In this document: one piece after another, positions 1-64,000 of the stretch
Layout: each line of letters opens with the position of its first letter
How positions within the stretch are numbered: position 1 is the first letter of the stretch
NCBI GenBank assembly: GCA_025558095.1
Contig: JAIVFI010000020.1
Span: forward strand, 645,541-709,540
Length of the DNA: 64,000 nt
DNA from: Hyaloraphidium curvatum SAG 235-1
Lineage: Eukaryota; Fungi; Monoblepharomycota
Reading direction: 5' to 3'
Notes under the pieces: model-generated
Told to the model about the DNA's origin: nothing
The model's database searches: none
Seen by the model: the letters and a program-made list of their open reading frames with translations, nothing else
Position numbers and translations under genes: made by a program

Positions 1-894
1 GTCGGGCCCTTTCGCGCCCGTGGCCGGGTCCGGCGCGGACGAGTAGACCACCAGTGCGCTGCCGGGCAGCGCGACCACGTTGGCGGCCTCGATGATCACG
101 CGGGTCATGTTGGCGGTGTTGTTGTGGCCGATGGACACGGTGTTGCCGGGGAAGATGACGTTGACCGCGCGCACGTGGAGGCGGTACGCGGTGCGGATCG
201 ATGCCTGCCCGTTGGTCCAGCTCGACAGCAGCGAATCCAGCTCCGACATGTCCAGGTCCACGGCGTCCACGGTGTACGACCCGAACGGGCCCGGGTTGGG
301 CTCCACCCGCAGCGCCCAGCGCGCCGCCGACGCCGACACGTTGCGCGCGGCCGCGGCGACCCCGGGGCACCTGTCCGCGCCGAATGTCGACGGCCGCCGG
401 GTGCCCAGGGTCGGGTACTTTGCGGGCTCCGGTACGGGGGGCACGGGGGCGAAGAGATCGGGCGACATGCAGTCGTACGAGACGCGCAGGAACTTGTGGA
501 TGCCGGGGCAGGGGTCGCCCCACATGTCCTCGAAGTTGGCGTCCAGCAGGTAGCTGCAGGTCTGCTGGCCATCGCAGGCCCGGGCAATGTCGACCGCCAG
601 GGCGGCGGAGAGGGCGGGCGACAGCGAGCAGCTGTCCGTCTGGGTGTTGTTCGCCGGCGTCTGGCAGGTGAACGCGAGCGCGGCCTCGCCGGGAATGTCG
701 CGGCCGTAGAACGCGTCCGATATCGCGATGACGCCGCCGCCGCAGGACAGCTGGAGGGCCGTTCCGCCGCACGCGGTCGCGCGGAAGCCGGTGGTGCCGA
801 CGCCCGCGGGCGGACCCGATTGCCGCCGCAGCGGCGCAGCGGACGCCCCCGCAAAGAGGGCGGAAAAAGCAAGGAGGGGAAACAAGAGGCGCAT
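1..894 (-). CDS. Secreted protein with SUEL-type (rhamnose/galactose-binding) lectin domain; runs off the window edge
   Basis: Not in the ORF track. ATG at 894 gives signal peptide MRLLFPLLAFSALFAGASA, then CGGTALQLSCGGGVIAISDAFYGR...CDGQQTC...WGDPCPGIHKFLRVSYDC (SUEL YGR and DPC motifs). Frame stays open to position 1. Confidence 0.8.
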   Translation of the reverse strand, partial: MRLLFPLLAFSALFAGASAAPLRRQSGPPAGVGTTGFRATACGGTALQLSCGGGVIAISDAFYGRDIPGEAALAFTCQTPANNTQTDSCSLSPALSAALAVDIARACDGQQTCSYLLDANFEDMWGDPCPGIHKFLRVSYDCMSPDLFAPVPPVPEPAKYPTLGTRRPSTFGADRCPGVAAAARNVSASAARWALRVEPNPGPFGSYTVDAVDLDMSELDSLLSSWTNGQASIRTAYRLHVRAVNVIFPGNTVSIGHNNTANMTRVIIEAANVVALPGSALVVYSSAPDPATGAKGPD

Positions 895-1507
895 CGTGGG
901 TCGCGGTGTGCTGCTGGCCGCACCGGCCCGGGGGACTTGAAGGGTCGATGGCCGTGTCGCTGCGCCTCGCGTCAGCCGCGCGGGCGGACTTCCTTTCGAA
1001 CGCCGATGACAACCAAGTTCTGCCGGTCCGGCAAGGACGCGAGCTCCATGGATTCTTCTTTCGTTGGATCAACGGCGCCACAGACCCTAGCCACGGTCGA
1101 TCTTTCCGACGGGGCGGGGAGATGGAGGCTTCCCCGCGCGGCCGGCCCGGCGGACCAATATCCGAGCCCATGCTCAAGTTCCAGAGGACCCATCGCAAAA
1201 GTCTGAAACAGTTGAAGTGTTGTAGACTTGTTGCAGCAGCTTCTCTGATTTTTGCGGCGCTCCTGCCGATGGTGCACCGCGTCGGTCGGCGACGAGGTAG
1301 AGCAGTTCGTGGATGCCGCTCATTTCATACCTATTGCTGATTGCGATGACGGATCATGTCAAAAGCAACCTGGAGCACTATGTCGGAACGCAAGATCTCT
1401 AGCTTTCGGGGCTGTTGGAAGGCAGCATCGTCCCCGTAGTGTGCGCAACCTGCGTGCGCGCGCGCCTGCCCAGGTGGGCCGCCGAGGACAACCAACAAAC
1501 AGGCGCG

Positions 1508-2903
1508 ATGGCCACCGACGCCGGCCCGTTCCGGCTCCTCCATTCTCTCCCCGTGGAGCTCGTCATCCAGATCGTATTGCGCTTGCCGGCCGAGGACGTC
1601 GTGCGCCTGGGCTTGGCGGACCGGCGGCTGCGGGAAGTCGCGTGCGACCCGCAGGTCTGGCTCCGCGTGCTGGCCGCCAAGGGTCTCGGCTGGCTCTCGG
1701 TGGACGGCGCCGCCGCGCTTCTGAGGCGCGTGGGCGACGCGGTGCCGCAGCTGGCGGCCCTCCGCGGGCCGGACGCGGTCGCCACGGCCTTGAAGGTTCT
1801 CTATTTCTGGCCGCGCTCTGTGGGCCGGGACGCGCCGTCCGAGCTCGACTCGGTGTGCAGACACATCTCTTTCATCCGCGAGCGCGAGGTGTCCGAGTAC
1901 GCCTCGGTCTTCGCCTCGGTGGTCCTCGACACCCCCCTGGCCTCGGACGCGGCGTGCATGGGCCCGCCCGGCCCGCCGCTTCCGGACGACGAGGGCAACG
2001 TCGACCCCGCGGACGCGAACGGCACACCTTGCAGTTACTCCCTGCCGGATCTGTGGCTCTGCCTGGCCCCGGGGTGCGGCTCGGTGCGGTGTGGGAGGAC
2101 GTGCAGGCTGCACGCGCTGGGGCACTACCACCGCGAGAAGGGGCCGCACTGCGCCGTGATCAAGCTGTCCACCGCCGAAGTTTGGTGCTACCAATGCGAA
2201 CGATGGCTGGGGACGGTGCAGTCGCACCCGCTCGAGTTCCTGCGGATCCGGGAGGTCGGCGCGAGGATGCTCGGAGTGGACCGCCCGGGCGTCGTGGGAA
2301 ACCTCCAGGGCCCCGCCTTGGGCAACGGTGGCGCCGTTGGGCGGGCGATCCGCTGGAGTGCCGCTCACAGAGAGTACCTGCTCAACCCGCGGCGGCAGGA
2401 GGAGAGATCGTGGTCGATGCGCGGGGACCAGGGTGACGGCCCGGTGTGGCTGATCGGGCAGCCGTTCCTGTCGCAGTGGAACGCGTGGGTCGCTGCGTGC
2501 CGCGTGCTTTGCGACCGACTGATTCCCTCTTCGCGTGGGCAGCTTCCTGATCGGCAACGGCCCGCCCCCCGAGTCGGCCGACCACGCCTCCCTCTACATC
2601 CCCGGCACCTCGCCGCCCCGGATCAACCCCGAGCTCGCCTTCCTCGGCGTCAGCTTCGTCTCGGCCCACGACCGCGCCCGCTTCGCCGCCGCGTACCCCT
2701 CGACCGGCCTCGGGCCCGTCTGCGAGACGGCGATCCCCGACACCGAGGAGTACACCGTGCTGAGGCGGTTCGTCGCCAGACACCGGCTGGCGAATGCAGA
2801 GTGGCAGGGCGACGACATGGAGGGGGAAGGCGAATGGGAGGGGGACGATTTCGACGATGAGGCCGAGGTGATGGAGGCTTTCCAGCAGTTCATGGGGATA
2901 TGA
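1508..2903 (+). CDS. F-box + ZnF-UBP (+ probable DUSP-like) protein
   Basis: F-box LPVELVIQIVLRLPAEDVVRLGLADRRLREVACDPQVW; ZnF-UBP LWLCLAPGCGSVRCGR..HALGHY..H..VWCYQCE. GT-AG intron 2485-2542 joins SQWNA-FLIGNGPPP; acidic C-terminal tail. Confidence 0.8.
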
Positions 2904-3169
2904 GGCGGGGAGGGGTGGGGCTGCGGCCTGGGCGCTTTGTGTTCCGGTGACTTCGAAGTTCTTGTACACGGCTTGAATATTGTCGCTGCCAACATTCAGT
3001 CTTCGAGTGCGAGCGGCATCGGCGCCAGGGTCCGCCCGCAGCGTGTTGGCGCAGCGTCCCCAGCAACACGGCGACCTTGACGGCGACCCCTCAAACATAC
3101 TGGCGGCCCTCTCCGAGCCCGCCGCGGCCGGTGCCCTGGACTAAAAGCGGCTTTAACCGCCGTTCCCGC

Positions 3170-4410
3170 ATGGCGTCGGCGCCGCCGTCCCGCGGGGAGC
3201 GCGCGCGCGGGGTCGCGCTCACCGCGGCGGGCATCCTCGCGTCGTTCCTCGTGTACGGCGTCGCGCAGGAAAAGATCATGACGACCCCGTACGGCGAGGA
3301 CGGCGAGCGCTTCGACGAGACGGCGTTCCTCGTGCTCCTCAACCGCCTGGTCGCCGTGGCCCTCGCCGCCGCGCTCATGTGGGCCAATCGGGCCACCGAT
3401 AAGGACCAGTTCGCCCCGGCCGCGCCGCTGCGGAGCTACCTGGCGATCGCCGCGTGCAATTTCCTGTCGACGTTTGCGCAGTACGAGGCGCTCAAGTATC
3501 TGTCGTTCCCGATGCAGACGCTGGGCAAGACGGGCAAGATGGTGCCCGTGCTGCTGATCGGCGCGCTGCTGCAGGGCAAGAAGTACGGCGCAGTGGACTA
3601 CGCGACGGTGGCGGCCGTCACCCTGGGATCCTTCCTCTTCATCACCTCGGGCGAGATCCGGTCGTCGTTCCACCCGCCGCGGCCGCACGACACGTTCGCG
3701 GGAATGCTGCTGCTAGCGCTATACCTCTTCTTCGACGGGTTCACCACAACGTCGCAGGAGCGGCTGTTCAGAGCGTATGCGATGTCCGCTCCGCACCAGA
3801 TGTTCTGGGTGGGCGCGTGGGCCGTCGTGCTCAGCATACTTCGTGGGTGATGCACAGGCCCGGGCTTTCCCCCCCCCCTCACCTTTCAACCAGTCCTCCT
3901 CTTCCCCATCGATACCCTCCTCACCACGGGCACCCTGGAGCACAACAAGCTCGGCCCCGCCGTCGCCTTTGCCGCGCGCCATCCCGCTCTCTTGGCGGAC
4001 GCCCTGGTGCTCTCTTTCGCGGCCACGGCGGGGCAGGCGCTGATCTACTTTTGCATCCGCACCTACGGTGCCCTGGTGCTGTCCACCAGTACGTCCCCCC
4101 GCGCTCGCACGCCCCGCTTTCGCACGCTGACCGCCCTTCAGTCCTCACAACGCGCCAGATCATCTCCATCCTCCTCTCCGCCCTCATCTTCGCGCACCCC
4201 ATCACCCCCGCGCAGTGGCTCGCCTTCGCCGCCGTCTTCGGCGCGCTGTACTTCCGCGCATTCGCGCACCGCCGCGGCGAGCCCGCGGGGGGGAAGCCGC
4301 TGCCGCTGCTGCCGCTGCAGGCTAAGAGCTCGGATGATATACTGCGCATCGGTGGGGAGGGGGAGATTGGGGTCGCGGGGAACGGGGTGGGGCGGGAGGC
4401 CGGGCGCTAG
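3170..4410 (+). CDS. UAA-family nucleotide-sugar/PAPS transporter (SLC35B-like), 2 introns
   Basis: GVAQEKIMTTPY, QYEALKYLSFPMQTLGK..KMVPV, YLFFDGFT, GQALI, TTRQIISILLS motifs; multiple TM segments. Confidence 0.9.
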
Positions 4411-4480
4411 AGGGTTCATGCCGACATAGAGCGATACCAATGATGTATATCTGGCTCGTCCAATGCTGTGTCGAACTAGA

Positions 4481-5396
4481 CTACAGTTTGAACTGCTGCT
4501 GCTTCGCGACGACGCCTAGTTCTGCAATGACGTGGTCAGCCTGCGCCAGCGACTGCCGCTGGGCCCGGCAGAGACTCACCACCGAAGTAGCGGACAAAGT
4601 TTACGGGCCGCTCTGATACGGGCTTCTTCCCGCCGCCGTCGATCCCGAGCAGGATGTCGCCCAGCGCCTTGCATTCCCGGTCGTTGAGCGCGAGCATCTC
4701 GTCCCTCCACGGCTGCGGCCGGAGCATGGCCTTGGTCGCGAAGAGGGCAGCGGGGGAGAGCTGTGCGAGGGGCACGATGTCCTTTGCCATCGCCGCGTCC
4801 AGGATGCTGGGCGTCGATGCGGGGAAGATCCGCGTAACGAAGCTCCCCGCGGCCTCCTTCGCCGTTATCCTGTTGGCCCCCACGAGGATGTCGAACGCCC
4901 TGCGCTCCCCGAACAGCCGGGGAAAGATGGCCGTCGAGCATCCGCCGGGGGGCACGCCGACCCTCGTGAAGGGCGCCAGGAGGCCCGCGTCCTCGCGCGC
5001 GTAGACGAAGTCCGCGAGGCCGAGGGTGGTGAAACCGAACCCGATCGCGTTGCCATTCACCGCCGCCACGAGGATCTTTGGGAAGGCGATCATGGACCGC
5101 ACCAGCTCGCGCCAGACGGCGAGCCCGGCCTCGAGGTCCGCGTCCGTGATCTTCTCCAGCGGCACCTTGAGCGCCTCCGTCTCGATCCCGGAGCAGTAAA
5201 AGTTCCGCCCGTTGGCGGCGTCCTGGCCCGTCAGAACGAGCACGGAGCAATCCGGGTCCCCGGCGGCGCGCCGGATTCCGTCCAGCCATTCGAGCATCGT
5301 CGAGGGGAGCGCGGCGTTGCGCGAGGCGGGCCGCGAGAAAGTGAGGACCGACACGCGAGTCTTGGGATCGTTTCGGTACGGCATCGTCGAGGCCAT
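4481..5396 (-). CDS. Crotonase-fold protein, ECI2/delta3-delta2 enoyl-CoA isomerase-like; C-terminus FKL after splicing
   Basis: FPKILVAAVNGNAIG, DFVYA, PFTRVGVPPGGCS motifs. Intron 4579-4522 (GTGAGT...GCTGAC...GCAG) adds a last exon 4521-4481 encoding ELGVVAKQQQFKL*. Confidence 0.85.
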
Positions 5397-5568
5397 GGTT
5401 TCGGCCGCGATTCGGGCTCGATGAACGATTTGAATGTCCAGAAGCGATGTCTCCCGGAGCCGCGGCGATCGGCGCGGAAGGATCTGGACGAGTCGTCCAC
5501 AAACACCACCACCGGCATCTCGCTCTGGCCCGTCTGCCCTGCGAATCCCTCCCAAACACCTTCTTGCA

Positions 5569-6079
5569 ATGTCGGACAAGAAGATTTCTCGCGCGGAGGT
5601 GGCCAAGCACAACACGCAGGTGGCAGCGGCCGCCGGTCTACCGCCTCTTCCCGGCTCAACGAAACCGCTGGAAATGCCCTATCCCCCCCCCCACCGGTCG
5701 CGCGTTTGTTCGCTTCGAATCATCTCAGGACAGTGCCTGGATCATCTTGGATGGAGGCGTCTACGACTTGACGAAGTTCATGAAGGTTCGTGTTCAGTCG
5801 ACCTGCTATCTCCCACGCTCTCGACAATGACACGCCGACTCCTCGCAGGTTCACCCCGGAGGTGAGGGCCGGACGCGTCTGCCACTTTTGTGGCCTCGTT
5901 GCCGCGGACTCCGTGTCAACCAAACGTTGTCCTGCCCCGCAGGCCCGAAACCCATCCTCTCGTTCGCCGGCCGCGATGCCTCGCTGCTCTTCCACCAGGT
6001 CCACGAGCACATCATCGGGCAGGTCACCAAGAACCGGGCACGCATGCAGATCGGCGTCGTCTCGGACGAGAAGCTCTAG
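5569..6079 (+). CDS. Small soluble cytochrome b5 (4 exons), ends EKL
   Basis: Exons 5569-5619, 5729-5785, 5849-5861 and 5943-6079 give MSDKKISRAEVAKHNTQDSAWIILDGGVYDLTKFMKVHPGGPKPILSFAGRDASLLFHQVHEH...IGVVSDEKL; HPGG heme motif; no TM tail. Confidence 0.9.
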
Positions 6080-6112
6080 TGGAATGTGATTGGGACGCAG
6101 ATTCGCGGCCGT

Positions 6113-8817
<2,705 letters not shown>

Positions 8818-9071
8818 TGCAAGGCCGCGTTGGAAGTCCGCAAACCGAATCTAGCGTCCTTCGCGGGCCAGAGAGAGTGTTCCGTATTCCGAAGTTGCCG
8901 CCGAGCAAGGACCACGCGGTGCGTCGCGCATCGCAAACGTCTCCCATCCGAACTTGCCTCTTCTCCGGTGGCTATCAAGACCATCCTGCCCATCGCTTGC
9001 GCTACATTGGTTGCTGGACCGCTCTCCCGCTCCCCCTAGTTCACCCTTTCTCTTGCGGCCTCTGGAACGCG

Positions 9072-11218
9072 ATGGCGTCGCCAGCGCGGAAACGCCGGCC
9101 CTCTTCGTTCCGCGGATCCTACTCGGACGATGTCCACGTCTCCGCCAAAGAGATCGCGACAGACGTGCTGCGGTCTCTCGGATTCGGCGACGACGTAGTC
9201 TCCCAGCTCCTGGGCCGCGTCTCAATCGCCGGTCCCACCGAGCCCTTCCTCCCCTGCGTCTTCCGGGTGACCGACGCGATGACGGCGCTCCAGCTCAGCG
9301 TGGCGTCCCTTGCCAACCTCTGGGGTCTGCGGAGGAACGGCTACCTCCAGGATGTGCGGGTCAGCACCGAGACCGCGAGCATGCAGTTCTTCAGCGCCTT
9401 CTCGTTCGAGATATCCGCCCGGAAGATGTTTCCCAACCTGCCGGGGCCCGAGGACAGGCCGCTTTTATGGAGGGAATGGACGCCGTCGCTGACGGGTTTC
9501 GCGGAGCCCGACGTGACCGCGCGCTTTGGGTCCGTCTACTGGCAGCTTTGGGAAACGGGAGATGGCCGCTATGTCTTCGTGGGTCTCGCGAAAGCACGTA
9601 GAACGAAGTCCCCAATTGATACCCTCGTCTGCTCTAGCTCTCTCCCTTCATCAACCCGTACCCCCCGGAGAAGCTCCTCGAGCTGGTCGGATTCCAGCAG
9701 CCCGAGATCCCGCGCTTCTTCTCGCTCCTCGAGAAGGACGAGGGCATCCCCGAGGCCCTGGAGGCCATGCGCCGGGCCCTGAAGCGCATCCCCTCGGCGA
9801 TGGACCTCGAGAAGGCCATGTTCAAGGAGAAGGCCGGCGGATGCTGGGCCATCAAGACCCTGGACGAGTTCCTCGACGGCGACCAGGGGGTCTGGAGCGC
9901 GGCCCACGACCAGATCCACGTCGAGCAGGTCGGGACCGACAAGTGGGGACCCGCAGGATTCGGCGAGCCGGTCAAGGAGGGCGAGGGGCTGTACAAGGGG
10001 ATCAAGGTCGTGGAAATGACGCGGATCGTGATGGGACCGGTGTGCGTTACATTTCGCCGGTTGCTTTGCTTGAACCTAACGACATTGGCCCCACAGGATC
10101 AGCTCCTTCCTTGCCAACATGGGCGCCGACGTCGTGCGGATCGCTTCCGAGACGGTCAACGAGATGCCCAACTGGAACTTCACCCAGACCACCAACAAGC
10201 GCTGCATCGCGCTGAACCTGAAGGACCCGAAGGACAAGGCGGTGATGGACCGGCTGCTCGACGAGGCCGACGTGGTCCTGCAGAACAACGCCTACGGGGC
10301 CGTCGAGCGCCTCGGCTACGGGTTCGACGACCTCTGCAAGAGGTTTGCGAACCGCAAGAAGGGCTTCGTGTACTGCGAGGGCAACTCGCTCGGTTTCACG
10401 GGCCCGTGGGCATCTTCGGGAGGATTCGATCAAGGTAACGTCCGCTATCGCCCCATGCGGCGTCATACATGTCTAACGGCGTGCAATCCAGTGGGGCAGA
10501 TCTGCTCCGGCGCCGCCTTTGCCATGGGCCGGGAGGTCCACGGCCACGGAGAAGGAGCCGGCCCGGCCGGCGTCAAGCCGCACTTCTTCCCGAGCACCAT
10601 CTGCGACGCCACGACCGGCATGTCGGGCGCCGTGGGCCTGCACGCCGCGCTCTACCGCCGCGCGACGGAGGGCGGGTCGTACCGCGTCCGGGTCGCCCTC
10701 GCCCGGTCGGGGATGTTCTATCAGGAGCTGGGGATGTACCAGAGCAAGGCGCTGCGGAAGAAGGTTATGAGCAGGTGCGGGATCGGCGGCGGAGGTGGTT
10801 CTGTTTGCCCGACTAATTGGCATCGTGAACTTCTTTGCGCAGATTCGAATACCTGGACCCTCTGCCCGACCCGAAGGCCCGCTTTTTCGGGGTCATGGAC
10901 GCCTTCTTCCAGTATCATGAAGCCCTGCGCGACACCATGCCCCACCTGTTCTCCGACGAGCACTGGATGCGGTTCCGCGACTCGCCGTTCGGAGGGGTGC
11001 CCCTGCGCATCGTGCGCCCCGCCTTTTCCCTTTCGCGCAACCCGGTCGCCGTCCGCATCCAGCCGCGACCGCTGGGCTACGACTCGACTCCGGCGAGCAG
11101 GATCGCCATGAGGGGGGAGCTGAGGTGGCTCGATGAGCAGGCTCGGGATGTGGAACGGGACGGGGACGAGTGGTGGTTCAGGACCGTCGAGGGCGGTGCG
11201 GATAGCGCGAAGCTGTGA
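9072..11218 (+). CDS. Class III CoA-transferase (CaiB/BaiF family), ends AKL
   Basis: YKGIKVVEMTRIVMGP, LANMGADVVRI, NKRCIALNLKDP, EADVVLQN, GPWASSGGFDQ, PSTICDATTG (catalytic Asp position); C-terminus GADSAKL*; ~4 introns. Confidence 0.88.
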
Positions 11219-11513
11219 AATTTCTTGGGTTCTTCGTATTGTCTGTTCACCAGAACACCGCGCGGCTCGCAGCAGCTGTCGTGCAATGGAGGAAGCAACT
11301 TGCATGATGGATGCCAGAGTTGGAAGAGCACTAGGCTCCACTTCAACACTGCAGGCAGGAGTGCCGCCCGTCCTCCGCACACGTCAGCGGCCATCGTGGA
11401 AGGCGTGGGGCATTTTGGGGATCGCGCGAGGCCCGTTCTGCCGCAGGCGGCGGCTGGGGGGACAGGGAGAGAGCCATTCCAACCGCCAGAAACCCGAGCT
11501 CCGCCCGACTCCG

Positions 11514-13169
11514 ATGGCGGGAATGCTTGCGGACATTCTCTCCCCGCTGAAGCGGTCCCGCGCCGGGCGGCCGCCGCCCGTCGCCGCCGCGCGGGAACCG
11601 CCGTCCCCGCGCGTCGCCCCCGAACCCGCGCCCCTCCCCACGCCGTCGTCCCCGGACCCGCCCGCAAACGCGGTGCAGCCGGCCGCCCGCGAGAGGCCGT
11701 GGCCGCCTCCGCCGCCGATGGCCCCGCCCGGCGAGTACCCGCTGAATCCCAGCCCCGCCCAGGTGGCAGAGCTCATCGAGTATGGCAAGGTGAGGCCTGC
11801 CGGTGGGAGCGGGGGGCGCAATTGAATCGGGATCGCGCCGGCAGGTGCGGCGAAAGATGTACAAGGACGTGAAGCTCCTCGGGAGCGGCGCCGAAGCCAC
11901 GGTCAAGCAAGCCGTGGTCCGGGAGACGGGCCAGATCGTGGCGCTCAAAACCATGCCGAAGCCGGAGTTGATGCCCGCAGGGGGCAAACTGGGCGCTAAA
12001 GCGGCCTCGGCGGAGTCCGTGCGGGTCAGGGAGGCGTTCGAGAGGGACATTCGAAAGCGTTACGTCGCGATGAAGAGACTAGGAAATCATCCGAGGATTC
12101 CAACGTGAGGCTGTTGAGCGCCTCGCGGATGACGCCCATGCCGACGTGCAAATTCGCAGATACCACGAGCTCTTCGAGGTGACCGACAAGTTCTACCTGA
12201 TCCTGGACGTCGCACCGGGTGGCAATCTGGGTCAATACCTCCGACGGCAGGGCGGAATCATCGAGGACGAGCAGCTCGCAGCGCGCATTGCGTCGTACAT
12301 ACTGGAAGGCCTGGTCTTTGTGCACTCCCGCGGGGTCATCCACCGCGACCTGAAGCCCACCAACATCCTCCTCGCCGATGACCGGGTCGAAACGCTCTTC
12401 CTCTCGGACTTTTCCAACGCATACGTGGATCCGGCTCTCTACGGGACGGACATGACGGGGCAGCTGCTCACCCCGATGTCGCCTGTGACCCAGTCGTCAG
12501 ACGACTCCAGCGAGGTCATGAACAAGGCCTTTGCCAAAACGGTTACGGGAACGCCGTTCTACCTTGCCCCGGAGATCGTGATGGCGCAGCCCTACACCAA
12601 CTCGGTGGACATGTGGTCCGCAGGCTGCATCATCTACGAGGTGGGGGAGGTTTCAGGGGCGGCTCCCGCTCCTCTGTGGTAGACTGATGGAAACGTTTCC
12701 CCACATCCAGATCCTGTTCGGCCGCACCCCCTTCGCCACCGCGGCAAGATCAATGACGGAACTCTTCAACTGCATCGGTTCGGCGCGGATCAACTACCCG
12801 ACCGAGGACCGCGAGTACGGCCTGTCCCAGCAGGCGCTCTCGTTCCTCACCCGCCTCCTCGTGCGCGACCCCGCGGGGAGGATGACGGCCGCCGAGGCGA
12901 TGCGGCATCCGTGGATCGCGGGGGTGCTGCAGAAAGGACCTGCCGGTTCCTTGGAGAGGGAGCAGAAGGCAGCGGGGCTGGCGCCGGTCGCGGCACCGAT
13001 GCAGCTGAGTGTTTCTCCGGCCCTGAGGCCGACCAAGCTTGCGGATCCGGAAGCGGAGACATCTGCTCCAGTTGCTGAGAGGAGGTTGTCTGGCGTTGAA
13101 GTCATGTGGAGCATGGGCGAGCTGGTGCCGATGCTGCCGACTCTGCAGGCCCCGCCGAGCTTCCCGTGA
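11514..13169 (+). CDS. CAMK-like Ser/Thr protein kinase with atypical motifs
   Basis: LGSGAEATVK, VALK, HRDLKPTN, DFS, GTPFYLAPE, DMWSAG; 3 introns; Pro-rich N-terminus. Confidence 0.88.
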
Positions 13170-13299
13170 CAGCTGCATCCCTGGCCTGGACATGTATATA
13201 ACTGAACTGCAATCTTCCTTTGCGAAATTTGAGAGAAAAGAGTAGTTTGCCAAAGTTGGTTACAGGAAAAAGACTGTACAAGCCTCCCGGCCGGGGCCA

Positions 13300-16083
13300 T
13301 CACTCGACCTTGATCCGCACCTCGTCCTCCTCGTCCTTGATCACGACCACCTCCCGCTCCCGCTTCGCCATCTTCCTCTCCCTCTCCTTTTTCTCCGCCT
13401 TGACCGCCCGCTCGAACGCCCTCCTCTCCTCCTCCAGCTCCCTCTCCCTTTCCCGCAGCGCCCTCCTCGCCTCGGCATGCTGCCTCGCCAGCCTCAGCAC
13501 CTCGGCATCCAGCTGCTCCCTCTCCCTCGCCAGCGCCACCGCCGACCCCGCCCCTGGCCCGTGCAAGCCCGCCGCGGCGTGCACCATCCTCTCCGCCTCT
13601 GCGCGGCGCTCCTCCAGCTCCGCGCGGTCCCCGTCCAGGGCGGAATGCGCGGCATCCAGCGCCGCCCGCTCGTCCGAGAACCGCCGGCGCTCGAGGTCCA
13701 GGCTGCGCGCCCAGCGCTCGTGCTCGGCCCGCATGGCCGCGAGCTCCAGCTTCGCGGCCGCAAGCTCCGCCTTCGTGCCGGTCAGCTCGGCCCGGCCACG
13801 CTCGAGCTCGGCTTCCCGCTCGGCGTCGCGGGTGAGGAGCTGCGCGATGAGGGGGGCGATGTCGCTTGCGGGTGCCCGGGCGGGGGTGGGCGGACGCGGC
13901 TCGGGCGGGGGTGTGGGCGAACGCCGGCGCTTCCGCGCCTCCGAAACGCGCGCGGCGAGCGGGAGGTCCTCCGAGTCCAACGCCGGAAGCGGCCGAGACG
14001 GCTCCTCCCCGTCCTCCGTGTCCGACACCGCCGCCCTCCTCCTGAGCTTCCTCCGCGGCGCGGGCTCCGGCGTCCGATCCTCCCCGGCCTTCCTCCTCGG
14101 CGGCGTGGGCAGCTCGATCTCGATCTCGACCTCCAGCTCGTCCCGCAGCGGGAGCAGGCCGCGCCGGATGTCGTCCTCCCCCTTGACCCTGCGCTTCTTT
14201 CCGGCGGGGCGTTCCAGCGCGGCGGGCGGCGGCGGCGAACCGCCGTCGGAAACATCTTCTTTCTTGACCGCCGCCGCGGTGGGCTCCCCAGGGATCCGCA
14301 CGGCCGCTTCGTCCGCCGCCCGCCGCTCCTTCCGCCTGCGCTTCCTCTCCCCGCCGCCATCCACCAGCCTGATCGTCCCGCCTTGCACCACCACCCCCGC
14401 GCCGACCACGCGCTCGCCTTCCGCCGCGTCGGGAACGGGGAACGGCGGCATCGGCGAGGGCGACCTCGCTCTGCCCCTCGCGGGGAGCGAAGGCGGGCTC
14501 GGATCGCGCGGGGGGGTGCCGACCCACGACACCACGCTCGGCACGTCCGAGGGGAACCCCGTCGCGGCGTCCGATGCCGGCGACCCGGGGGTGGAGGGCA
14601 AGGGGGGGACGGGGATCGGGTCCGGTTGGGGGGGCCGCAGGCGGGGGTGCTTGGGCTGCAGGGGGAGCTTCGGCGGGGGAGGTGCGGGTGCGGGGGGAGG
14701 CGGTGCTGGAGCGGGTTGCGGGTCGGGGAGGCTGCCAGAGTGGGAGGAGAGGGGAGGGTGCCGGTACGTGCAGCGGTCTCCGAACGGGCAGTGGCCCTTT
14801 GCCCAGTAGCGACAGGCTTTCCAGCCGTGGGGGAGGGGCGCTGCGGCGGCCGGTGGCCCGGCCGGTTTGGCGGGAGGTGCAGGAGGGGGAGCGGCCGGTT
14901 TGCGGGGCGGCGCGGCGATGGGCAGGGGAACCACCTCCAGCTTGCGGTGCACCACCTCGATCTTGCGGGACGGGGAAGGTGCGAGAACCAAAGATTTGCG
15001 CGGCGGCGCCGGAAGCGGAGGCGGAGGCAGAGCGCGCGGCGCCGGATTCGGCTCCGGTCGCGCCCTGCCCCCCGCGGGCCCGTTCTTGAGCACCACCTCC
15101 CAGACCTTCAGGCTGCCGGGCCGCTGCGGCATCCCCGCGTGCCGCGCGGGCCGGATGCGTCCCCAGTCGCTGCCCCTTGGGCCCGTCGGGACGAGGTCCG
15201 GGAAGGCCGCGTCCACGGCGCGGCGGACGGCGTCTTTCCCGGCGTCCGACCCGAAGGCGAGCCAAATCTCCGTGTACGTGTCCTTCAGGTGCTCCGTGTT
15301 GGGTGCGGCGCGCACCGCAACGCTGAGCGGCACCGGCGACTCGGGCGTCGCCAGGAGCGGGTCGACGATGTCCCGCTGCACGAGGTCCAGCAGGGAGGGA
15401 AGCTCGCCCTGCCCGCCGTCCGACGACGGCCGCGTGACGCGCACCGTGAAGCCGAATCTCCACGTCTCCTCCTGCGCGTAAATCTCGGTCACGCTCCAGT
15501 ACCAGCCGTGCGCGTGGCCCCAGCGGCACACCTCCCGCGCCTGCGCCAGCCCGCGGACGACCACGAGCGCCGAGAGCGGCTGCACGGCCGGCGCGTCCCT
15601 GATCTGCAGCAGCTTCCTGTGCCGCGTGTCCGACATGAGCCGCAGCCGTTCGGCGTCGAGCGGCAGCAGCAGGCCGGGCTGCACGCCGCACAGCTCCGCG
15701 GCCCCGTCGGGCGCCAGCGTGTAGCGCACCGGCCTGACGGGCAGCGAGTCGAGCAGCACCTCCGCCGTGGGCGGCGGGTGCGGCGGCAGGCGGAAGCCTA
15801 TGAGCGGGAAGTCCGGCGCCTCCGTGTCCGCCAACACGGGGGGACTCGGCACCTCCCGCCTCCTCGAGTTGGGCCCGCTCGGTTCCCGCCTAACAGGTCC
15901 CCTCGCAGCTCCATTCCTGAACGGTTCCCTGGACGGTCCCGCGGCGAACGGCGGCCCCGCGCGCGGCGGCCCGGCCGGCGGTTTCGCCCGTCCCGCGGGC
16001 CGCGGCACCTCGACCGGCCCGCCGCCGCGCAGCTCAACCCACGGCCGCGCGGGCGGCGGCGGCGGGAGCGGCGGCGGCGGCAT
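13300..16083 (-). CDS. Pro-rich CCCH zinc-finger protein with C-terminal coiled coil
   Basis: CRYWAKGHCPFGDRCTYRH (C-x7-C-x5-C-x3-H); basic NLS-like clusters; E/R-rich heptads; long intronless ORF. Confidence 0.75.
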   Translation of the reverse strand: MPPPPLPPPPPARPWVELRGGGPVEVPRPAGRAKPPAGPPRAGPPFAAGPSREPFRNGAARGPVRREPSGPNSRRREVPSPPVLADTEAPDFPLIGFRLPPHPPPTAEVLLDSLPVRPVRYTLAPDGAAELCGVQPGLLLPLDAERLRLMSDTRHRKLLQIRDAPAVQPLSALVVVRGLAQAREVCRWGHAHGWYWSVTEIYAQEETWRFGFTVRVTRPSSDGGQGELPSLLDLVQRDIVDPLLATPESPVPLSVAVRAAPNTEHLKDTYTEIWLAFGSDAGKDAVRRAVDAAFPDLVPTGPRGSDWGRIRPARHAGMPQRPGSLKVWEVVLKNGPAGGRARPEPNPAPRALPPPPLPAPPRKSLVLAPSPSRKIEVVHRKLEVVPLPIAAPPRKPAAPPPAPPAKPAGPPAAAAPLPHGWKACRYWAKGHCPFGDRCTYRHPPLSSHSGSLPDPQPAPAPPPPAPAPPPPKLPLQPKHPRLRPPQPDPIPVPPLPSTPGSPASDAATGFPSDVPSVVSWVGTPPRDPSPPSLPARGRARSPSPMPPFPVPDAAEGERVVGAGVVVQGGTIRLVDGGGERKRRRKERRAADEAAVRIPGEPTAAAVKKEDVSDGGSPPPPAALERPAGKKRRVKGEDDIRRGLLPLRDELEVEIEIELPTPPRRKAGEDRTPEPAPRRKLRRRAAVSDTEDGEEPSRPLPALDSEDLPLAARVSEARKRRRSPTPPPEPRPPTPARAPASDIAPLIAQLLTRDAEREAELERGRAELTGTKAELAAAKLELAAMRAEHERWARSLDLERRRFSDERAALDAAHSALDGDRAELEERRAEAERMVHAAAGLHGPGAGSAVALAREREQLDAEVLRLARQHAEARRALRERERELEEERRAFERAVKAEKKERERKMAKREREVVVIKDEEDEVRIKVE

Positions 16084-16485
16084 GAGGGCCGGGCATGCGC
16101 GGGGGAGATTGCTGGCTCCAGATCCCCCTCGCGAATCACGCACCGGACTGGAAGATCCAGAAGCTACGCATCAACGGGACAACCGAATCATGGTGACGGA
16201 ATGAGTGCCAAGCGAAGCCCCCCGCAATCTCATCGCCGAGGCACATATCAAGCTTTGAGAGTTATGGGCGCGCCCGTCCGCATGTGTGTCCGCATGAGTG
16301 AAGTGGAAGGAGCGCCGAATGACCATGCGGTCGATCCATCAGACAGGCATATGGAGATGATCGTCGTGTTGTCTGCTTGCGGCGAGTGTGCCACAGCACA
16401 CCTCTTTCGTGTCGAAGCCGTGCCAGCTCAATCCTGGAATGTGACTTTCTGACTGTGAGCGTGATGAGGTGCAAGTCAAGATCAA

Positions 16486-16760
16486 CTAATTCATCACCGG
16501 GGCAGGTCGTTCAGAGAGCACCCACAAGGTCCGTCCCGAGTTGGCCTCGAGATCGTACATGTGCTTGTAGCAGAACGGCCCCTTGTCGTCCCGCATCTTC
16601 TGCCGGCAGAACTCCCCGTTCTGCACCACTCGATGGCACCGGTAGGCGCAGTACCTCTTCTGCACGAACCGCCCCTTCTCGTCGGTGTACACGATCTTGT
16701 TGTAGGCCCTCTCGCCGCACGGACCGAAATCCTCGCAGCGGCACGGGTTTATGCGGGGGT
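16486..16760 (-). CDS. Last exon of a small Cys/His (zinc-binding?) protein; 5' end unresolved
   Basis: Protein-like frame AYNKIVYTDEKGRFVQKRYCAYRCHRVVQNGEFCRQKMRDDKGPFCYKH with GC3-biased codons; GTGAGA donor-like site near 16772. Confidence 0.45.
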
Positions 16761-17507
16761 TGGTTCTCTCACCGTAGTAGATGGTGGGGTCTTCGCTCTG
16801 CGGTGGCGGACCCGGGGATCAGGCAGGTCCGAGGCGCGCACGTCGGCAGGGCCCGGGGGCTGGAGACACCCGGCGTGGTGTCGTACGGCGGACACAACTT
16901 GCCGGTCCCGACAAGCCGTGAGGCTGAGGGAAACTGTGAGGGCTTTCTCTTGAGTTTTCGCGACGCCTCAAAAGTCCAGGACGCAGACCAGTCCATCCAA
17001 CTCCCGGCCGTGCAGATGCTCGTGGTCGCGGATGCGCCGGCAGCAAGTACGGTTCGTTGACACCCTGCGCGAAGGCTCGGATTTGGCTGCCCGGCACGAG
17101 TGTCCCCGCGTCACCTGACGCACTCCGAACCATCACGCACAATCCGGCCGACCTGGCTGCCCATCAGCTCCGGGATGCGAAGTCCGTCGCCCGGCTTCGG
17201 ACACGGTGCGGATCCCTCCGCCATCGCGCCGCCGTGGAGCCGCCATGCCCTCCCCTGGCCAGCTGGGCTTCCAGCACCGGTTCGCTCGCGGGAGCCCCAT
17301 CAGCAGCGATTCGGGCCTCCCCGCCATCCGGACCGATTAATTGCAAGCATCCCGAAATGCGGGACGCCCAGTGCTGTTGTTTTCCGACCGAGCCCCTGAA
17401 GATCCGCGCAAAGGGTCCTGCGTCGTCGCTTGGCGTTACCGCCGTCCCCCGGGCCTCGGCCTCCGCATCGCCCCTTGAAACACGCCACTTCCCAACTTTC
17501 CAGCGCC

Positions 17508-17845
17508 ATGGCCAAGTGGTTCACATTCAGTGCGTTCGCTCCCGTCCCGTGCCCGCCCGCTATGCCGACGGCGCCTCCCGGGCACCCCTCCCCAGTCTGC
17601 CACGCGGCGCCCGACGACGCCATCCAGGACGTCCTCCCCGAGGCCCTGGGGTGCACCAAATGGTACCATTACAAGCGCAGCGGGGTGGAGATCGAGGTCG
17701 GCGCGGACGAGGAAGCCGACGCGGGGGCGTTCGAGAGGGTGATGCGGGACATCTTCGCGCCGGACTTCCAGGTGCGCATGCCGTCGATCCGCCGCGGCGC
17801 GCACGGGGCTCAACGGGCCGCCCGCAGATGATCAATGCCGCGTGA
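17508..17845 (+). CDS. ~71-aa hypothetical microprotein, 2 introns
   Basis: Removing GT-AG introns (17530-17595 and ~17772-17827) gives MAKWFTFICHAAPDDAIQDVLPEALGCTKWYHYKRSGVEIEVGADEEADAGAFERVMRDIFAPDFQMINAA*. Confidence 0.6.
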
Positions 17846-17956
17846 TGCAGTGATACCACCGGCGGGCATCCAATTGGGCACCAGTGCGAACGAATGTCTG
17901 GAGGTGAATGAAAGGCCATGTTCCAATAGGACGCCTAGAAGAGCAGTCCGCCCGCA

Positions 17957-20218
17957 TCATCCCACCGGAAACTCCTTCCACCAGGGAAAGAATATGACCG
18001 TGACCAGGAACCACACCGGGCACGCGATGGCGAGCGACCACGCCATGTAGCCGAAGAAGCTCGGCACGTGGAGCTTGTTCTGGATGGCGATGTTGCGCAC
18101 GAGGAAGTTGGGCGCGTTGCCGATGTACGTGCTGCGAAGGAAGGGATGCGGTGAGCGGCACGTGTGGTGCGTGCGTGGCAAGCGGCCCACTTGGCGCCCA
18201 TGAACACGGCGCCGGCCGTGATGGCCTGCAGGTAGATAGACTTGGTCGTCATGAGCTCCTGCGGGTTTCCGCCGGCGACGTTGAAGAAGAGCAGGTACGT
18301 CGGCGAGTTGTCGAGGAAGCTGGACAGGCCGCCCGTCACCCAGAAGTACTTGGCCGGGGTGTCCACGGCGGTGATGATGAACCCAAGCGGGCCCTGCACG
18401 CCCTCGTCGAACATGAGTAGGATGGGGACGAGGCAGAAGAAGATGCCGATGAAGAGCACGGCGACCTCCGTGAATGGTGCCCAGGTGAAGTTGTTGTCGC
18501 GGTGCACCTTCTTGGGCGTGAAGAGGAAGTACGAGGCCAGGCCGATGCCGACGAAGATGAGGTCCCGGCCGAGGGCAAAGTACGACCAGAAGATCGAGTC
18601 CGAGGGGGCGGCGGGGTTGGTCATGACCGTGAAGCCCGCGTCGGGGTACGCCTTGACAAGGAAGCCCGATGCAACGACGAGCGCTTCGTGGACGCGGCGT
18701 CAGCTAGCTTGTCGATCAGGGGTATCCTTTCGGAGGCACCCACCGACGACCAAACCGATCCCCGCGATGTTGATGAACCCGCTGATCCTGAACTTGTCCC
18801 CCGCCGACAGCCCCGGCTTGAGCGCCATCCCCACCCGCACCATCATCCGCAGCTTGTGCCATCCCTCGACGTACGCCATGGACGGTTTGCGCTCCGGCTC
18901 GCCGTGGAACTGCACCTGCGTCGCGGCCGTCGCGGCCGTCGCAACGCTGGCGACGGTGTCCTTGCGCACCGCGCTGCGGAGGCGCGCCCAGCCTTTGGGC
19001 TCCGGGGCGGTTGCGGCCTGCGCGCTTGCGGCCAAGACGTTGCCGGCGTCCTCCGACGTTGCGACAGCAGAGGGCCCGTTCGTCTCGGCTCCGACCAAGA
19101 TGCCCCGCGCTTCGGGCGCGGTGCTGTCGGTTCCAAGCTGAGCAGCTTCGCCGGCAACCTCAGCCTCGGGCGCGACTGTCGGTGGCTCGAGCGACTGCGG
19201 CGCCGCGGCGTCGGGAGCGACCCTCTCCCCGTCGCCGTTGGCCTTGAAGTCCCCCTCGACTCCCGCGGCCGTGGGGCCCGTCTGGCTCCTGGACGACGCC
19301 TTCCCCATCTCCACGTCGCCCCGATCGACAAACGCCACCGACGCCTTCCTCGGCAGGTTGTACGTGAGCACCGATCCCGTCCTCGGAGGCCCCACGGGCA
19401 CCGACATGGGCTGGTCGGCGCCGAACACCTCGCTCACGGCGGTCGCGAAGGTCTTTAGCCGCGTGGGCGCGCGCGGCGTGCTGGTCACGCTGACGGCGTC
19501 CGAGTCCCTCCGTCGGCGGGTCTTTGACCTGCGGCTCATCTCCATGTTGTAGAGCACCGTGTCGAGGATCAGGTAGATGAGGAGGAGGGTGGCGACGGCA
19601 AAGAGCATGTGGAAGATGAGGTTGGTCAAGGGCCAGAAAAAGTCGATGCCCTTGAGGAAGCCCAGGTACACGGGCGGGTCGCCGATGGGGGTGAGCACGC
19701 CGCCGACGTTGGAGACGATGAAGATGAAGAAGACGATGGTGTGCACGCGGTGGGTCCGCCGCGCGAGGGAGCGCAGCACGGGGCGGATCAGAATCATGCT
19801 GGTGCCGGTGGTGCCGATGATGGAGGCGAAGATGGCGCCGATTAGGAGGGTGAGCACGTTCGTCATGGGCGTTCCGTTGCCGGCGCCCTCGATGACCACG
19901 CCGCCGGCGGTCACGTAGAGGGCGAAGATTAGGGTCGTGAACGGGATGTACTCGAGAATGACGGTATGGAGGACCTCGTAGAGCATTAGCAGGCCTCCGA
20001 ACTGCACCGCGAACCTGCGGGAGCGCAAGAGATAAGAACCGCAACTCCGAGCCCGTCACGGGCACCCACGGTATGAGAAACGCCAGCGCACACACGAGCA
20101 CGAAGGCCCACATCCACTTCTCCCACGTGTGCGGGATCACCAGCGGGCACACGGCGATGCAGAGCAGCAGCACGACGAACGGTATCCCGTAGGGCAGCGT
20201 CACGGGCACGGGGGCCAT
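17957..20218 (-). CDS. Bacterial-type sodium:proton antiporter / IT-superfamily transporter (CitMHS_2-like) with a long hydrophilic insertion
   Basis: EYIPF, ASIIGTTGTSMILIRP, SNVGGVLTPIGDPPVYLGFLKGIDFFW, WAPFTEVAVLFIGIF, YFWVTGGLSSFLDNSPTY, TYIGNAPNF, PSFFGYM; 3 introns. Confidence 0.88.
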
Positions 20219-20751
20219 GGTTCGGAGCAAATCCCAAGTCTCTGCAGGCTAGGAGCCGGATCCGGAAAGGAAACCAAGCCCGGCGCCGTCCGGGAGCCGC
20301 CCGAGGGGAAAGAAGGCGCCCCGACCCGCTGCCGCGCGGCCGCCTTCAGCGAGCGCGCCCGGGCCGCAAACCGCCTCGGAATGCAGGAGACGGTCTTTTC
20401 GGCTCGAGGCACGCCGCGATGGCGGCCCGAACGGCGCGAAAAGCCGCGATGCGGGGGGTTGTTTACGGGGCGTCCGGCCGAACCGCCGCGCGCAGGGATC
20501 GGGCGCTGCCCCCGACGAATGGCGAGAAAAGGCCGCACCATCCCGGACGCAAGGCCAGCGGCGCTTAACGGATCCCAATGCTTGTACTGTACAGGTATCA
20601 CACCCGTCGATGAATCTACCCCCGACCGATAAAGATGGCCCCGCGGCGCTACAAAGCCGCCCCGCCTTCGAGATGACGACGATTCAGGATACAGCCCCCG
20701 ACCGTCCGGGCCCCGCATGGGAAACCCCGGCCGAAGGCATGAGGAAGCCGC

Positions 20752-22146
20752 TCACTTGCCCTCCTGCACGGTGGTCGCCGGCGACTCGGCCTCCTCCTTG
20801 GCCGCCGCCTTGCCGGGGATCGGGAACGGCAGCGGGGCGCCGATCATCAGCGCGTTCATGTTGCTGTTGAGCTGCGCCTGCATTGCCGCCTTGTCGAGGT
20901 CGGTCATGCCCTCGGCTGTGCGGAGGAACTCGGAGTAGCGCTGCCGGGTGCGCGGTCAGCGGGCAGGCGGGCGCGGCCACGGCGCGGCGGCCCACCTTCT
21001 CCATCACCTCGAGCACCTTCTCCTGCGCGCGGCTGGGGATCACCGAGCCGCAGTTGTCGCACCTCCGGGCCTCGCCCTTGAGGGGCTCGCGGCACCAGAA
21101 GCACACCTGCACGATGGATTCCTTCTTGCGGTAGAACAGGCCGATGAACTTGATCATGAGGAAGACGACGATGGCGATGAGGAAGAAGTTGACGATGGAC
21201 TGCGGAGGGGGATCGGAGGCGGGGCGGGTGGTCGGAGGGGGCCGAGGAGGGGGCGAAAGGGGCATGCGACGGAAGCGGGACACCGTCAGGACCTCGTCCG
21301 GGGTCCGCCGTTCCCCGCACCCACGTTGATGAAGCTACCCCACGCGAGCGTGATGGCCTGGTCCGCGGTCGCCTGCTGCGGCGTCGGGTAGCTCATGTTG
21401 CCCGACAGCCCGGCGCGCATGACGGCGTTGTAGGCCGCCAGGTCCTTGTTCCCCATCAGCCCGATGATCGGGGAGATCATGTCGTCTACGAGCGAGGTGA
21501 CGATGGCCGTGAAGGCGTTGCCGATGATGATGCCCACGGCCAGGTCGACGACGTTGCCGCGGGAGATGAAGGCGAAGAAGTCCTGCGCAAACTCGGACAT
21601 GCCGCGGAGGGTGTCCATCGCCACGTCGTCCAGGTCGTCGAAGCTGTCGACCTTGGTGAACACGTTCGTGGCCTTCTGCACGGTCTGCTTGGTCGAATCG
21701 ACGACGTCTTTCGGGGAGGGGGACCGGGTCAGCGCGCCCATCCGCGGCCATCACGGGGCGGACCACCCACGGAGGGCATCGTCCGGCACGAAATCCTCGA
21801 TCACGACCTTCTCGGGCGCCTTGGGCGACTGCAGCGTGCTGGCGTGCGCGTCGTGGGCGGCGATGAGCTCGGGGTGGAACATGTCCGACGCCAGGCCGTA
21901 GGCCGCGGGTTTGGCCGGCGCGGCGGCGGCGGCGGACGACGAGGCGGCGGTGCCCGCGTCCGAGATCGGGCTGTCGCCGGCGCCGGCGGCCGCGGGCGCC
22001 GCCGATGCGGAGGCCGTCCCTGGCGTCGGCGCGGCCGACGCCGGGAACAGCGCCGGCTTGCCGGTCTTCGGGTCGAGGATCACCCGCCCGGCATCGTCGA
22101 AGCGGTACTCGAAGCCCGCGGGGGGCGGCGGCAGCTCGGCGTCCAT
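20752..22146 (-). CDS. mscL: Large-conductance mechanosensitive channel MscL homolog 1 (N-extension, C-terminal CxxC..CxxC)
   Basis: [40 protein letters not shown] (S1+TM1); WGSFIN|[17 protein letters not shown] (TM2); CFWC..CDNC; 3 introns. Confidence 0.92.
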
Positions 22147-24016
22147 CGCGCGCGGGGGCGGGGGGGAATCGGGCCGCGGACGCGTTTTCCAATCACACAG
22201 GGTACTCTGGTTCGGGGCGCACCCCACTCGCCCGGGGAGGGCCGGGGACGCATGGCCGACACCACGATGGGGTGGATCGCCGTCCGATCGCACCGGAATG
22301 CAATTATCAGCCCGACATCGGTCTATTCTACCCCGCGGATGCGTCGGAAAGGAGGTCCCTTGCTGACCTCCCCAGCCCGGCCGCACCGGCCCGCCTCTCG
22401 TTCCACCCTGCCGGCCGCCCATCCGCGCCCTGGGGCCCCTCCGACGCCTCCAAGACCACCGGTTGGCACGTCCCGCCCGGCGGCCACCGGGTCCCGGGAC
22501 CGGGGAGGCCCGGACGGGCGGTCGGGCGTTGCGGCCTCCTACGGAGGGGCCGAGGTCGTCCGACCATCGGACGCGAGCCCGGGGGATCGGCTGCCCGGGG
22601 AGGCAGGAGACCGGAAGGGGGGCCCGAGGGGCGGGCGCGGGGACGATCGGCGGCGGATGGGGGGGGGGGCGGGAGGGCCGGGATCCCAAACGGGAAGGTG
22701 GGAAGGACAATGCCGCCCGGCCGCGGTCCGCCGGGTTTGCCGGCCGCGGGGGAACCGGACGGGGCTCCAAACCGAAATATAATGAGGCGGCGGTCGCGGA
22801 CCGCCCGTTCCGCGGGTCCGGTGGGCCGACGGGGCGCCGGCGGCCCCGGCAGGGCGTCACGTGATAGGGGCGGGCGGGAAGACTCGGACCGTCCATCCGG
22901 CCTGCAGACGGCGGGAAAGCGACCCGTATCAGCTTCAGTAACAAAATAATGTGGAATCCCGGGATTTCCGCCGCTCCGCTGCCCCTCCCTGTCGCGTGGG
23001 GCCGGCACGGCGGCACAGACGGCGGCTGACCCGCCGGAAAACCCGCGCGCCATCGCGCGCTTCCCCGCCGCGATCCGGGCCCGCGACCCGCGCGGACGCC
23101 ATCGCGACGATGCGGACGGACGGGGGCGATTGCATGCGGTGCGGGGGACGGCGCAGCGGGGCGGGAGGGACGGCGGCCCGTGTGGCAGGGAGGTCGGGGT
23201 GACCATTTCCGCCCGCTTCCTCCGCCGTCCCCGTTCAGGGACAACCGCGATGGAGGCGGGGAGAAGCGATCTCTGGCCTCCGAGGGCCGGGAAGCGGCGT
23301 GCCGTGGGTGGGCGGCACCCCACCCGTCCCGCGCGGGCGGGTGTCGCGGTGCGCCATCCCTCTCACATTGCGGGAGCCAGGGCCGCGGGATGACCGAGAT
23401 TCCAGTTCATATTGGCGCGCGACTCATTGGACGGCCTGGAAGCTCGGCAGGCCCGTGAGGGGCCGGGCAACAAGCGGCGCACGCGGACCGCGACGCTTAT
23501 CTGAGGACACAGGACCAAGGACGGGCCCGCCCGGCGGGCCATGTCGGCGACGGCAAACACCCCGCGGATGCCAGTGTTTTGGCGAACCGGATGCCACGGA
23601 CAGCGGGGCAGCGGACGACGGCCGTCCCCACCTCTTGTCCGGCCAGGACCCCTACGATCCCCCTCCTCCTCCCCTCGCCGAGCCGACGGATCGGCGATGT
23701 CCCGGCGCTTCAGCCGACGCTCCCGGGACGCGCGGGGCCGGTGATGCCCCGGACGGGCGCCGATCCGAGCGACAGTGGGGGACGCAAGGCCATCTGATGG
23801 GCGGGGGGCCCTGACCTGCGGAGCGCATCGGCGGCACCGGACGTGCATCCCCCGGGCCATCCGCAATTTTCGCTTATTGGCAGGACACCCGCGACTGCTT
23901 TTTGACCCGCGGCGCCGGGTTCCCGGGCGTCTTTGGGGCGGAGGGTCCCAGGTCCCCTGACCAGAGGCGGGCGGCGACGGCTGCTGCGGCTCCGAACTCA
24001 CCACACCTTTCACGCG

Positions 24017-25424
24017 ATGGCGGGCGAACCCGAGCTGCCGCCGCCGCCTGCGGGCTTCGAGTACCGCTTCGACGCGGCGGGCAACGTGCTCCTCGACGAG
24101 AAGACCGGGAAGCCGGCGCTGTTCGCGGTCGGCGAGGGCGGCACGGTTGCCGCGGCGTCCGCGCCATCGCCGGCCGCCGCGCCCGCCGCGCCCGATGCCG
24201 CCGCCGCCGCCGCGTCGGCCGCCGAGGTCGCCGCGCATCCCGGCGGCGTCGGCGCGCCCGGCGCCGCGGGCGACCTCGCCGCCATGTTCGCCGCACAGTC
24301 CGACGCCGACAACGCAAAGTCGGGCGCCGCCGAGCTGACCGCCGACCCCAACGACGTCAAGGCGATTCACTTTGTGCCCGACACCGCGCTGCGTGGGTTC
24401 CGCACGCCATTGCGCCTGCCGGCGGTGCGGCTGACCCCGTCCCCCGATCCCCCCCCCACCAGACGTCGTCGACACCACAAAGGGCACGGTCAACAAGACC
24501 GTCGACGCCGTGCAGGACATCTTCGACGACCCCACCGACGCCGCCCAGGACGCCCTGCGGAACATGTCCGACTTTGCCCAGGACTTTTTCAAGTTCATCT
24601 CGCGCGGCAACGTGATCGACCTGGCCGTCGGCATCATCATCGGCAACGCCTTCACCGCCATCGTGACCTCGCTCGTGGACGACATGATATCGCCGATCCT
24701 GGGGCTGATGGGGAACAAGGACCTGGCGGCCTACAACGCCGTCATGCGGCCCGGGCTGTCGGGGAACACCTCGTACCCGACCCCGGCGCAGGCAAAGGCG
24801 GACCAGGCCATCACGCTCGCATGGGGCAACTTCATCAACGTGGGTTGACGTCCCCGGGGGGGCGAATTCGGTCCCGAAGACCGCGGCTGACCCGTTCCCT
24901 CGCCGTCCCGTCTCCTCCCCCCGCCGTCTTCCGTCTCCTCGACCTCCCCGCACCTCCTCCTTTGTCCTCCCCCACCCAGTCGATCATCAACTTCTTCCTC
25001 ATCGCCATCGTCGTCTTCCTCATGATCAAGTTCATCGGCCTCTTCTACCGCAAGAAGGAGTCCATCGTCCAGGTGTGCTGGTGGTGCCGCGAGCCGCTCA
25101 AGGGCGACGCCCGTCGGTGCGACAACTGCGGCTCGGTGATCCCCAGCCGCGCGCAGGAAAAGGTCATGGAGGTCATGGAGAAGGTGGGACCGCCCGTGGC
25201 ATGCCGGTGCGGGGCAAGCTGACGCCCCGCAGCGCTACTCGGAGCACATCTCCAGCGCCGAGGGCATGACCGACCTCGACAAGGCCGCGCTGCAGGCCCA
25301 GCTCAACAGCAACATGAACGCGCTCATGATCGGCGCCCCGCTGCCGTTCCCGATCCCGGGCGGGAAGAAGCTCGAGACGCAGAAGACGGCGGCGACGGCG
25401 GCGGGCGTGGCGCCGGCCAAGTGA
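24017..25424 (+). CDS. mscL: MscL homolog 2, inverted paralog of homolog 1
   Basis: [33 protein letters not shown]; same 3 intron positions; CWWC..CDNC tail. Confidence 0.92.
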
Positions 25425-26088
25425 GCGGGCCGGGGATGAGGCGCGGGTCGGCGGTCCGGGTTGTGGGCGCGTCGGCCGGAATCAACTCGAGGGCAAGACG
25501 GGATGGGGGTTCACTGTTGTCGATATGGCCGGGGGTTGGCACATGTACGTATACGACGGGCGCGGGGATACCCGTGCCGCGCACCATCAAACATCGTTAT
25601 CGTTCGTCTCCGTCTCTGCAGGGCGGGACCGGTCCGGACGTGCGGTGGAGCGAGCGCGGAAGGATCGACGGGGCGTTCCTCCGACCGGGGCGGCCATCAC
25701 CCCCGCTGCAAGCCCGCGGGACCGGAATCCCGGCGGGACGATCAATCGGCCAGGATGAGCTGCACGGCAGCCGTGAGCCCGGTTCGCCCGGCGGCCGCCG
25801 ACGTGGTGCGATTCGAAGAGCCGAGGACGGGGAAGCGTATCACCAAGGATATCACACAGCTCAAACACAGTGGCCGGACCAGGGCCACGTACACCAAATA
25901 CAGGCGTGGGCAAGGAACAAGGAGAACCATCGGGTAGGGATTCGTTCTTGCTTCGAAGCCGTCGTCTGCGGGGGACACGGGGAAGCTTTCCAGCCGTGCA
26001 GAGCGTTCATCACTCCAACGTGCACGCCCCGGTCATGCCATCAACACACGACGCGTTCAGTCGTCCAACGGTGTACACATCGAAAAAT

Positions 26089-28801
26089 CTACAGCTTCGG
26101 CGCGGTCTCCTTGTAGCGCACCTCGAAACCCTCGAACTTGCCCGTCTGCATCACCATGTCAGCGAGCCGTCTCCCATCCCGGCCGGCAAATAGCGACCCA
26201 CCTTCTTGATCCGGTCCAGGTGCCCGTACATCCTGTCGCGGTACATGATCGGCCCGCCGCCGTAGTTCTGCGCGCGGTTGACGACCTTCCGCAGCAGCGC
26301 GATGTTGCCCTCGGCGTTGTCTGGGGAACGGGACGACGTCAGCCCTGCACCACCGCACAAAAACGGAGAACGGACAGTAGCCAGGCGTACAACCCTCCCT
26401 GAAGTCGTAGTTCTCCTTGCCCGTCGCCAGCACCTCCCTGGTCCACTCCTCCTCCGCCTCCCTGGTGACCTCGAGCACGTCCACCCCCCTCCTCACGGCC
26501 TCTGCCAGCACCCCGGCGCCGAAGGTGGCCTGCAGCGAGAAGGTCGAGGTGAAGTTGGGCGAGTTGCTCGCCTGCGCGGCGCCGAAGGAGAAGCAGTTGG
26601 GGAAGCCGTGGGTGCAGGTGCCGAACAGGGTCGCGAAGCCGTCGCGGGTGTGCTTCTCTTTGGGGGTCAGCCCCTCCCGGCCGACGATGCGGTAGTCGGC
26701 CTTGACGTCGATCACGGTGCTGGGAAGGGGGTCAGATGGATGCGAAGGTGCGGGCGTGGGAAGACGTATACCCCGTCACGGTAAACCCGGTCGACCTGTT
26801 TGGGCGAACGTCAGCGCTTCCATCGAGATCCCGTGCCGGCACGGGCCTACCAGATGATGCAGTCCGTCTGGTACTCCTTCCCGTCCACGACGACCCCGCG
26901 CGGGGTGATGGCCTCGATCCCCTTGGCGTTGGAGCAGTCGACCAGCTCGACATTGGGCCTGTTGAAGCTCGGCAGGACTGGCGGGGCGGGTCAGCACGGG
27001 TCCGGCGAGGGTGAGAGGGCACACACATTCGTCGCTGTACACCGGCCTCTTGCACCTGGAGACCGTCGACGAATGAGCGGCGGGGCGTCCGGCGGCAGGA
27101 GAGCACGCACCAGAGGTTGTACCACGGCTTGAGCGCCTCGGCCGTCTTCTTGTCCTTGACCGTGTCCTCGACGCGCTTGCGGAGGCGCTGCATGAGGCGG
27201 TAGTCGCCGAGCTGGTAGAGCTGGCCCGTCGACTGTGCGCGGAACAGTCAGCTCCAGACAGAGGCGCCGAGGGCGTCGGCGCCGCCCGCCGTCCACGCAC
27301 GTATTTCTGCCCCTCCTCGTCCTTGTACCACATCTTCCTGTTGGCGTACGCGAACCACTCCTGGAACGAGTTGCTGAACCCGTCGTCGATGGGCTCCTTG
27401 CACCCCGCCACGGCGCCCTTCTGGAACTTCTCGTCGCGCGCCGCGTGCCAGCCCTTTTTGGAGGTCACCTCGCGCCACCACGCGGGGTCCGTCGACGCGT
27501 TGGCGCGGATGTCGACGGCCGAGGGGGTGCGCTGGAAGACGAGGAGCTTCTTGGCGGATTTGGCGAGGTAGGGGATGCACTGGATGGCAGTGGCTGGACG
27601 GCAGGCAGTCAGAATGGCCGACGGGAAAGGGGAGCAAGACGGGCAGACCTCCAGTGCCGATGATGGCCACGGTCTTGTCGTTCAGGCCCTTCATGTCGTA
27701 GTCGCCCGTCATGGGGTTGCCGCCGGTGTACTCATAGTCCCAGCGCGCGGTGCTGGACCATCGATGTCAGCGGGACGAAAGGGTGGTAAGAAGGCGAAGA
27801 AACCCACTGGAACTCCTTGCCCTCGAACGAGTCGATGCCGGGGACGTCGGGGAGGTGCGGACAGTTGAGCGCTGTGGGTATTGAGTCGCGCAAAGACGGG
27901 TCAGACTCAAACGAGCCAACACGAGCGACCGACCACCCACGTCCGCCGCAGACGAGCAGCCACTTGGCCGCGAACTTGTCACCCCTGTCCGTGTAACCCC
28001 TCCACACCCTCCCCGCGTCGTCCCACTTGGCCTCCACGACGCTCGTCTGGAACATGGCGTTGGGGTACAGGTCGTAGTGCTTGGCGATGATCTGGGCGTA
28101 CTTGAGGATCTCGGGTGCGCCGACGTACTTGGCGCTCGGCATGTAGCCCGTTTCCTCCAGCATGGGGAGGTACTGCCGGCGGGATCAACTGATCAGGGCG
28201 GGACGGGTCGGGCGGCGCGACGAGACCCACGCAATAGGCTTCCGAGTCGCAGGCGGCACCGGGGTACCGGTTCCAATACCAGGTCCCGCCAAAATCGCCA
28301 GCCTTGTCGATGATCTTGAAGTCCGTGATCTGCAGGGCGGTCAGAAGGCTCGCAAAGGGGGTGGGGGGAGGACGGCGACGCACCCCGGCCTCCTTGAGCT
28401 TCCCGCCCAGCAGCAGCCCCGAGAACCCGGCGCCCAAAATCACGGCCTCGGTGGTAAACTCCTGCGCCGGCCGCTCGACGTATTTCGTCCACGGGTCCGT
28501 GAGCCAGTGCTTGAACTTCTCGCCCTTGCCCTCGCCCTTCCCGGCGTCACGTCAGCGGACGGCGGCGGCGGCGCAGCGGCGGCACCCACGACGGTAATGT
28601 ACTGCTCGCTGCCATCGGTGCGGATCCGCTTGTCCCTTTCGGCCCTGTAGCGGGCCTTGAGCTGCGGCGGTCGGCCGGCGAGTCAGGAGGCGGGCTGGGA
28701 GACACCGCGTGCGGCGGCCGGCGAACCTCGTCGGGGTCAAAGTCGATCTTCCAGATGTCGTGCGGGAAGCGCTTCGTCGCGTCCTCGGTCGCCAGCGCCA
28801 T
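26089..28801 (-). CDS. Type I Baeyer-Villiger monooxygenase, intron-rich, ends PKL
   Basis: [21 protein letters not shown], FEGKEFHxARWDY fingerprint, IIGTG, VFQRTP, CKRP, CTPGY; C-terminus YKETAPKL*. Confidence 0.9.
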
Positions 28802-29105
28802 GGCGGGGGAGGGGGACAACGGAGGGATGTTCTCCTGGCCTTGCCACTCGACGTGCGCCACTTCCGTCACGATTAGTCACACGCAGATCACCCGCAAACG
28901 GGAAAAGAGGTTGGGAGACGATCTCAAATAATGGCATCGTACTCAGTGTCCAAACGTCCTGTAGGCCGGGACTGACCCAGGTGAAGGCCAGCCAATGTGC
29001 GGCTTTGCGATCGCGCCACCCCCGGCCACTAGCAGGTCCTCCGCCGCAGCTACTGTACAAAGACGTTGTCTCTCTCTGATACAAAGCAAATGCGGCGCGC
29101 CGGCC

Positions 29106-30559
29106 TCACCCGACCGCGACCCCCCCGCACGCCGTCTGCGGCCCGAACGCCAGCCCCGCGCCCCTCGCCACCGTGTACAGCCCGAGCCCGACCGTGAAGG
29201 ACGTCGCCGCCGCCGTCCGCACGACGGAGTGGTCCACCGCGGCGCCCAAGAACCTCGCGCGGGGATCCTCGGCCGCGAATGCAGAGAGCAGCGCTGCGTG
29301 GGCGCGCGCGGAGGGGGTGCCGAGGCGGAGGAGGGAGGAGGCGGCGCACGCGTAGGCCGTCCGCACGGTGGCGATCCCCGCGTTCCACGAGGCGACGAGG
29401 ACGGCGTCGCGGAGCAGCTTGAGCGCCTGCAGCGCCGCGCAGACGGGCGGCCAGAGCGGTATGCAGCCGCCGCGGAAGGCAAAGGGGAGGGCGGCGAGCA
29501 GCGACAGTACGAGGAAGAAGGCGACGAGGCCGCGGCCAAAGGAGGCGCGGACGCGGTGCGCGTGCCAGCTAGACGCGAGGGTGTCGTGCAGCGCAGCATA
29601 GGGCTCCGAGGATATCGGAACCGGCTCCGGCTGCGCTTCCCCGGGGTCCATGGCCGCGCCCTCGATCGCCGCCGCCCGCTCGCGGTCCAGCAGGTCCCCC
29701 AGCAGCACCACCACCGCGCGGTGCCGCAGCCTTTTGGCGAGCCCCAGCGGCGGGTGGCCCGTGACCGACATGGGCAGGTGCTGGCTGCCGTTGTACGCGA
29801 GCGAGGCGGCGAAATAGAGCGAGGCCAGGGAGGCGCTCCACGGCGTGTTCCAGGTCCGCGGGGCAAAGGTGACGATCGCGGTCCAGGAAATCAGGATCTC
29901 GACGGCCATTTGCACGGGAGCGTGGAAGGTGAACGTGGCGAGCAACGCCTCGGCGGCGGCGAAATCCGCCGACCGGCCCGCGCACGTGGGGGCGGGGCAC
30001 GAGCACATGCCGTCCCCCTCCCTGTGCAGCAGCAGCACCGAGCCGGGCTCGTGCCTGGCCAGCTGCGCGTACCTTGCGGCGCCGGCCCAGGGGTCCGCGT
30101 CGGCCGTCCGTGCGCCGTACTGCGCGACCATGCCGCGGGACGACAGCTGCGACGCCACGCTGCCGACGAGGCTGGCGACGATGAAGATCGCGATCGTCGC
30201 GGTGGCCAGGGCGAGCTGGTCCGCCGGGAAATCACGTTGGTGCCGTTGAATACCCACAGCGGCGCGCAGAGTGCCCCGATGTTGGCGAGGAGCAGCACGA
30301 TGAGCGGGGCGAATTTCCTCGCGATGGGCACGAGGAGCCGGTAGAGCCGCGCACACAGCCGCGCCGCGCCGTCGCCGAGCGCGCCATCGATCGCCGCCTC
30401 CGTCAGCGGGTCGGAGCCGCGGAGGGTCTGCGCGGCATCGGCCGCCGCGGGCGCGGCAAACAGCCGCTCCGCGAGGGACGGCGGCGGCGCTTCGGGGAAA
30501 ATGGCGAGCAGCTCCCGCGGCGTCAGCGTCAGAGGCGCCTTTTCCGGTGCGGGGGACAT
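29106..30559 (-). CDS. Multi-TM hypothetical protein with one apparent frameshift at ~30225
   Basis: Two consecutive hydrophobic, codon-biased frames (MSPAPEK...LWVFNGTNV and PADQLALATATIAIF...). Confidence 0.6.
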
Positions 30560-30869
30560 GGCGGACGCGGGGAAAGGCTGGGGGCGGCGGTCGGCGCACG
30601 GGCTCACGCCCAAGCAGGGACCACATCCAACGCACGTTCGGAAGCCCGATCGACGGGCACCTGTGCATGTTCCCCTTTACATCGACCCCGGTCCGGCCGG
30701 GATCGGCCGCGAGCCCTGCTCGCTGCTTGATATATGTGGAATTCAACGCCCGCCCTGCGGGCCCCCCCAACGAACGCGTGTGGTATGCCGAAGGTGGTTG
30801 GAGTTGTATCGTGCGGCCGAGCCGGTCGGTCCGCGTGGTGGAGCTGCGTTGTTATAGGGCGGAGGCCGG

Positions 30870-32075
30870 CTAGCAGTACCGCCATTGCTGGAACGCAAGA
30901 CGTCAGCACCACCTGCCTTCCGAGCACCGGAGCCGGGAAACCCACGATGGGAAATTCGGCGTCGCCCCAGTTCCCCGTGTTCCTTCCGAACGCCCTCAGC
31001 ACGGCCGGGGTGAGGTCGATCGAGCCGTACCCGCACCCCGCGCACCGGTCGCCGACCGTGACCCGCACGGTGCCGCCGCGCTCGAGGTCGCGGATCTCGA
31101 CGCAGCGGCCGCAGCCGGTGTACTGCGCGGCGTTCATGGCGACGGTCCAGGAGTTGTCGTCTGGAAGCGGGGGGAAGGGAGGAGGGAAGTCAGCGGGGAG
31201 AAGTAAGGGAGGCCGGGGGGGGGGGGCGCGCCCACCGATCCGGTTGTCGCACGAGCCCATGCACGACCACCCGTGGTTCTGCGCCGGGTCGCACGGGTTG
31301 AACCACGTCGCGCGGCCCGAGAACTGGTACTGCGGCGGCGGAGGAGGCGGCGGGGGCGCGGGGCGGCGCGTCGTGATCCGGGGGAGGTTGGCCCTGCCGC
31401 GGTCGGTCGTCCTGCGGCGCTTCGCGGTGGTGTGTTTGCCGGTGGGTGCCGGGGCGCGGCGGGTGGTCCGCCGGGGGAGGCGCCGGGAGGTGGCCTTCCG
31501 ACGGGCCGAGGTGGCCTTCCGGCGTGCCGAGGTGGCTTTACGGCGGGTGGTCGCCTTGCGGCGGGCCGAGGTGGCCTTGCGGCGCGCCGAGGTCGCTTTC
31601 CGGCGGACGGTGGTCTTTCTTGCCGGGGCATTGGGTTGCACGGGGCTGGAAAGGGCGAGGCAGGTCAGGAGATCGGTCGCGAGTCATGGCGTGATCCGGG
31701 AGTGACAGGCGAGGGCTGCCCGGTCCGGCCGGGACGGATCCCGCTCCCGGGCCTCGCCAAAAGGCATCCCGGTCACTGCCACACCGAACGAGGTGGCCGC
31801 GGCCGTTCCCGGTGTCCGTTGCCGGGACCCTGACCCCGATCTGCCCTCCCATCCTGGGAGCACACCCACATCGTGATGGGCGCCACGCGGTCGCCGGCTG
31901 TGGGCACCTCCGGCACCGGGACCTCGGTGGAATTTGCCGGCGCGTCCGCGGCCGGCGCGGGGCTTGCCAGGTCTGCGGAATCGGCCAGCTGGCCGAGCGA
32001 GGCCGCGGGCAGCATCGCGGCGGCCAGCGCCAGGAGCAGCGCGGCGCGCGGCCGGAAAAGGGCGGCGAGCCGCAT
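30870..32075 (-). CDS. Secreted RlpA-like DPBB (expansin/loosenin-like) protein with Arg-rich repeats
   Basis: Signal peptide MRLAALFRPRAALLLALAAA; FSGRATWF, GSC, VAMN, CGRCVEI, VGDRCAGCGYGSIDLT, ends QWRYC*; 3 introns. Confidence 0.85.
31480..31612 (-). repeat. 21-bp coding tandem repeat, (RRKATSA) x ~6
   Basis: TTVRRKATSARRKATSARRKATTRRKATSARRKATSARRKATSRR; units differ mostly at synonymous positions. Confidence 0.9.
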
Positions 32076-33014
32076 CGTGCGGGGGGCGGGCGGCCGAGGG
32101 GGCAGAGGGCCGCGGGAGAGAGGTGCGGTGGCGAGCGGCGGGCGGTGCGATTCGCGGGGCTCCGGTCCCGGCCCGGCCGCGATGGCGTGGCCGCGGGAGG
32201 CGGGGAGAGTGCTCGCGGGCAGTGGGCGGAGATCCGGCTCCGCTTCTCCTGCCTTTGCCCGCTGTCGTAGAATGCTTTTCGTCCTCGGCGGTGTCGGGAT
32301 GGCGGCAGAGCGGCGGCCAACGGGTCCGGCCACGGCGGGCTGGGACGCGCAGGCGGGCTGGTGCGCGGTTCTACCGAGGGTTACTTCGCCTGCATGCACC
32401 TTCCGTAGCACATCAATGCTAGTCACCGCAACCAATGCAGCGGCTCCTCGGCCCCCAGTTACGCCGTTTCCCGCCCCCAGCGTCCATCTCCGTGCCCGCC
32501 ATCGGCCCAGCGGCCGGCTCCCAAGATGGCATCTCGGGCAAACTCTCCCCCAGCCCGCCCGCATGCTAGGGCTTTCCCTCGCCGCCGCGTGCCGCCGGCC
32601 GACGGGCCACTCCATCCCATTTCACGGCCGACGGGATTCCGCAGGTGGCCGCCGTCGGCCGCGCCCTCCGGTGATTTTTCATTTCCCCGGCGCGGGGTAG
32701 TCCCGCGGGTTTTCTTCCCCGGGGGGGGCAACGCTTCGGCTCGGCATTTCGCGGGGCGCCCGTCCCGTGCCGTCGGCCAGGGTCCGGCAGGTGATTCCGC
32801 GGGACCCGGAAAGCGAAGGCGGGCGTACCGCGGCGGACAGACGGGGGACAGACACGAAGATGTGCCCTTCGTGCAGTATACCTTGCGCGCGTACTGGAAT
32901 AGATGACCGGATCGCGGCGCGAGTAAGAAGTCCCAAGAAGTGTACTGGCCAACTCGACCGTCGCGCGGCGAACTCCTTCCACCGCACTCTCCCCGAAGCC
33001 CGACCGCCCTCCCC

Positions 33015-35206
33015 CTACTTCTTCGCCTTCTTCACCGCGGCATCCACAACCTGCCCGGACCGGCATCAGCCCCTCTTCTCTCCCTCGGCGCCACGGGCGA
33101 CCCACCTTCATCATCTCGATCACCTTCTCCTCCTCCAGCCTCCTCCCGACCACCTGCACCCCGACGGGGGTGCCCTCGTACAGCTCGGGCGAGTAGGCCT
33201 TGTGCACCGCCTCCTCCATCGTGTTGGCGAACGACGTGGGGGGGGTGTTCTTGTCGGCGAGGGTGACGGCGGTGACGGGGACGACGCCGGCCGAGAGGTC
33301 CGTCACGTTGACTTTCCCGGCGGGGAACGCGGTCAGCTTCCGCACGCATCGCAACGCGGCGCGGCGCAAAGGGAGGACCCACACTGGATCGTGTACGAAA
33401 TCGCGCCGAACAGCTCGCCCGACTTGAAGTGCGGCGCCGCCGGGATCGCGCTCACGGGGGCGATGATCCCGTCGATCCCCGCCTTCTCCATCGCCGCGAG
33501 GTACTCGGCCTTGACCGTCTCGCGGTCCACGGTGCCGGCCCACACCTCGTCGAGGCCGATGGGCTTCTTGTCGTAGGCCGAGCGCACGGCGTCGTGCGGG
33601 CCGCCTTCGATCCAGTTCATGCCGGGGACGAGCGAGTCGCCGCCCGCCTTCATCAGGTCGAGGAACTGCCCCATGTAGGCGCCGAAATCGAAGAGGGAGT
33701 AGGCGAAGAGCTTTTCGGTGCTGGGGGGCTTCCACTCGACGACTGTCCCGCGGGGCAGGCGGATTCGGCGAGCGCGCGATAAAATCGGGGCAGGATCGGC
33801 GCGTACGCATCGGGGCGGCACGAAATCAGCATGCGTCCTTGGCAGACCGAGCGTCGCAACCCACCTTCATGGCCCGCGGCCTTGATGGCCGCCACCGCCT
33901 CCTCCACCGCCCGCACCACCGGCGCCACGGGCTGGATCAGCCCGTTGGTGGTGAAGTACCCGAACTTCAGCTTGGCGGGGAGCTTCACGTCCGCGTAGGG
34001 GAACGGGAGGCAGTCCGGGTCCAGGGCCGCCGAGCGGGGGCCGCAGACGACGCGGGAGTAGAGCTCGAGGTCCTCGATGGAGTTGGCCATGGGGCCCTTG
34101 ACGGGGGCTGCGGAACGGGGGTAAGTGTGTGTGAGTGGAACGGGAGGAAGGGGGCAGGGAAGTACCGATGGCGTCGGGGATGCCGATGAGGAGGGAGGCG
34201 CTGCCGGCGTAGGGGAAGCGGCGGGCCGACGGCTTGAGCCTGTGGGCACAATGCGGTTCGAAAGTCAGCCGTCGGTGCAGCGACACACCTTCCCGTCCAC
34301 CCACCCGTAGATCCCGTTCATGCCCGACGGCAGCCTGATGCTCCCCCCGATGTCCGAGCCTACGCCCAGCAGCGAGCCCCGGAGGCCCACGAGCGCGCCC
34401 TCGCCGCCCGACGAGCCGCCGGCGGCCACGCGGGTGTTGAGCGAGCCGAGCACCTTGCCCCAGACCGGGTTGTCCGACTCCCACGTCATCTGCAAACGGG
34501 CCGGTCAGGCAGACGTCGACATCCACACAGAGCGTGCTTACGAGACACTGCGGCACGTTGGTCTTGGCATAGAAAACCGCGCCCTCGTCCATGAGCACCT
34601 GCGGCACGGCGCCGTAGTTCTCCACGGGCTTGCGGCTCCACGCCGACAGGCCCCAGGTCGTGAGCTTGCCCGGCAGGTTGTTGTCGTCCTTGAGCGACAC
34701 GGGCAGGCCGTGCATGCGGCCGAGGGGCTTGCCGGAGGCGGCAAAGTCGGCGTCGATCTGCTTGGCGCGGGCGATGGCCTCGTCGAAGAAGACTGGGGGC
34801 GATCAGGGGGTGGAGGTAAGGGGCACGGCGGGGGCGACCCACTCTCGGTGAGGCAGTTTGTGTAGGCGTGTGCCAGGGCGGCGCGGTGGCAGATTGCCGT
34901 GACCAGCTCCTCGCTCTTGAGCTTGCCGGCCACCATGAGCTGCGGGGGGCAGGAAAGGGAGACATTTCAATTAGGACCGTTACAAGGGCAATCCTAACCC
35001 GTGCAGGCGATTACCTCGACGGCCTTGACGGCGGTGAGTTCCGTCAGCTCCCTCTCGCGTGGGCTCAGCGCGGCCTCGACCGCCTTGAGCGGGTGCGGCC
35101 CGGCCTTCTCGACGTCGGCGGCGGCGACGCGCCACGCGGCGGGGATCTTGTCCAGCTGCGCCTGGCGCAGGGCCGCGTTCTCGCTGCTCGCGTCGCCGGA
35201 CGGCAT
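33015..35206 (-). CDS. Amidase-signature family (acetamidase/FAAH-like)
   Basis: HGLPVSLKD, KTNVPQ, GGSSGGEG, GSDIGGSIR, PVGVQVVGRRLEEEK; multiple introns. Confidence 0.92.
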
Positions 35207-35649
35207 CTTCGGATGGCGGGGAGGGAAAGATGTGGCGAGTGAGTTGGGAGCGTTGGCCGGCGGCGAGGCGCGGGGGCGCCGATGCGGGCTCCGCCGCGCA
35301 CTGTGGCAAGGAAACTTCTGCGGGCTACCCCTCGTCTACCCATTCGATCCGAAGCGCTAACTTGTGTCTGATGCGTTGTTTTCGTCCCCGGGCCGGCGGG
35401 TCTTCTTTAATCGGCGGCGTGAGCTGACCGGTGTCGGCGGGCGCCATAATCCGATCCGCTGGCCTGCTAGCTCACCGGAATCCATGCGACACAAAGGGTT
35501 AGGACGGCTATCTCGATGACAATGCTGGGGGCTGGCAGTGTCATCCGCTCCATCTCGCGGAGGTCGGCCGGCGCGCCCCGGGATGAGCCTATTCCCCCGC
35601 CCCCGCGCCACGCCCGCATCCCCACGCCAATCGCCCCCACCCCTCCCGC

Positions 35650-36846
35650 ATGGTCGACTGGCGCTCCGTCGATGTCGCGTCGTTCCTCCCGCCGCCGTCG
35701 GGCCGCCCCGTCGCGGTGGTCGGCGGCTCCGGATTCGTCGGCCGCAACGTCGTCGCGCTCCTCCTTCTCGCGGGGGAAGAGGTCCATAACCTCGACATTT
35801 CCCCGCCGCGGACGCCCGACCCGCGCGTGCAATTCCTAAAGACGGACATCCGCGACCCCGCCTCCGTGCGCGCCGCGCTCGCCTCGCGCCCGTTCGGCAC
35901 CGTCTTTCTCGTCGCAGCGCTCCTCTCGTACGCGAAAAGGCACGACTCGGAGCTGCAGCCCTCGATCGACGTCAACATCAACGGAACAAAGAACGTGATC
36001 GACGCGTGCCGCGACCTCGGCATCCCCTTCCTCGTGCAGACCTCGACCTCCAACGTGGTCATCGGGTTCGACAACCCCCGGATCGTGGACGGCGACGAGT
36101 CCCTGCCTTACACCACAAGGCCGTTCAACCACTACTGCCGGACCAAGGCCGAGGCCGAGAAGCTCGTGCTGGCCGCCGACGGCACCCCTTCCCCGTCGGG
36201 GGGTCCGCCGCTCCGCACGTGCGCCGTCCGCCCGGCCTCGACCATCTTTGGCCACCGCGACGGCACCCTCCTGGACCTTCTCGACGCCGGGTACCCGATG
36301 ATGGCGCAGGACCCCGAGGGGATCATCGACTACACCCCCGTCGAGAACGTCGCGCTGGGGCACCTCCTCGCGGCGCATTCCATGCGGAGCGGCGGGGGCG
36401 CCGCCGGCAGGGCGTTCCTGGTGGGCAACAGGACAATCACCCACGCGCAGTTCGCCGGCCTCGTGCGGGTGCATCTGCCCAGTTTGAAGCTCCACACGAT
36501 GCGCTTCCTCTATCCGGTGGCATGGCTATCCGATACCCTCCATTGGATGATGCCGCGGACGTCGCTGGGCAGCGTGCTGGACAAGCTCACCCTCGCCACG
36601 TGGGAGCTCTCGAAAGCCACGTACACGTTCCGGTCGGACGCCGCGGAGGGGGTGCTCGGTTACAGGTGGGTCCCGTCACGTTCGAGCAGCAACTTGGCCC
36701 TGGCTGATCGGATCGGCGGGGGCAGGGAGATGTACAGCGTCGCGCAGGGGCTGGCCAAGGCGGCCGATGGGTATGTGGAGGAGGGGAGGGGGGCGTTCGC
36801 GGCGGCGGCGAGGGCGAGGGAGAGGAAGGAGGACAAGGCCGGATGA
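35650..36846 (+). CDS. 3-beta-hydroxysteroid dehydrogenase / NSDHL-ERG26-like extended SDR
   Basis: GGSGFVG, VNINGTKNVIDAC, TSTSNV, YCRTK, VENVALGHLLA; probable in-frame intron ~36666-36725. Confidence 0.85.
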   Translation: MVDWRSVDVASFLPPPSGRPVAVVGGSGFVGRNVVALLLLAGEEVHNLDISPPRTPDPRVQFLKTDIRDPASVRAALASRPFGTVFLVAALLSYAKRHDSELQPSIDVNINGTKNVIDACRDLGIPFLVQTSTSNVVIGFDNPRIVDGDESLPYTTRPFNHYCRTKAEAEKLVLAADGTPSPSGGPPLRTCAVRPASTIFGHRDGTLLDLLDAGYPMMAQDPEGIIDYTPVENVALGHLLAAHSMRSGGGAAGRAFLVGNRTITHAQFAGLVRVHLPSLKLHTMRFLYPVAWLSDTLHWMMPRTSLGSVLDKLTLATWELSKATYTFRSDAAEGVLGYRWVPSRSSSNLALADRIGGGREMYSVAQGLAKAADGYVEEGRGAFAAAARARERKEDKAG

Positions 36847-37237
36847 TGCCGATGGATGCGGTGGTTTTTTGCTGCTCGGTGCTCGGGCTGGGCGACGTCG
36901 TTCCGACGCGATGTGAGGACGGCGGCATCGGAGCGAGTTCCGGTTTTCGCGGCGGGCGGCCAGCCGCCTGTGCCCGCCCGTCAGCGCGTCCCCTGAACCC
37001 CGCCGTCGCACGCGGCGCGGAGCCCTTGCGCGGATGCACCCGATGCCTTTGATGGAGTTGCACTCGACTGGTTTAAGCAGGCAGGGATGCGCGCAGCCGC
37101 GGTTGGAACGGCGTCCCTGCTTATTGCGTCCCCGAGCCTCGACGCGCGGACGGTGTCCTTGTCCCCATCAGGCCCCACTCCACCCCGCGCCCCAAACGTC
37201 TTAGTCCTCCAGCAACCAGTCTTGCCGCAGACCCGCG

Positions 37238-37881
37238 ATGCGCGCGTTCCCGGCGCTCCTGGCCGCCCTGGCCCTCCTCGCCGCGCCGGCGGCGTCGACG
37301 TGGGCGCGCCGCGCCGCGACCCGCGGGACGCGCTGATCTGCTCCGCCCCGCGCGCCGCAGCCCGACCCCGGCGACCACCGCGATCTTTAAGCGCACGTGC
37401 GCCGAGTGCGATCCCGCCCTCGCTTGGTGCGCCCCCCCATCCCCACTCCGCTCCATCCCTCACCTCATCCCCTCCCCCCCTAAAGCGAATTCGGCTTCCC
37501 CGGCGCCCCCGAAGACCACGTCGCCTGCATCTCCCAGCCCGCGGCCCGGAGCGCGCTGTACCGCCGCTACGCCGCGCAGTGCCCCGCCGGCACCGAGGCC
37601 TGCTTCGACGGCTGCGTCGACACGCAGACCAACAACAACAATTGCGGCGGATGCGACGTTAGCGGGTATGCCTGCCCCTTTGTGGCGATCCCCGTTGACC
37701 CTCCGGTCCCGCAGTGTGCGACGGCGGCATGTCGTGCCAGGGCGGCGGCTGCCAGTGCGATGTGGGGGAGGAGTGCGGCGGCGTGTGCGTGGACACGGAG
37801 GAGAGCAACCAGCATTGCGGGGGGTGCAACCAACGGTGCACTTTGCCGGAGACGTGCCAGGGGGGGATGTGCATGGAGTAG
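37238..37881 (+). CDS. Small secreted Cys-rich protein with two Stig1-like repeats
   Basis: Signal peptide MRAFPALLAALALLAAPA; CFDGCVDTQTNNNNCGGC and CGGVCVDTEESNQHCGGCNQRC; internal exon structure only partly resolved. Confidence 0.7.
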
Positions 37882-38320
37882 TCGGGGGAGGTCGGACTTC
37901 GGTGTCGCGGTGCCGTTGGCGGGAGTTCAATCACGTCGGGGCGGACGCCTGTGCTTTGGAACTTTGATTGCTCATTGGCATCCATGCGCGGACTCCGGAG
38001 GGCAGTATCCTCCTTCCTTTCCGGGGCTACACAATCCTCCTCAGCTTGGATGAATTGGATGAATCAATTTGAGAGAAGGGGTCTTAATCCGGGCGGGTAC
38101 GATTCGCTCGTCACCCGCTATTCCATCCGGCACGAAGCTCGACCCGCGATCAGCGGCACGGTCTCGGGGAGGAACTCGATCGGACCGATCACTTTGGAAG
38201 CCTCGGGCCGAGCGAGGGACGGGGGACGGGTGGCGAACGACACCAGCCCGTGCGCCCTCGGCAAGGGCGCGGCAACAGTAAAACCGCCCGCGCCCCTCAA
38301 TCGACTCACCGACCACCACG

Positions 38321-39898
38321 ATGCGCATCGCGGTGTTCCTCGCATCGCTCGCCCTGGCGGCAGCCCTGGCGTCCCCGGTCGCGGCGCAGAACGGGCTCGG
38401 CGCCGGCTGCTCCGCGTCGGGAGCGGCCGGCGGCTGCGGGTCGCTCTGCTGCATCAGCGGGCAGTGCGCCGCGTGGGGGCTCTGCTACCCCGGCGGCGGC
38501 ACAAACAACATGGCACCGACCGGCGCGCAGTGCATCGCGTCGGGCAGCGTGTCCAACTGCGCGAGGTGGGCTCCCGCGGAGATTCGGGCGCCCCAGGGTG
38601 GCGCTGACTCGGTCCCCCCTCCCCACGCACCCCATCGGCCGCCCAATTCAGCACCTGCTGCATCAACGGCGCCTGTGCTCCCTACTCTCAGTGCTTCGGC
38701 GGCTCCGGGGGGCCCGGCACGACCGGCCGCCCCGACGGCTCGGGCTGCGACGCGTCCGGGCCCGAGTGCGAGTCGACCTGCTGCCTGAACGGCGTGTGCT
38801 CCGACTACTCGGCCTGCTACGGCGGCGGGTCGTCGAGCGGCGGTCTCGGGGCGTCCTGCACGGTGGGTCACCGCGAGGGGGGCCATGCTCGGCCGTGGCT
38901 GATCATCGCCGCCCTGCTTGCAATTCCAGGCCTCGACGACGGCCCAGTGCCAATCCGGATGCTGCTTCAACGGCGCCTGCGCCGCGTCGGCCACCTGCTT
39001 CGGCGGCGGCGGCGGCGGCGGCGGCGGGGGCGGCTCGTCCCCCGGCGGCATCGGCGCCTCGTGCACCGCCTCGACCACGGCCCAGTGCCAGTCCGGATGC
39101 TGCTTCAACGGTGCCTGTGCCGCGGGGTCGACCTGCTTCGGCGGGGGCGGCGGCGGCGGTGGCGGTGGTGGCGGCGGCGGTTACGTCGCGCCCGGGTCTT
39201 GCTCGGCTCCCAACAACGTCGTCCGCCTCTTCTCGTCGACCGAATGGTGGGTTCTCCCTATCTGCCGCAGCCGCATCGTGCCTGAACGTCGTCCCCCCCG
39301 CTTTGTACGCAGGTGCCTCATGCTCCCCCTCAACGCCCAGCCCATCTCCAACAACGAGCAGGCCGCGGCCGTGCAATGCTCCGCCGGCTACATGCAGGCC
39401 TGCGGCTACCCCTCCCAGCTGACCCAGGCCCCGGGCAACCTCCTCAACTCGGCGTGCTTCGAGTCGGGGGGCGACGGCAACGGCAACTCGTGGGTGCAGA
39501 TGGCCGGCTCGCTCAACGGCGGCGCGTCGGTGTTTGCCCCAGGGGACTCGGGGGGGCAGTACGACTCGGACGGCATGCCGGACCCGAGCGACCCCAGCTT
39601 CAGGGGGTCGCCGAGCGGCGGGTCGTGCTACGGGTGGGACGACTACGTGGAGCTGCTCGGGCCCGAGGAGGGCGATTACTGGTATGTCCGACGTCGAACG
39701 CCTGGTTGCGGGGCATGCTGACGTTCCTTCCCGGGGTCGCCAGCATCCGGTGCTGCTCGGGGCCGGCCACGGACACCTACTGCGACTGGACCAACAGCGG
39801 GCAATCGTGCAGCTTCGTCTTTCCAGGCATTAAGTGGGCACTTTTTGCGCCGTTTCCGTCGGACGCCGCTGACTATTATTGCCTCCAGCATGTGCTGA
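38321..39898 (+). CDS. Secreted protein with Cys-rich repeats, Gly linkers and a C-terminal MP88-like domain
   Basis: Signal peptide; ~5 CxSxCCxNGxC units; WVQMAG..GDSGGQYDSDG..GSPSGGSCYGWDDYVE..IRCC; several introns. Confidence 0.75.
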
Positions 39899-40125
39899 TG
39901 CGCACAGGAGCGCGCTCCTTTCCCTCGGGGCGACAATGCGTGCAGCAGTACTAGACTTATTTGGATCGCAAAAGGTACTAGAGGGTGTGTTGGGATCGGT
40001 TTTCTTTCGTCCGTGTCCCCCGACAGCTCCCAGTAAGATGGGCGGCGGGACCGAATCATGGGCTTTGCCCCTGCAAAAGTGGCCAATCGAGTTGCGATAC
40101 ATTATTGCCGAGAAAGCCCGTCGCT

Positions 40126-41490
40126 CTAGCGCAGCATCTCGATCCACGTGCGGAACATGATGTCCTGCGCGATCTCGGGTGTGAGCCCGCCGATCGACCT
40201 CCTCCCGATCCAGCGCTTCCACCCCGCTACCTCGAGCACATCGTCCATCAGGCCCCCGTACCTGCGGTCCCCGGCAGCGTCCCGCACCGCGCGCAGGAGG
40301 TGTCCCGGCCCGCGGGCCCCGTGGTACAGCAGGAGGAGCACGAAGCTGCGCCGGCCCGAGATCGGGCCCCCGCCCTCCTGCACGGCGTCGACGACGGCCG
40401 CCAGGTTGTTGGTGCCGGCGGCAGCGCCTCCGATCGCCGAAGAGATGCGGCCCAGGATCAGCCGGAGGCAGAGGAAGAGGTCGATCCGGGCTCGCGGGCA
40501 GTGGCATTCCCGGAGGTAGCTGGCGCAGGCGCCATCGAACGTGAGGTAGACAGAAAGCAGGTCCAAGTCGGCGCGGACGGTGCCCGAGTCCAGCAGGATG
40601 CGGAGCACGCCCGGGTGTCGCCACCGCGAAAGGGCTTCCTGCTTCGCCCACGCCGCGATTTCCGCCCGAGCTGCGGCATCGTCCCGGAAGAAGTCGCGGA
40701 GCATGCGTAGGAACAAACGGGCGTCGACGAAGGGCTGCCAGGTGTGTGTCCCTGCTCTGCTCGACGAATTCGCGCCACGTGCTCGACGTAGGCCCGTATC
40801 CGAAGCGAACGAGTTCATCATAGACGACTTTCGACTGCCCGAAATGAACCAGCATGATTGTGCCCCACAAATTCTTCTGATCGTCAACGGTAGATATCCA
40901 GGGAAGAGACGGAAGAGACGGTCGAGCAGGGCTCGAAAACAGCGCCTCGACGCGTCCTCCGTGCCGGAATCGACGCAGACCACCCGGCCATCTTCGTTGT
41001 CGCGTCGGTTCATCTCCTCATGTTCGACAAGTCGTTCGATCCAACGTTTGGCCTCTTCGCGGTCCGCCAGGCTGCCTTCCAATCAAAGTCGGCGTCGAAC
41101 ACCTCGCTCGCCAGCAGGCCCTCGGCATTCTACGGCATCCATGCGACCGTTCGATCCGCGAACCAGTAGAGAGCGCAGTCGAAAGCCCAGTACAGCGGAA
41201 ACGGGCCGACCAGTTCCTGCCACGCCGCGAGGAAGCCGACGTGGTTGCCGGCGGCCGCGAGGTCCGTCGGAGCATACCCGTCGCCCCCGTCGAGGCAGCA
41301 CGGTATCCAGTGGCCTGAGTCCACGAAGCGGGCTGCCTGCAGCTGCTCGAGCACCGCGTCGCTGTCGTGCGCGCCCGGGGCCGGCACCAGCCCACGCAGC
41401 AGGTCCACTTTGCCGGCCGCCGCGGCGACACAGACGGGCGGTGCGGAGGGAGCGCGCAGAACGCGGTGGACGTGGTGTTTCCCGAACATG
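40126..41490 (-). pseudogene. Probably disrupted ankyrin-repeat-like gene
   Basis: PVCVAAAAGKVDLL and APTDLAAAGNHVGFL ankyrin-like segments; in-frame stop at ~41130; protein-like sequence switches frame without clear introns. Confidence 0.4.
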
Positions 41491-41698
41491 GGTTCGGCCG
41501 ACTGGCGTCGAGTTGTCGGAAAGAGAGCCGGCGGTCGCACTGATGCGCGGTTCGATGGGGCTCCTGTCCCCGAGGGGAAAACCGGAACTTCAAAGGCCGG
41601 ATCGAACACCGCGCGAAACACGAGCAGGAATGTTGTACACGCAGCGAAACATCAGCACCCGCGGCGGCAGCCGCTGTCTATCTACTTCTTCACCACGC

Positions 41699-43746
41699 CT
41701 AAACGTTGCGGAGCTGCTCTTCCACCTGAGCGGCCTCCTTCTTGAGCTCCTCCTCCGCCATCTCGGGGAAAGCCTTGCCGGAGTGGAGGCCTGCCATAGA
41801 TGCCCGCCGCGTCAGACCCCGACCCGGTCCGATCAGCATCGGGCGCGCACGCACCTTCGTCCATCAGCAGGGGGTCGTCGCCGCCTAGCTCTTCGAGGGT
41901 CTTGCCCTTGGTTTCCGGGACGAGGTACGTGAAGACGCCGCCCAAGGCCATGCACGCGGTGAAGATCCAGAGAAGGTTGGGCATCCACGCGTTCTTGCCG
42001 CCGATGTTGGCGAGCAGCGAGAAGCACTGCGCGGCGAGGATGGCGCCAAGCTTGCCCGAGGCCGCCGAGATGCCGTGGCAGGTGGAGCGCACGCGGGTGG
42101 GGAAGCACTCGGCGGGGATGATGAAGGTCGTCGAGTTGGCTGTACGACGGGGAGCGAGACGTCAGCAAGCGCACGAGGAGGAGGCCGGCAGCCAACCCAC
42201 GTCCAAAGTTGAAGAAGAACTGCGCGAACGCGTACACCATCACGAACGCCCACGTGGCGTTGGCCTTCATCTGGTAGTACGCCCCCGCGAGGATCGCAAA
42301 GCACACGACGAGCATCCCGAATCCCATGTACTGGATCGGCTTGCGGCCCCAGCGGTCGACGAATGCCACGGTGAACCAGTACCCGGGCACGTTGCCGGCG
42401 AGCGCGATGATGCAAGAGCCGACGGCGCGGGACCACACGTCGTTGAAGGGCGTCGACGAGTCGGCGAAGCCGATTGCCGAGAGCACGACCGAGGTGTTGA
42501 GGTTGGTGCCGTAGAAACCAATGTCGAGCAGGAACCAGGTCATGGAGGTGCCGAGCAGGGTCATCCAGTTCTGGCGGATCGAGAGGTACTCGCGCAGCTC
42601 GCCAAAGTACTTGTACTGCGGGCGCCGGCGGTAGTCAACCTTCTCCTCAACGATGACCGACATGCGGCGTCCGCCTTGCTGGACCGTGACCTCTTTGCCG
42701 GCATCCGCGCTCTCGCCGAGGAAGCGCTTGGCGTCGTCGGCGGCGGTCTTCTCGTCGCCGAGCACGTCGGCGGAGAAGCGCGGGGTCTCGGGGATGGTGA
42801 GCCGGAAGTAGATGGCGGCCGAGCAGGGGACGATGCCGAAGGCGGCGAGGATGCGCCAGCAAACGTCCATGTAGGCCAGGTTCTCGTTGATGTTGTTCTT
42901 TGCTGCTGCGAGGGTGATGACGGCGACGATGGAACCGAGGAGAATTCCGAAGCCCTGCATGGCGAACACGGTGGCGATCATGGCGCCACGGCGCTGCACC
43001 GAGGCAAACTCCGAGGTGATGACTGCCGAGACCGGGTAGTCGCCGCCGACGCCGACGCCGAGGACGAAGCGCCACCAGGCGAGGATGACGAGGAACGCGG
43101 TAAAGCCGCCCGAGGCGGTGGTGCCGACCATGGCCGTGCACAGGGCACCGAGGACGAGGATCATGAGCTCGACGCCGTAGACCTTCTTGCGGCCGAGCAC
43201 GTCGCCGAGCATGCCGAAGCCGAGCTGGCCGACGAGGTTGCCGTACGACGAGGCGGCCTTGACGAAGCCGTCGGCGACGCTCGACAGGGCGCCGCCGGAC
43301 GAGGGGCCGAGGTACGAGTAGGCGATCATCGGCACCTGGGGGACATGGGATGCGCGATCAGACCCTCGTAGGGCCGAATCGCATCGCACGGGGGCCGCCC
43401 ACCATCAAGCCGATGACGAAGTTGTCGTACGAGTCCGTCAGAAAGCTGTTCAGGGAGGTGGCGCCGTCAGCGGTGGCTCAGGCGCCGGTCCGGCCAACCC
43501 ACCCCGTGCCCGCGACGACGATGGCGCGAATGTGGGCCTTGGTAAACACGGCCTGGTCGAGTTCCTGCATGCAGGGGGTCGGCGGGGCGCGCAGCGGTGC
43601 CAGAAAGCGGTCCCCACCTTGAAGGCCTCCCTCACGCCGACGGCGTCCTGCAGCTTCTCACCTTCGAGCGGCTGCGGCACCACCGGCGCCGCGGGCGCGG
43701 CGGCGGCCTTGGGGATGTTCATCTGCATGGCGGGCGGGGCGGCCAT
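41699..43746 (-). CDS. PHO84: MFS phosphate:H+ symporter, copy 1
   Basis: FLTDSYDNF, GDVLGRKKVYG, GVGGDYPVSA, RRGAMIATVFAMQG, IPETPRF, PGYWF, GRKPIQ, RSTCHGISAASGK; 5 introns. Confidence 0.95.
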
Positions 43747-43850
43747 TGCGGTGCAGGGGGTTTTCGGTGGAGCTGGAGTTTTTGGAGGTGGCCGTCCGGG
43801 TCCGGCGGATTCAGGATTTGGTTTTGCCTGAGGGACGAGTTTTGGAGCGG

Positions 43851-43858
43851 CCACGTGC
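43851..43858. promoter_or_regulatory. Pho4-type E-box CCACGTGC (second copy at 44168-44175)
   Basis: ~105 bp and ~420 bp upstream of the PHO84 copy 1 ATG. Confidence 0.55.
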
Positions 43859-44223
43859 GGGCTGGTGCGCAGAAGCCGCCGCGTGGACCGTGGTAGGCTC
43901 AAACGGAGGCAAAACCTGATGAATGGTGGGACTTTATGCTGGGCCCGACGTGCTTTGTGTCTGGATCCTCTGCGTCTCGTCCCTGAGCGACGCTGCGTCG
44001 TTGGTCCCAAGCCCTCATGAATCTCATCGGGATTCCGGCCGCATCCGCAGCGAGCCGCACTACTCAACGATGGCAGCCAGCTGCGCCGGGCAACGACCGC
44101 TCCGCGGGCTCGCATCAAAACATCCGGCATCTAGCATTATAGACCATATATCCACCTGCCCCACTGCGCACGTGGATGGCGTGTCCCCGCACACCACTGG
44201 CCTCGGCCCCTCCCCGTACCCAA

Positions 44224-45376
44224 TCACTGCGGCGCCTTGAAATCCGGGATCGGCTTCTTGATCTTCCCCATAGCCTGGAGCTCCGCGTTCTCCGCCGTCG
44301 CCCTGGCCTTGCTCTCCGCCGCCAGCCGGTCCACCAGCGCCCTCCGCCCCTCCAGCTCCCTCTCCGCCTCGGCCTTGGCCTCGGAGGTCTTGCTCCGCTT
44401 CAGTGCCATCCCGGCGTCCGGAATCCCCGGGTCGGCGTACGGAACGGCGCCGGAGCGGCGGGACAGCTCGTCGGCCAGCTGCCGCTCGGCGGCGAGGCGG
44501 GCCTCGGCGTCGGCGAGTGCCTGCGAGGTCTTGGAGCGTTCCAGGGCGGTCTTGGCGTCGGTGCCCGTGCGCGCGAGGTCGGGGTGCGCCGTAGTTGCGG
44601 ATACCTGGGCGGATGAGGAGGAGGAGGAGGCGGCGGCTGCGTGGGCGCCGATCGCCGAGGAGGCACCGGGGGCGGCCGCGGTACCCGTGCTACCGGCCGA
44701 CCCGCCGGCGCCGACGGATGGCACCCCCGCCTGCACTTGCGTCACGAGGAGCGTCGTCCCTCCGGGCGCATCCCTGCCCAGCATCCTCTTCGCCGAGACG
44801 AAGGTGATCGCGGGGCTCCCCACCTCTTCCGCGCCCTCGGGCCGGGCGAGCGGGAACGTCGCGGGGAGCTTCTCCAGCTGCGCGAGGGATACCTCGGCGA
44901 AGCCTAGCATGGGGGCGGTCAGGGTCCGCGGCCCGCGGTGCGGGCGGTGCCCACCGATGTAGTCGTCCGTGCGCGACCCCAGGTCCTTGTCGATCACCTC
45001 CACGAGGAACCTTGCCTGCGGGTCGGCACCGGCCAGCCTGCTCGTGCCGAGCACCATGGGCGGGAACGCCAGTGCGGACCCGCCGGCAACGGGCGCCGTG
45101 ACGAACTGCTGGACCCATCCGCCGCCCTCCTTGGCCCGCGACAGGCGGAGGTACGCGTCCGCGCCGCCGGCCATGTCGGCGTCGGGTAGCCCGCTGCGAT
45201 CCGTCAGCCCCGCGGGTGGGAGAAATCCCCGGCGCGCCGACGCACCTGCAGCGCGCCTCGAGCACAACGACCTCCTCGTCGGGGCCGAAACCTCCGGCAC
45301 CGGCCAGGTTCAGCTCATCGTTGGTCCTAGAGCCGCTCAACGACGCAAGCAGCGCGGAGGTGGTGCTGGTGGACAT
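44224..45376 (-). CDS. C2-domain (copine-like) protein with C-terminal coiled coil
   Basis: GLPDADMAGGADAYLRL, FLVEVIDKDLGSRTDDYIG (Ca-binding Asp pattern); 2 introns; repeated ALERSKTS/ALKRSKTS unit. Confidence 0.75.
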
Positions 45377-45529
45377 GATGGCGCCTGTCCTGGCGGAGCG
45401 CGGATCGGCGAGAGGGAAGGCAGGGTCCGGCCACGTGGACCCCATCAGCCCCGCGGATGCGCGCCTCCCGGGACGCAGTCCCGATCGGGATCGGGAAACC
45501 GAGGCGGCGTTGGCGTCCGCGTACAGGTG

Positions 45530-46498
45530 CTACGCGGAGGCATCCGCATGCGGGGAGGGCGGCGCGCCGCCGCCCGGGGGCCCGATGCTGCGTTGTCCCG
45601 GTCCCCCCTCGACCGCCGTGCCCGCCCAGCCTTCCTTCGCCAGCTCGCCGAGCGCCTCCCATCCCGCCCTCGCCCTTCCAACGGCCCAGCTGGTTCCGTG
45701 GGACAGCATCCCCACCGCGCCGGCTTCGGCCGCCGAGGGCTTGCCCAGGGAGGACAGGGCGCGGTCGGCGCACCACGCGCCTGCGAGCCAGAGCAGCAGG
45801 CAGAGGTCAATGAGCAGCACGGTGCCGCGGAGGCCCTCCGAGCGCGAGAGGGAGAGCAGGAAGGAAGCCAGGAGGAGCGCGGCGGGCAGGAGCTGCCGTC
45901 TCGCGGGGGTCAGGACGTCGGAAGCTCCGGATGGGCCCGCCGCGCCGTAGTCGAGGAGCAGGTGCCCGGCAGCGTTGGCCGCCAGCGCGGCCTGCGGTCT
46001 CCAGAGCAGTCCCATGGGGTCCTCGGCGATCAGCTGGATGGGGTGCAGCGCCAGCTCCAGGGGCAGGTGCGGGCGGTGGAGCAGGGGCGGCAGGGCGAGC
46101 AGCACGCACGGCAGGAGAAAGACGAGGGTCGTCCGCCATCGCCTCGACTCGGCGGCGAGAAGCAGCGCGGCGTGGGTGCCCGCCAGCGCGGCGCCGCCGA
46201 GGTTGTCCGCGAACGCCGAGTGCGCGTCCGCCAGCTTCCCCATCGATCCGCCTACCAATCCAACCGAGGCCGACAAATCCACCGTGGCGTCCCGGATGAT
46301 TTTCCCGGTGCTCTGCGCCGCCTCCGTGAGCCTGGCGCCTCCCGCATCCACCGCCCGCGCGACCTCGCCCGCCGCGCCGCCCACCGCCCGCGCCACGCCC
46401 TCGGCCGCCCGCTCGGCCCTCTGCGCGGCCTCCCCCGCCCCGGCACGGGCAATCTGCGCCGCCTCGACCCCCGCCTGGCGTCCCAATGACGAGAACAT
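45530..46498 (-). CDS. Hypothetical membrane protein
   Basis: Ala-rich amphipathic N-terminus followed by several hydrophobic segments; start and end uncertain. Confidence 0.45.
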   Translation of the reverse strand: MFSSLGRQAGVEAAQIARAGAGEAAQRAERAAEGVARAVGGAAGEVARAVDAGGARLTEAAQSTGKIIRDATVDLSASVGLVGGSMGKLADAHSAFADNLGGAALAGTHAALLLAAESRRWRTTLVFLLPCVLLALPPLLHRPHLPLELALHPIQLIAEDPMGLLWRPQAALAANAAGHLLLDYGAAGPSGASDVLTPARRQLLPAALLLASFLLSLSRSEGLRGTVLLIDLCLLLWLAGAWCADRALSSLGKPSAAEAGAVGMLSHGTSWAVGRARAGWEALGELAKEGWAGTAVEGGPGQRSIGPPGGGAPPSPHADASA

Positions 46499-46556
46499 TG
46501 GGGCGTTGCGCGGCCTCTCAGAGCTCAGCAACCCCGCCTCGAACCCCGCCTCGCAA

Positions 46557-47780
46557 ATGTCCGGCGCCGCGTCCCCGGGGCTGCTGGCCCTGCTGCTGCT
46601 GGCGGGGCTGGCTTTCAGGGCGTTGCTGACCTACGATGCCCAGCTGGGCGTGGCCGCCACCCTGGCGAGGGCGGGAGGCGTGCCCGAGGCGGTCGTCCTG
46701 AGGGCGGCCTGGCTCGCGTGGGGGGCCGCGTGTGCCGCTGGAGGCTACTTGTTCGCCGTCCATCAATTGACTGGGGGCGTTGGACGTGTCGGTGGGGGGC
46801 GCATCGGGGGTTCGGACAGGCTGGCGGTGCAGGAAGCGGATCCCGTTCCCGGGTCGGCGCCTGGTCCCGCAGCACCCCTGGGGGAGACCGAGCGGGCGGA
46901 TTTGCCTCCGGCACGCCCCACCGGGGCACCGCTCCCGCCAGACACCCTCGCCGAGTTCGACCCGCTCCTCGCTGGGCCCGCAACCGCATCTCCCCAGCCT
47001 GGCCCCGGGAATCACGAACCTGATTCTCCCCTGGCCGGCGTGCCGGACCCGCTGTCGCCCTCGCCGACCTCGCTCCTGGACGCGCCGAACGTGTTTGCCC
47101 GGCCGGCACCGGTGTTTTTCTCGGGTGCGTCGCCAGTGGCCGGGTCGAAGGCCGCCCAGCCGGAAGCGGAGCAGGTCGGCGGGTCGGCGGGCGATCCGGG
47201 ACAGCCCTCGGCTCCCAAACCCATGGACCCGCCACCTCCCGCCTCCCAGCGCCGACCGACGCCTCCCTTGCCCGCACCCATGGCCGTCTTACCCCCATCC
47301 GCACCGCCGCGGCCCCCGCCCGTCAACCCTCCCCCCTCCGAATCCCGCCCCTCCAACCGCCCGCCCTCCCCTTCCCCTCCTTTCGTACCCGCCTCCCCGC
47401 ACCCCGTCCTCCTGCTCTCCCCCCACGGCACCCTCCTCCGCGCCCTGCCGGACGGCACCCTTGCGCACCTCCCCGGCGCCACCGCCGCCTCGACCTTCTC
47501 CGAGCTCGTTCCCCTCCCCAACTCCAGCAGCACCACCACCGGGGCAGCGGGCCCGTCCGACATGCGCGTGGCCTTCGGCACCGCCTACGGCACCTTCGTC
47601 TCCGCCTCGGGCCACTCGGAAACCCGCGAGACCTGGACGCGGGTCCCCGGCGAGGGTGGCAGGCAGGCCTTCCGCTCCGGCGCCGGGAAGTTCCTGGCCG
47701 CCCTGCCGGGGGGCAAGGTCGGCTGCGTGGATCGCTGGGAGGACGCGGCGGGGTGGGAGGTGCGCGTCGCGGGGGCGTGA
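46557..47780 (+). CDS. Membrane-anchored protein with Pro-rich linker and fascin-like beta-trefoil
   Basis: Two N-terminal hydrophobic helices; three repeats LLSPHGTLLRALPDG / VAFGTAYGTFVSA / QAFRSGAGKFLAALPGG. Confidence 0.65.
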   Translation: MSGAASPGLLALLLLAGLAFRALLTYDAQLGVAATLARAGGVPEAVVLRAAWLAWGAACAAGGYLFAVHQLTGGVGRVGGGRIGGSDRLAVQEADPVPGSAPGPAAPLGETERADLPPARPTGAPLPPDTLAEFDPLLAGPATASPQPGPGNHEPDSPLAGVPDPLSPSPTSLLDAPNVFARPAPVFFSGASPVAGSKAAQPEAEQVGGSAGDPGQPSAPKPMDPPPPASQRRPTPPLPAPMAVLPPSAPPRPPPVNPPPSESRPSNRPPSPSPPFVPASPHPVLLLSPHGTLLRALPDGTLAHLPGATAASTFSELVPLPNSSSTTTGAAGPSDMRVAFGTAYGTFVSASGHSETRETWTRVPGEGGRQAFRSGAGKFLAALPGGKVGCVDRWEDAAGWEVRVAGA

Positions 47781-48688
47781 CGGGACGTCGCGGCGCTGTA
47801 GCGCGCGGGATCGGGAGCACGGTCGTGAACACCGTGCCGTTCCGTCGTCCGCCGTCCGGGAGCGTCCGTGCGCCCGACGACCGGTTCGTCAAGTTGTGAG
47901 GTTGGCGATCCGCCGACGTGGTCCGGTCGGGCGGATGCGCATCGTCGGAGCGAGATTGTCCCCCCAACCACCGCGATCGGCCGCCGGCACGCCCACTCCC
48001 AGACATCCCGGCGCATTCCGACGATCGGGACGTCCGCCCCGCCAGCTCCGCACCCGGACGGAACGACCACGTGCGCGCACCAGCCGACCTTCCGCGGCCC
48101 CGCCATCCCACCCCTTTATCCCGCACACCTCCTTGCGCGCCTCCATGCCGAGCACCGGGAGACCGACACGGCAGAGCAGGCGGGCAAGGCGGGGGACGTT
48201 CCGCACGGGGGCGCCGGCGTGGCACGGGGCGAGGCGCCGCGGCGATCCCCGAGCGCGCCGGGGAGCATCTATTGGGTGCGACCAGCCGGAGACGACACCC
48301 CCAGGTCTTCCGGCACAGCGTGCCGGGCATACCGGCGGAATGTCGCCGTACGTTGGCCTGCGGCCGGTGGCCACGCCGGGGTTGTCGGCAGGGGCGGCGG
48401 GCGCCGGTCGCGACGGCCGGACGCGGACGCTGCCTCATGAGCACAACCCCGTTAAGGCTCGGATGCCAAACAAGGAGGATGCTTGACTTGAACGGTTTCT
48501 GGAGCGCAGCTTGGTGGCAGCCGGACGCGACGGTGAGGCGTCGGGCTGGCCTGGAGCGGCGCCGCACCAGCCCACCGGCCCAGCCCGACGCCACACCACT
48601 GTCCAGCATCCTCTGGAACCCTAGACTGCCTCTCCCGGGCGTTCCTGGGCGGTTGGGAGCTGCTGGGCGGTTCACCAGCCCTAGTTGC

Positions 48689-48696
48689 GCACGTGG
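48689..48696. promoter_or_regulatory. Pho4-type E-box GCACGTGG (second copy at 48067-48074)
   Basis: ~120 bp and ~740 bp upstream of the PHO84 copy 2 ATG. Confidence 0.55.
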
Positions 48697-48810
48697 ACCC
48701 GGCGTGGCGGGCTGGTTTCTTTCGGGCAGGCGGAGCCTATTCCACCTCCAAAACCAACCGAACCCGAACCCGACGCAACGCCAGCGTCCCTCAATCCCTC
48801 TCCTTCCGCG

Positions 48811-50862
48811 ATGGCCGCACCCGCCGTTACGGTCACGGTTTCCGAGCCCGCCGCGCCGGAGCTGCCGCCGCACGCGCGGCTGGAGGGCGAGAAGCTGGAG
48901 GACGCCGTCGGCGTGCGCGATGCCTTCAAGGTGGGCCGCCGGCCACCGCCTCGCCGGCCGCTCTGACCCGCGCGGCGCGATCAGGAACTCGACAAGGCGA
49001 CGTTCACGAAGGCCCACGTCCGCGCCGTGGTCGTGGCGGGCACGGGGTGGGTCGGCCGGCCCCGGTGGCCGAACCGCCGCTGACGGCGCCACCTCCCTGA
49101 ACAGCTTTCTGACGGACTCGTACGACAACTTTGTCATCGGCTTGATGGTGGGCGAGCTGCCCGGAGCGCGATTCGGGCCCGCAGGGTGCTGATCCCGCAT
49201 CCCCGATGCGCAGGTGCCCATGATCGCCTATTCGTACCTCGGCCCCTCGTCCGGCGGCGCCCTGTCGAGCGTCGCCGACGGCTTCGTCAAGGCCGCCTCG
49301 TCGTACGGCAACCTCGTCGGCCAGCTCGGCTTCGGCATGCTCGGCGACGTGCTCGGCAGGAAAAAGGTCTACGGCGTCGAGCTCATGATCCTCGTCCTCG
49401 GTGCCCTGTGCACGGCCATGGTCGGCACCACCGCCTCGGGCGGCTTTACCGCGTTCCTCGTCATCCTGGCCTGGTGGCGCTTCGTGCTCGGCGTCGGCGT
49501 CGGCGGCGACTACCCGGTCTCGGCAGTCATCACCTCGGAGTTTGCCTCGGTGCAGCGCCGTGGCGCCATGATCGCCACCGTCTTTGCCATGCAGGGCGTC
49601 GGCATCCTTCTCGGCTCCCTCGTTGCCGTCATTACTCTCGCCGCGGCCAAGAACAACATCAACGAGAACCTGGCCTACATGGACGTTTGCTGGCGCATCC
49701 TCGCCGCCTTCGGCATCGTCCCCTGCTCGGCCGCCATCTACTTCCGGCTCACCATCCCCGAGACCCCGCGCTTCTCCGCCGACGTGCTCGGCGACGAGAA
49801 GACCGCCGCGGACGACGCCAAGCGCTTCCTCGACGCCGGCGCCCCCACCGGCAAGGAGATCGAGGTCGAGGCCGGCGGCCGCCGCCGCTCGGTCGTCGTC
49901 GAGGAGCACGTGGACTACCGCCGGCGCCCGCAGTACAAGTACTTTGGCGAGCTGCGCGAGTACCTCTCGATCCGCCAGAACTGGATGACCCTGCTCGGCA
50001 CCTCCATGACCTGGTTCCTGCTCGACATTGGTTTCTACGGCACCAACCTCAACACCTCGGTCGTGCTCTCGGCAATCGGCTTCGCCGACGCGTCGACGCC
50101 CTTCAACGACGTGTGGTCCCGCGCCGTCGGCTCTTGCATCATCGCGCTCGCCGGCAACGTGCCCGGGTACTGGTTCACCGTGGCATTCGTCGACCGCTGG
50201 GGCCGCAAGCCGATCCAGTACATGGGATTCGGGATGCTCGTCGTGTGCTTTGCGATCCTCGCGGGGGCGTACTACCAGATGAAGGCCAACGCGACGTGGG
50301 CGTTCGTGATGGTGTACGCGTTCGCGCAGTTCTTCTTCAACTTTGGACGTGGGTTGGCTGCCGGCCTCCTCCTCGTTCGCCTGCTGACATCCCCCCCTCG
50401 GACAGCCAACTCGACGACCTTCATCATCCCCGCCGAGTGCTTCCCCACCCGCGTGCGCTCCACCTGCCACGGCATCTCGGCGGCCTCGGGCAAGCTTGGC
50501 GCCATCCTCGCCGCGCAGTGCTTCTCGCTGCTCGCCAACATCGGCGGCAAGAACGCCTGGATGCCCAACCTGCTGTGGATCTTCACCGCGTGCATGGCGC
50601 TCGGGGGGGCGTTCACGTACCTGGTGCCCGAGACCAAGGGCAAGACGCTGGAGGAGCTGGGCGGGGACGACCCGCTGCTGCTCGACGAGGGTGGGTTCCG
50701 CCTAGGATGGCACAGGAAGGCACGGGCTGACAGATCCACCCCGCAGGGATCCACTCGGGCAAGGCGTTCCCGTCGATGGCCGACGAGGAGCTCAAGAAGG
50801 AGGTCGGCCGCGCGGAGGAGCAGCTCCGCACGGTCGAGGCGGACAAGGTCGCGGATGTGTAG
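48811..50862 (+). CDS. PHO84: MFS phosphate:H+ symporter, copy 2 (inverted paralog)
   Basis: Same motifs and intron positions as copy 1; core nearly identical at nucleotide level. Confidence 0.95.
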
Positions 50863-50994
50863 GCCCGATCTTGCGCGGGGAAGGCGGGCCTGCGGGCAAG
50901 GGCGGTGGTGCATGTTGAGTGTAGGCAGCTAGTGGCGCGATGGATATCTAGAGATCGGGGACAGATATTTCCGTTCGGTATCGCTTGCCCCCTT

Positions 50995-51210
50995 CTAGGC
51001 TTTTTGACCGACGTCGACGCCGGCCACCGGGCGTTCCCTCTGGATCCGCTCCAGCATCATCCTCGTCCTCGGGTCCGCCATCCCCGCGGTCCACCCCGCC
51101 CGTCCTCCCCCGGCGGCCCCGGGGTACCAGCTCCCCGCGACCTCGTGCACGAGCCCGTCCAGGTGCGCCGACATGTTGGCCACCTGCACGCGGAGGACGT
51201 CCCGAGCGAG
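50995..51210 (-). pseudogene. Relic 3' end of a paralog of the 57396-58574 gene
   Basis: QVANMSAHLDGLVHEVAGSWYPGAAGGG..DPRTRMMLERIQRERP matches QIADMSAHLDGLVGEVARRWYPGAAGGG..DLRTRMMLERIQRERP. Confidence 0.85.
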
Positions 51211-51541
51211 GAGAAGGTTCCGAGGCCGCGGGGGAAGAAATTCCGAAAGCGTCCGGTGGGCCGCAGGCGACCGATCCGTCCGTCGCGGCACGGTTGCCCC
51301 GTCCCTTTTGGGACTCTTTCGGGTGGTGCAGGCGCATTGTCGGCCACCTGGATCCGGGATTCTGCGCAGCATTACAGAGCGGCGGTCATTTTGCCAGCAA
51401 GTATGAGCCCGTCAGCCTCGTGCCAGCCCGGACGGACGCATCCGGCGCGCCCGGGCGAGGGCGGCCGACGAGTGCAGAAACTCACGGCTGGCAGCCGCGG
51501 GCCCAGACAAGGCCGGCGCCCAACCCCCAACACCCCGCGCG

Positions 51542-54500
51542 ATGGCCACCGAGGTCGGCGTCCTCGCGGGGACGACGTCGCCGTCGGCGTGCCTGCAGTG
51601 CTATGTCAAGCGTGGGTCGCCCGGCGGAGAGGGAAGGCTGCGCTGACTCGTTCTCCCCCCCGCGCGGCTCCTGCCCCCATCTCCCAATATAGGGAAGGCG
51701 TGCGACCGTGCGGTGCCGCAGTGCGGCCGGTGTGCCCGCAAGAAGGGCGGCGCCGCGACGTGCACGTACCGGGCGGACGGGGCGCCGGCCCTCGCCGTGA
51801 CCGCCACCCGGGAGGACTTCATGCGGGCGCAGGGCGAGGGCGGCGGCGCCAGGAGGGCGTGCGAGTCCTGTCGGAGGGACAAAAAATCCTGCAGCGGCGA
51901 GGCGGCGGGCTGCGAGCGGTGTCGGACGCGCGGCGTGGCGTGCACCTTCCCGGAACTGCCGGCCCACGCCGCGGGGCAGAACGGGGCCGTGCGCAACCGG
52001 CCGTCGCGCAGAAGGCCCTTGGCGACTTCGGACTCGCCGTACGGCGACCCCAAAATCCCCCCGGGTTCGCCCTCGATCGCCTTCCCGACCTCGCTGGTGC
52101 TACCCGGCTTCGGAAGCCCCGACCCGGAGTCCGGCGCCCTCGCCGCCGCCTTCGACGCCGATCACGTCTCCTGGGACTCGGAGCGATCTGCGGCAGCGAT
52201 GGTGCGTACGTTCGGGGCCGGCATTGCTCCGCGAACGCAGGCCGCCCGTTCGGACCATTCCTTCCCCGCCGTCGTGCCCGCTGCGGACCTCGATGGCCTC
52301 CTCAAAACCCCCTTTTCCAGCGCTGGCAGCCCCCTGTACGGCGAGGGCAGCGCCCTGCCGCCAGGCTTCTCCATCCCTTCGCTGCCCGTTTCGGGCCTGG
52401 GCACCGCGGGACCCGGCCACATCCCCGACCGCGCGGGGTCGGCCGACGTCGCCGAGTCGATGTTTGCCGCCTTTTTGCGCGCCCCTTCGGACGTCTGGCG
52501 CGCCGAGTCGGCGCAATTCGGGACCGGAACCGCCGGCGGCGGGCCCAACGGCGCGATCAGCCTGCGCAGCGGATCACTCGCTGGCGCTGCCCCCGCGGCG
52601 GCCGAGGGCGTCCCCCTTCCGATTCCCCCGCAGCACTCCCCCACTGGCGCCGCGTTTCCGGACGCCGACGTCGTGAACCGCTGCATCGCGTGGTACTTTG
52701 CCACCGCGGACCACACCTACGTCATGCTCCATCGGGGCCTCTTCCTCTCGCGCCCCATGGCCGCGCTGCCCGTGTGCTCCATGATCCTCCTCGGCCCGCA
52801 CATGGCCCGCGAGCAGCCGTTCCCGGGATGCACGCCGCAGGCCCGGCGCGCGTGGGACCGCGCTCTTTTCGCTCGGTGCAAGGCCGAGATGCTCGCGCTG
52901 CTCTCCTCTCGCGCGCCGATCGAGCCCGAGGCCACGGCGTCGGTCATTAACCTGTATCTCTGGGCGCTCCTCGAGGGTCTGACGGTTCTGGCGCGGCGGC
53001 TGATGTGGCTGGCCAAGCGGCTCGTGGCAGCAATGGGGATGGTCGCGGACGCCGACACCATGGCGCCGCCGGCACACCTGCCCTCTTGGCGCGAGCACGC
53101 GGCGGCGCTGCTCGGGCCTGCCGCCGTGGACCCTTCCGCACCGCTTTCTCCGGGCGACCTCGAGACGCTGCGCGTCGCGTGGATTGAGTACTGGGTGCCG
53201 CACCGAATAGCCGTCCTCACCGTCTTTCTGGATTGGATGGCGGTCGACTGGGTCCGCCAGCTCGAAGGCACCTTGCAGCTCTCTGAAGCCGACCTGGCCC
53301 CACTGCGCCGCCCCAACCCGCCGATGCCGGGGGTGTGGGAGGCCTCGCACCGCCCCGGCTTCGACCCCCGCGCGCTGCCCGAACCCCGCCTGCTGTTCGA
53401 CATGCTCTCGTGCCTCGTCACGAACCCCTCGGACCCGCGGCGCGCGCGCGGGTTCGCCAAGCTGGGCCACTGCCTCGTGCACGAGCGCAAGGTCGTCGCG
53501 TGGCTGTACCTCCTCATGCGGGCCGAGGTGGACCATTTCCTCGCCGCATGCACCGCCGCGGGCCTTGCCTCCCCCGCACAGCTGCCCCACCCCGGCTCCC
53601 CACCCCCCACGGACCCGCAGCTCGCGGCCCTCGTCGCCCGCCGCGCGCGGATCGACGGCACCCTGCTCGACATCCAGCGGAGCTACCCCGACCGCATCCG
53701 CCGCGGGATGCGGGCCGGTGACGCGGGGGAGGTGCTGGTGGCGCTGATGGAGGGCGCGGGCGAGTTCTACTACGCCTTCAACCACGTGACCATGTTCCCC
53801 GCGGTGGTGCTGCTGCGGATGGAGCTCTACTCGGGGGTGGGCGTGTACCTGGCGGCCAAGACGGTGGCGGCGGCGGACCCGCAGGGGGTGCTGGCGGAGC
53901 AGGACACGCTGGCGGACGAGTACAGCACGGGAGGGATCTTCAACGAGCTGCTCGAGGACGTGAGTCAGCTGGCCTGCGACGCGCTTGGACGATGGGTCTG
54001 ATCAGTGATCCCCCATTCCCCAGGTCCTCCTCTTCACCCGGCTCCTCGAGGACTGGGTCCGCCTCAACCCCACCTTCCTGCACCACCTCGAGGCCAACGT
54101 CACCCTCGTCCTGCGGGTGTGCTCCCTCCACGCCTCCTTCCACAAGCGCTTCCGCCGCTCGATCGAAGCCGGCCGCCTCGCCCGCCTGCAGCGCTTCCAG
54201 GTGCCCGACTCGGGCGCCTCGGCGACGACCGTGGACCTCCTGGCGCAGGTCGACCGCGACCTCGCCGTGTGCATGGACGTCCTCGCGCGGTACGCAGACC
54301 GCGCCCCCTTCATGCGGGCGGTCTACAACCTTGCACAAAAGATCACCGCGGACGGGCGCATCTCGCTGGCCGAGGTGTACGAGGCGCGGAACGCGGTGGA
54401 CATTGCCCGCCCCCGGAGCGGGTCGATGGGGCCGGGGAGCCCCGAGGGGGAGGACGACGACGGGGCGATCGTGGACGAGGCGAAGCAGCTGATGAACGTG

Positions 54501-54548
54501 CTAGGGGTGTACGAGGGGCTCGGAGAGTCCCTCCGGGGCGGTGGATGA
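51542..54548 (+). CDS. Fungal transcription factor with two Zn(II)2Cys6 clusters
   Basis: Spliced ACLQCYVKRKACDRAVPQCGRC..CTY and ACESCRRDKKSCSGEAAGCERCRTRGVACTF; middle homology region IAWYF..MLHRGLF; 2 introns. Confidence 0.88.
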
Positions 54549-54622
54549 GGCAAAAGGAGACTGAGGCGGCTGCCAGGCAACCCGCTGATCCAATTCTCCC
54601 CTCCGGCGTCCACGAAGGAGGT

Positions 54623-57000
54623 CTACTCGTCCCACCTCATCCTCCCGCCGCCCAGCCACGTCTCCAGGATCGGGATGGACTTGATCTCGTCGGGCGGCAC
54701 CTCGAACGGCGACTTGGCCAAGACCACGAGGTCCGCCGACTTGCCGACCAGCAGCGAGCCCGTGATGTCCTGGAGACCAGACTGGATCGCGCCGTTGATG
54801 GTGACCGCCTTCATCGCCCTGTCGCGGGGAACGGCCGCGTGAGCCGGAACCGATCGAGTAGACGGAGAGCACGGCGGACACCCACTCCTCGACCGGGACG
54901 CACTGCTCCGGCCCGAGCACCTTGCCGTCGTAGAAGTTCTTGCGGACGACCGCCGTCTCGACGTACTGCAGCGGCTGTATCGGCGTCACCGGGTTGTCTG
55001 CCGGCCCGAAGCGCCCGCCGTCAGCCCTTCCGAACCCGTCGAGCACGCCCTCCAGCTCGTCACCCACCGCAGTGCATCGTCCACAGCACGTTGTGCTTGA
55101 TGCAGTCCCCCGCCGGATCCATCCTCTCCGCCCTCTCCGCCCCGTGGATCTTGTCCCTGTACGTGCTCCCCCAGTACAGCAGATGCTGCATCAGGAAGCT
55201 CGGCGACACGTTCAGGGCGCGCATGCGGGCGACCTGGTCCTCGCGGCAGATGGTGCAGTGCTCGATGCGGCGGCGGAAGCCGCGGCCGGTGTAGATTTCG
55301 GATTCCTGGGCGGGGCCGAAGACGGTGGAGAAGGCGTCGAGGGCCTGGTCAATGGCGGCGTCGCCGTTGGCGTGCTGTGGGGCAGCAACCCAGATCAGTG
55401 CGTCAACCTAGTTGCGAATGGCGATTGACGTGCCCAACTGGGTGCAACGCACCATCATGGCGCTGAACCCCGCCTCCTTGACGGCTTTGGTGAGTTCGAT
55501 CAGCTTGGCCTGGTCCGGGAAGTTGGGCTCCCCCACGCTGTCCGGGTGCACCTTGTACGGCTTGGTCTGGTAGGCCGTGGCCGTCTGGTTGGTCCCTAGA
55601 CGTGGGCACCGGATCAGTTCCGTCCGACTCTCCGGCCAGCAGGGTGCGGCCCACCGTCGAGGATGAACTTGATCGCGTGCAGGCTCACGAGCCCCAGCTC
55701 GTCCCGCCCGAAAAACACAGGCTCCCCCGGCGCCGCCTGCCTCCCCCCCCTCATCACCTCCACCGCGTCCCCCACGGCGGTGTACCACGGGCTCAACCCC
55801 ACGCGGCACGGCAGCCGCGCCTCGTTGACGAGCTGCAGGTACGCGCCGACGTCGCCGGCGAGCGAGCCGGCCTTCATCCCCATGGCGGCGTCGACGACGG
55901 TCGTGCAGCCCTTTTTGGCGGCGCGGGTGAGGAAGCCCTGGAGGGCGGAGATGATGAGCTCCGGGGAGGGGAGGGGGAGGATCTTGCGCATGTTGACTGG
56001 GCCGGCGGGAGGGGGTTAGCGTTCTGCAGTGGGTGGGCCGGACACGGGGGAAGACCCACAGACGGCGTCCTCGACGATGACGCCGGTGAGCTTGCCGTCG
56101 GGCCCGCGGCGGTACTCGTGGTCGCCCTTCACGGACTCCTCCGTGATCCCGGCCATCTCGAAGCACTTGGAATTGCAGTACCTGACCGAGGAGGCGCGGA
56201 TCAGCGCGCCCCGACACCCGGCAAGAGCCCGCGGCAGGACGCACCCTGTGTGGAGCGTGTTGGAGGTCACGTAGATCGGCCGCTTTGTCGGAATCCCGTC
56301 CAGGTCCGCCAGCGTCAGGGGCCGGTACGGCGGCGTGAGCGCCTCGTCGTACCCGTTGCCGAGGCACCACGCGTCGTCGGACAGCCCCTGGGCGTCCATC
56401 TCGGCGGCGCGGGCGGCGAGCCGGGCGACAGCGTCCGCGGCAGAGGAGACGGTGAAGGGGTAGAGGTCGACGGTGGTCTCGTGTATGATGCCGCCCATGG
56501 TCGGGTGCATGTCTGTGGGTGTCCACGTTGATGTCAACTGAAAGCACAACAGCGCTTCAAGACGCGGAGTCCACCCACGTGGCTCAAAGAACCCCGGCCC
56601 GACGTACTTGTCCCCCAGATCCACCACCTCTACGAACCCGCCGCTGCCGAACTTTCCCACGATCTCGTCTTTGCCCCCCACGCCCAGTATCTTCCCCGCC
56701 AGCGAGATCGCCACCGCCTCCGCCCACGGCCTTCCGGCGTCCGCCGTCCACACCTTGCCCAGCACGATGGTCCGCACCTCGTTGCCGTCGGGCGGCGGCG
56801 GCGGGATACCCCCGCGCAGCCTGAGGGTATTGTCGGTCGGGAGCGCGAGCTGCTCCGCGAACTTTGCGGTGGCCTCGTCTGCGGGCGGAGTCAGCCTGGC
56901 GCGTTTGTCCCCATCGAAGCGGCGCACCCGAGATCAGCCCCGCGGCCCACGAGCAGATGCAGCCCGAGTGCGCGTGGCGGTGCGGCGGCGATGCGGCCAT
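54623..57000 (-). CDS. Amidohydrolase_3 (YtcJ-like) metal-dependent hydrolase
   Basis: WAEAVAI, DLGDKYVGPGFFEPHMHP, GKLTGVIVE, HANGDAAID, RIEHC, NPVTPIQPL, GSLLVGKSADLVVL, ETWLGG; many introns. Confidence 0.9.
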
Positions 57001-57395
57001 GGCGGCGCGAGGGAGGGGGGAGGCAGGAGGTGAGGAGTCCCACGCGGGTGGGAGGCAAGGGACTTGCGCGCCGGCCAACGGGGATCACAGCCCGGAGGAG
57101 CTCCGAGGATGCTGCGAACACTGGTAGCCTCCGGCCGACAGGCGAACCTACCTCCGACCGCAACCGATTCCAACCCCCGGCATCCAATTGGAGAGACCCG
57201 GAGGGCCTAGCCGCGTTGCTTGAGCCACGGAATCACATCTCCGATGACCTCGAGTCGCCGAACCGCCCGTGTCTTTTATGTGGGCAGCGCACTTGGCCAC
57301 CGTGGCCGGTCCGCCGAATCCGGGTGATGGATGCGCCGCCCCGAAGCCTTCCGGATCCCCGGCCGGTCCCATCCCCCTTTTCCTCCCCCGAACGG

Positions 57396-58574
57396 ATGCG
57401 CGCGCCGCCGGGCTTGCTGACTTTCCTGCTCGGCGCCGCGTCGGCCGCGGGCCTGCTGCTGGCGCGGGAACGGCCGCCCGACACCCGCCGGGACGTCGGC
57501 CCCCTCGACCCCTCACTCGCCCTTCCGGACGGGCAGGACCCATCGCGTCCCACGCTGCCGGCAAACGCCTACTTTGTGCTCTACGCGCCGACATTTTCCG
57601 ACACCTGCGGGGGCTGCGTCGTCGTGCACGTCCTCTGCGACGCGCTCAACCGCCGCTTCGGCTCGGTCCACGCCCCGGCGGCCTACCTGCGGCCGTGGGA
57701 CGATTCCATATGGCCCGGCATGGCGTGGGCGACCAACCCGGCATACGCCACGCCGATTCTGCCGCCGTGGCTGCCGGCCGAGGACGGGATAGCCATCTAC
57801 ACCGACACCGTTCGCGGAAACCCGCTCAACGCGTCGAAGGTCGTGAGGTGGATGCTCTACTTCCGCGGGAGCCACGAGGCAGACACGAAGCCGCCGGACC
57901 GCGTGCCGGACGACCAGATCGTCGCGTGCCTGAAGCCGAGCTACTGCCGCGAGTTCCGGGCCCGGCCCACGCTACCGCTGTTCGTCTTCGACTTCCAGCT
58001 GGATTTCTACCTCAACCTGCCCACGGGGCAGCGCAACGGGACCCTCTACTTTGCGCACAAGAACCGCTACGAGGCCGGCGGGAAGCGGCTGCGGCGGGAA
58101 GCCCCGGACCTCTCGGGCAAGGACGTCCCCGTCGGGACCGGCAAGCGCGCCCGCCTGGAGCGCTTCGCCTCGGCGTCGGCGTTTGTCTCGTACGATCCGT
58201 CCACCCACCGATCCGTCGAGGCCGCGGTCGCCGGCTGCGCATCCGTGGTGGTGGCCCTGCCCGGGCTGGACAGGGAGGGCTACTTCGGGGCGTTTTCGTA
58301 CCCGAACGGGATCGGGTACGGGCTCGACGAAGCCGGATGGTCGGTGCAGTCGCGCGGGAAGCTGTTCCGCAGGGTCGGGGGGCAGATCGCAGACATGTCG
58401 GCGCACCTGGACGGGCTCGTTGGGGAGGTGGCGCGGCGGTGGTACCCCGGGGCCGCCGGCGGAGGGGACGCGGGGTCGACGACGGGGATGGAAGATCTGA
58501 GGACGAGGATGATGCTGGAGCGGATCCAGAGGGAGCGGCCGATGGCGGGCGGCGACGGGGGTGGGAAAGTGTAG
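57396..58574 (+). CDS. Intronless WavQ-like putative glycosyltransferase with N-terminal signal anchor
   Basis: YAPTFSDTCGGCVVVHVLCDALN, IYTDTVRGNPLNASKVVRWML, FVSYDP, AAVAGCASVVV, GIGYG; resemblance to bacterial WavQ-type proteins is from memory. Confidence 0.6.
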   Translation: MRAPPGLLTFLLGAASAAGLLLARERPPDTRRDVGPLDPSLALPDGQDPSRPTLPANAYFVLYAPTFSDTCGGCVVVHVLCDALNRRFGSVHAPAAYLRPWDDSIWPGMAWATNPAYATPILPPWLPAEDGIAIYTDTVRGNPLNASKVVRWMLYFRGSHEADTKPPDRVPDDQIVACLKPSYCREFRARPTLPLFVFDFQLDFYLNLPTGQRNGTLYFAHKNRYEAGGKRLRREAPDLSGKDVPVGTGKRARLERFASASAFVSYDPSTHRSVEAAVAGCASVVVALPGLDREGYFGAFSYPNGIGYGLDEAGWSVQSRGKLFRRVGGQIADMSAHLDGLVGEVARRWYPGAAGGGDAGSTTGMEDLRTRMMLERIQRERPMAGGDGGGKV

Positions 58575-58730
58575 GGCGGCGGGGGGCACGAGAACAGCAT
58601 CGGCATGTCCTCTCGGCTAGATACAAGGCGGCAATGTACACCGCGTTTTCGAGGCAGCGTTGTCATCGTTTCAAGAGTCCGGAGTCCCACGGAGCGTCCG
58701 ATGTGTCCCAGAGGCCGCCGGGCGCGACCC

Positions 58731-59090
58731 TCACTCCTCGTCCCCCGCGTTGCGCGCCGCCTTCTCGTCCCTGGCCTCCCTCCTCTTCTCCTCCCTCTTC
58801 TCCTTCCCCTCGCCCTCGACCCTCCTCGCGGCGTTGGCGAACGCGGCGTCCATCGCCGCGGTCACGTCGGTCGCCTCGCCCTCGACGTCGAGCGGGCCGG
58901 CGGCGGTCTGCAGGTGCAGCGCAACGCGGTAGCTGCCGCCCTGCTTGTGGTGCGCCGAGGGGTGCTCGACGACCATGCGGGCCGATTCGACGGTGGGGTG
59001 CGACTCGGAGAGCTTCGCGAGGGACGCGGTGCCGAGCTCGGTGAGGTGCGCCGAGGAGGGCATGCCGCGGTAGGTCACGTCGAGGGACAT
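58731..59090 (-). CDS. hpf: HPF/RaiA (S30AE) ribosome-associated protein homolog, 119 aa
   Basis: MSLDVTYRGMPSSAHL..SLAKL..VESARMVVEHPSAHHKQGGSYRVALHL..DVTAAMDAAFANAARRV fits the beta-alpha-beta-beta-beta-alpha HPF pattern. Confidence 0.8.
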   Translation of the reverse strand: MSLDVTYRGMPSSAHLTELGTASLAKLSESHPTVESARMVVEHPSAHHKQGGSYRVALHLQTAAGPLDVEGEATDVTAAMDAAFANAARRVEGEGKEKREEKRREARDEKAARNAGDEE

Positions 59091-59431
59091 TACGGGCGGC
59101 TGTGGCGGGGAGCGGAAGGGCGGGAGATGGCGGCGGAGGGGGCGATGGGGTCCGGAGACGGTTTGTTTCGTGGCAGGGTGGCGCAAGCGGAGGAGTCAGG
59201 CCGGAACCCCCGTAGGAGGGACCCACGGATGGATGGCCGATCAGCGAGGCATATATGTAGGATGCTTCGCAAAGATGGATGGAAATGGGATTCACCTTAA
59301 TTGCCGCTTCTGCGGGTGGCGAGCAACCAGTTCGCGAGAGCACGTTCGGAGTGCCCGTGCTCTGCGCCGATTTTAGGTGAAGCCGGGCGTGAAACGATAT
59401 CAAACGGGAGATTTGCGTCGGACATCCTTCT

Positions 59432-61399
59432 ATGGGATCGGACTCGGGCGACGGCGAGGTGGAGGCGGGCCACGCGGTCTGGCTCTCGCCGGAGGGTCGA
59501 GGACGCACGGCGGCTGGGGAGTCGTCCGGTCCCTCCTGCCTTCCGCGGCCTACGGGGCCTGCGGGCGAAGCGATGGTCGCCTCTGATGGCCGCCGAACGC
59601 CAGAATGGGGCGCAATTGCGGCGGAGGCCGAGGCTTGGCGGCGCGGCGCTGCGCGGGGGGAAACGCCGGCGCCCGCGGAGTGGCCGACAGGGGACGGCGG
59701 CGAGGCGACTCCCTCGGCACCGGCGACGCCCCTGGCCGCGCGGACCGCCGAGGACGGCGACGAGGAGGTTCCCTCCGCTTGGGACCCGCCCGCGCCGGAT
59801 TTCCCGCCGCCGCCACGCGACCCCATGGGCGCGCCCCTCCCGGTGGCCGACCTGATGCTCGGCCTGGACTCCTTTTGGCAACGGCTGCACACCACTTTCC
59901 CCGTCGTGCACCGCGCATCCTTCGAGGCGGCCTTCACGCGCCCCGGCGGGCCGATGCCCGGGACACCTCTGTTTCCGCGAGGCGCCCCGCTGATGCTCCT
60001 GCACACGCTGGCCGGCTTCGGCGCCCTGTTCCTGGAAGAGGTGCCCAACGCAAAGCGCGCCGCCCTCGCCAAGGCGTGCTGCGAGCGCGCCAAGGTCCTG
60101 GCCCTGGCGACGTTCGACACCCTCCCGGCGCGCGACGACCTCGAGCTGGGCCTGGCGTGCTACTACCTTGTCGGGGTGGCGGTCGTGGCAGGGCAGCCCG
60201 CAGCCGCCGCTCCGCTCATACGCCGGACGGCCGAGACCGCTGAAGCCCTGTTCCGCGCACTCCCGCAAGGCCCGCCGCAGACGGCGGCGGCGTGGCTCTG
60301 GCGCGAGTGCGTGCTCCGCCTCCGGATCGGAACCGCGCACGCCGACATTGGCCAGGCACACCTCACGGGTCTGCCGGCGTTCGGGAACTACTTCTCCGGC
60401 GCCTGCCCGCTGCCCTCCCCGGAGCCGTACTTCGAGGCCCGCGACGGCGGGGCGGCCTTCTCGATGGCGCAACTGCTGTGGCTGGCGGGCGAGCCCGTCG
60501 TAGATTTCGGGCGCGACCCCTCCTCGGGTGAAGCCCTCGTCGGGTGCTCCGCCTCCCTGGCGCGCCATGCGCTCTCCACCTCTTCGTCAACTGCGCTGTA
60601 CCAGCTCGCTCAGCTCCTCCGGCACGCCGCGTGCGAGGCGCAGCACCGCGCGCCCGCCTACGAGCTGTCCGCCCGCACGTGGGACGTTTCCTTGGCACTG
60701 GACGCCGCCATAGGTGCCATGCCGGCCGACGTCCGCGGCCCCCTCTCCAAGGGAGACCCTGGACCGTTCCTGGACCACTGCACCGCGCACCACGGCGACT
60801 TCCCCCACGCCTCCGCCGCCCTGCAGTGCGTGGTCCTCTGCTTCGGCCTCGTCGTCTTTGCCTTTTCCGAGGCCGGGATGCCCGTCCAGGCCGTGCGGCG
60901 CTCCCTCGTGCTCGCCGGGCTGCTCTCCGGCCTCGCGAAGCGCGACCCCACCTTCGCCACCGCCTCCTTCGCCATCGCCGTGCCCGCCTACGCCGCCGGC
61001 CGCGCCGTACTCCGCTGCATCCGCGAACCCCCGGCCAGCTCGCGGCCCGAGGCGCTGTACCCCGCCGCGCGCGAGCTCTGCGCGGCGCTGGAGCTGCTGG
61101 CCGCGAGGATGGGGCTGCAGGTGCGCAGGGTGGCGGCGGTGTTTGCCGCCGAGATGGACGAGGCAGGGGTGCCGCCCGATGCGGGGTTCTTTGGGGAGCT
61201 GCTGGGGATCGAGGCGGGGACGCTTGCGTCGAGAGGCTTCTCGGGGGGGCTGAGGAGCGCGACCCTTTCCGCCGAGGAGGAGGCCGCTGAGGTCGAGGGG
61301 CCGATGGACGAGGCGGATGCGCCCGAGGGGAGAGCTTACAGCTTCATGGATCGCGTGGCGATGGCCCTGCGGGCGAGGCGAGCCCCGGTTGCGGGGTAA
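59432..61399 (+). CDS. Fungal-TF middle-homology-domain protein without a visible Zn cluster
   Basis: GLDSFWQRLHTTFPVVHRASF, LLHTLAGFGA, WRECVLR, CPLPSPEPYF; intronless; last gene before the telomere. Confidence 0.7.
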   Translation: MGSDSGDGEVEAGHAVWLSPEGRGRTAAGESSGPSCLPRPTGPAGEAMVASDGRRTPEWGAIAAEAEAWRRGAARGETPAPAEWPTGDGGEATPSAPATPLAARTAEDGDEEVPSAWDPPAPDFPPPPRDPMGAPLPVADLMLGLDSFWQRLHTTFPVVHRASFEAAFTRPGGPMPGTPLFPRGAPLMLLHTLAGFGALFLEEVPNAKRAALAKACCERAKVLALATFDTLPARDDLELGLACYYLVGVAVVAGQPAAAAPLIRRTAETAEALFRALPQGPPQTAAAWLWRECVLRLRIGTAHADIGQAHLTGLPAFGNYFSGACPLPSPEPYFEARDGGAAFSMAQLLWLAGEPVVDFGRDPSSGEALVGCSASLARHALSTSSSTALYQLAQLLRHAACEAQHRAPAYELSARTWDVSLALDAAIGAMPADVRGPLSKGDPGPFLDHCTAHHGDFPHASAALQCVVLCFGLVVFAFSEAGMPVQAVRRSLVLAGLLSGLAKRDPTFATASFAIAVPAYAAGRAVLRCIREPPASSRPEALYPAARELCAALELLAARMGLQVRRVAAVFAAEMDEAGVPPDAGFFGELLGIEAGTLASRGFSGGLRSATLSAEEEAAEVEGPMDEADAPEGRAYSFMDRVAMALRARRAPVAG

Positions 61400-61639
61400 T
61401 GCAGCCCGTATCTGTGATGCAGCGATTGTTCCAGTATACCTGGCCACCTCTCACGTTGTCGTCTCTGGATGTCGTCGCATTGGACCCACCAGGCCCTGCT
61501 GAGCCTCACCCAACGCCCCCCCGATGCTCCCCTGACGCTCCCCCGATGCTCTGCGATGCTCCTTGGAGCTCCAAAAGGCCCCTCAAGCATTGCCCTTTCC
61601 TCCCCAGTGCAGAGCAGCTGTTCCTGTGCTTCAAACTGG

Positions 61640-61712
61640 GCGTCGTCCCCGTCGTCCCCGTCGTCCCTGCCCGTCGTCCCTGCCCGCCGTCCCTGCCCGT
61701 CGTCCCTGCCCC
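61640..61712. repeat. Subtelomeric short tandem repeat (CGTCGTCCC / CCGTCGTCCCTGC)
   Basis: About six degenerate 9-13 bp units directly visible. Confidence 0.75.
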
Positions 61713-61914
61713 ACTGCCGCACAGCATCGCCGAGTTCGCCTTCACGCACACGATGTCGTCAAACTATGCTGGGGGCGCGCCGGATTGTTCACCAATCCTC
61801 AGCCAACATCAGGAAATCCTTCGAGTCCATCCACAGACATCAGGAAGCAGCTCGAGGCTCCCAGATGCTCGAGATGCTACCAGAATCCGAGAAGACAAAT
61901 CTGGTGACATACAG

Positions 61915-62098
61915 AGGTTAGGTTAGGTTAGGTTAGGTTAGTTTAGTTTAGTTAGGTTAGGTTAGGTTAGGTTAGGTTAGGTTAGGTTGGTTAGGTTAGG
62001 TTAGGTTAGGTTAGGTTAGGGTTAGTAGGGTAGGTTAGGTTAGGTTAGGTTGGTTAGGTTAGGTTAGGTTAGGTTAGGTTAGGTTAGGTTAGGTTAGG
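61915..62098 (+). repeat. Telomeric array (TTAGG)n
   Basis: ~35 pentamer units, G-rich strand running 5'->3' towards the end. Confidence 0.92.
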
Positions 62099-62100
62099 GG

Positions 62101-64000
62101 AGCGCGCGCTCTGCCTCCGAGCCGGTGGGGGGGGGAGAGAGGAAAACCGAACGAACCTAACCGAACCTAACCTAACCGAACCGAACCTAACCTAACCTAA
62201 CCTAACCGACCTAACGAACCTAACCTAACCGAACCTAACACCCTAACCTAACCTACCTAACCTAACCTAACCTAACCTAACTAACCTAACTAAACTAAAC
62301 TAACCTAACCTAACCTAACCTAACCTCTGTATGTCACCAGATTTGTCTTCTCGGATTCTGGTAGCATCTCGAGCATCTGGGGCCTCGAGCTGCTTCCTGA
62401 TGTCTGTGGATGGACTCGAAGGATTTCCTGATGTTGGCTGAGGATGGTGAACAATCCGGCGCGCCCCCAGCATAGTTTGACGACATCGTGTGCGTGAAGG
62501 CGAACTCGGCGATGCTGTGCGGCAGTGGGGCAGGGACGACGGGCAGGGACGGCGGGCAGGGACGACGGGCAGGGACGAGGGACGACGGGGACGACGCCCA
62601 GTTTGAAGCACAGGAACAGCTGCTCTGCACGGGGAGGAAAGGGCAATGCTTGAGGGGCCTTTTGGAGCTCCAAGGAGCATCGCAGAGCAGGGGAGCGTCA
62701 GGGGAGCAGGGGGGGCGGGGTGAGGCTCAGCAGGGCCTGGTGGGTCCAATGCGACGACATCCAGAGACGACAACGTGAGAGGTGGCCAGGTATACTGGAA
62801 CAATCGCTGCATCACAGATAGGGCTGCATTACCCCGCAACCGGGGCTCGCCTCGCCCGCAGGGCCATCGCCACGCGATCCATGAAGCTGTAGCTCTCCCC
62901 TCGGGCGCATCCGCCTCGTCCATGGCCCCTCGACCTCAGCGGCCTCCTCCTCGGCGGAAAGGGTCGCGCTCCTCAGCCCCCCCGAGAAGCCTCTCGACGC
63001 AAGCGTCCCCGCCTCGATCCCCAGCAGCTCCCCCAGAAACCCCGCATCGGGCGGCACCCCTGCCTCGTCCATCTCGGCGGCAAACACCGCCGACCCTGCG
63101 CACCTGCAGCCCCATCCTCGCGGCCAGCAGCTCCAGCGCCGCGCAGAGCTCGCGCGCGGGGGGTACAGCGCCTCGGGCCGCGAGCTGGCCGGGGGTTTCG
63201 CGGATGCAGCGGAGTACGGCGCGGCCGGCGGCGTAGGCGGGCACGGCGATGGCGAAGGAGGCGGTGGCGAAGGTGGGGTCGCGCTTCGCGAGGCCGGGAG
63301 AGCAGCCCGGCGAGCACGAGGGAGCGCCGCACGGCCGGACGGGCATCCCGGCCTCGGAAAAGGCAAAGACGACGAGGCCGAAGCAGAGGACCACGCACTG
63401 CAGGGCGGCGGAGCGTGGGGGAAGTCGCGTGGTGCGCGGTTTGCAGTGGTCCAGGAACGGTCAGGGTCTCCCTTGGAGAGGGGGCCGCGGACGTCGGCCG
63501 GCATGGCACCTATGGCGGCGTCCAGTGCCAAGGAAACGTCCCACGTGCGGGCGGACAGCTGTAGGCGGGGCGCGGTGCTGCGCCTCGCACGCGGCGTGCC
63601 GGAGGAGCTGAGCGAGCTGGTACAGCGCAGTTGACGAAGAGGTGGAGAGCGCATGGCGCGCCAGGGAGGCGGAGCACCCGCGGAGGCTTCACCCGAGGAG
63701 GGTCGCGCCCGAAATCTACGACGGGCTCGCCGCCAGCCACAGCAGTTGCGCCATCGAGAAGGCCGCCCCGCCGTCGCGGGCCTCGAAGTACGGCTCCGGG
63801 GAGGCAGCGGGCAGGCGCCGGAGAAGTAGTTCCCGAACGCCGCAGACCCGTGAGGTGTGCTGGCCAATTCGGCGTGCGCGGTTCCGATCCGGAGGCGGAG
63901 CACGCACTCGCGCCAGAGCCGACGCCGCCGTCTGCGGCGGGCCTTGAGGGAGTGCGCGGAGAACAGGGCTTCAAGCGGTCTCGGCGTCCGGCGTATGAGC
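62101..64000 (-). other. Fold-back: adapter-like spacer, (CCTAA)n and an indel-rich inverted copy of ~60220-61914; likely assembly artefact
   Basis: Mirror of the preceding sequence, including the GTTTAGTTTA telomere variants, with scattered 1-nt indels that break the ORF. Confidence 0.85.

Follow-up and report, generated by a model that had tools for sequence, protein, structure and literature searches.

Four adjacent genes with peroxisomal-type C-termini in Hyaloraphidium curvatum: a candidate lineage-specific route for feeding an acid into beta-oxidation

Do four neighbouring genes whose products all end in xKL form a single metabolic unit, or do they only share an address? The question is raised by a 64,000-nucleotide stretch of DNA (the window) from Hyaloraphidium curvatum, lying on contig JAIVFI010000020.1 of assembly GCA_025558095.1, where a crotonase exon matches an H. 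curvatum protein at 100%. A preliminary description had taken the genes, which encode a crotonase, a cytochrome b5, a double-SDR dehydrogenase and a class III CoA-transferase, as a co-regulated peroxisomal module that activates, rearranges or hydrates, and then oxidises an unusual acid. Few descriptions exist of catabolic gene clusters in aquatic fungi that diverged early, and the locus offers a guilt-by-association handle on an orphan type of class III CoA-transferase.

The quartet is arranged as two divergent pairs in 6.7 kb. The ATGs lie at 5396 (crotonase, minus strand), 5569 (b5, plus strand), 8817 (SDR, minus strand) and 9072 (CoA-transferase, plus strand), and the stop codons end at 4481, 6079, 6113 and 11218, respectively; the ATG-to-ATG gaps are 172 bp and 254 bp and the inner stops are 33 bp apart. 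This layout, with its strands and its 172/33/254 bp spacings, was correctly described from the outset. Translated exon by exon, all frames of the quartet are open and the introns are GT-AG, with one GC-AG, and the public models give the same starts and spacings. In the public annotation the quartet is flanked by the genes of a UAA-family transporter and of a protein kinase, with no further gene in between. Our models of the crotonase, b5 and SDR (285, 85 and 627 codons, the last figure taking the final intron as 6290-6232) have the lengths given in GCA_025558095.1. In the case of the CoA-transferase, both models end in AKL but ours has 635 aa and the public one 620 aa, because intron 4 differs (68 nt in ours, which is preferred, and about 110 nt, at about 10764-10873, in the public model). 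Our own spliced models were searched exon by exon, and full-length comparisons were made with the public annotated proteins only. By position in the window, the features are:

4481-5396, minus strand: ECI2/PECI-like crotonase gene, 285 aa, ends FKL; exons 4580-5396 and 4481-4521
4522-4579, minus strand: last intron of the crotonase gene, 58 nt, GTGAGT...CTGAC...CAG; its removal yields the final exon with the PTS1
5397-5568, no strand: divergent intergenic region between crotonase and b5, 172 bp; putative bidirectional promoter
5569-6079, plus strand: stand-alone cytochrome b5 gene, 85 aa, ends EKL; exons 5569-5619, 5729-5785, 5849-5861 and 5943-6079
6080-6112, no strand: convergent gap from b5 stop to SDR stop, 33 bp
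6113-8817, minus strand: double-SDR gene (Fox2/MFE-2 domains A and B, no hydratase-2), 627 aa, ends AKL; 14 exons
SDR exons 1-7, minus strand: 8807-8817, 8670-8696, 8321-8570, 8141-8263, 7959-8080, 7819-7904, 7392-7766
SDR exons 8-14, minus strand: 7310-7332, 7035-7253, 6850-6978, 6723-6795, 6558-6668, 6291-6506, 6113-6231
8697-8806, minus strand: SDR first intron, GC-AG, 110 nt; position the same in relatives, with a GT donor at locus L005 and a GC donor at locus L008
8818-9071, no strand: divergent intergenic region between SDR and CoA-transferase, 254 bp; putative bidirectional promoter
9072-11218, plus strand: class III (CaiB/Frc-type) CoA-transferase gene, ends AKL; exons 9072-9578, 9638-10041, 10097-10434, 10492-10774 and 10843-11218

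The public models end in FKL (crotonase), EKL (b5), AKL (SDR) and AKL (CoA-transferase), the same ends as first reported. Of the 8 further genes that surround the quartet, none ends in xKL (7 ends could be read, one of them SKM). At a per-gene xKL rate of 1-3%, which is assumed rather than genome-wide, a run of four such genes should arise about 1e-4 to 1e-2 times in a genome of 15,000 genes; at this rate the run is improbable by chance, which supports the earlier claim that the adjacency is non-random. The quartet is a set of adjacent, non-paralogous enzyme genes grouped beyond chance, one of the features by which a fungal metabolic gene cluster is recognised.

These ends differ in how closely they fit the PTS1 pattern. 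The AKL of the SDR and the CoA-transferase fits the strict PTS1 consensus, and FKL and EKL do not strictly do so. Yeast Faa2 is said to be an example of EKL as a PTS1 variant. FKL, EKL, GKL, PKL and PKM all lie outside the strict consensus quoted in PMC8140964, and EKL is called a non-canonical PTS1 in PMC7829553. Within the quartet the crotonase is the one protein whose C-terminus depends on a short final exon, FKL requiring the intron at 4522-4579. The unspliced alternative, ending AGAG, was rejected because relatives keep the spliced last exon: both the terminal intron and a last exon starting with ELG are found in two environmental relatives (63-66% identity). The crotonase orthologues, which have this last exon in common, end in SKL (L001) and SRL (L002/L003). 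Since these are canonical PTS1s, comparison of the sequences gives strong evidence that FKL is a drifted PTS1. The SDR relative at L005 ends in AKL, and the presence of canonical ends among crotonase and dehydrogenase orthologues lends weight to the peroxisomal signals proposed earlier. The b5 orthologue ends in GKL with matching exon junctions; for b5, the kept KL end is only suggestive of a targeting signal. Together, the four products appear to be peroxisomal matrix proteins, a prediction made from their C-termini.

The families first assigned to the four proteins are confirmed by profile, sequence and fold matches. The SDR matches the dehydrogenase part of Candida tropicalis MFE-2 (2ET6) with an E of 6.6e-166, is about 52% identical to a Coemansia Fox2 and has YxxxK at residues 162 and 478, i.e., in both domains. 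No match to hydratase-2 (MaoC) was found in the protein or anywhere in the window, so the SDR is Fox2-derived but not a full MFE-2. Its GC-AG first intron is validated by the L005 relative, which shares the same intron. The window SDR and its relatives at L005 and L008 form one clade (SH-aLRT 98) in a quick IQ-TREE analysis of a 186-column region, a tree whose deep branches are poorly settled. Domain B motifs are canonical, and the loops and motifs of domain A are altered throughout this clade, which suggests a specialised enzyme. When metagenomes were scanned with an alignment of the SDR linker, all matches were short and confined to the generic NAD-binding start. Hydratase-less double SDRs are present elsewhere, in Gonapodya (596 aa, AKL), Trichosporon (597 aa) and Hohenbuehelia (603 aa), the last adjoining a separate MaoC gene. 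The view that the quartet's members deviate from standard beta-oxidation enzymes must therefore be divided: the deviation itself stands, but the SDR and the crotonase derive from the ordinary Fox2/MFE-2 and ECI2 families, and other fungi also have double SDRs of this kind.

The CoA-transferase matches PF02515 with 163.5 bits (cut-off 23.3; E 1e-47) and carries a partial N-terminal duplication of that domain, residues 40-201 aligning with profile positions 135-273 and residues 289-501 with positions 2-210. Asp455 (codon 10605-10607) lines up with the Asp in the motif of formyl-CoA transferase, and the catalytic Asp is thus kept. All NCBIfam equivalog scores are far below cut-off and no named subfamily fits; PF02515 also includes racemases. 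A single-sequence AlphaFold model was unusable (pLDDT 35.7). Orthologues were found neither by a word search with exon 1 nor in JGI metagenomes, which does not imply their absence, and the AKL end and linkage of the transferase are unreplicated for this reason. Bacterial genomes gave 27-36% matches to its C-terminal half only, and the single match looked at more closely proved to be a CaiB of the usual one-domain kind.

The transferase and the SDR form the core of the reading we favour, to which we give about an even chance of being right: four peroxisomal matrix proteins whose genes form a lineage-specific cluster and which would feed a non-standard carboxylic acid into beta-oxidation. By the mechanism of its family, the transferase would load CoA onto the free acid without ATP, via an aspartyl anhydride at Asp455. 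The Fox2-derived SDR, going by its homology to 2ET6, would then oxidise a (3R)-hydroxyacyl-CoA to the 3-ketoacyl-CoA with NAD+. Since the enzyme lacks hydratase-2, the pathway would most likely start from an acid that is already 3-hydroxylated, or else take up a hydroxyacyl-CoA supplied by a separate hydratase. The thiolase step would be encoded elsewhere.

Gene neighbourhoods in relatives bear directly on how tightly the four genes belong together. Conserved linkage had been proposed as a check by synteny, and it fails: no testable quartet junction is kept in environmental relatives at 56-70% identity (loci L001, L002, L005 and L008, on short contigs and of uncertain orthology). These contigs span 0.5-12 kb. 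At L001 (12 kb) and L002 the crotonase adjoins a zf-UBP gene, as in the window, with the UAA gene also near at L001, and none of b5, the double SDR or the transferase lies near it at either locus. At L005 the SDR stands head-to-head with an acyl-CoA synthetase ending in PKL, followed by a gene ending in ARL, and on the tail side of the SDR lies a glutamine synthetase-like gene. At L008 the SDR lies behind a different crotonase, a hydratase with both glutamates intact that ends in PKM. The double-SDR loci of Gonapodya, Trichosporon and Hohenbuehelia likewise have no quartet partners. The best reading is that the quartet is a real grouping but a lineage-specific one; it is observed in one genome and should not be filed as a conserved cluster.

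The same observations feed the strongest alternative, a looser one, in which four functionally separate peroxisomal proteins have nothing more in common than bidirectional promoters within pairs or a lipid-responsive chromatin environment and the SDR serves general beta-oxidation as the dehydrogenase half of a split Fox2. We regard this as possible, if appreciably less probable than our own reading. Besides the unkept junctions and the partnerless double SDRs of other fungi, it draws support from a b5 that has no redox partner in the cluster and from the lack of a dedicated regulator or transporter, the flanking genes being the UAA transporter and the kinase. As for a common regulatory signal, words of up to 10 nt shared by the promoters were not above shuffles once 21 comparisons had been counted, and neither divergent promoter of the window has a FarA or ORE site. 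What this looser account leaves unexplained is the improbable run of xKL ends, the altered motifs of SDR domain A, which suggest specialisation, and the company kept by SDR relatives, which again adjoin acyl-CoA enzymes with PTS1-like ends.

That company points to a further reading. The L005 synthetase and the window transferase are non-homologous CoA-activating enzymes, each divergently paired with an SDR. Since the SDRs belong to one clade and the partners at L005 and L008 carry PTS1-like ends, the SDR appears to recur beside enzymes able to supply 3-hydroxyacyl-CoA, in three or four lineages at most, with L005/L006 and L008 possibly paralogues from one sample. The hydratase-less Fox2 SDR might then be a hub that has repeatedly gathered interchangeable peroxisomal substrate suppliers (CoA-transferase, acyl-CoA synthetase, hydratase) in the Hyaloraphidium lineage, and H. 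curvatum might possess a new catabolic pathway with a crotonase of non-canonical chemistry and a free matrix b5. This is a speculative proposal that we hold to be doubtful. Should partner swapping around the SDR be borne out by complete genomes, it would clearly exemplify clustering in which organelle and pathway step, and not a fixed gene set, decide which genes come together.

The other two proteins decide how far the original four-step proposal can be taken. The crotonase has ECI2/PECI as its best sequence match (E 1e-27) and as its closest fold (TM 0.74-0.78; structure model pLDDT 93.7). The Glu of the ECI2 SPEG loop is the catalytic base. In the GxxPEG-type loop of the window protein this Glu is replaced by Gly151, and both orthologues have Gly there as well. 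The catalytic pair of rat enoyl-CoA hydratase 1 is Glu144/Glu164 (PMC5651017), with which Thr123 and Phe143 align. None of these three usual Glu/Asp positions is acidic, either here or in the two orthologues, and so the earlier claim that the crotonase rearranges or hydrates the substrate is unsupported. Judged by its residues, this is a conserved protein that is not a standard isomerase or hydratase, and it should not be filed as ECI2, whose catalytic residue it lacks. The b5 matches PF00173 (E 1e-21), has both axial ligands (His38, in HPGG, and His61) and is without a membrane tail, hence soluble. It had been cast as the electron carrier of the module. To our knowledge, none of the crotonase, double-SDR and class III CoA-transferase families uses b5, NAD-linked SDRs included, which leaves a role for it inside the module without support.

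The full module, in which the transferase activates a single acid, the crotonase isomerises or hydrates it, the SDR oxidises it and b5 carries the electrons, is therefore improbable in our view. The tight packing of the two divergent pairs, the shared xKL ends, the ECI2-like sequence and fold, and a 63-66% identity that indicates selection on the crotonase all speak for it, but the missing catalytic acids, the b5-independence of NAD-linked SDRs and the absence of crotonase-b5 linkage in two relatives weigh more heavily. Least likely by far, and largely refuted, is chance adjacency or a set of spurious xKL ends from wrong splice models, for although the FKL end requires removal of a terminal intron, neither FKL nor EKL is canonical and the scan was post hoc, independent public annotation agrees, the terminal exon and PTS1 of the crotonase are kept in relatives, and the b5, SDR and transferase ends sit in coding-like terminal exons (GC3 0.80-0.97).

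Within the lineage-specific cluster that we prefer, the crotonase would most likely bind or shuttle acyl-CoA, or carry out chemistry that uses only the oxyanion hole, since the ECI2 fold is intact and the catalytic acid absent. The b5 may be a soluble haem carrier for a peroxisomal flavo- or metallo-enzyme encoded elsewhere, and co-expression of the four genes would be expected. Two leads stand in their own right: a soluble b5 whose xKL end is conserved, and an ECI2-like crotonase that is conserved and has no catalytic acid.

Each member has a well-studied counterpart. The crotonase shares its fold, its best sequence match and a PTS1-type tail with ECI2/PECI (PDB 2F6Q, 4U18) and yeast Eci1, which ends in HRL (PMC12273641), but has Gly for the SPEG Glu, no ACBP domain and only about 30% identity. 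The b5 has the HPGG motif and second His of its family (PF00173), and differs in having no membrane anchor, a length of 85 aa, an EKL end (GKL in the orthologue) and no partner in the cluster. The transferase shares PF02515 and the catalytic Asp motif with Frc/CaiB class III CoA-transferases, including the fungal N-terminally extended CaiB/BaiF type, whereas it is part-duplicated, falls below every NCBIfam equivalog cut-off and has no close relative among the sequences searched. The SDR retains the tandem A and B domains of Fox2/MFE-2 with their linker, the NAD-binding and YxxxK motifs and a PTS1; it lacks the C-terminal hydratase-2, its domain A loops deviate and its gene sits among other peroxisomal genes. 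As to the quartet as a whole, the preliminary description knew of no cluster of this composition, and a limited literature search likewise found none, nor anything on Hyaloraphidium peroxisomes. The nearest precedent is the neighbouring pair hcsA-katA of Aspergillus, which acts in peroxisomal beta-oxidation of hydroxycinnamates and whose linkage is conserved in 37 of 50 Eurotiomycetes (PMC8140964). That pair encodes a synthetase and a thiolase, unlike the families of the quartet, which is observed in a single genome. Like hcsA-katA, the quartet would put side by side the genes of peroxisome-targeted enzymes that activate a non-fatty acid with CoA and carry out one beta-oxidative step on it, leaving the remaining steps to genes elsewhere.

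The fourth intron of the class III CoA-transferase gene can be drawn in more than one way. The public model removes about 110 nt (window 10764-10873), whereas an alternative intron of 68 nt (window 10775-10842), with CTAAT as its branch site, leaves the reading frame intact and makes the protein 15 residues longer than in that model.

The H. curvatum sequence L004 carries, at 18370-20888 (some 3-5.5 kb outside the window, ahead of its position 1), a small group of genes for an SDR, a SnoaL-like protein and an alpha/beta-hydrolase, the last of which has a PTS1-like SKM end. Two further GC3-rich reading frames, at window 26089 (-) and 47899 (+) with the putative ends PKL and VKL, gave no Pfam match.

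Window 41836-53998 holds two genes for sugar/MFS transporters and one for a Zn2Cys6 regulator. Together with the amidohydrolase gene listed here, they possibly form a separate uptake/catabolic group:

Window about 56019-56933, amidohydrolase

A long inverted duplication occupies window 60414-63804, with arms that are 92-100% identical and telomere-type arrays facing each other at its centre:

Window 61915-62098 and 62150-62326, (TTAGG)n / (CCTAA)n arrays

The duplication looks like a telomeric read fold-back or fusion and is probably an assembly artefact; its arrays suggest a 5-nt telomere unit, TTAGG.

Double SDRs of the same clade as that of the window are carried by two contigs from environmental relatives. 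On L008, an enoyl-CoA hydratase with two glutamates and a PKM end (168-1210) lies immediately 5' of the double SDR, whose first intron has a GC donor, matching the window gene. On L005 (1-5785), PTS1-like ends are found on three successive genes:

L005, stop at 625, gene with no match in Pfam, ending ARL
L005 782-2671 (-), acyl-CoA synthetase, ending PKL
L005 2822-5785 (+), double SDR, ending AKL

Hydratase-less double SDRs are also present in other fungi. In Gonapodya sp. JEL0774 (L009, 4758-14287), one with an AKL end is paired head-to-head with a gene for a single SDR; close by are genes for an AMP-binding protein, a PhzF-like protein and a 132-aa protein with a CKL end. In Hohenbuehelia grisea (L041, 6231-14985), two double-SDR genes stand in tandem, and hydratase-2 (MaoC) is encoded by a gene of its own after them; either Fox2 is split here or the annotation has divided it.

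Follow-up and report, generated by a model that had tools for sequence, protein, structure and literature searches.

In bacteria, proteins of the HPF/RaiA family shut off idle ribosomes; why should a gene for one stand beside a telomere of a fungus? Hyaloraphidium curvatum is a colourless, non-flagellated freshwater organism formerly classed as an alga. It is an early-branching fungus and belongs to Monoblepharomycota. We analysed the final 64 kb (the window) of its contig JAIVFI010000020.1 (709,540 nt; assembly GCA_025558095.1), where an initial annotation had read a short open reading frame as a horizontally acquired dormancy factor. A 2026 survey treats HPF as a universal prokaryotic hibernation module and describes the eukaryotic copies as plastid-derived (PMC13728122); for the eukaryotic cytosol, a review gives unrelated hibernation factors only (PMC11102965). 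Our literature searches, whose coverage is incomplete, turned up no non-plastid eukaryote, and no fungal or mitochondrial case, in which an HPF has been described.

The 119-aa reading frame is a real gene encoding a standalone HPF/RaiA domain. Its coding sequence (58731–59090, minus strand) runs from ATG 59090 to TGA 58731 as one intact coding exon, and the deposited gene model gives the identical product from the same ATG, so that the frame is intact and intronless as first described. The S30AE domain (58815–59090, minus strand) is defined by AF2 secondary structure and by a Pfam match over residues 4–92 that passes marginally (PF02482; 24.3 bits against a gathering cutoff of 23.7, E 5.5e-5), whereas the canonical HPF/YfiA equivalog TIGR00741, at 23.5 bits, did not reach its cutoff of 40.9. 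A full-library search returned 56 proteins (the query itself, four short repeat-protein matches and about 50 HPF-like proteins at 28–39% identity), and S30AE was matched by 50 of 51 aligned homologue rows. The AF2 model built from the homologue alignment reached pLDDT 94.5, with strands at residues 3–8, 34–42, 54–62 and 65–73 and helices at 14–30 and from 76 onward. E. coli HPF was its top Foldseek match (E 1.2e-7, rmsd 1.5 Å, TM-score 0.91 by target length), and all matches listed, the best 39, were HPF/RaiA/pY-type entries, including plastid pY (PSRP1). The profile search and the structure model that had been proposed as checks thus both support the S30AE fold and, with it, assignment to the family. 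No second HPF/RaiA copy occurs within the window, and an Rfam search gave no match.

Within the family, the closest resemblance is to a recently described group. The best PDB sequence match was 9t0z_9 (183 aa, E 6e-4; E 1e-38 with a subfamily profile), which we identify with Coxiella HPFcold (CBU_0020), a fusion of S30AE and cold-shock domains located in the 30S tRNA cleft in the work that cites 9t0z (bioRxiv 10.1101/2025.11.08.686982). Like HPFcold and standalone relatives named ‘HPF/RaiA family ribosome-associated protein’, the H. curvatum protein has a His-rich insertion in the β2–β3 loop (residues 44–54; 58929–58961, minus strand), an A-F-x-x-A-x-R motif in helix 2 and a long helix extension. 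Members of the HPFcold-like subfamily share the insertion and the motif, which E. coli HPF and RaiA lack, and the query matches subfamily positions P44, H47, H48, G51, D75, A83, F84, A87 and R89. It differs from HPFcold and these relatives in being a eukaryotic nuclear gene with an acidic tail, half the usual basic residues and 26–38% identity; a search for the cold-shock domain gave no CSD match and the frame ends at residue 119, which places the protein outside the HPFcold class itself, and many bacterial relatives in the subfamily are likewise standalone. With the canonical HPF-short, RaiA (YfiA) and HPF-long proteins of bacteria and phages it shares the fold (TM 0.6–0.9) and equivalents of Lys26 and Arg83, but it scores far below the TIGR00741 cutoff and has neither Lys80, Lys87 and Lys89 nor a dimerisation domain. 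The subfamily was also scanned by locus, with a single bacterial homologue as query. In one subfamily architecture (P0030), an additional N-terminal stretch of about 185 residues precedes the HPF and cold-shock-like parts, and another homologue (P0028) lies in a bacterial gene cluster with CBS-domain and β-CASP genes.

The phylogeny with bacterial HPFs that the initial annotation had called for gave part of an answer. In quick trees of about 117 columns, built without archaeal HPF, LrtA or PSRP1 and with subfamily rows partly picked by similarity to the query, the protein fell on the subfamily side of a branch with 99% SH-aLRT support, at the end of a long terminal branch (1.2–1.4); a basal placement joining it to the canonical HPFs was nevertheless not rejected (p-AU 0.42), and no donor was identified. 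The failure of these trees to single out a donor, the long branch, which fits old age, and the presence of the subfamily in Alphaproteobacteria (Azospirillum, Tistlia) would all be compatible with inheritance from the mitochondrial endosymbiont and loss in nearly all other eukaryotes. We regard such an origin as highly improbable: it would require very many losses, we found no eukaryotic relative, and the nearest row in both trees was P0004, from a cluster named Planctomycetota, though long-branch attraction may have drawn it there.

Searches for relatives point instead to bacteria. All relatives that have names or gene contexts are bacterial, most matches having no taxon label, and identity to identified relatives reaches at most about 38%, with no relative above this among 1.84 billion representatives. 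A word-index search for close relatives returned the query itself only; no close relative was found in metagenome contigs, by protein or by exact DNA, or among viral contigs, phages, plasmids and PHROGs, and the protein, word-index and metagenome searches yielded no orthologue in another eukaryote, which confines the gene, as far as these searches reach, to one species. A viral route for the transfer was considered and set aside, since the phage HPFs found are of the canonical type.

The composition of the gene, by contrast with its relatives, is that of its host. GC3 is 0.975 and the codon score of 0.45 bits per codon lies at the top of the range of nine host genes (0.21–0.45), which upholds the host-like GC bias first reported. 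Six of its ten Arg codons, including that of the conserved Arg89, are AGG, a codon that makes up 17% of Arg in host genes (38% in their last 30 codons) and 4% (14 of 342) in GC-rich bacterial homologues. G/C skew climbs from −0.32 over the first 100 nt to +0.60 over the last 100 nt, and a G-rich 3′ end (+0.22 to +0.56) was present in 11 of 11 host genes tested in the window and at another H. curvatum locus. These host signatures—GC3, AGG use and the G-rich 3′ end—therefore make an old horizontal transfer, not contamination, the most likely explanation; a transfer from a bacterium to the fungus is in our judgement very likely, and the gene most likely resides, intact and host-adapted, in the nuclear genome, as the claim of horizontal acquisition had supposed. 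More generally, the enrichment of AGG-encoded Arg in the final 30 codons of host genes could, together with their G-rich ends, serve as a marker of genome residence.

Upstream, neither a sigma-70 promoter nor a Shine-Dalgarno sequence was found, and the 482-nt divergent intergenic region contains a TATA-like AT-rich element (59251–59259, minus strand). A three-codon upstream reading frame (59253–59242, minus strand) starts within this element, 160 nt ahead of the ATG, and probably lies at or upstream of the transcription start. On the 3′ side, 156 nt away, a convergent 392-aa reading frame with an N-terminal hydrophobic helix (57396–58574, plus strand; context only) belongs to a host multigene family: its paralogues, 44–46% identical, lie on another contig of GCA_025558095.1, and so does a paralogue recorded at 49% identity that is a named H. 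curvatum protein. This immediate neighbour is uninterrupted, so the intron-rich flank described at first begins one gene further on, with an intron-containing amidohydrolase; a Zn2Cys6 gene and an MFS transporter are also near, intron-containing neighbours having been read exon by exon without joined spliced models. On the other side stands the last gene before the telomere (59573–61399, plus strand; context only), which encodes 608 aa and had been credited with a fungal transcription-factor domain, a label that was not confirmed, for the Fungal_trans-like stretch is a weak 24-residue match of 14.8 bits, below the cutoff of 23. No bacterial genes neighbour the HPF/RaiA gene.

Beyond this last gene, a telomere-type (TTAGG)n array of about 37 copies (61915–62098, plus strand) has its G-strand toward the contig end. 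Its start at 61915, 2.8 kb from the HPF/RaiA ATG, confirms the stated distance, and with the host-family gene alongside it supports a fungal nuclear subtelomere as the setting. The repeat unit is the 5-mer TTAGG, not TTAGGG; some units read TTTAG or TTGG instead. From about 62100 the contig continues as an indel-rich reverse-complement copy of 60214–62100 (95.8% identity; palindrome centre near 62110), most likely a long-read fold-back artefact, whose arms (60214–64000) do not extend to the HPF/RaiA gene. The deposited annotation assigns to the second arm a gene of 208 aa.

Could the gene itself be an artefact, bacterial DNA joined onto the end of a fungal contig? The gene is known from a single assembly, and because of the fold-back, coverage near the contig end may be thin. 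We hold such a join to be very unlikely all the same, given the host-type AGG use and strand skew, the want of a Shine-Dalgarno sequence and of bacterial neighbours, the host-family gene 156 nt off, and the lack of any relative above about 38% identity among the representatives searched.

Where would the product of such a transferred gene act? The initial annotation had pointed to an in-frame TTG at 59186, from which a minus-strand frame runs uninterrupted through ATG 59090 to TGA 58731, and had proposed that near-cognate initiation there adds a leader directing the protein to mitoribosomes. The TTG and its open frame (59091–59186, minus strand) exist, but the features held to be distinctive are at chance level: given the C-rich composition of these 96 nt, the probability of no stop is 0.73 and that of no D/E is 0.43, and of 13 further start codons in host genes, nine are preceded by an open in-frame extension of at least 35 codons. 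The leader peptide has nine Pro among its 32 residues (28%), with a longest Pro-free run of eight, five Arg and no acids. With a GC3 of 0.75, it has a codon score of −3.9, lower than in 99% of coding windows; two genuine N-termini of host proteins, however, reach values as low. Position −3 is C at the TTG and G at ATG 59090, and the latter coincides with the start of bacterial homologues.

The leader may, moreover, be removed by splicing. A candidate 127-nt 5′-UTR intron (59100–59226, minus strand) with a host-type donor, GTGGGT, would excise the TTG; its acceptor is the first downstream AG, 9 nt before the ATG, and the probability of no earlier AG is 0.03. The candidate is weak, being longer than the host introns seen (about 60–80 nt) and having a branch-like motif that lies 100 nt away from its acceptor. 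We rejected an upstream coding exon, as no in-frame ATG lies nearby ahead of the candidate donor at 59226. The open frame is most likely 5′ untranslated or intronic and not a presequence.

These features bear directly on a mitochondrial role, in which the protein would be imported through the TTG leader or an internal signal and would bind the bacterial-type mitoribosome. To our knowledge, the mitoribosome is the sole bacterial-type ribosome in this cell, which favours that role; so do the Arg content of the leader and its freedom from acids, one 11-residue window in it with a hydrophobic moment of 0.79, and the precedent of organelle targeting by plastid PSRP1. Yet the basic amphipathic N-terminal helix of 20–50 residues that marks a mitochondrial presequence was not found in this Pro-rich leader with its weak TTG context, and leader features at chance level leave targeting by this path unsupported; the codon use resembles non-coding sequence, the TTG may be intronic, and the mature protein is acidic and begins where bacterial homologues do. 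We accordingly judge a mitochondrial factor improbable and do not retain the claim of near-cognate initiation. The 119-aa protein has no transit peptide, signal peptide or hydrophobic N-terminus and, since it has no presequence, is predicted to be cytosolic; on these sequence features it probably stays in the cytoplasm. Translation from ATG 59090 without a presequence, an old transfer and a cytosolic 119-aa product are, taken jointly, very likely.

Does such a protein retain the means to bind a ribosome? Its charged C-terminal helix extension (residues 93–119; 58734–58814, minus strand) has nine K/R and ten D/E. The initial annotation had called it an added charged tail; it is charged, and unusually acidic (ten D/E against a homologue mean of 3.8), but it is not an addition, because R99 and R103 align with conserved subfamily positions, the first half being homologous to the subfamily helix extension, and because, at 27 residues past residue 92 (median 21 among 86 standalone homologues), it is matched or exceeded in length in 36% of them. 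As a result of the acidic tail, the pI of the protein is 5.7, near the 5th percentile of homologues.

The residues by which HPF contacts rRNA are Lys26, Lys80, Arg83, Lys87, Lys89 and Lys91, with Arg83, which contacts m4C1402, as the single essential arginine (bioRxiv 10.1101/2025.10.07.680626); in S. aureus HPF, binding was abolished only by mutating both helices, single-helix mutations being insufficient (PMC4889938). The H. curvatum protein keeps the equivalents of Lys26 and of Arg83, the latter as Arg89 (58824–58826, minus strand; of 80 subfamily rows, 78 have Arg there). The Lys23 equivalent is lost (S23) and Glu occupies the Lys91 position, while the Lys80, Lys87 and Lys89 positions are non-basic across the whole HPFcold-like subfamily. 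With thresholds for core and secondary columns set after inspection of the data, all five of the most conserved basic columns are kept, as in 50% of the 161 homologues compared, but only one of nine secondary basic columns (mean 5.7), a number as low in 1.2% of these homologues; nine similarly diverged homologues keep four to seven. Of 14 subfamily basic positions six are kept, against a mean of ten, and charge is reversed at E29 and E97. The RNA-binding face thus appears partly eroded and ribosome binding plausible, and the pattern of basic residues is equally compatible with weakened binding and with adaptation to another kind of ribosome.

The loss of eight of nine secondary basic residues would fit repurposing or decay: the transferred gene may be kept although its product is no longer a hibernation factor, the fold persisting as a module that carries a charged helix and binds RNA or protein weakly, or the gene may be a subtelomeric passenger, nearly neutral and slowly decaying. 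The acidic pI would agree with this, as would the match to only 12 of 21 conserved structural columns (bottom 2%), the long terminal branch, the occurrence in a single species and a subtelomere that holds duplicated and remnant genes; the frame, on the other hand, is intact, the codon bias strong and the core basic set complete despite the divergence. We give this account a real chance, though one well short of even.

A protein that still works like HPF, cytosolic and bound at the decoding centre of the small subunit, is a possibility that we favour only tentatively, repurposing or decay being almost as probable. It would engage small subunits that stand idle, at their conserved decoding centre, and would block the tRNA sites and protect rRNA in starved or resting cells; with no cold-shock domain, it would not bind or protect the anti-Shine-Dalgarno. 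Basic residues that lie at the periphery in the bacterial family are lost, and co-option by the fungus for hibernation of 80S ribosomes, with universal decoding-centre contacts kept and bacterium-specific ones shed, is a somewhat more doubtful step again. The fold, the retained core residues and the lack of targeting signals are observations; the localisation, binding and physiology that these steps invoke we infer. The HPF domain of archaeal AHA occupies the ribosome site of bacterial HPF with equivalent residues, so that the HPF fold could cross domains (PMC13728122). Fungi already possess the hibernation factors Stm1 and Lso2 (PMC11102965). Our literature search brought up no description of an 80S-bound HPF, and the only ribosome-bound member of the HPFcold-like subfamily that it found is the fused HPFcold, not a standalone protein. 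Nor need the target be the fungus’s own: the 70S ribosome is the natural target of the family and phages carry canonical HPF genes, which would suit an antibacterial or symbiont-control protein hitting bacterial ribosomes outside the fungal cytosol. Such a role seems most unlikely for a protein with no signal peptide or hydrophobic N-terminus, with less positive charge than bacterial homologues and with no known route into bacteria.

Among known systems, the nearest eukaryotic counterpart is plastid PSRP1/pY, likewise a nuclear-encoded HPF-family protein of the same fold. PSRP1 is of cyanobacterial endosymbiotic origin and has a transit peptide, whereas H. curvatum has no plastid and its protein no credible presequence; PSRP1 stood outside the tree. 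Archaeal AHA/HibA show that an HPF fold can occupy, on small subunits that are not bacterial, the site it uses in bacteria, and their terminal helix is likewise longer than that of E. coli HPF, but they form a separate CBS-fused clade (PMC13728122, PMC13454478). Stm1/SERBP1, Lso2/CCDC124, IFRD, MDF1/2, Dap1b and SNOR have the proposed role alone in common with the H. curvatum protein; according to reviews, these eukaryotic factors are unrelated in sequence and fold.

If binding to 80S ribosomes is true, this would be, as far as our searches reach, the first HPF on a eukaryotic cytosolic ribosome; the improbable mitochondrial role would make it the first on a mitoribosome. A protein of 119 residues makes both questions testable: can the HPF fold silence 80S ribosomes, and can mitochondria use an HPF? 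Because it is probably cytoplasmic, it could be used to test a bacterial switch on eukaryotic ribosomes, and, as a naturally occurring variant, it could help to show which basic residues are required by the fold. Should it bind no ribosome, the gene would be one more lineage-specific transfer in an aquatic fungus, from a group known for many: in aquatic fungi of early-diverging lineages, transfers confined to one species are frequent, according to a study that did not include H. curvatum (PMC11291939).

Elsewhere, the window contains genes of mainly prokaryotic families and several duplications. An inverted pair of MscL genes (PF01741, about 80 bits; 20812–22139, minus strand, and 24030–25361, plus strand) shares 75% DNA identity, and both are apparently split by introns; this large-conductance mechanosensitive channel belongs to a mainly prokaryotic family. 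Near the pair lies a CitMHS_2 transporter (PF16980, 218 bits; 18700–20055, minus strand), of a mainly bacterial family and a further candidate for transfer. An MFS transporter (PF00083), phosphate-transporter-like by appearance, occurs as an inverted duplication of 89% identity (41696–43700 and 48842–50841). Beside it, the stretch 51012–51187 is an inverted remnant of the convergent 57396–58574 gene, 7 kb away, and matches the 3′ end of that gene at 84% identity. That gene represents a family of about 390 aa with an N-terminal hydrophobic helix and at least three copies, the others lying at the second H. curvatum locus (L002; 8495–9676 and 10001–11164); searches assigned it to no database family and gave homologues in the H. 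curvatum genome alone, and the deposited model of the 57396–58574 gene spans 279 aa only. The family may resemble bacterial WavQ-like glycosyltransferases. At the same second locus, genes for a bacterial-type α-L-rhamnosidase (1460–4367), a hexapeptide-repeat protein (7072–7773) and an MmgE/PrpD protein (11231–13916) stand among uninterrupted glycosyltransferase-like reading frames.
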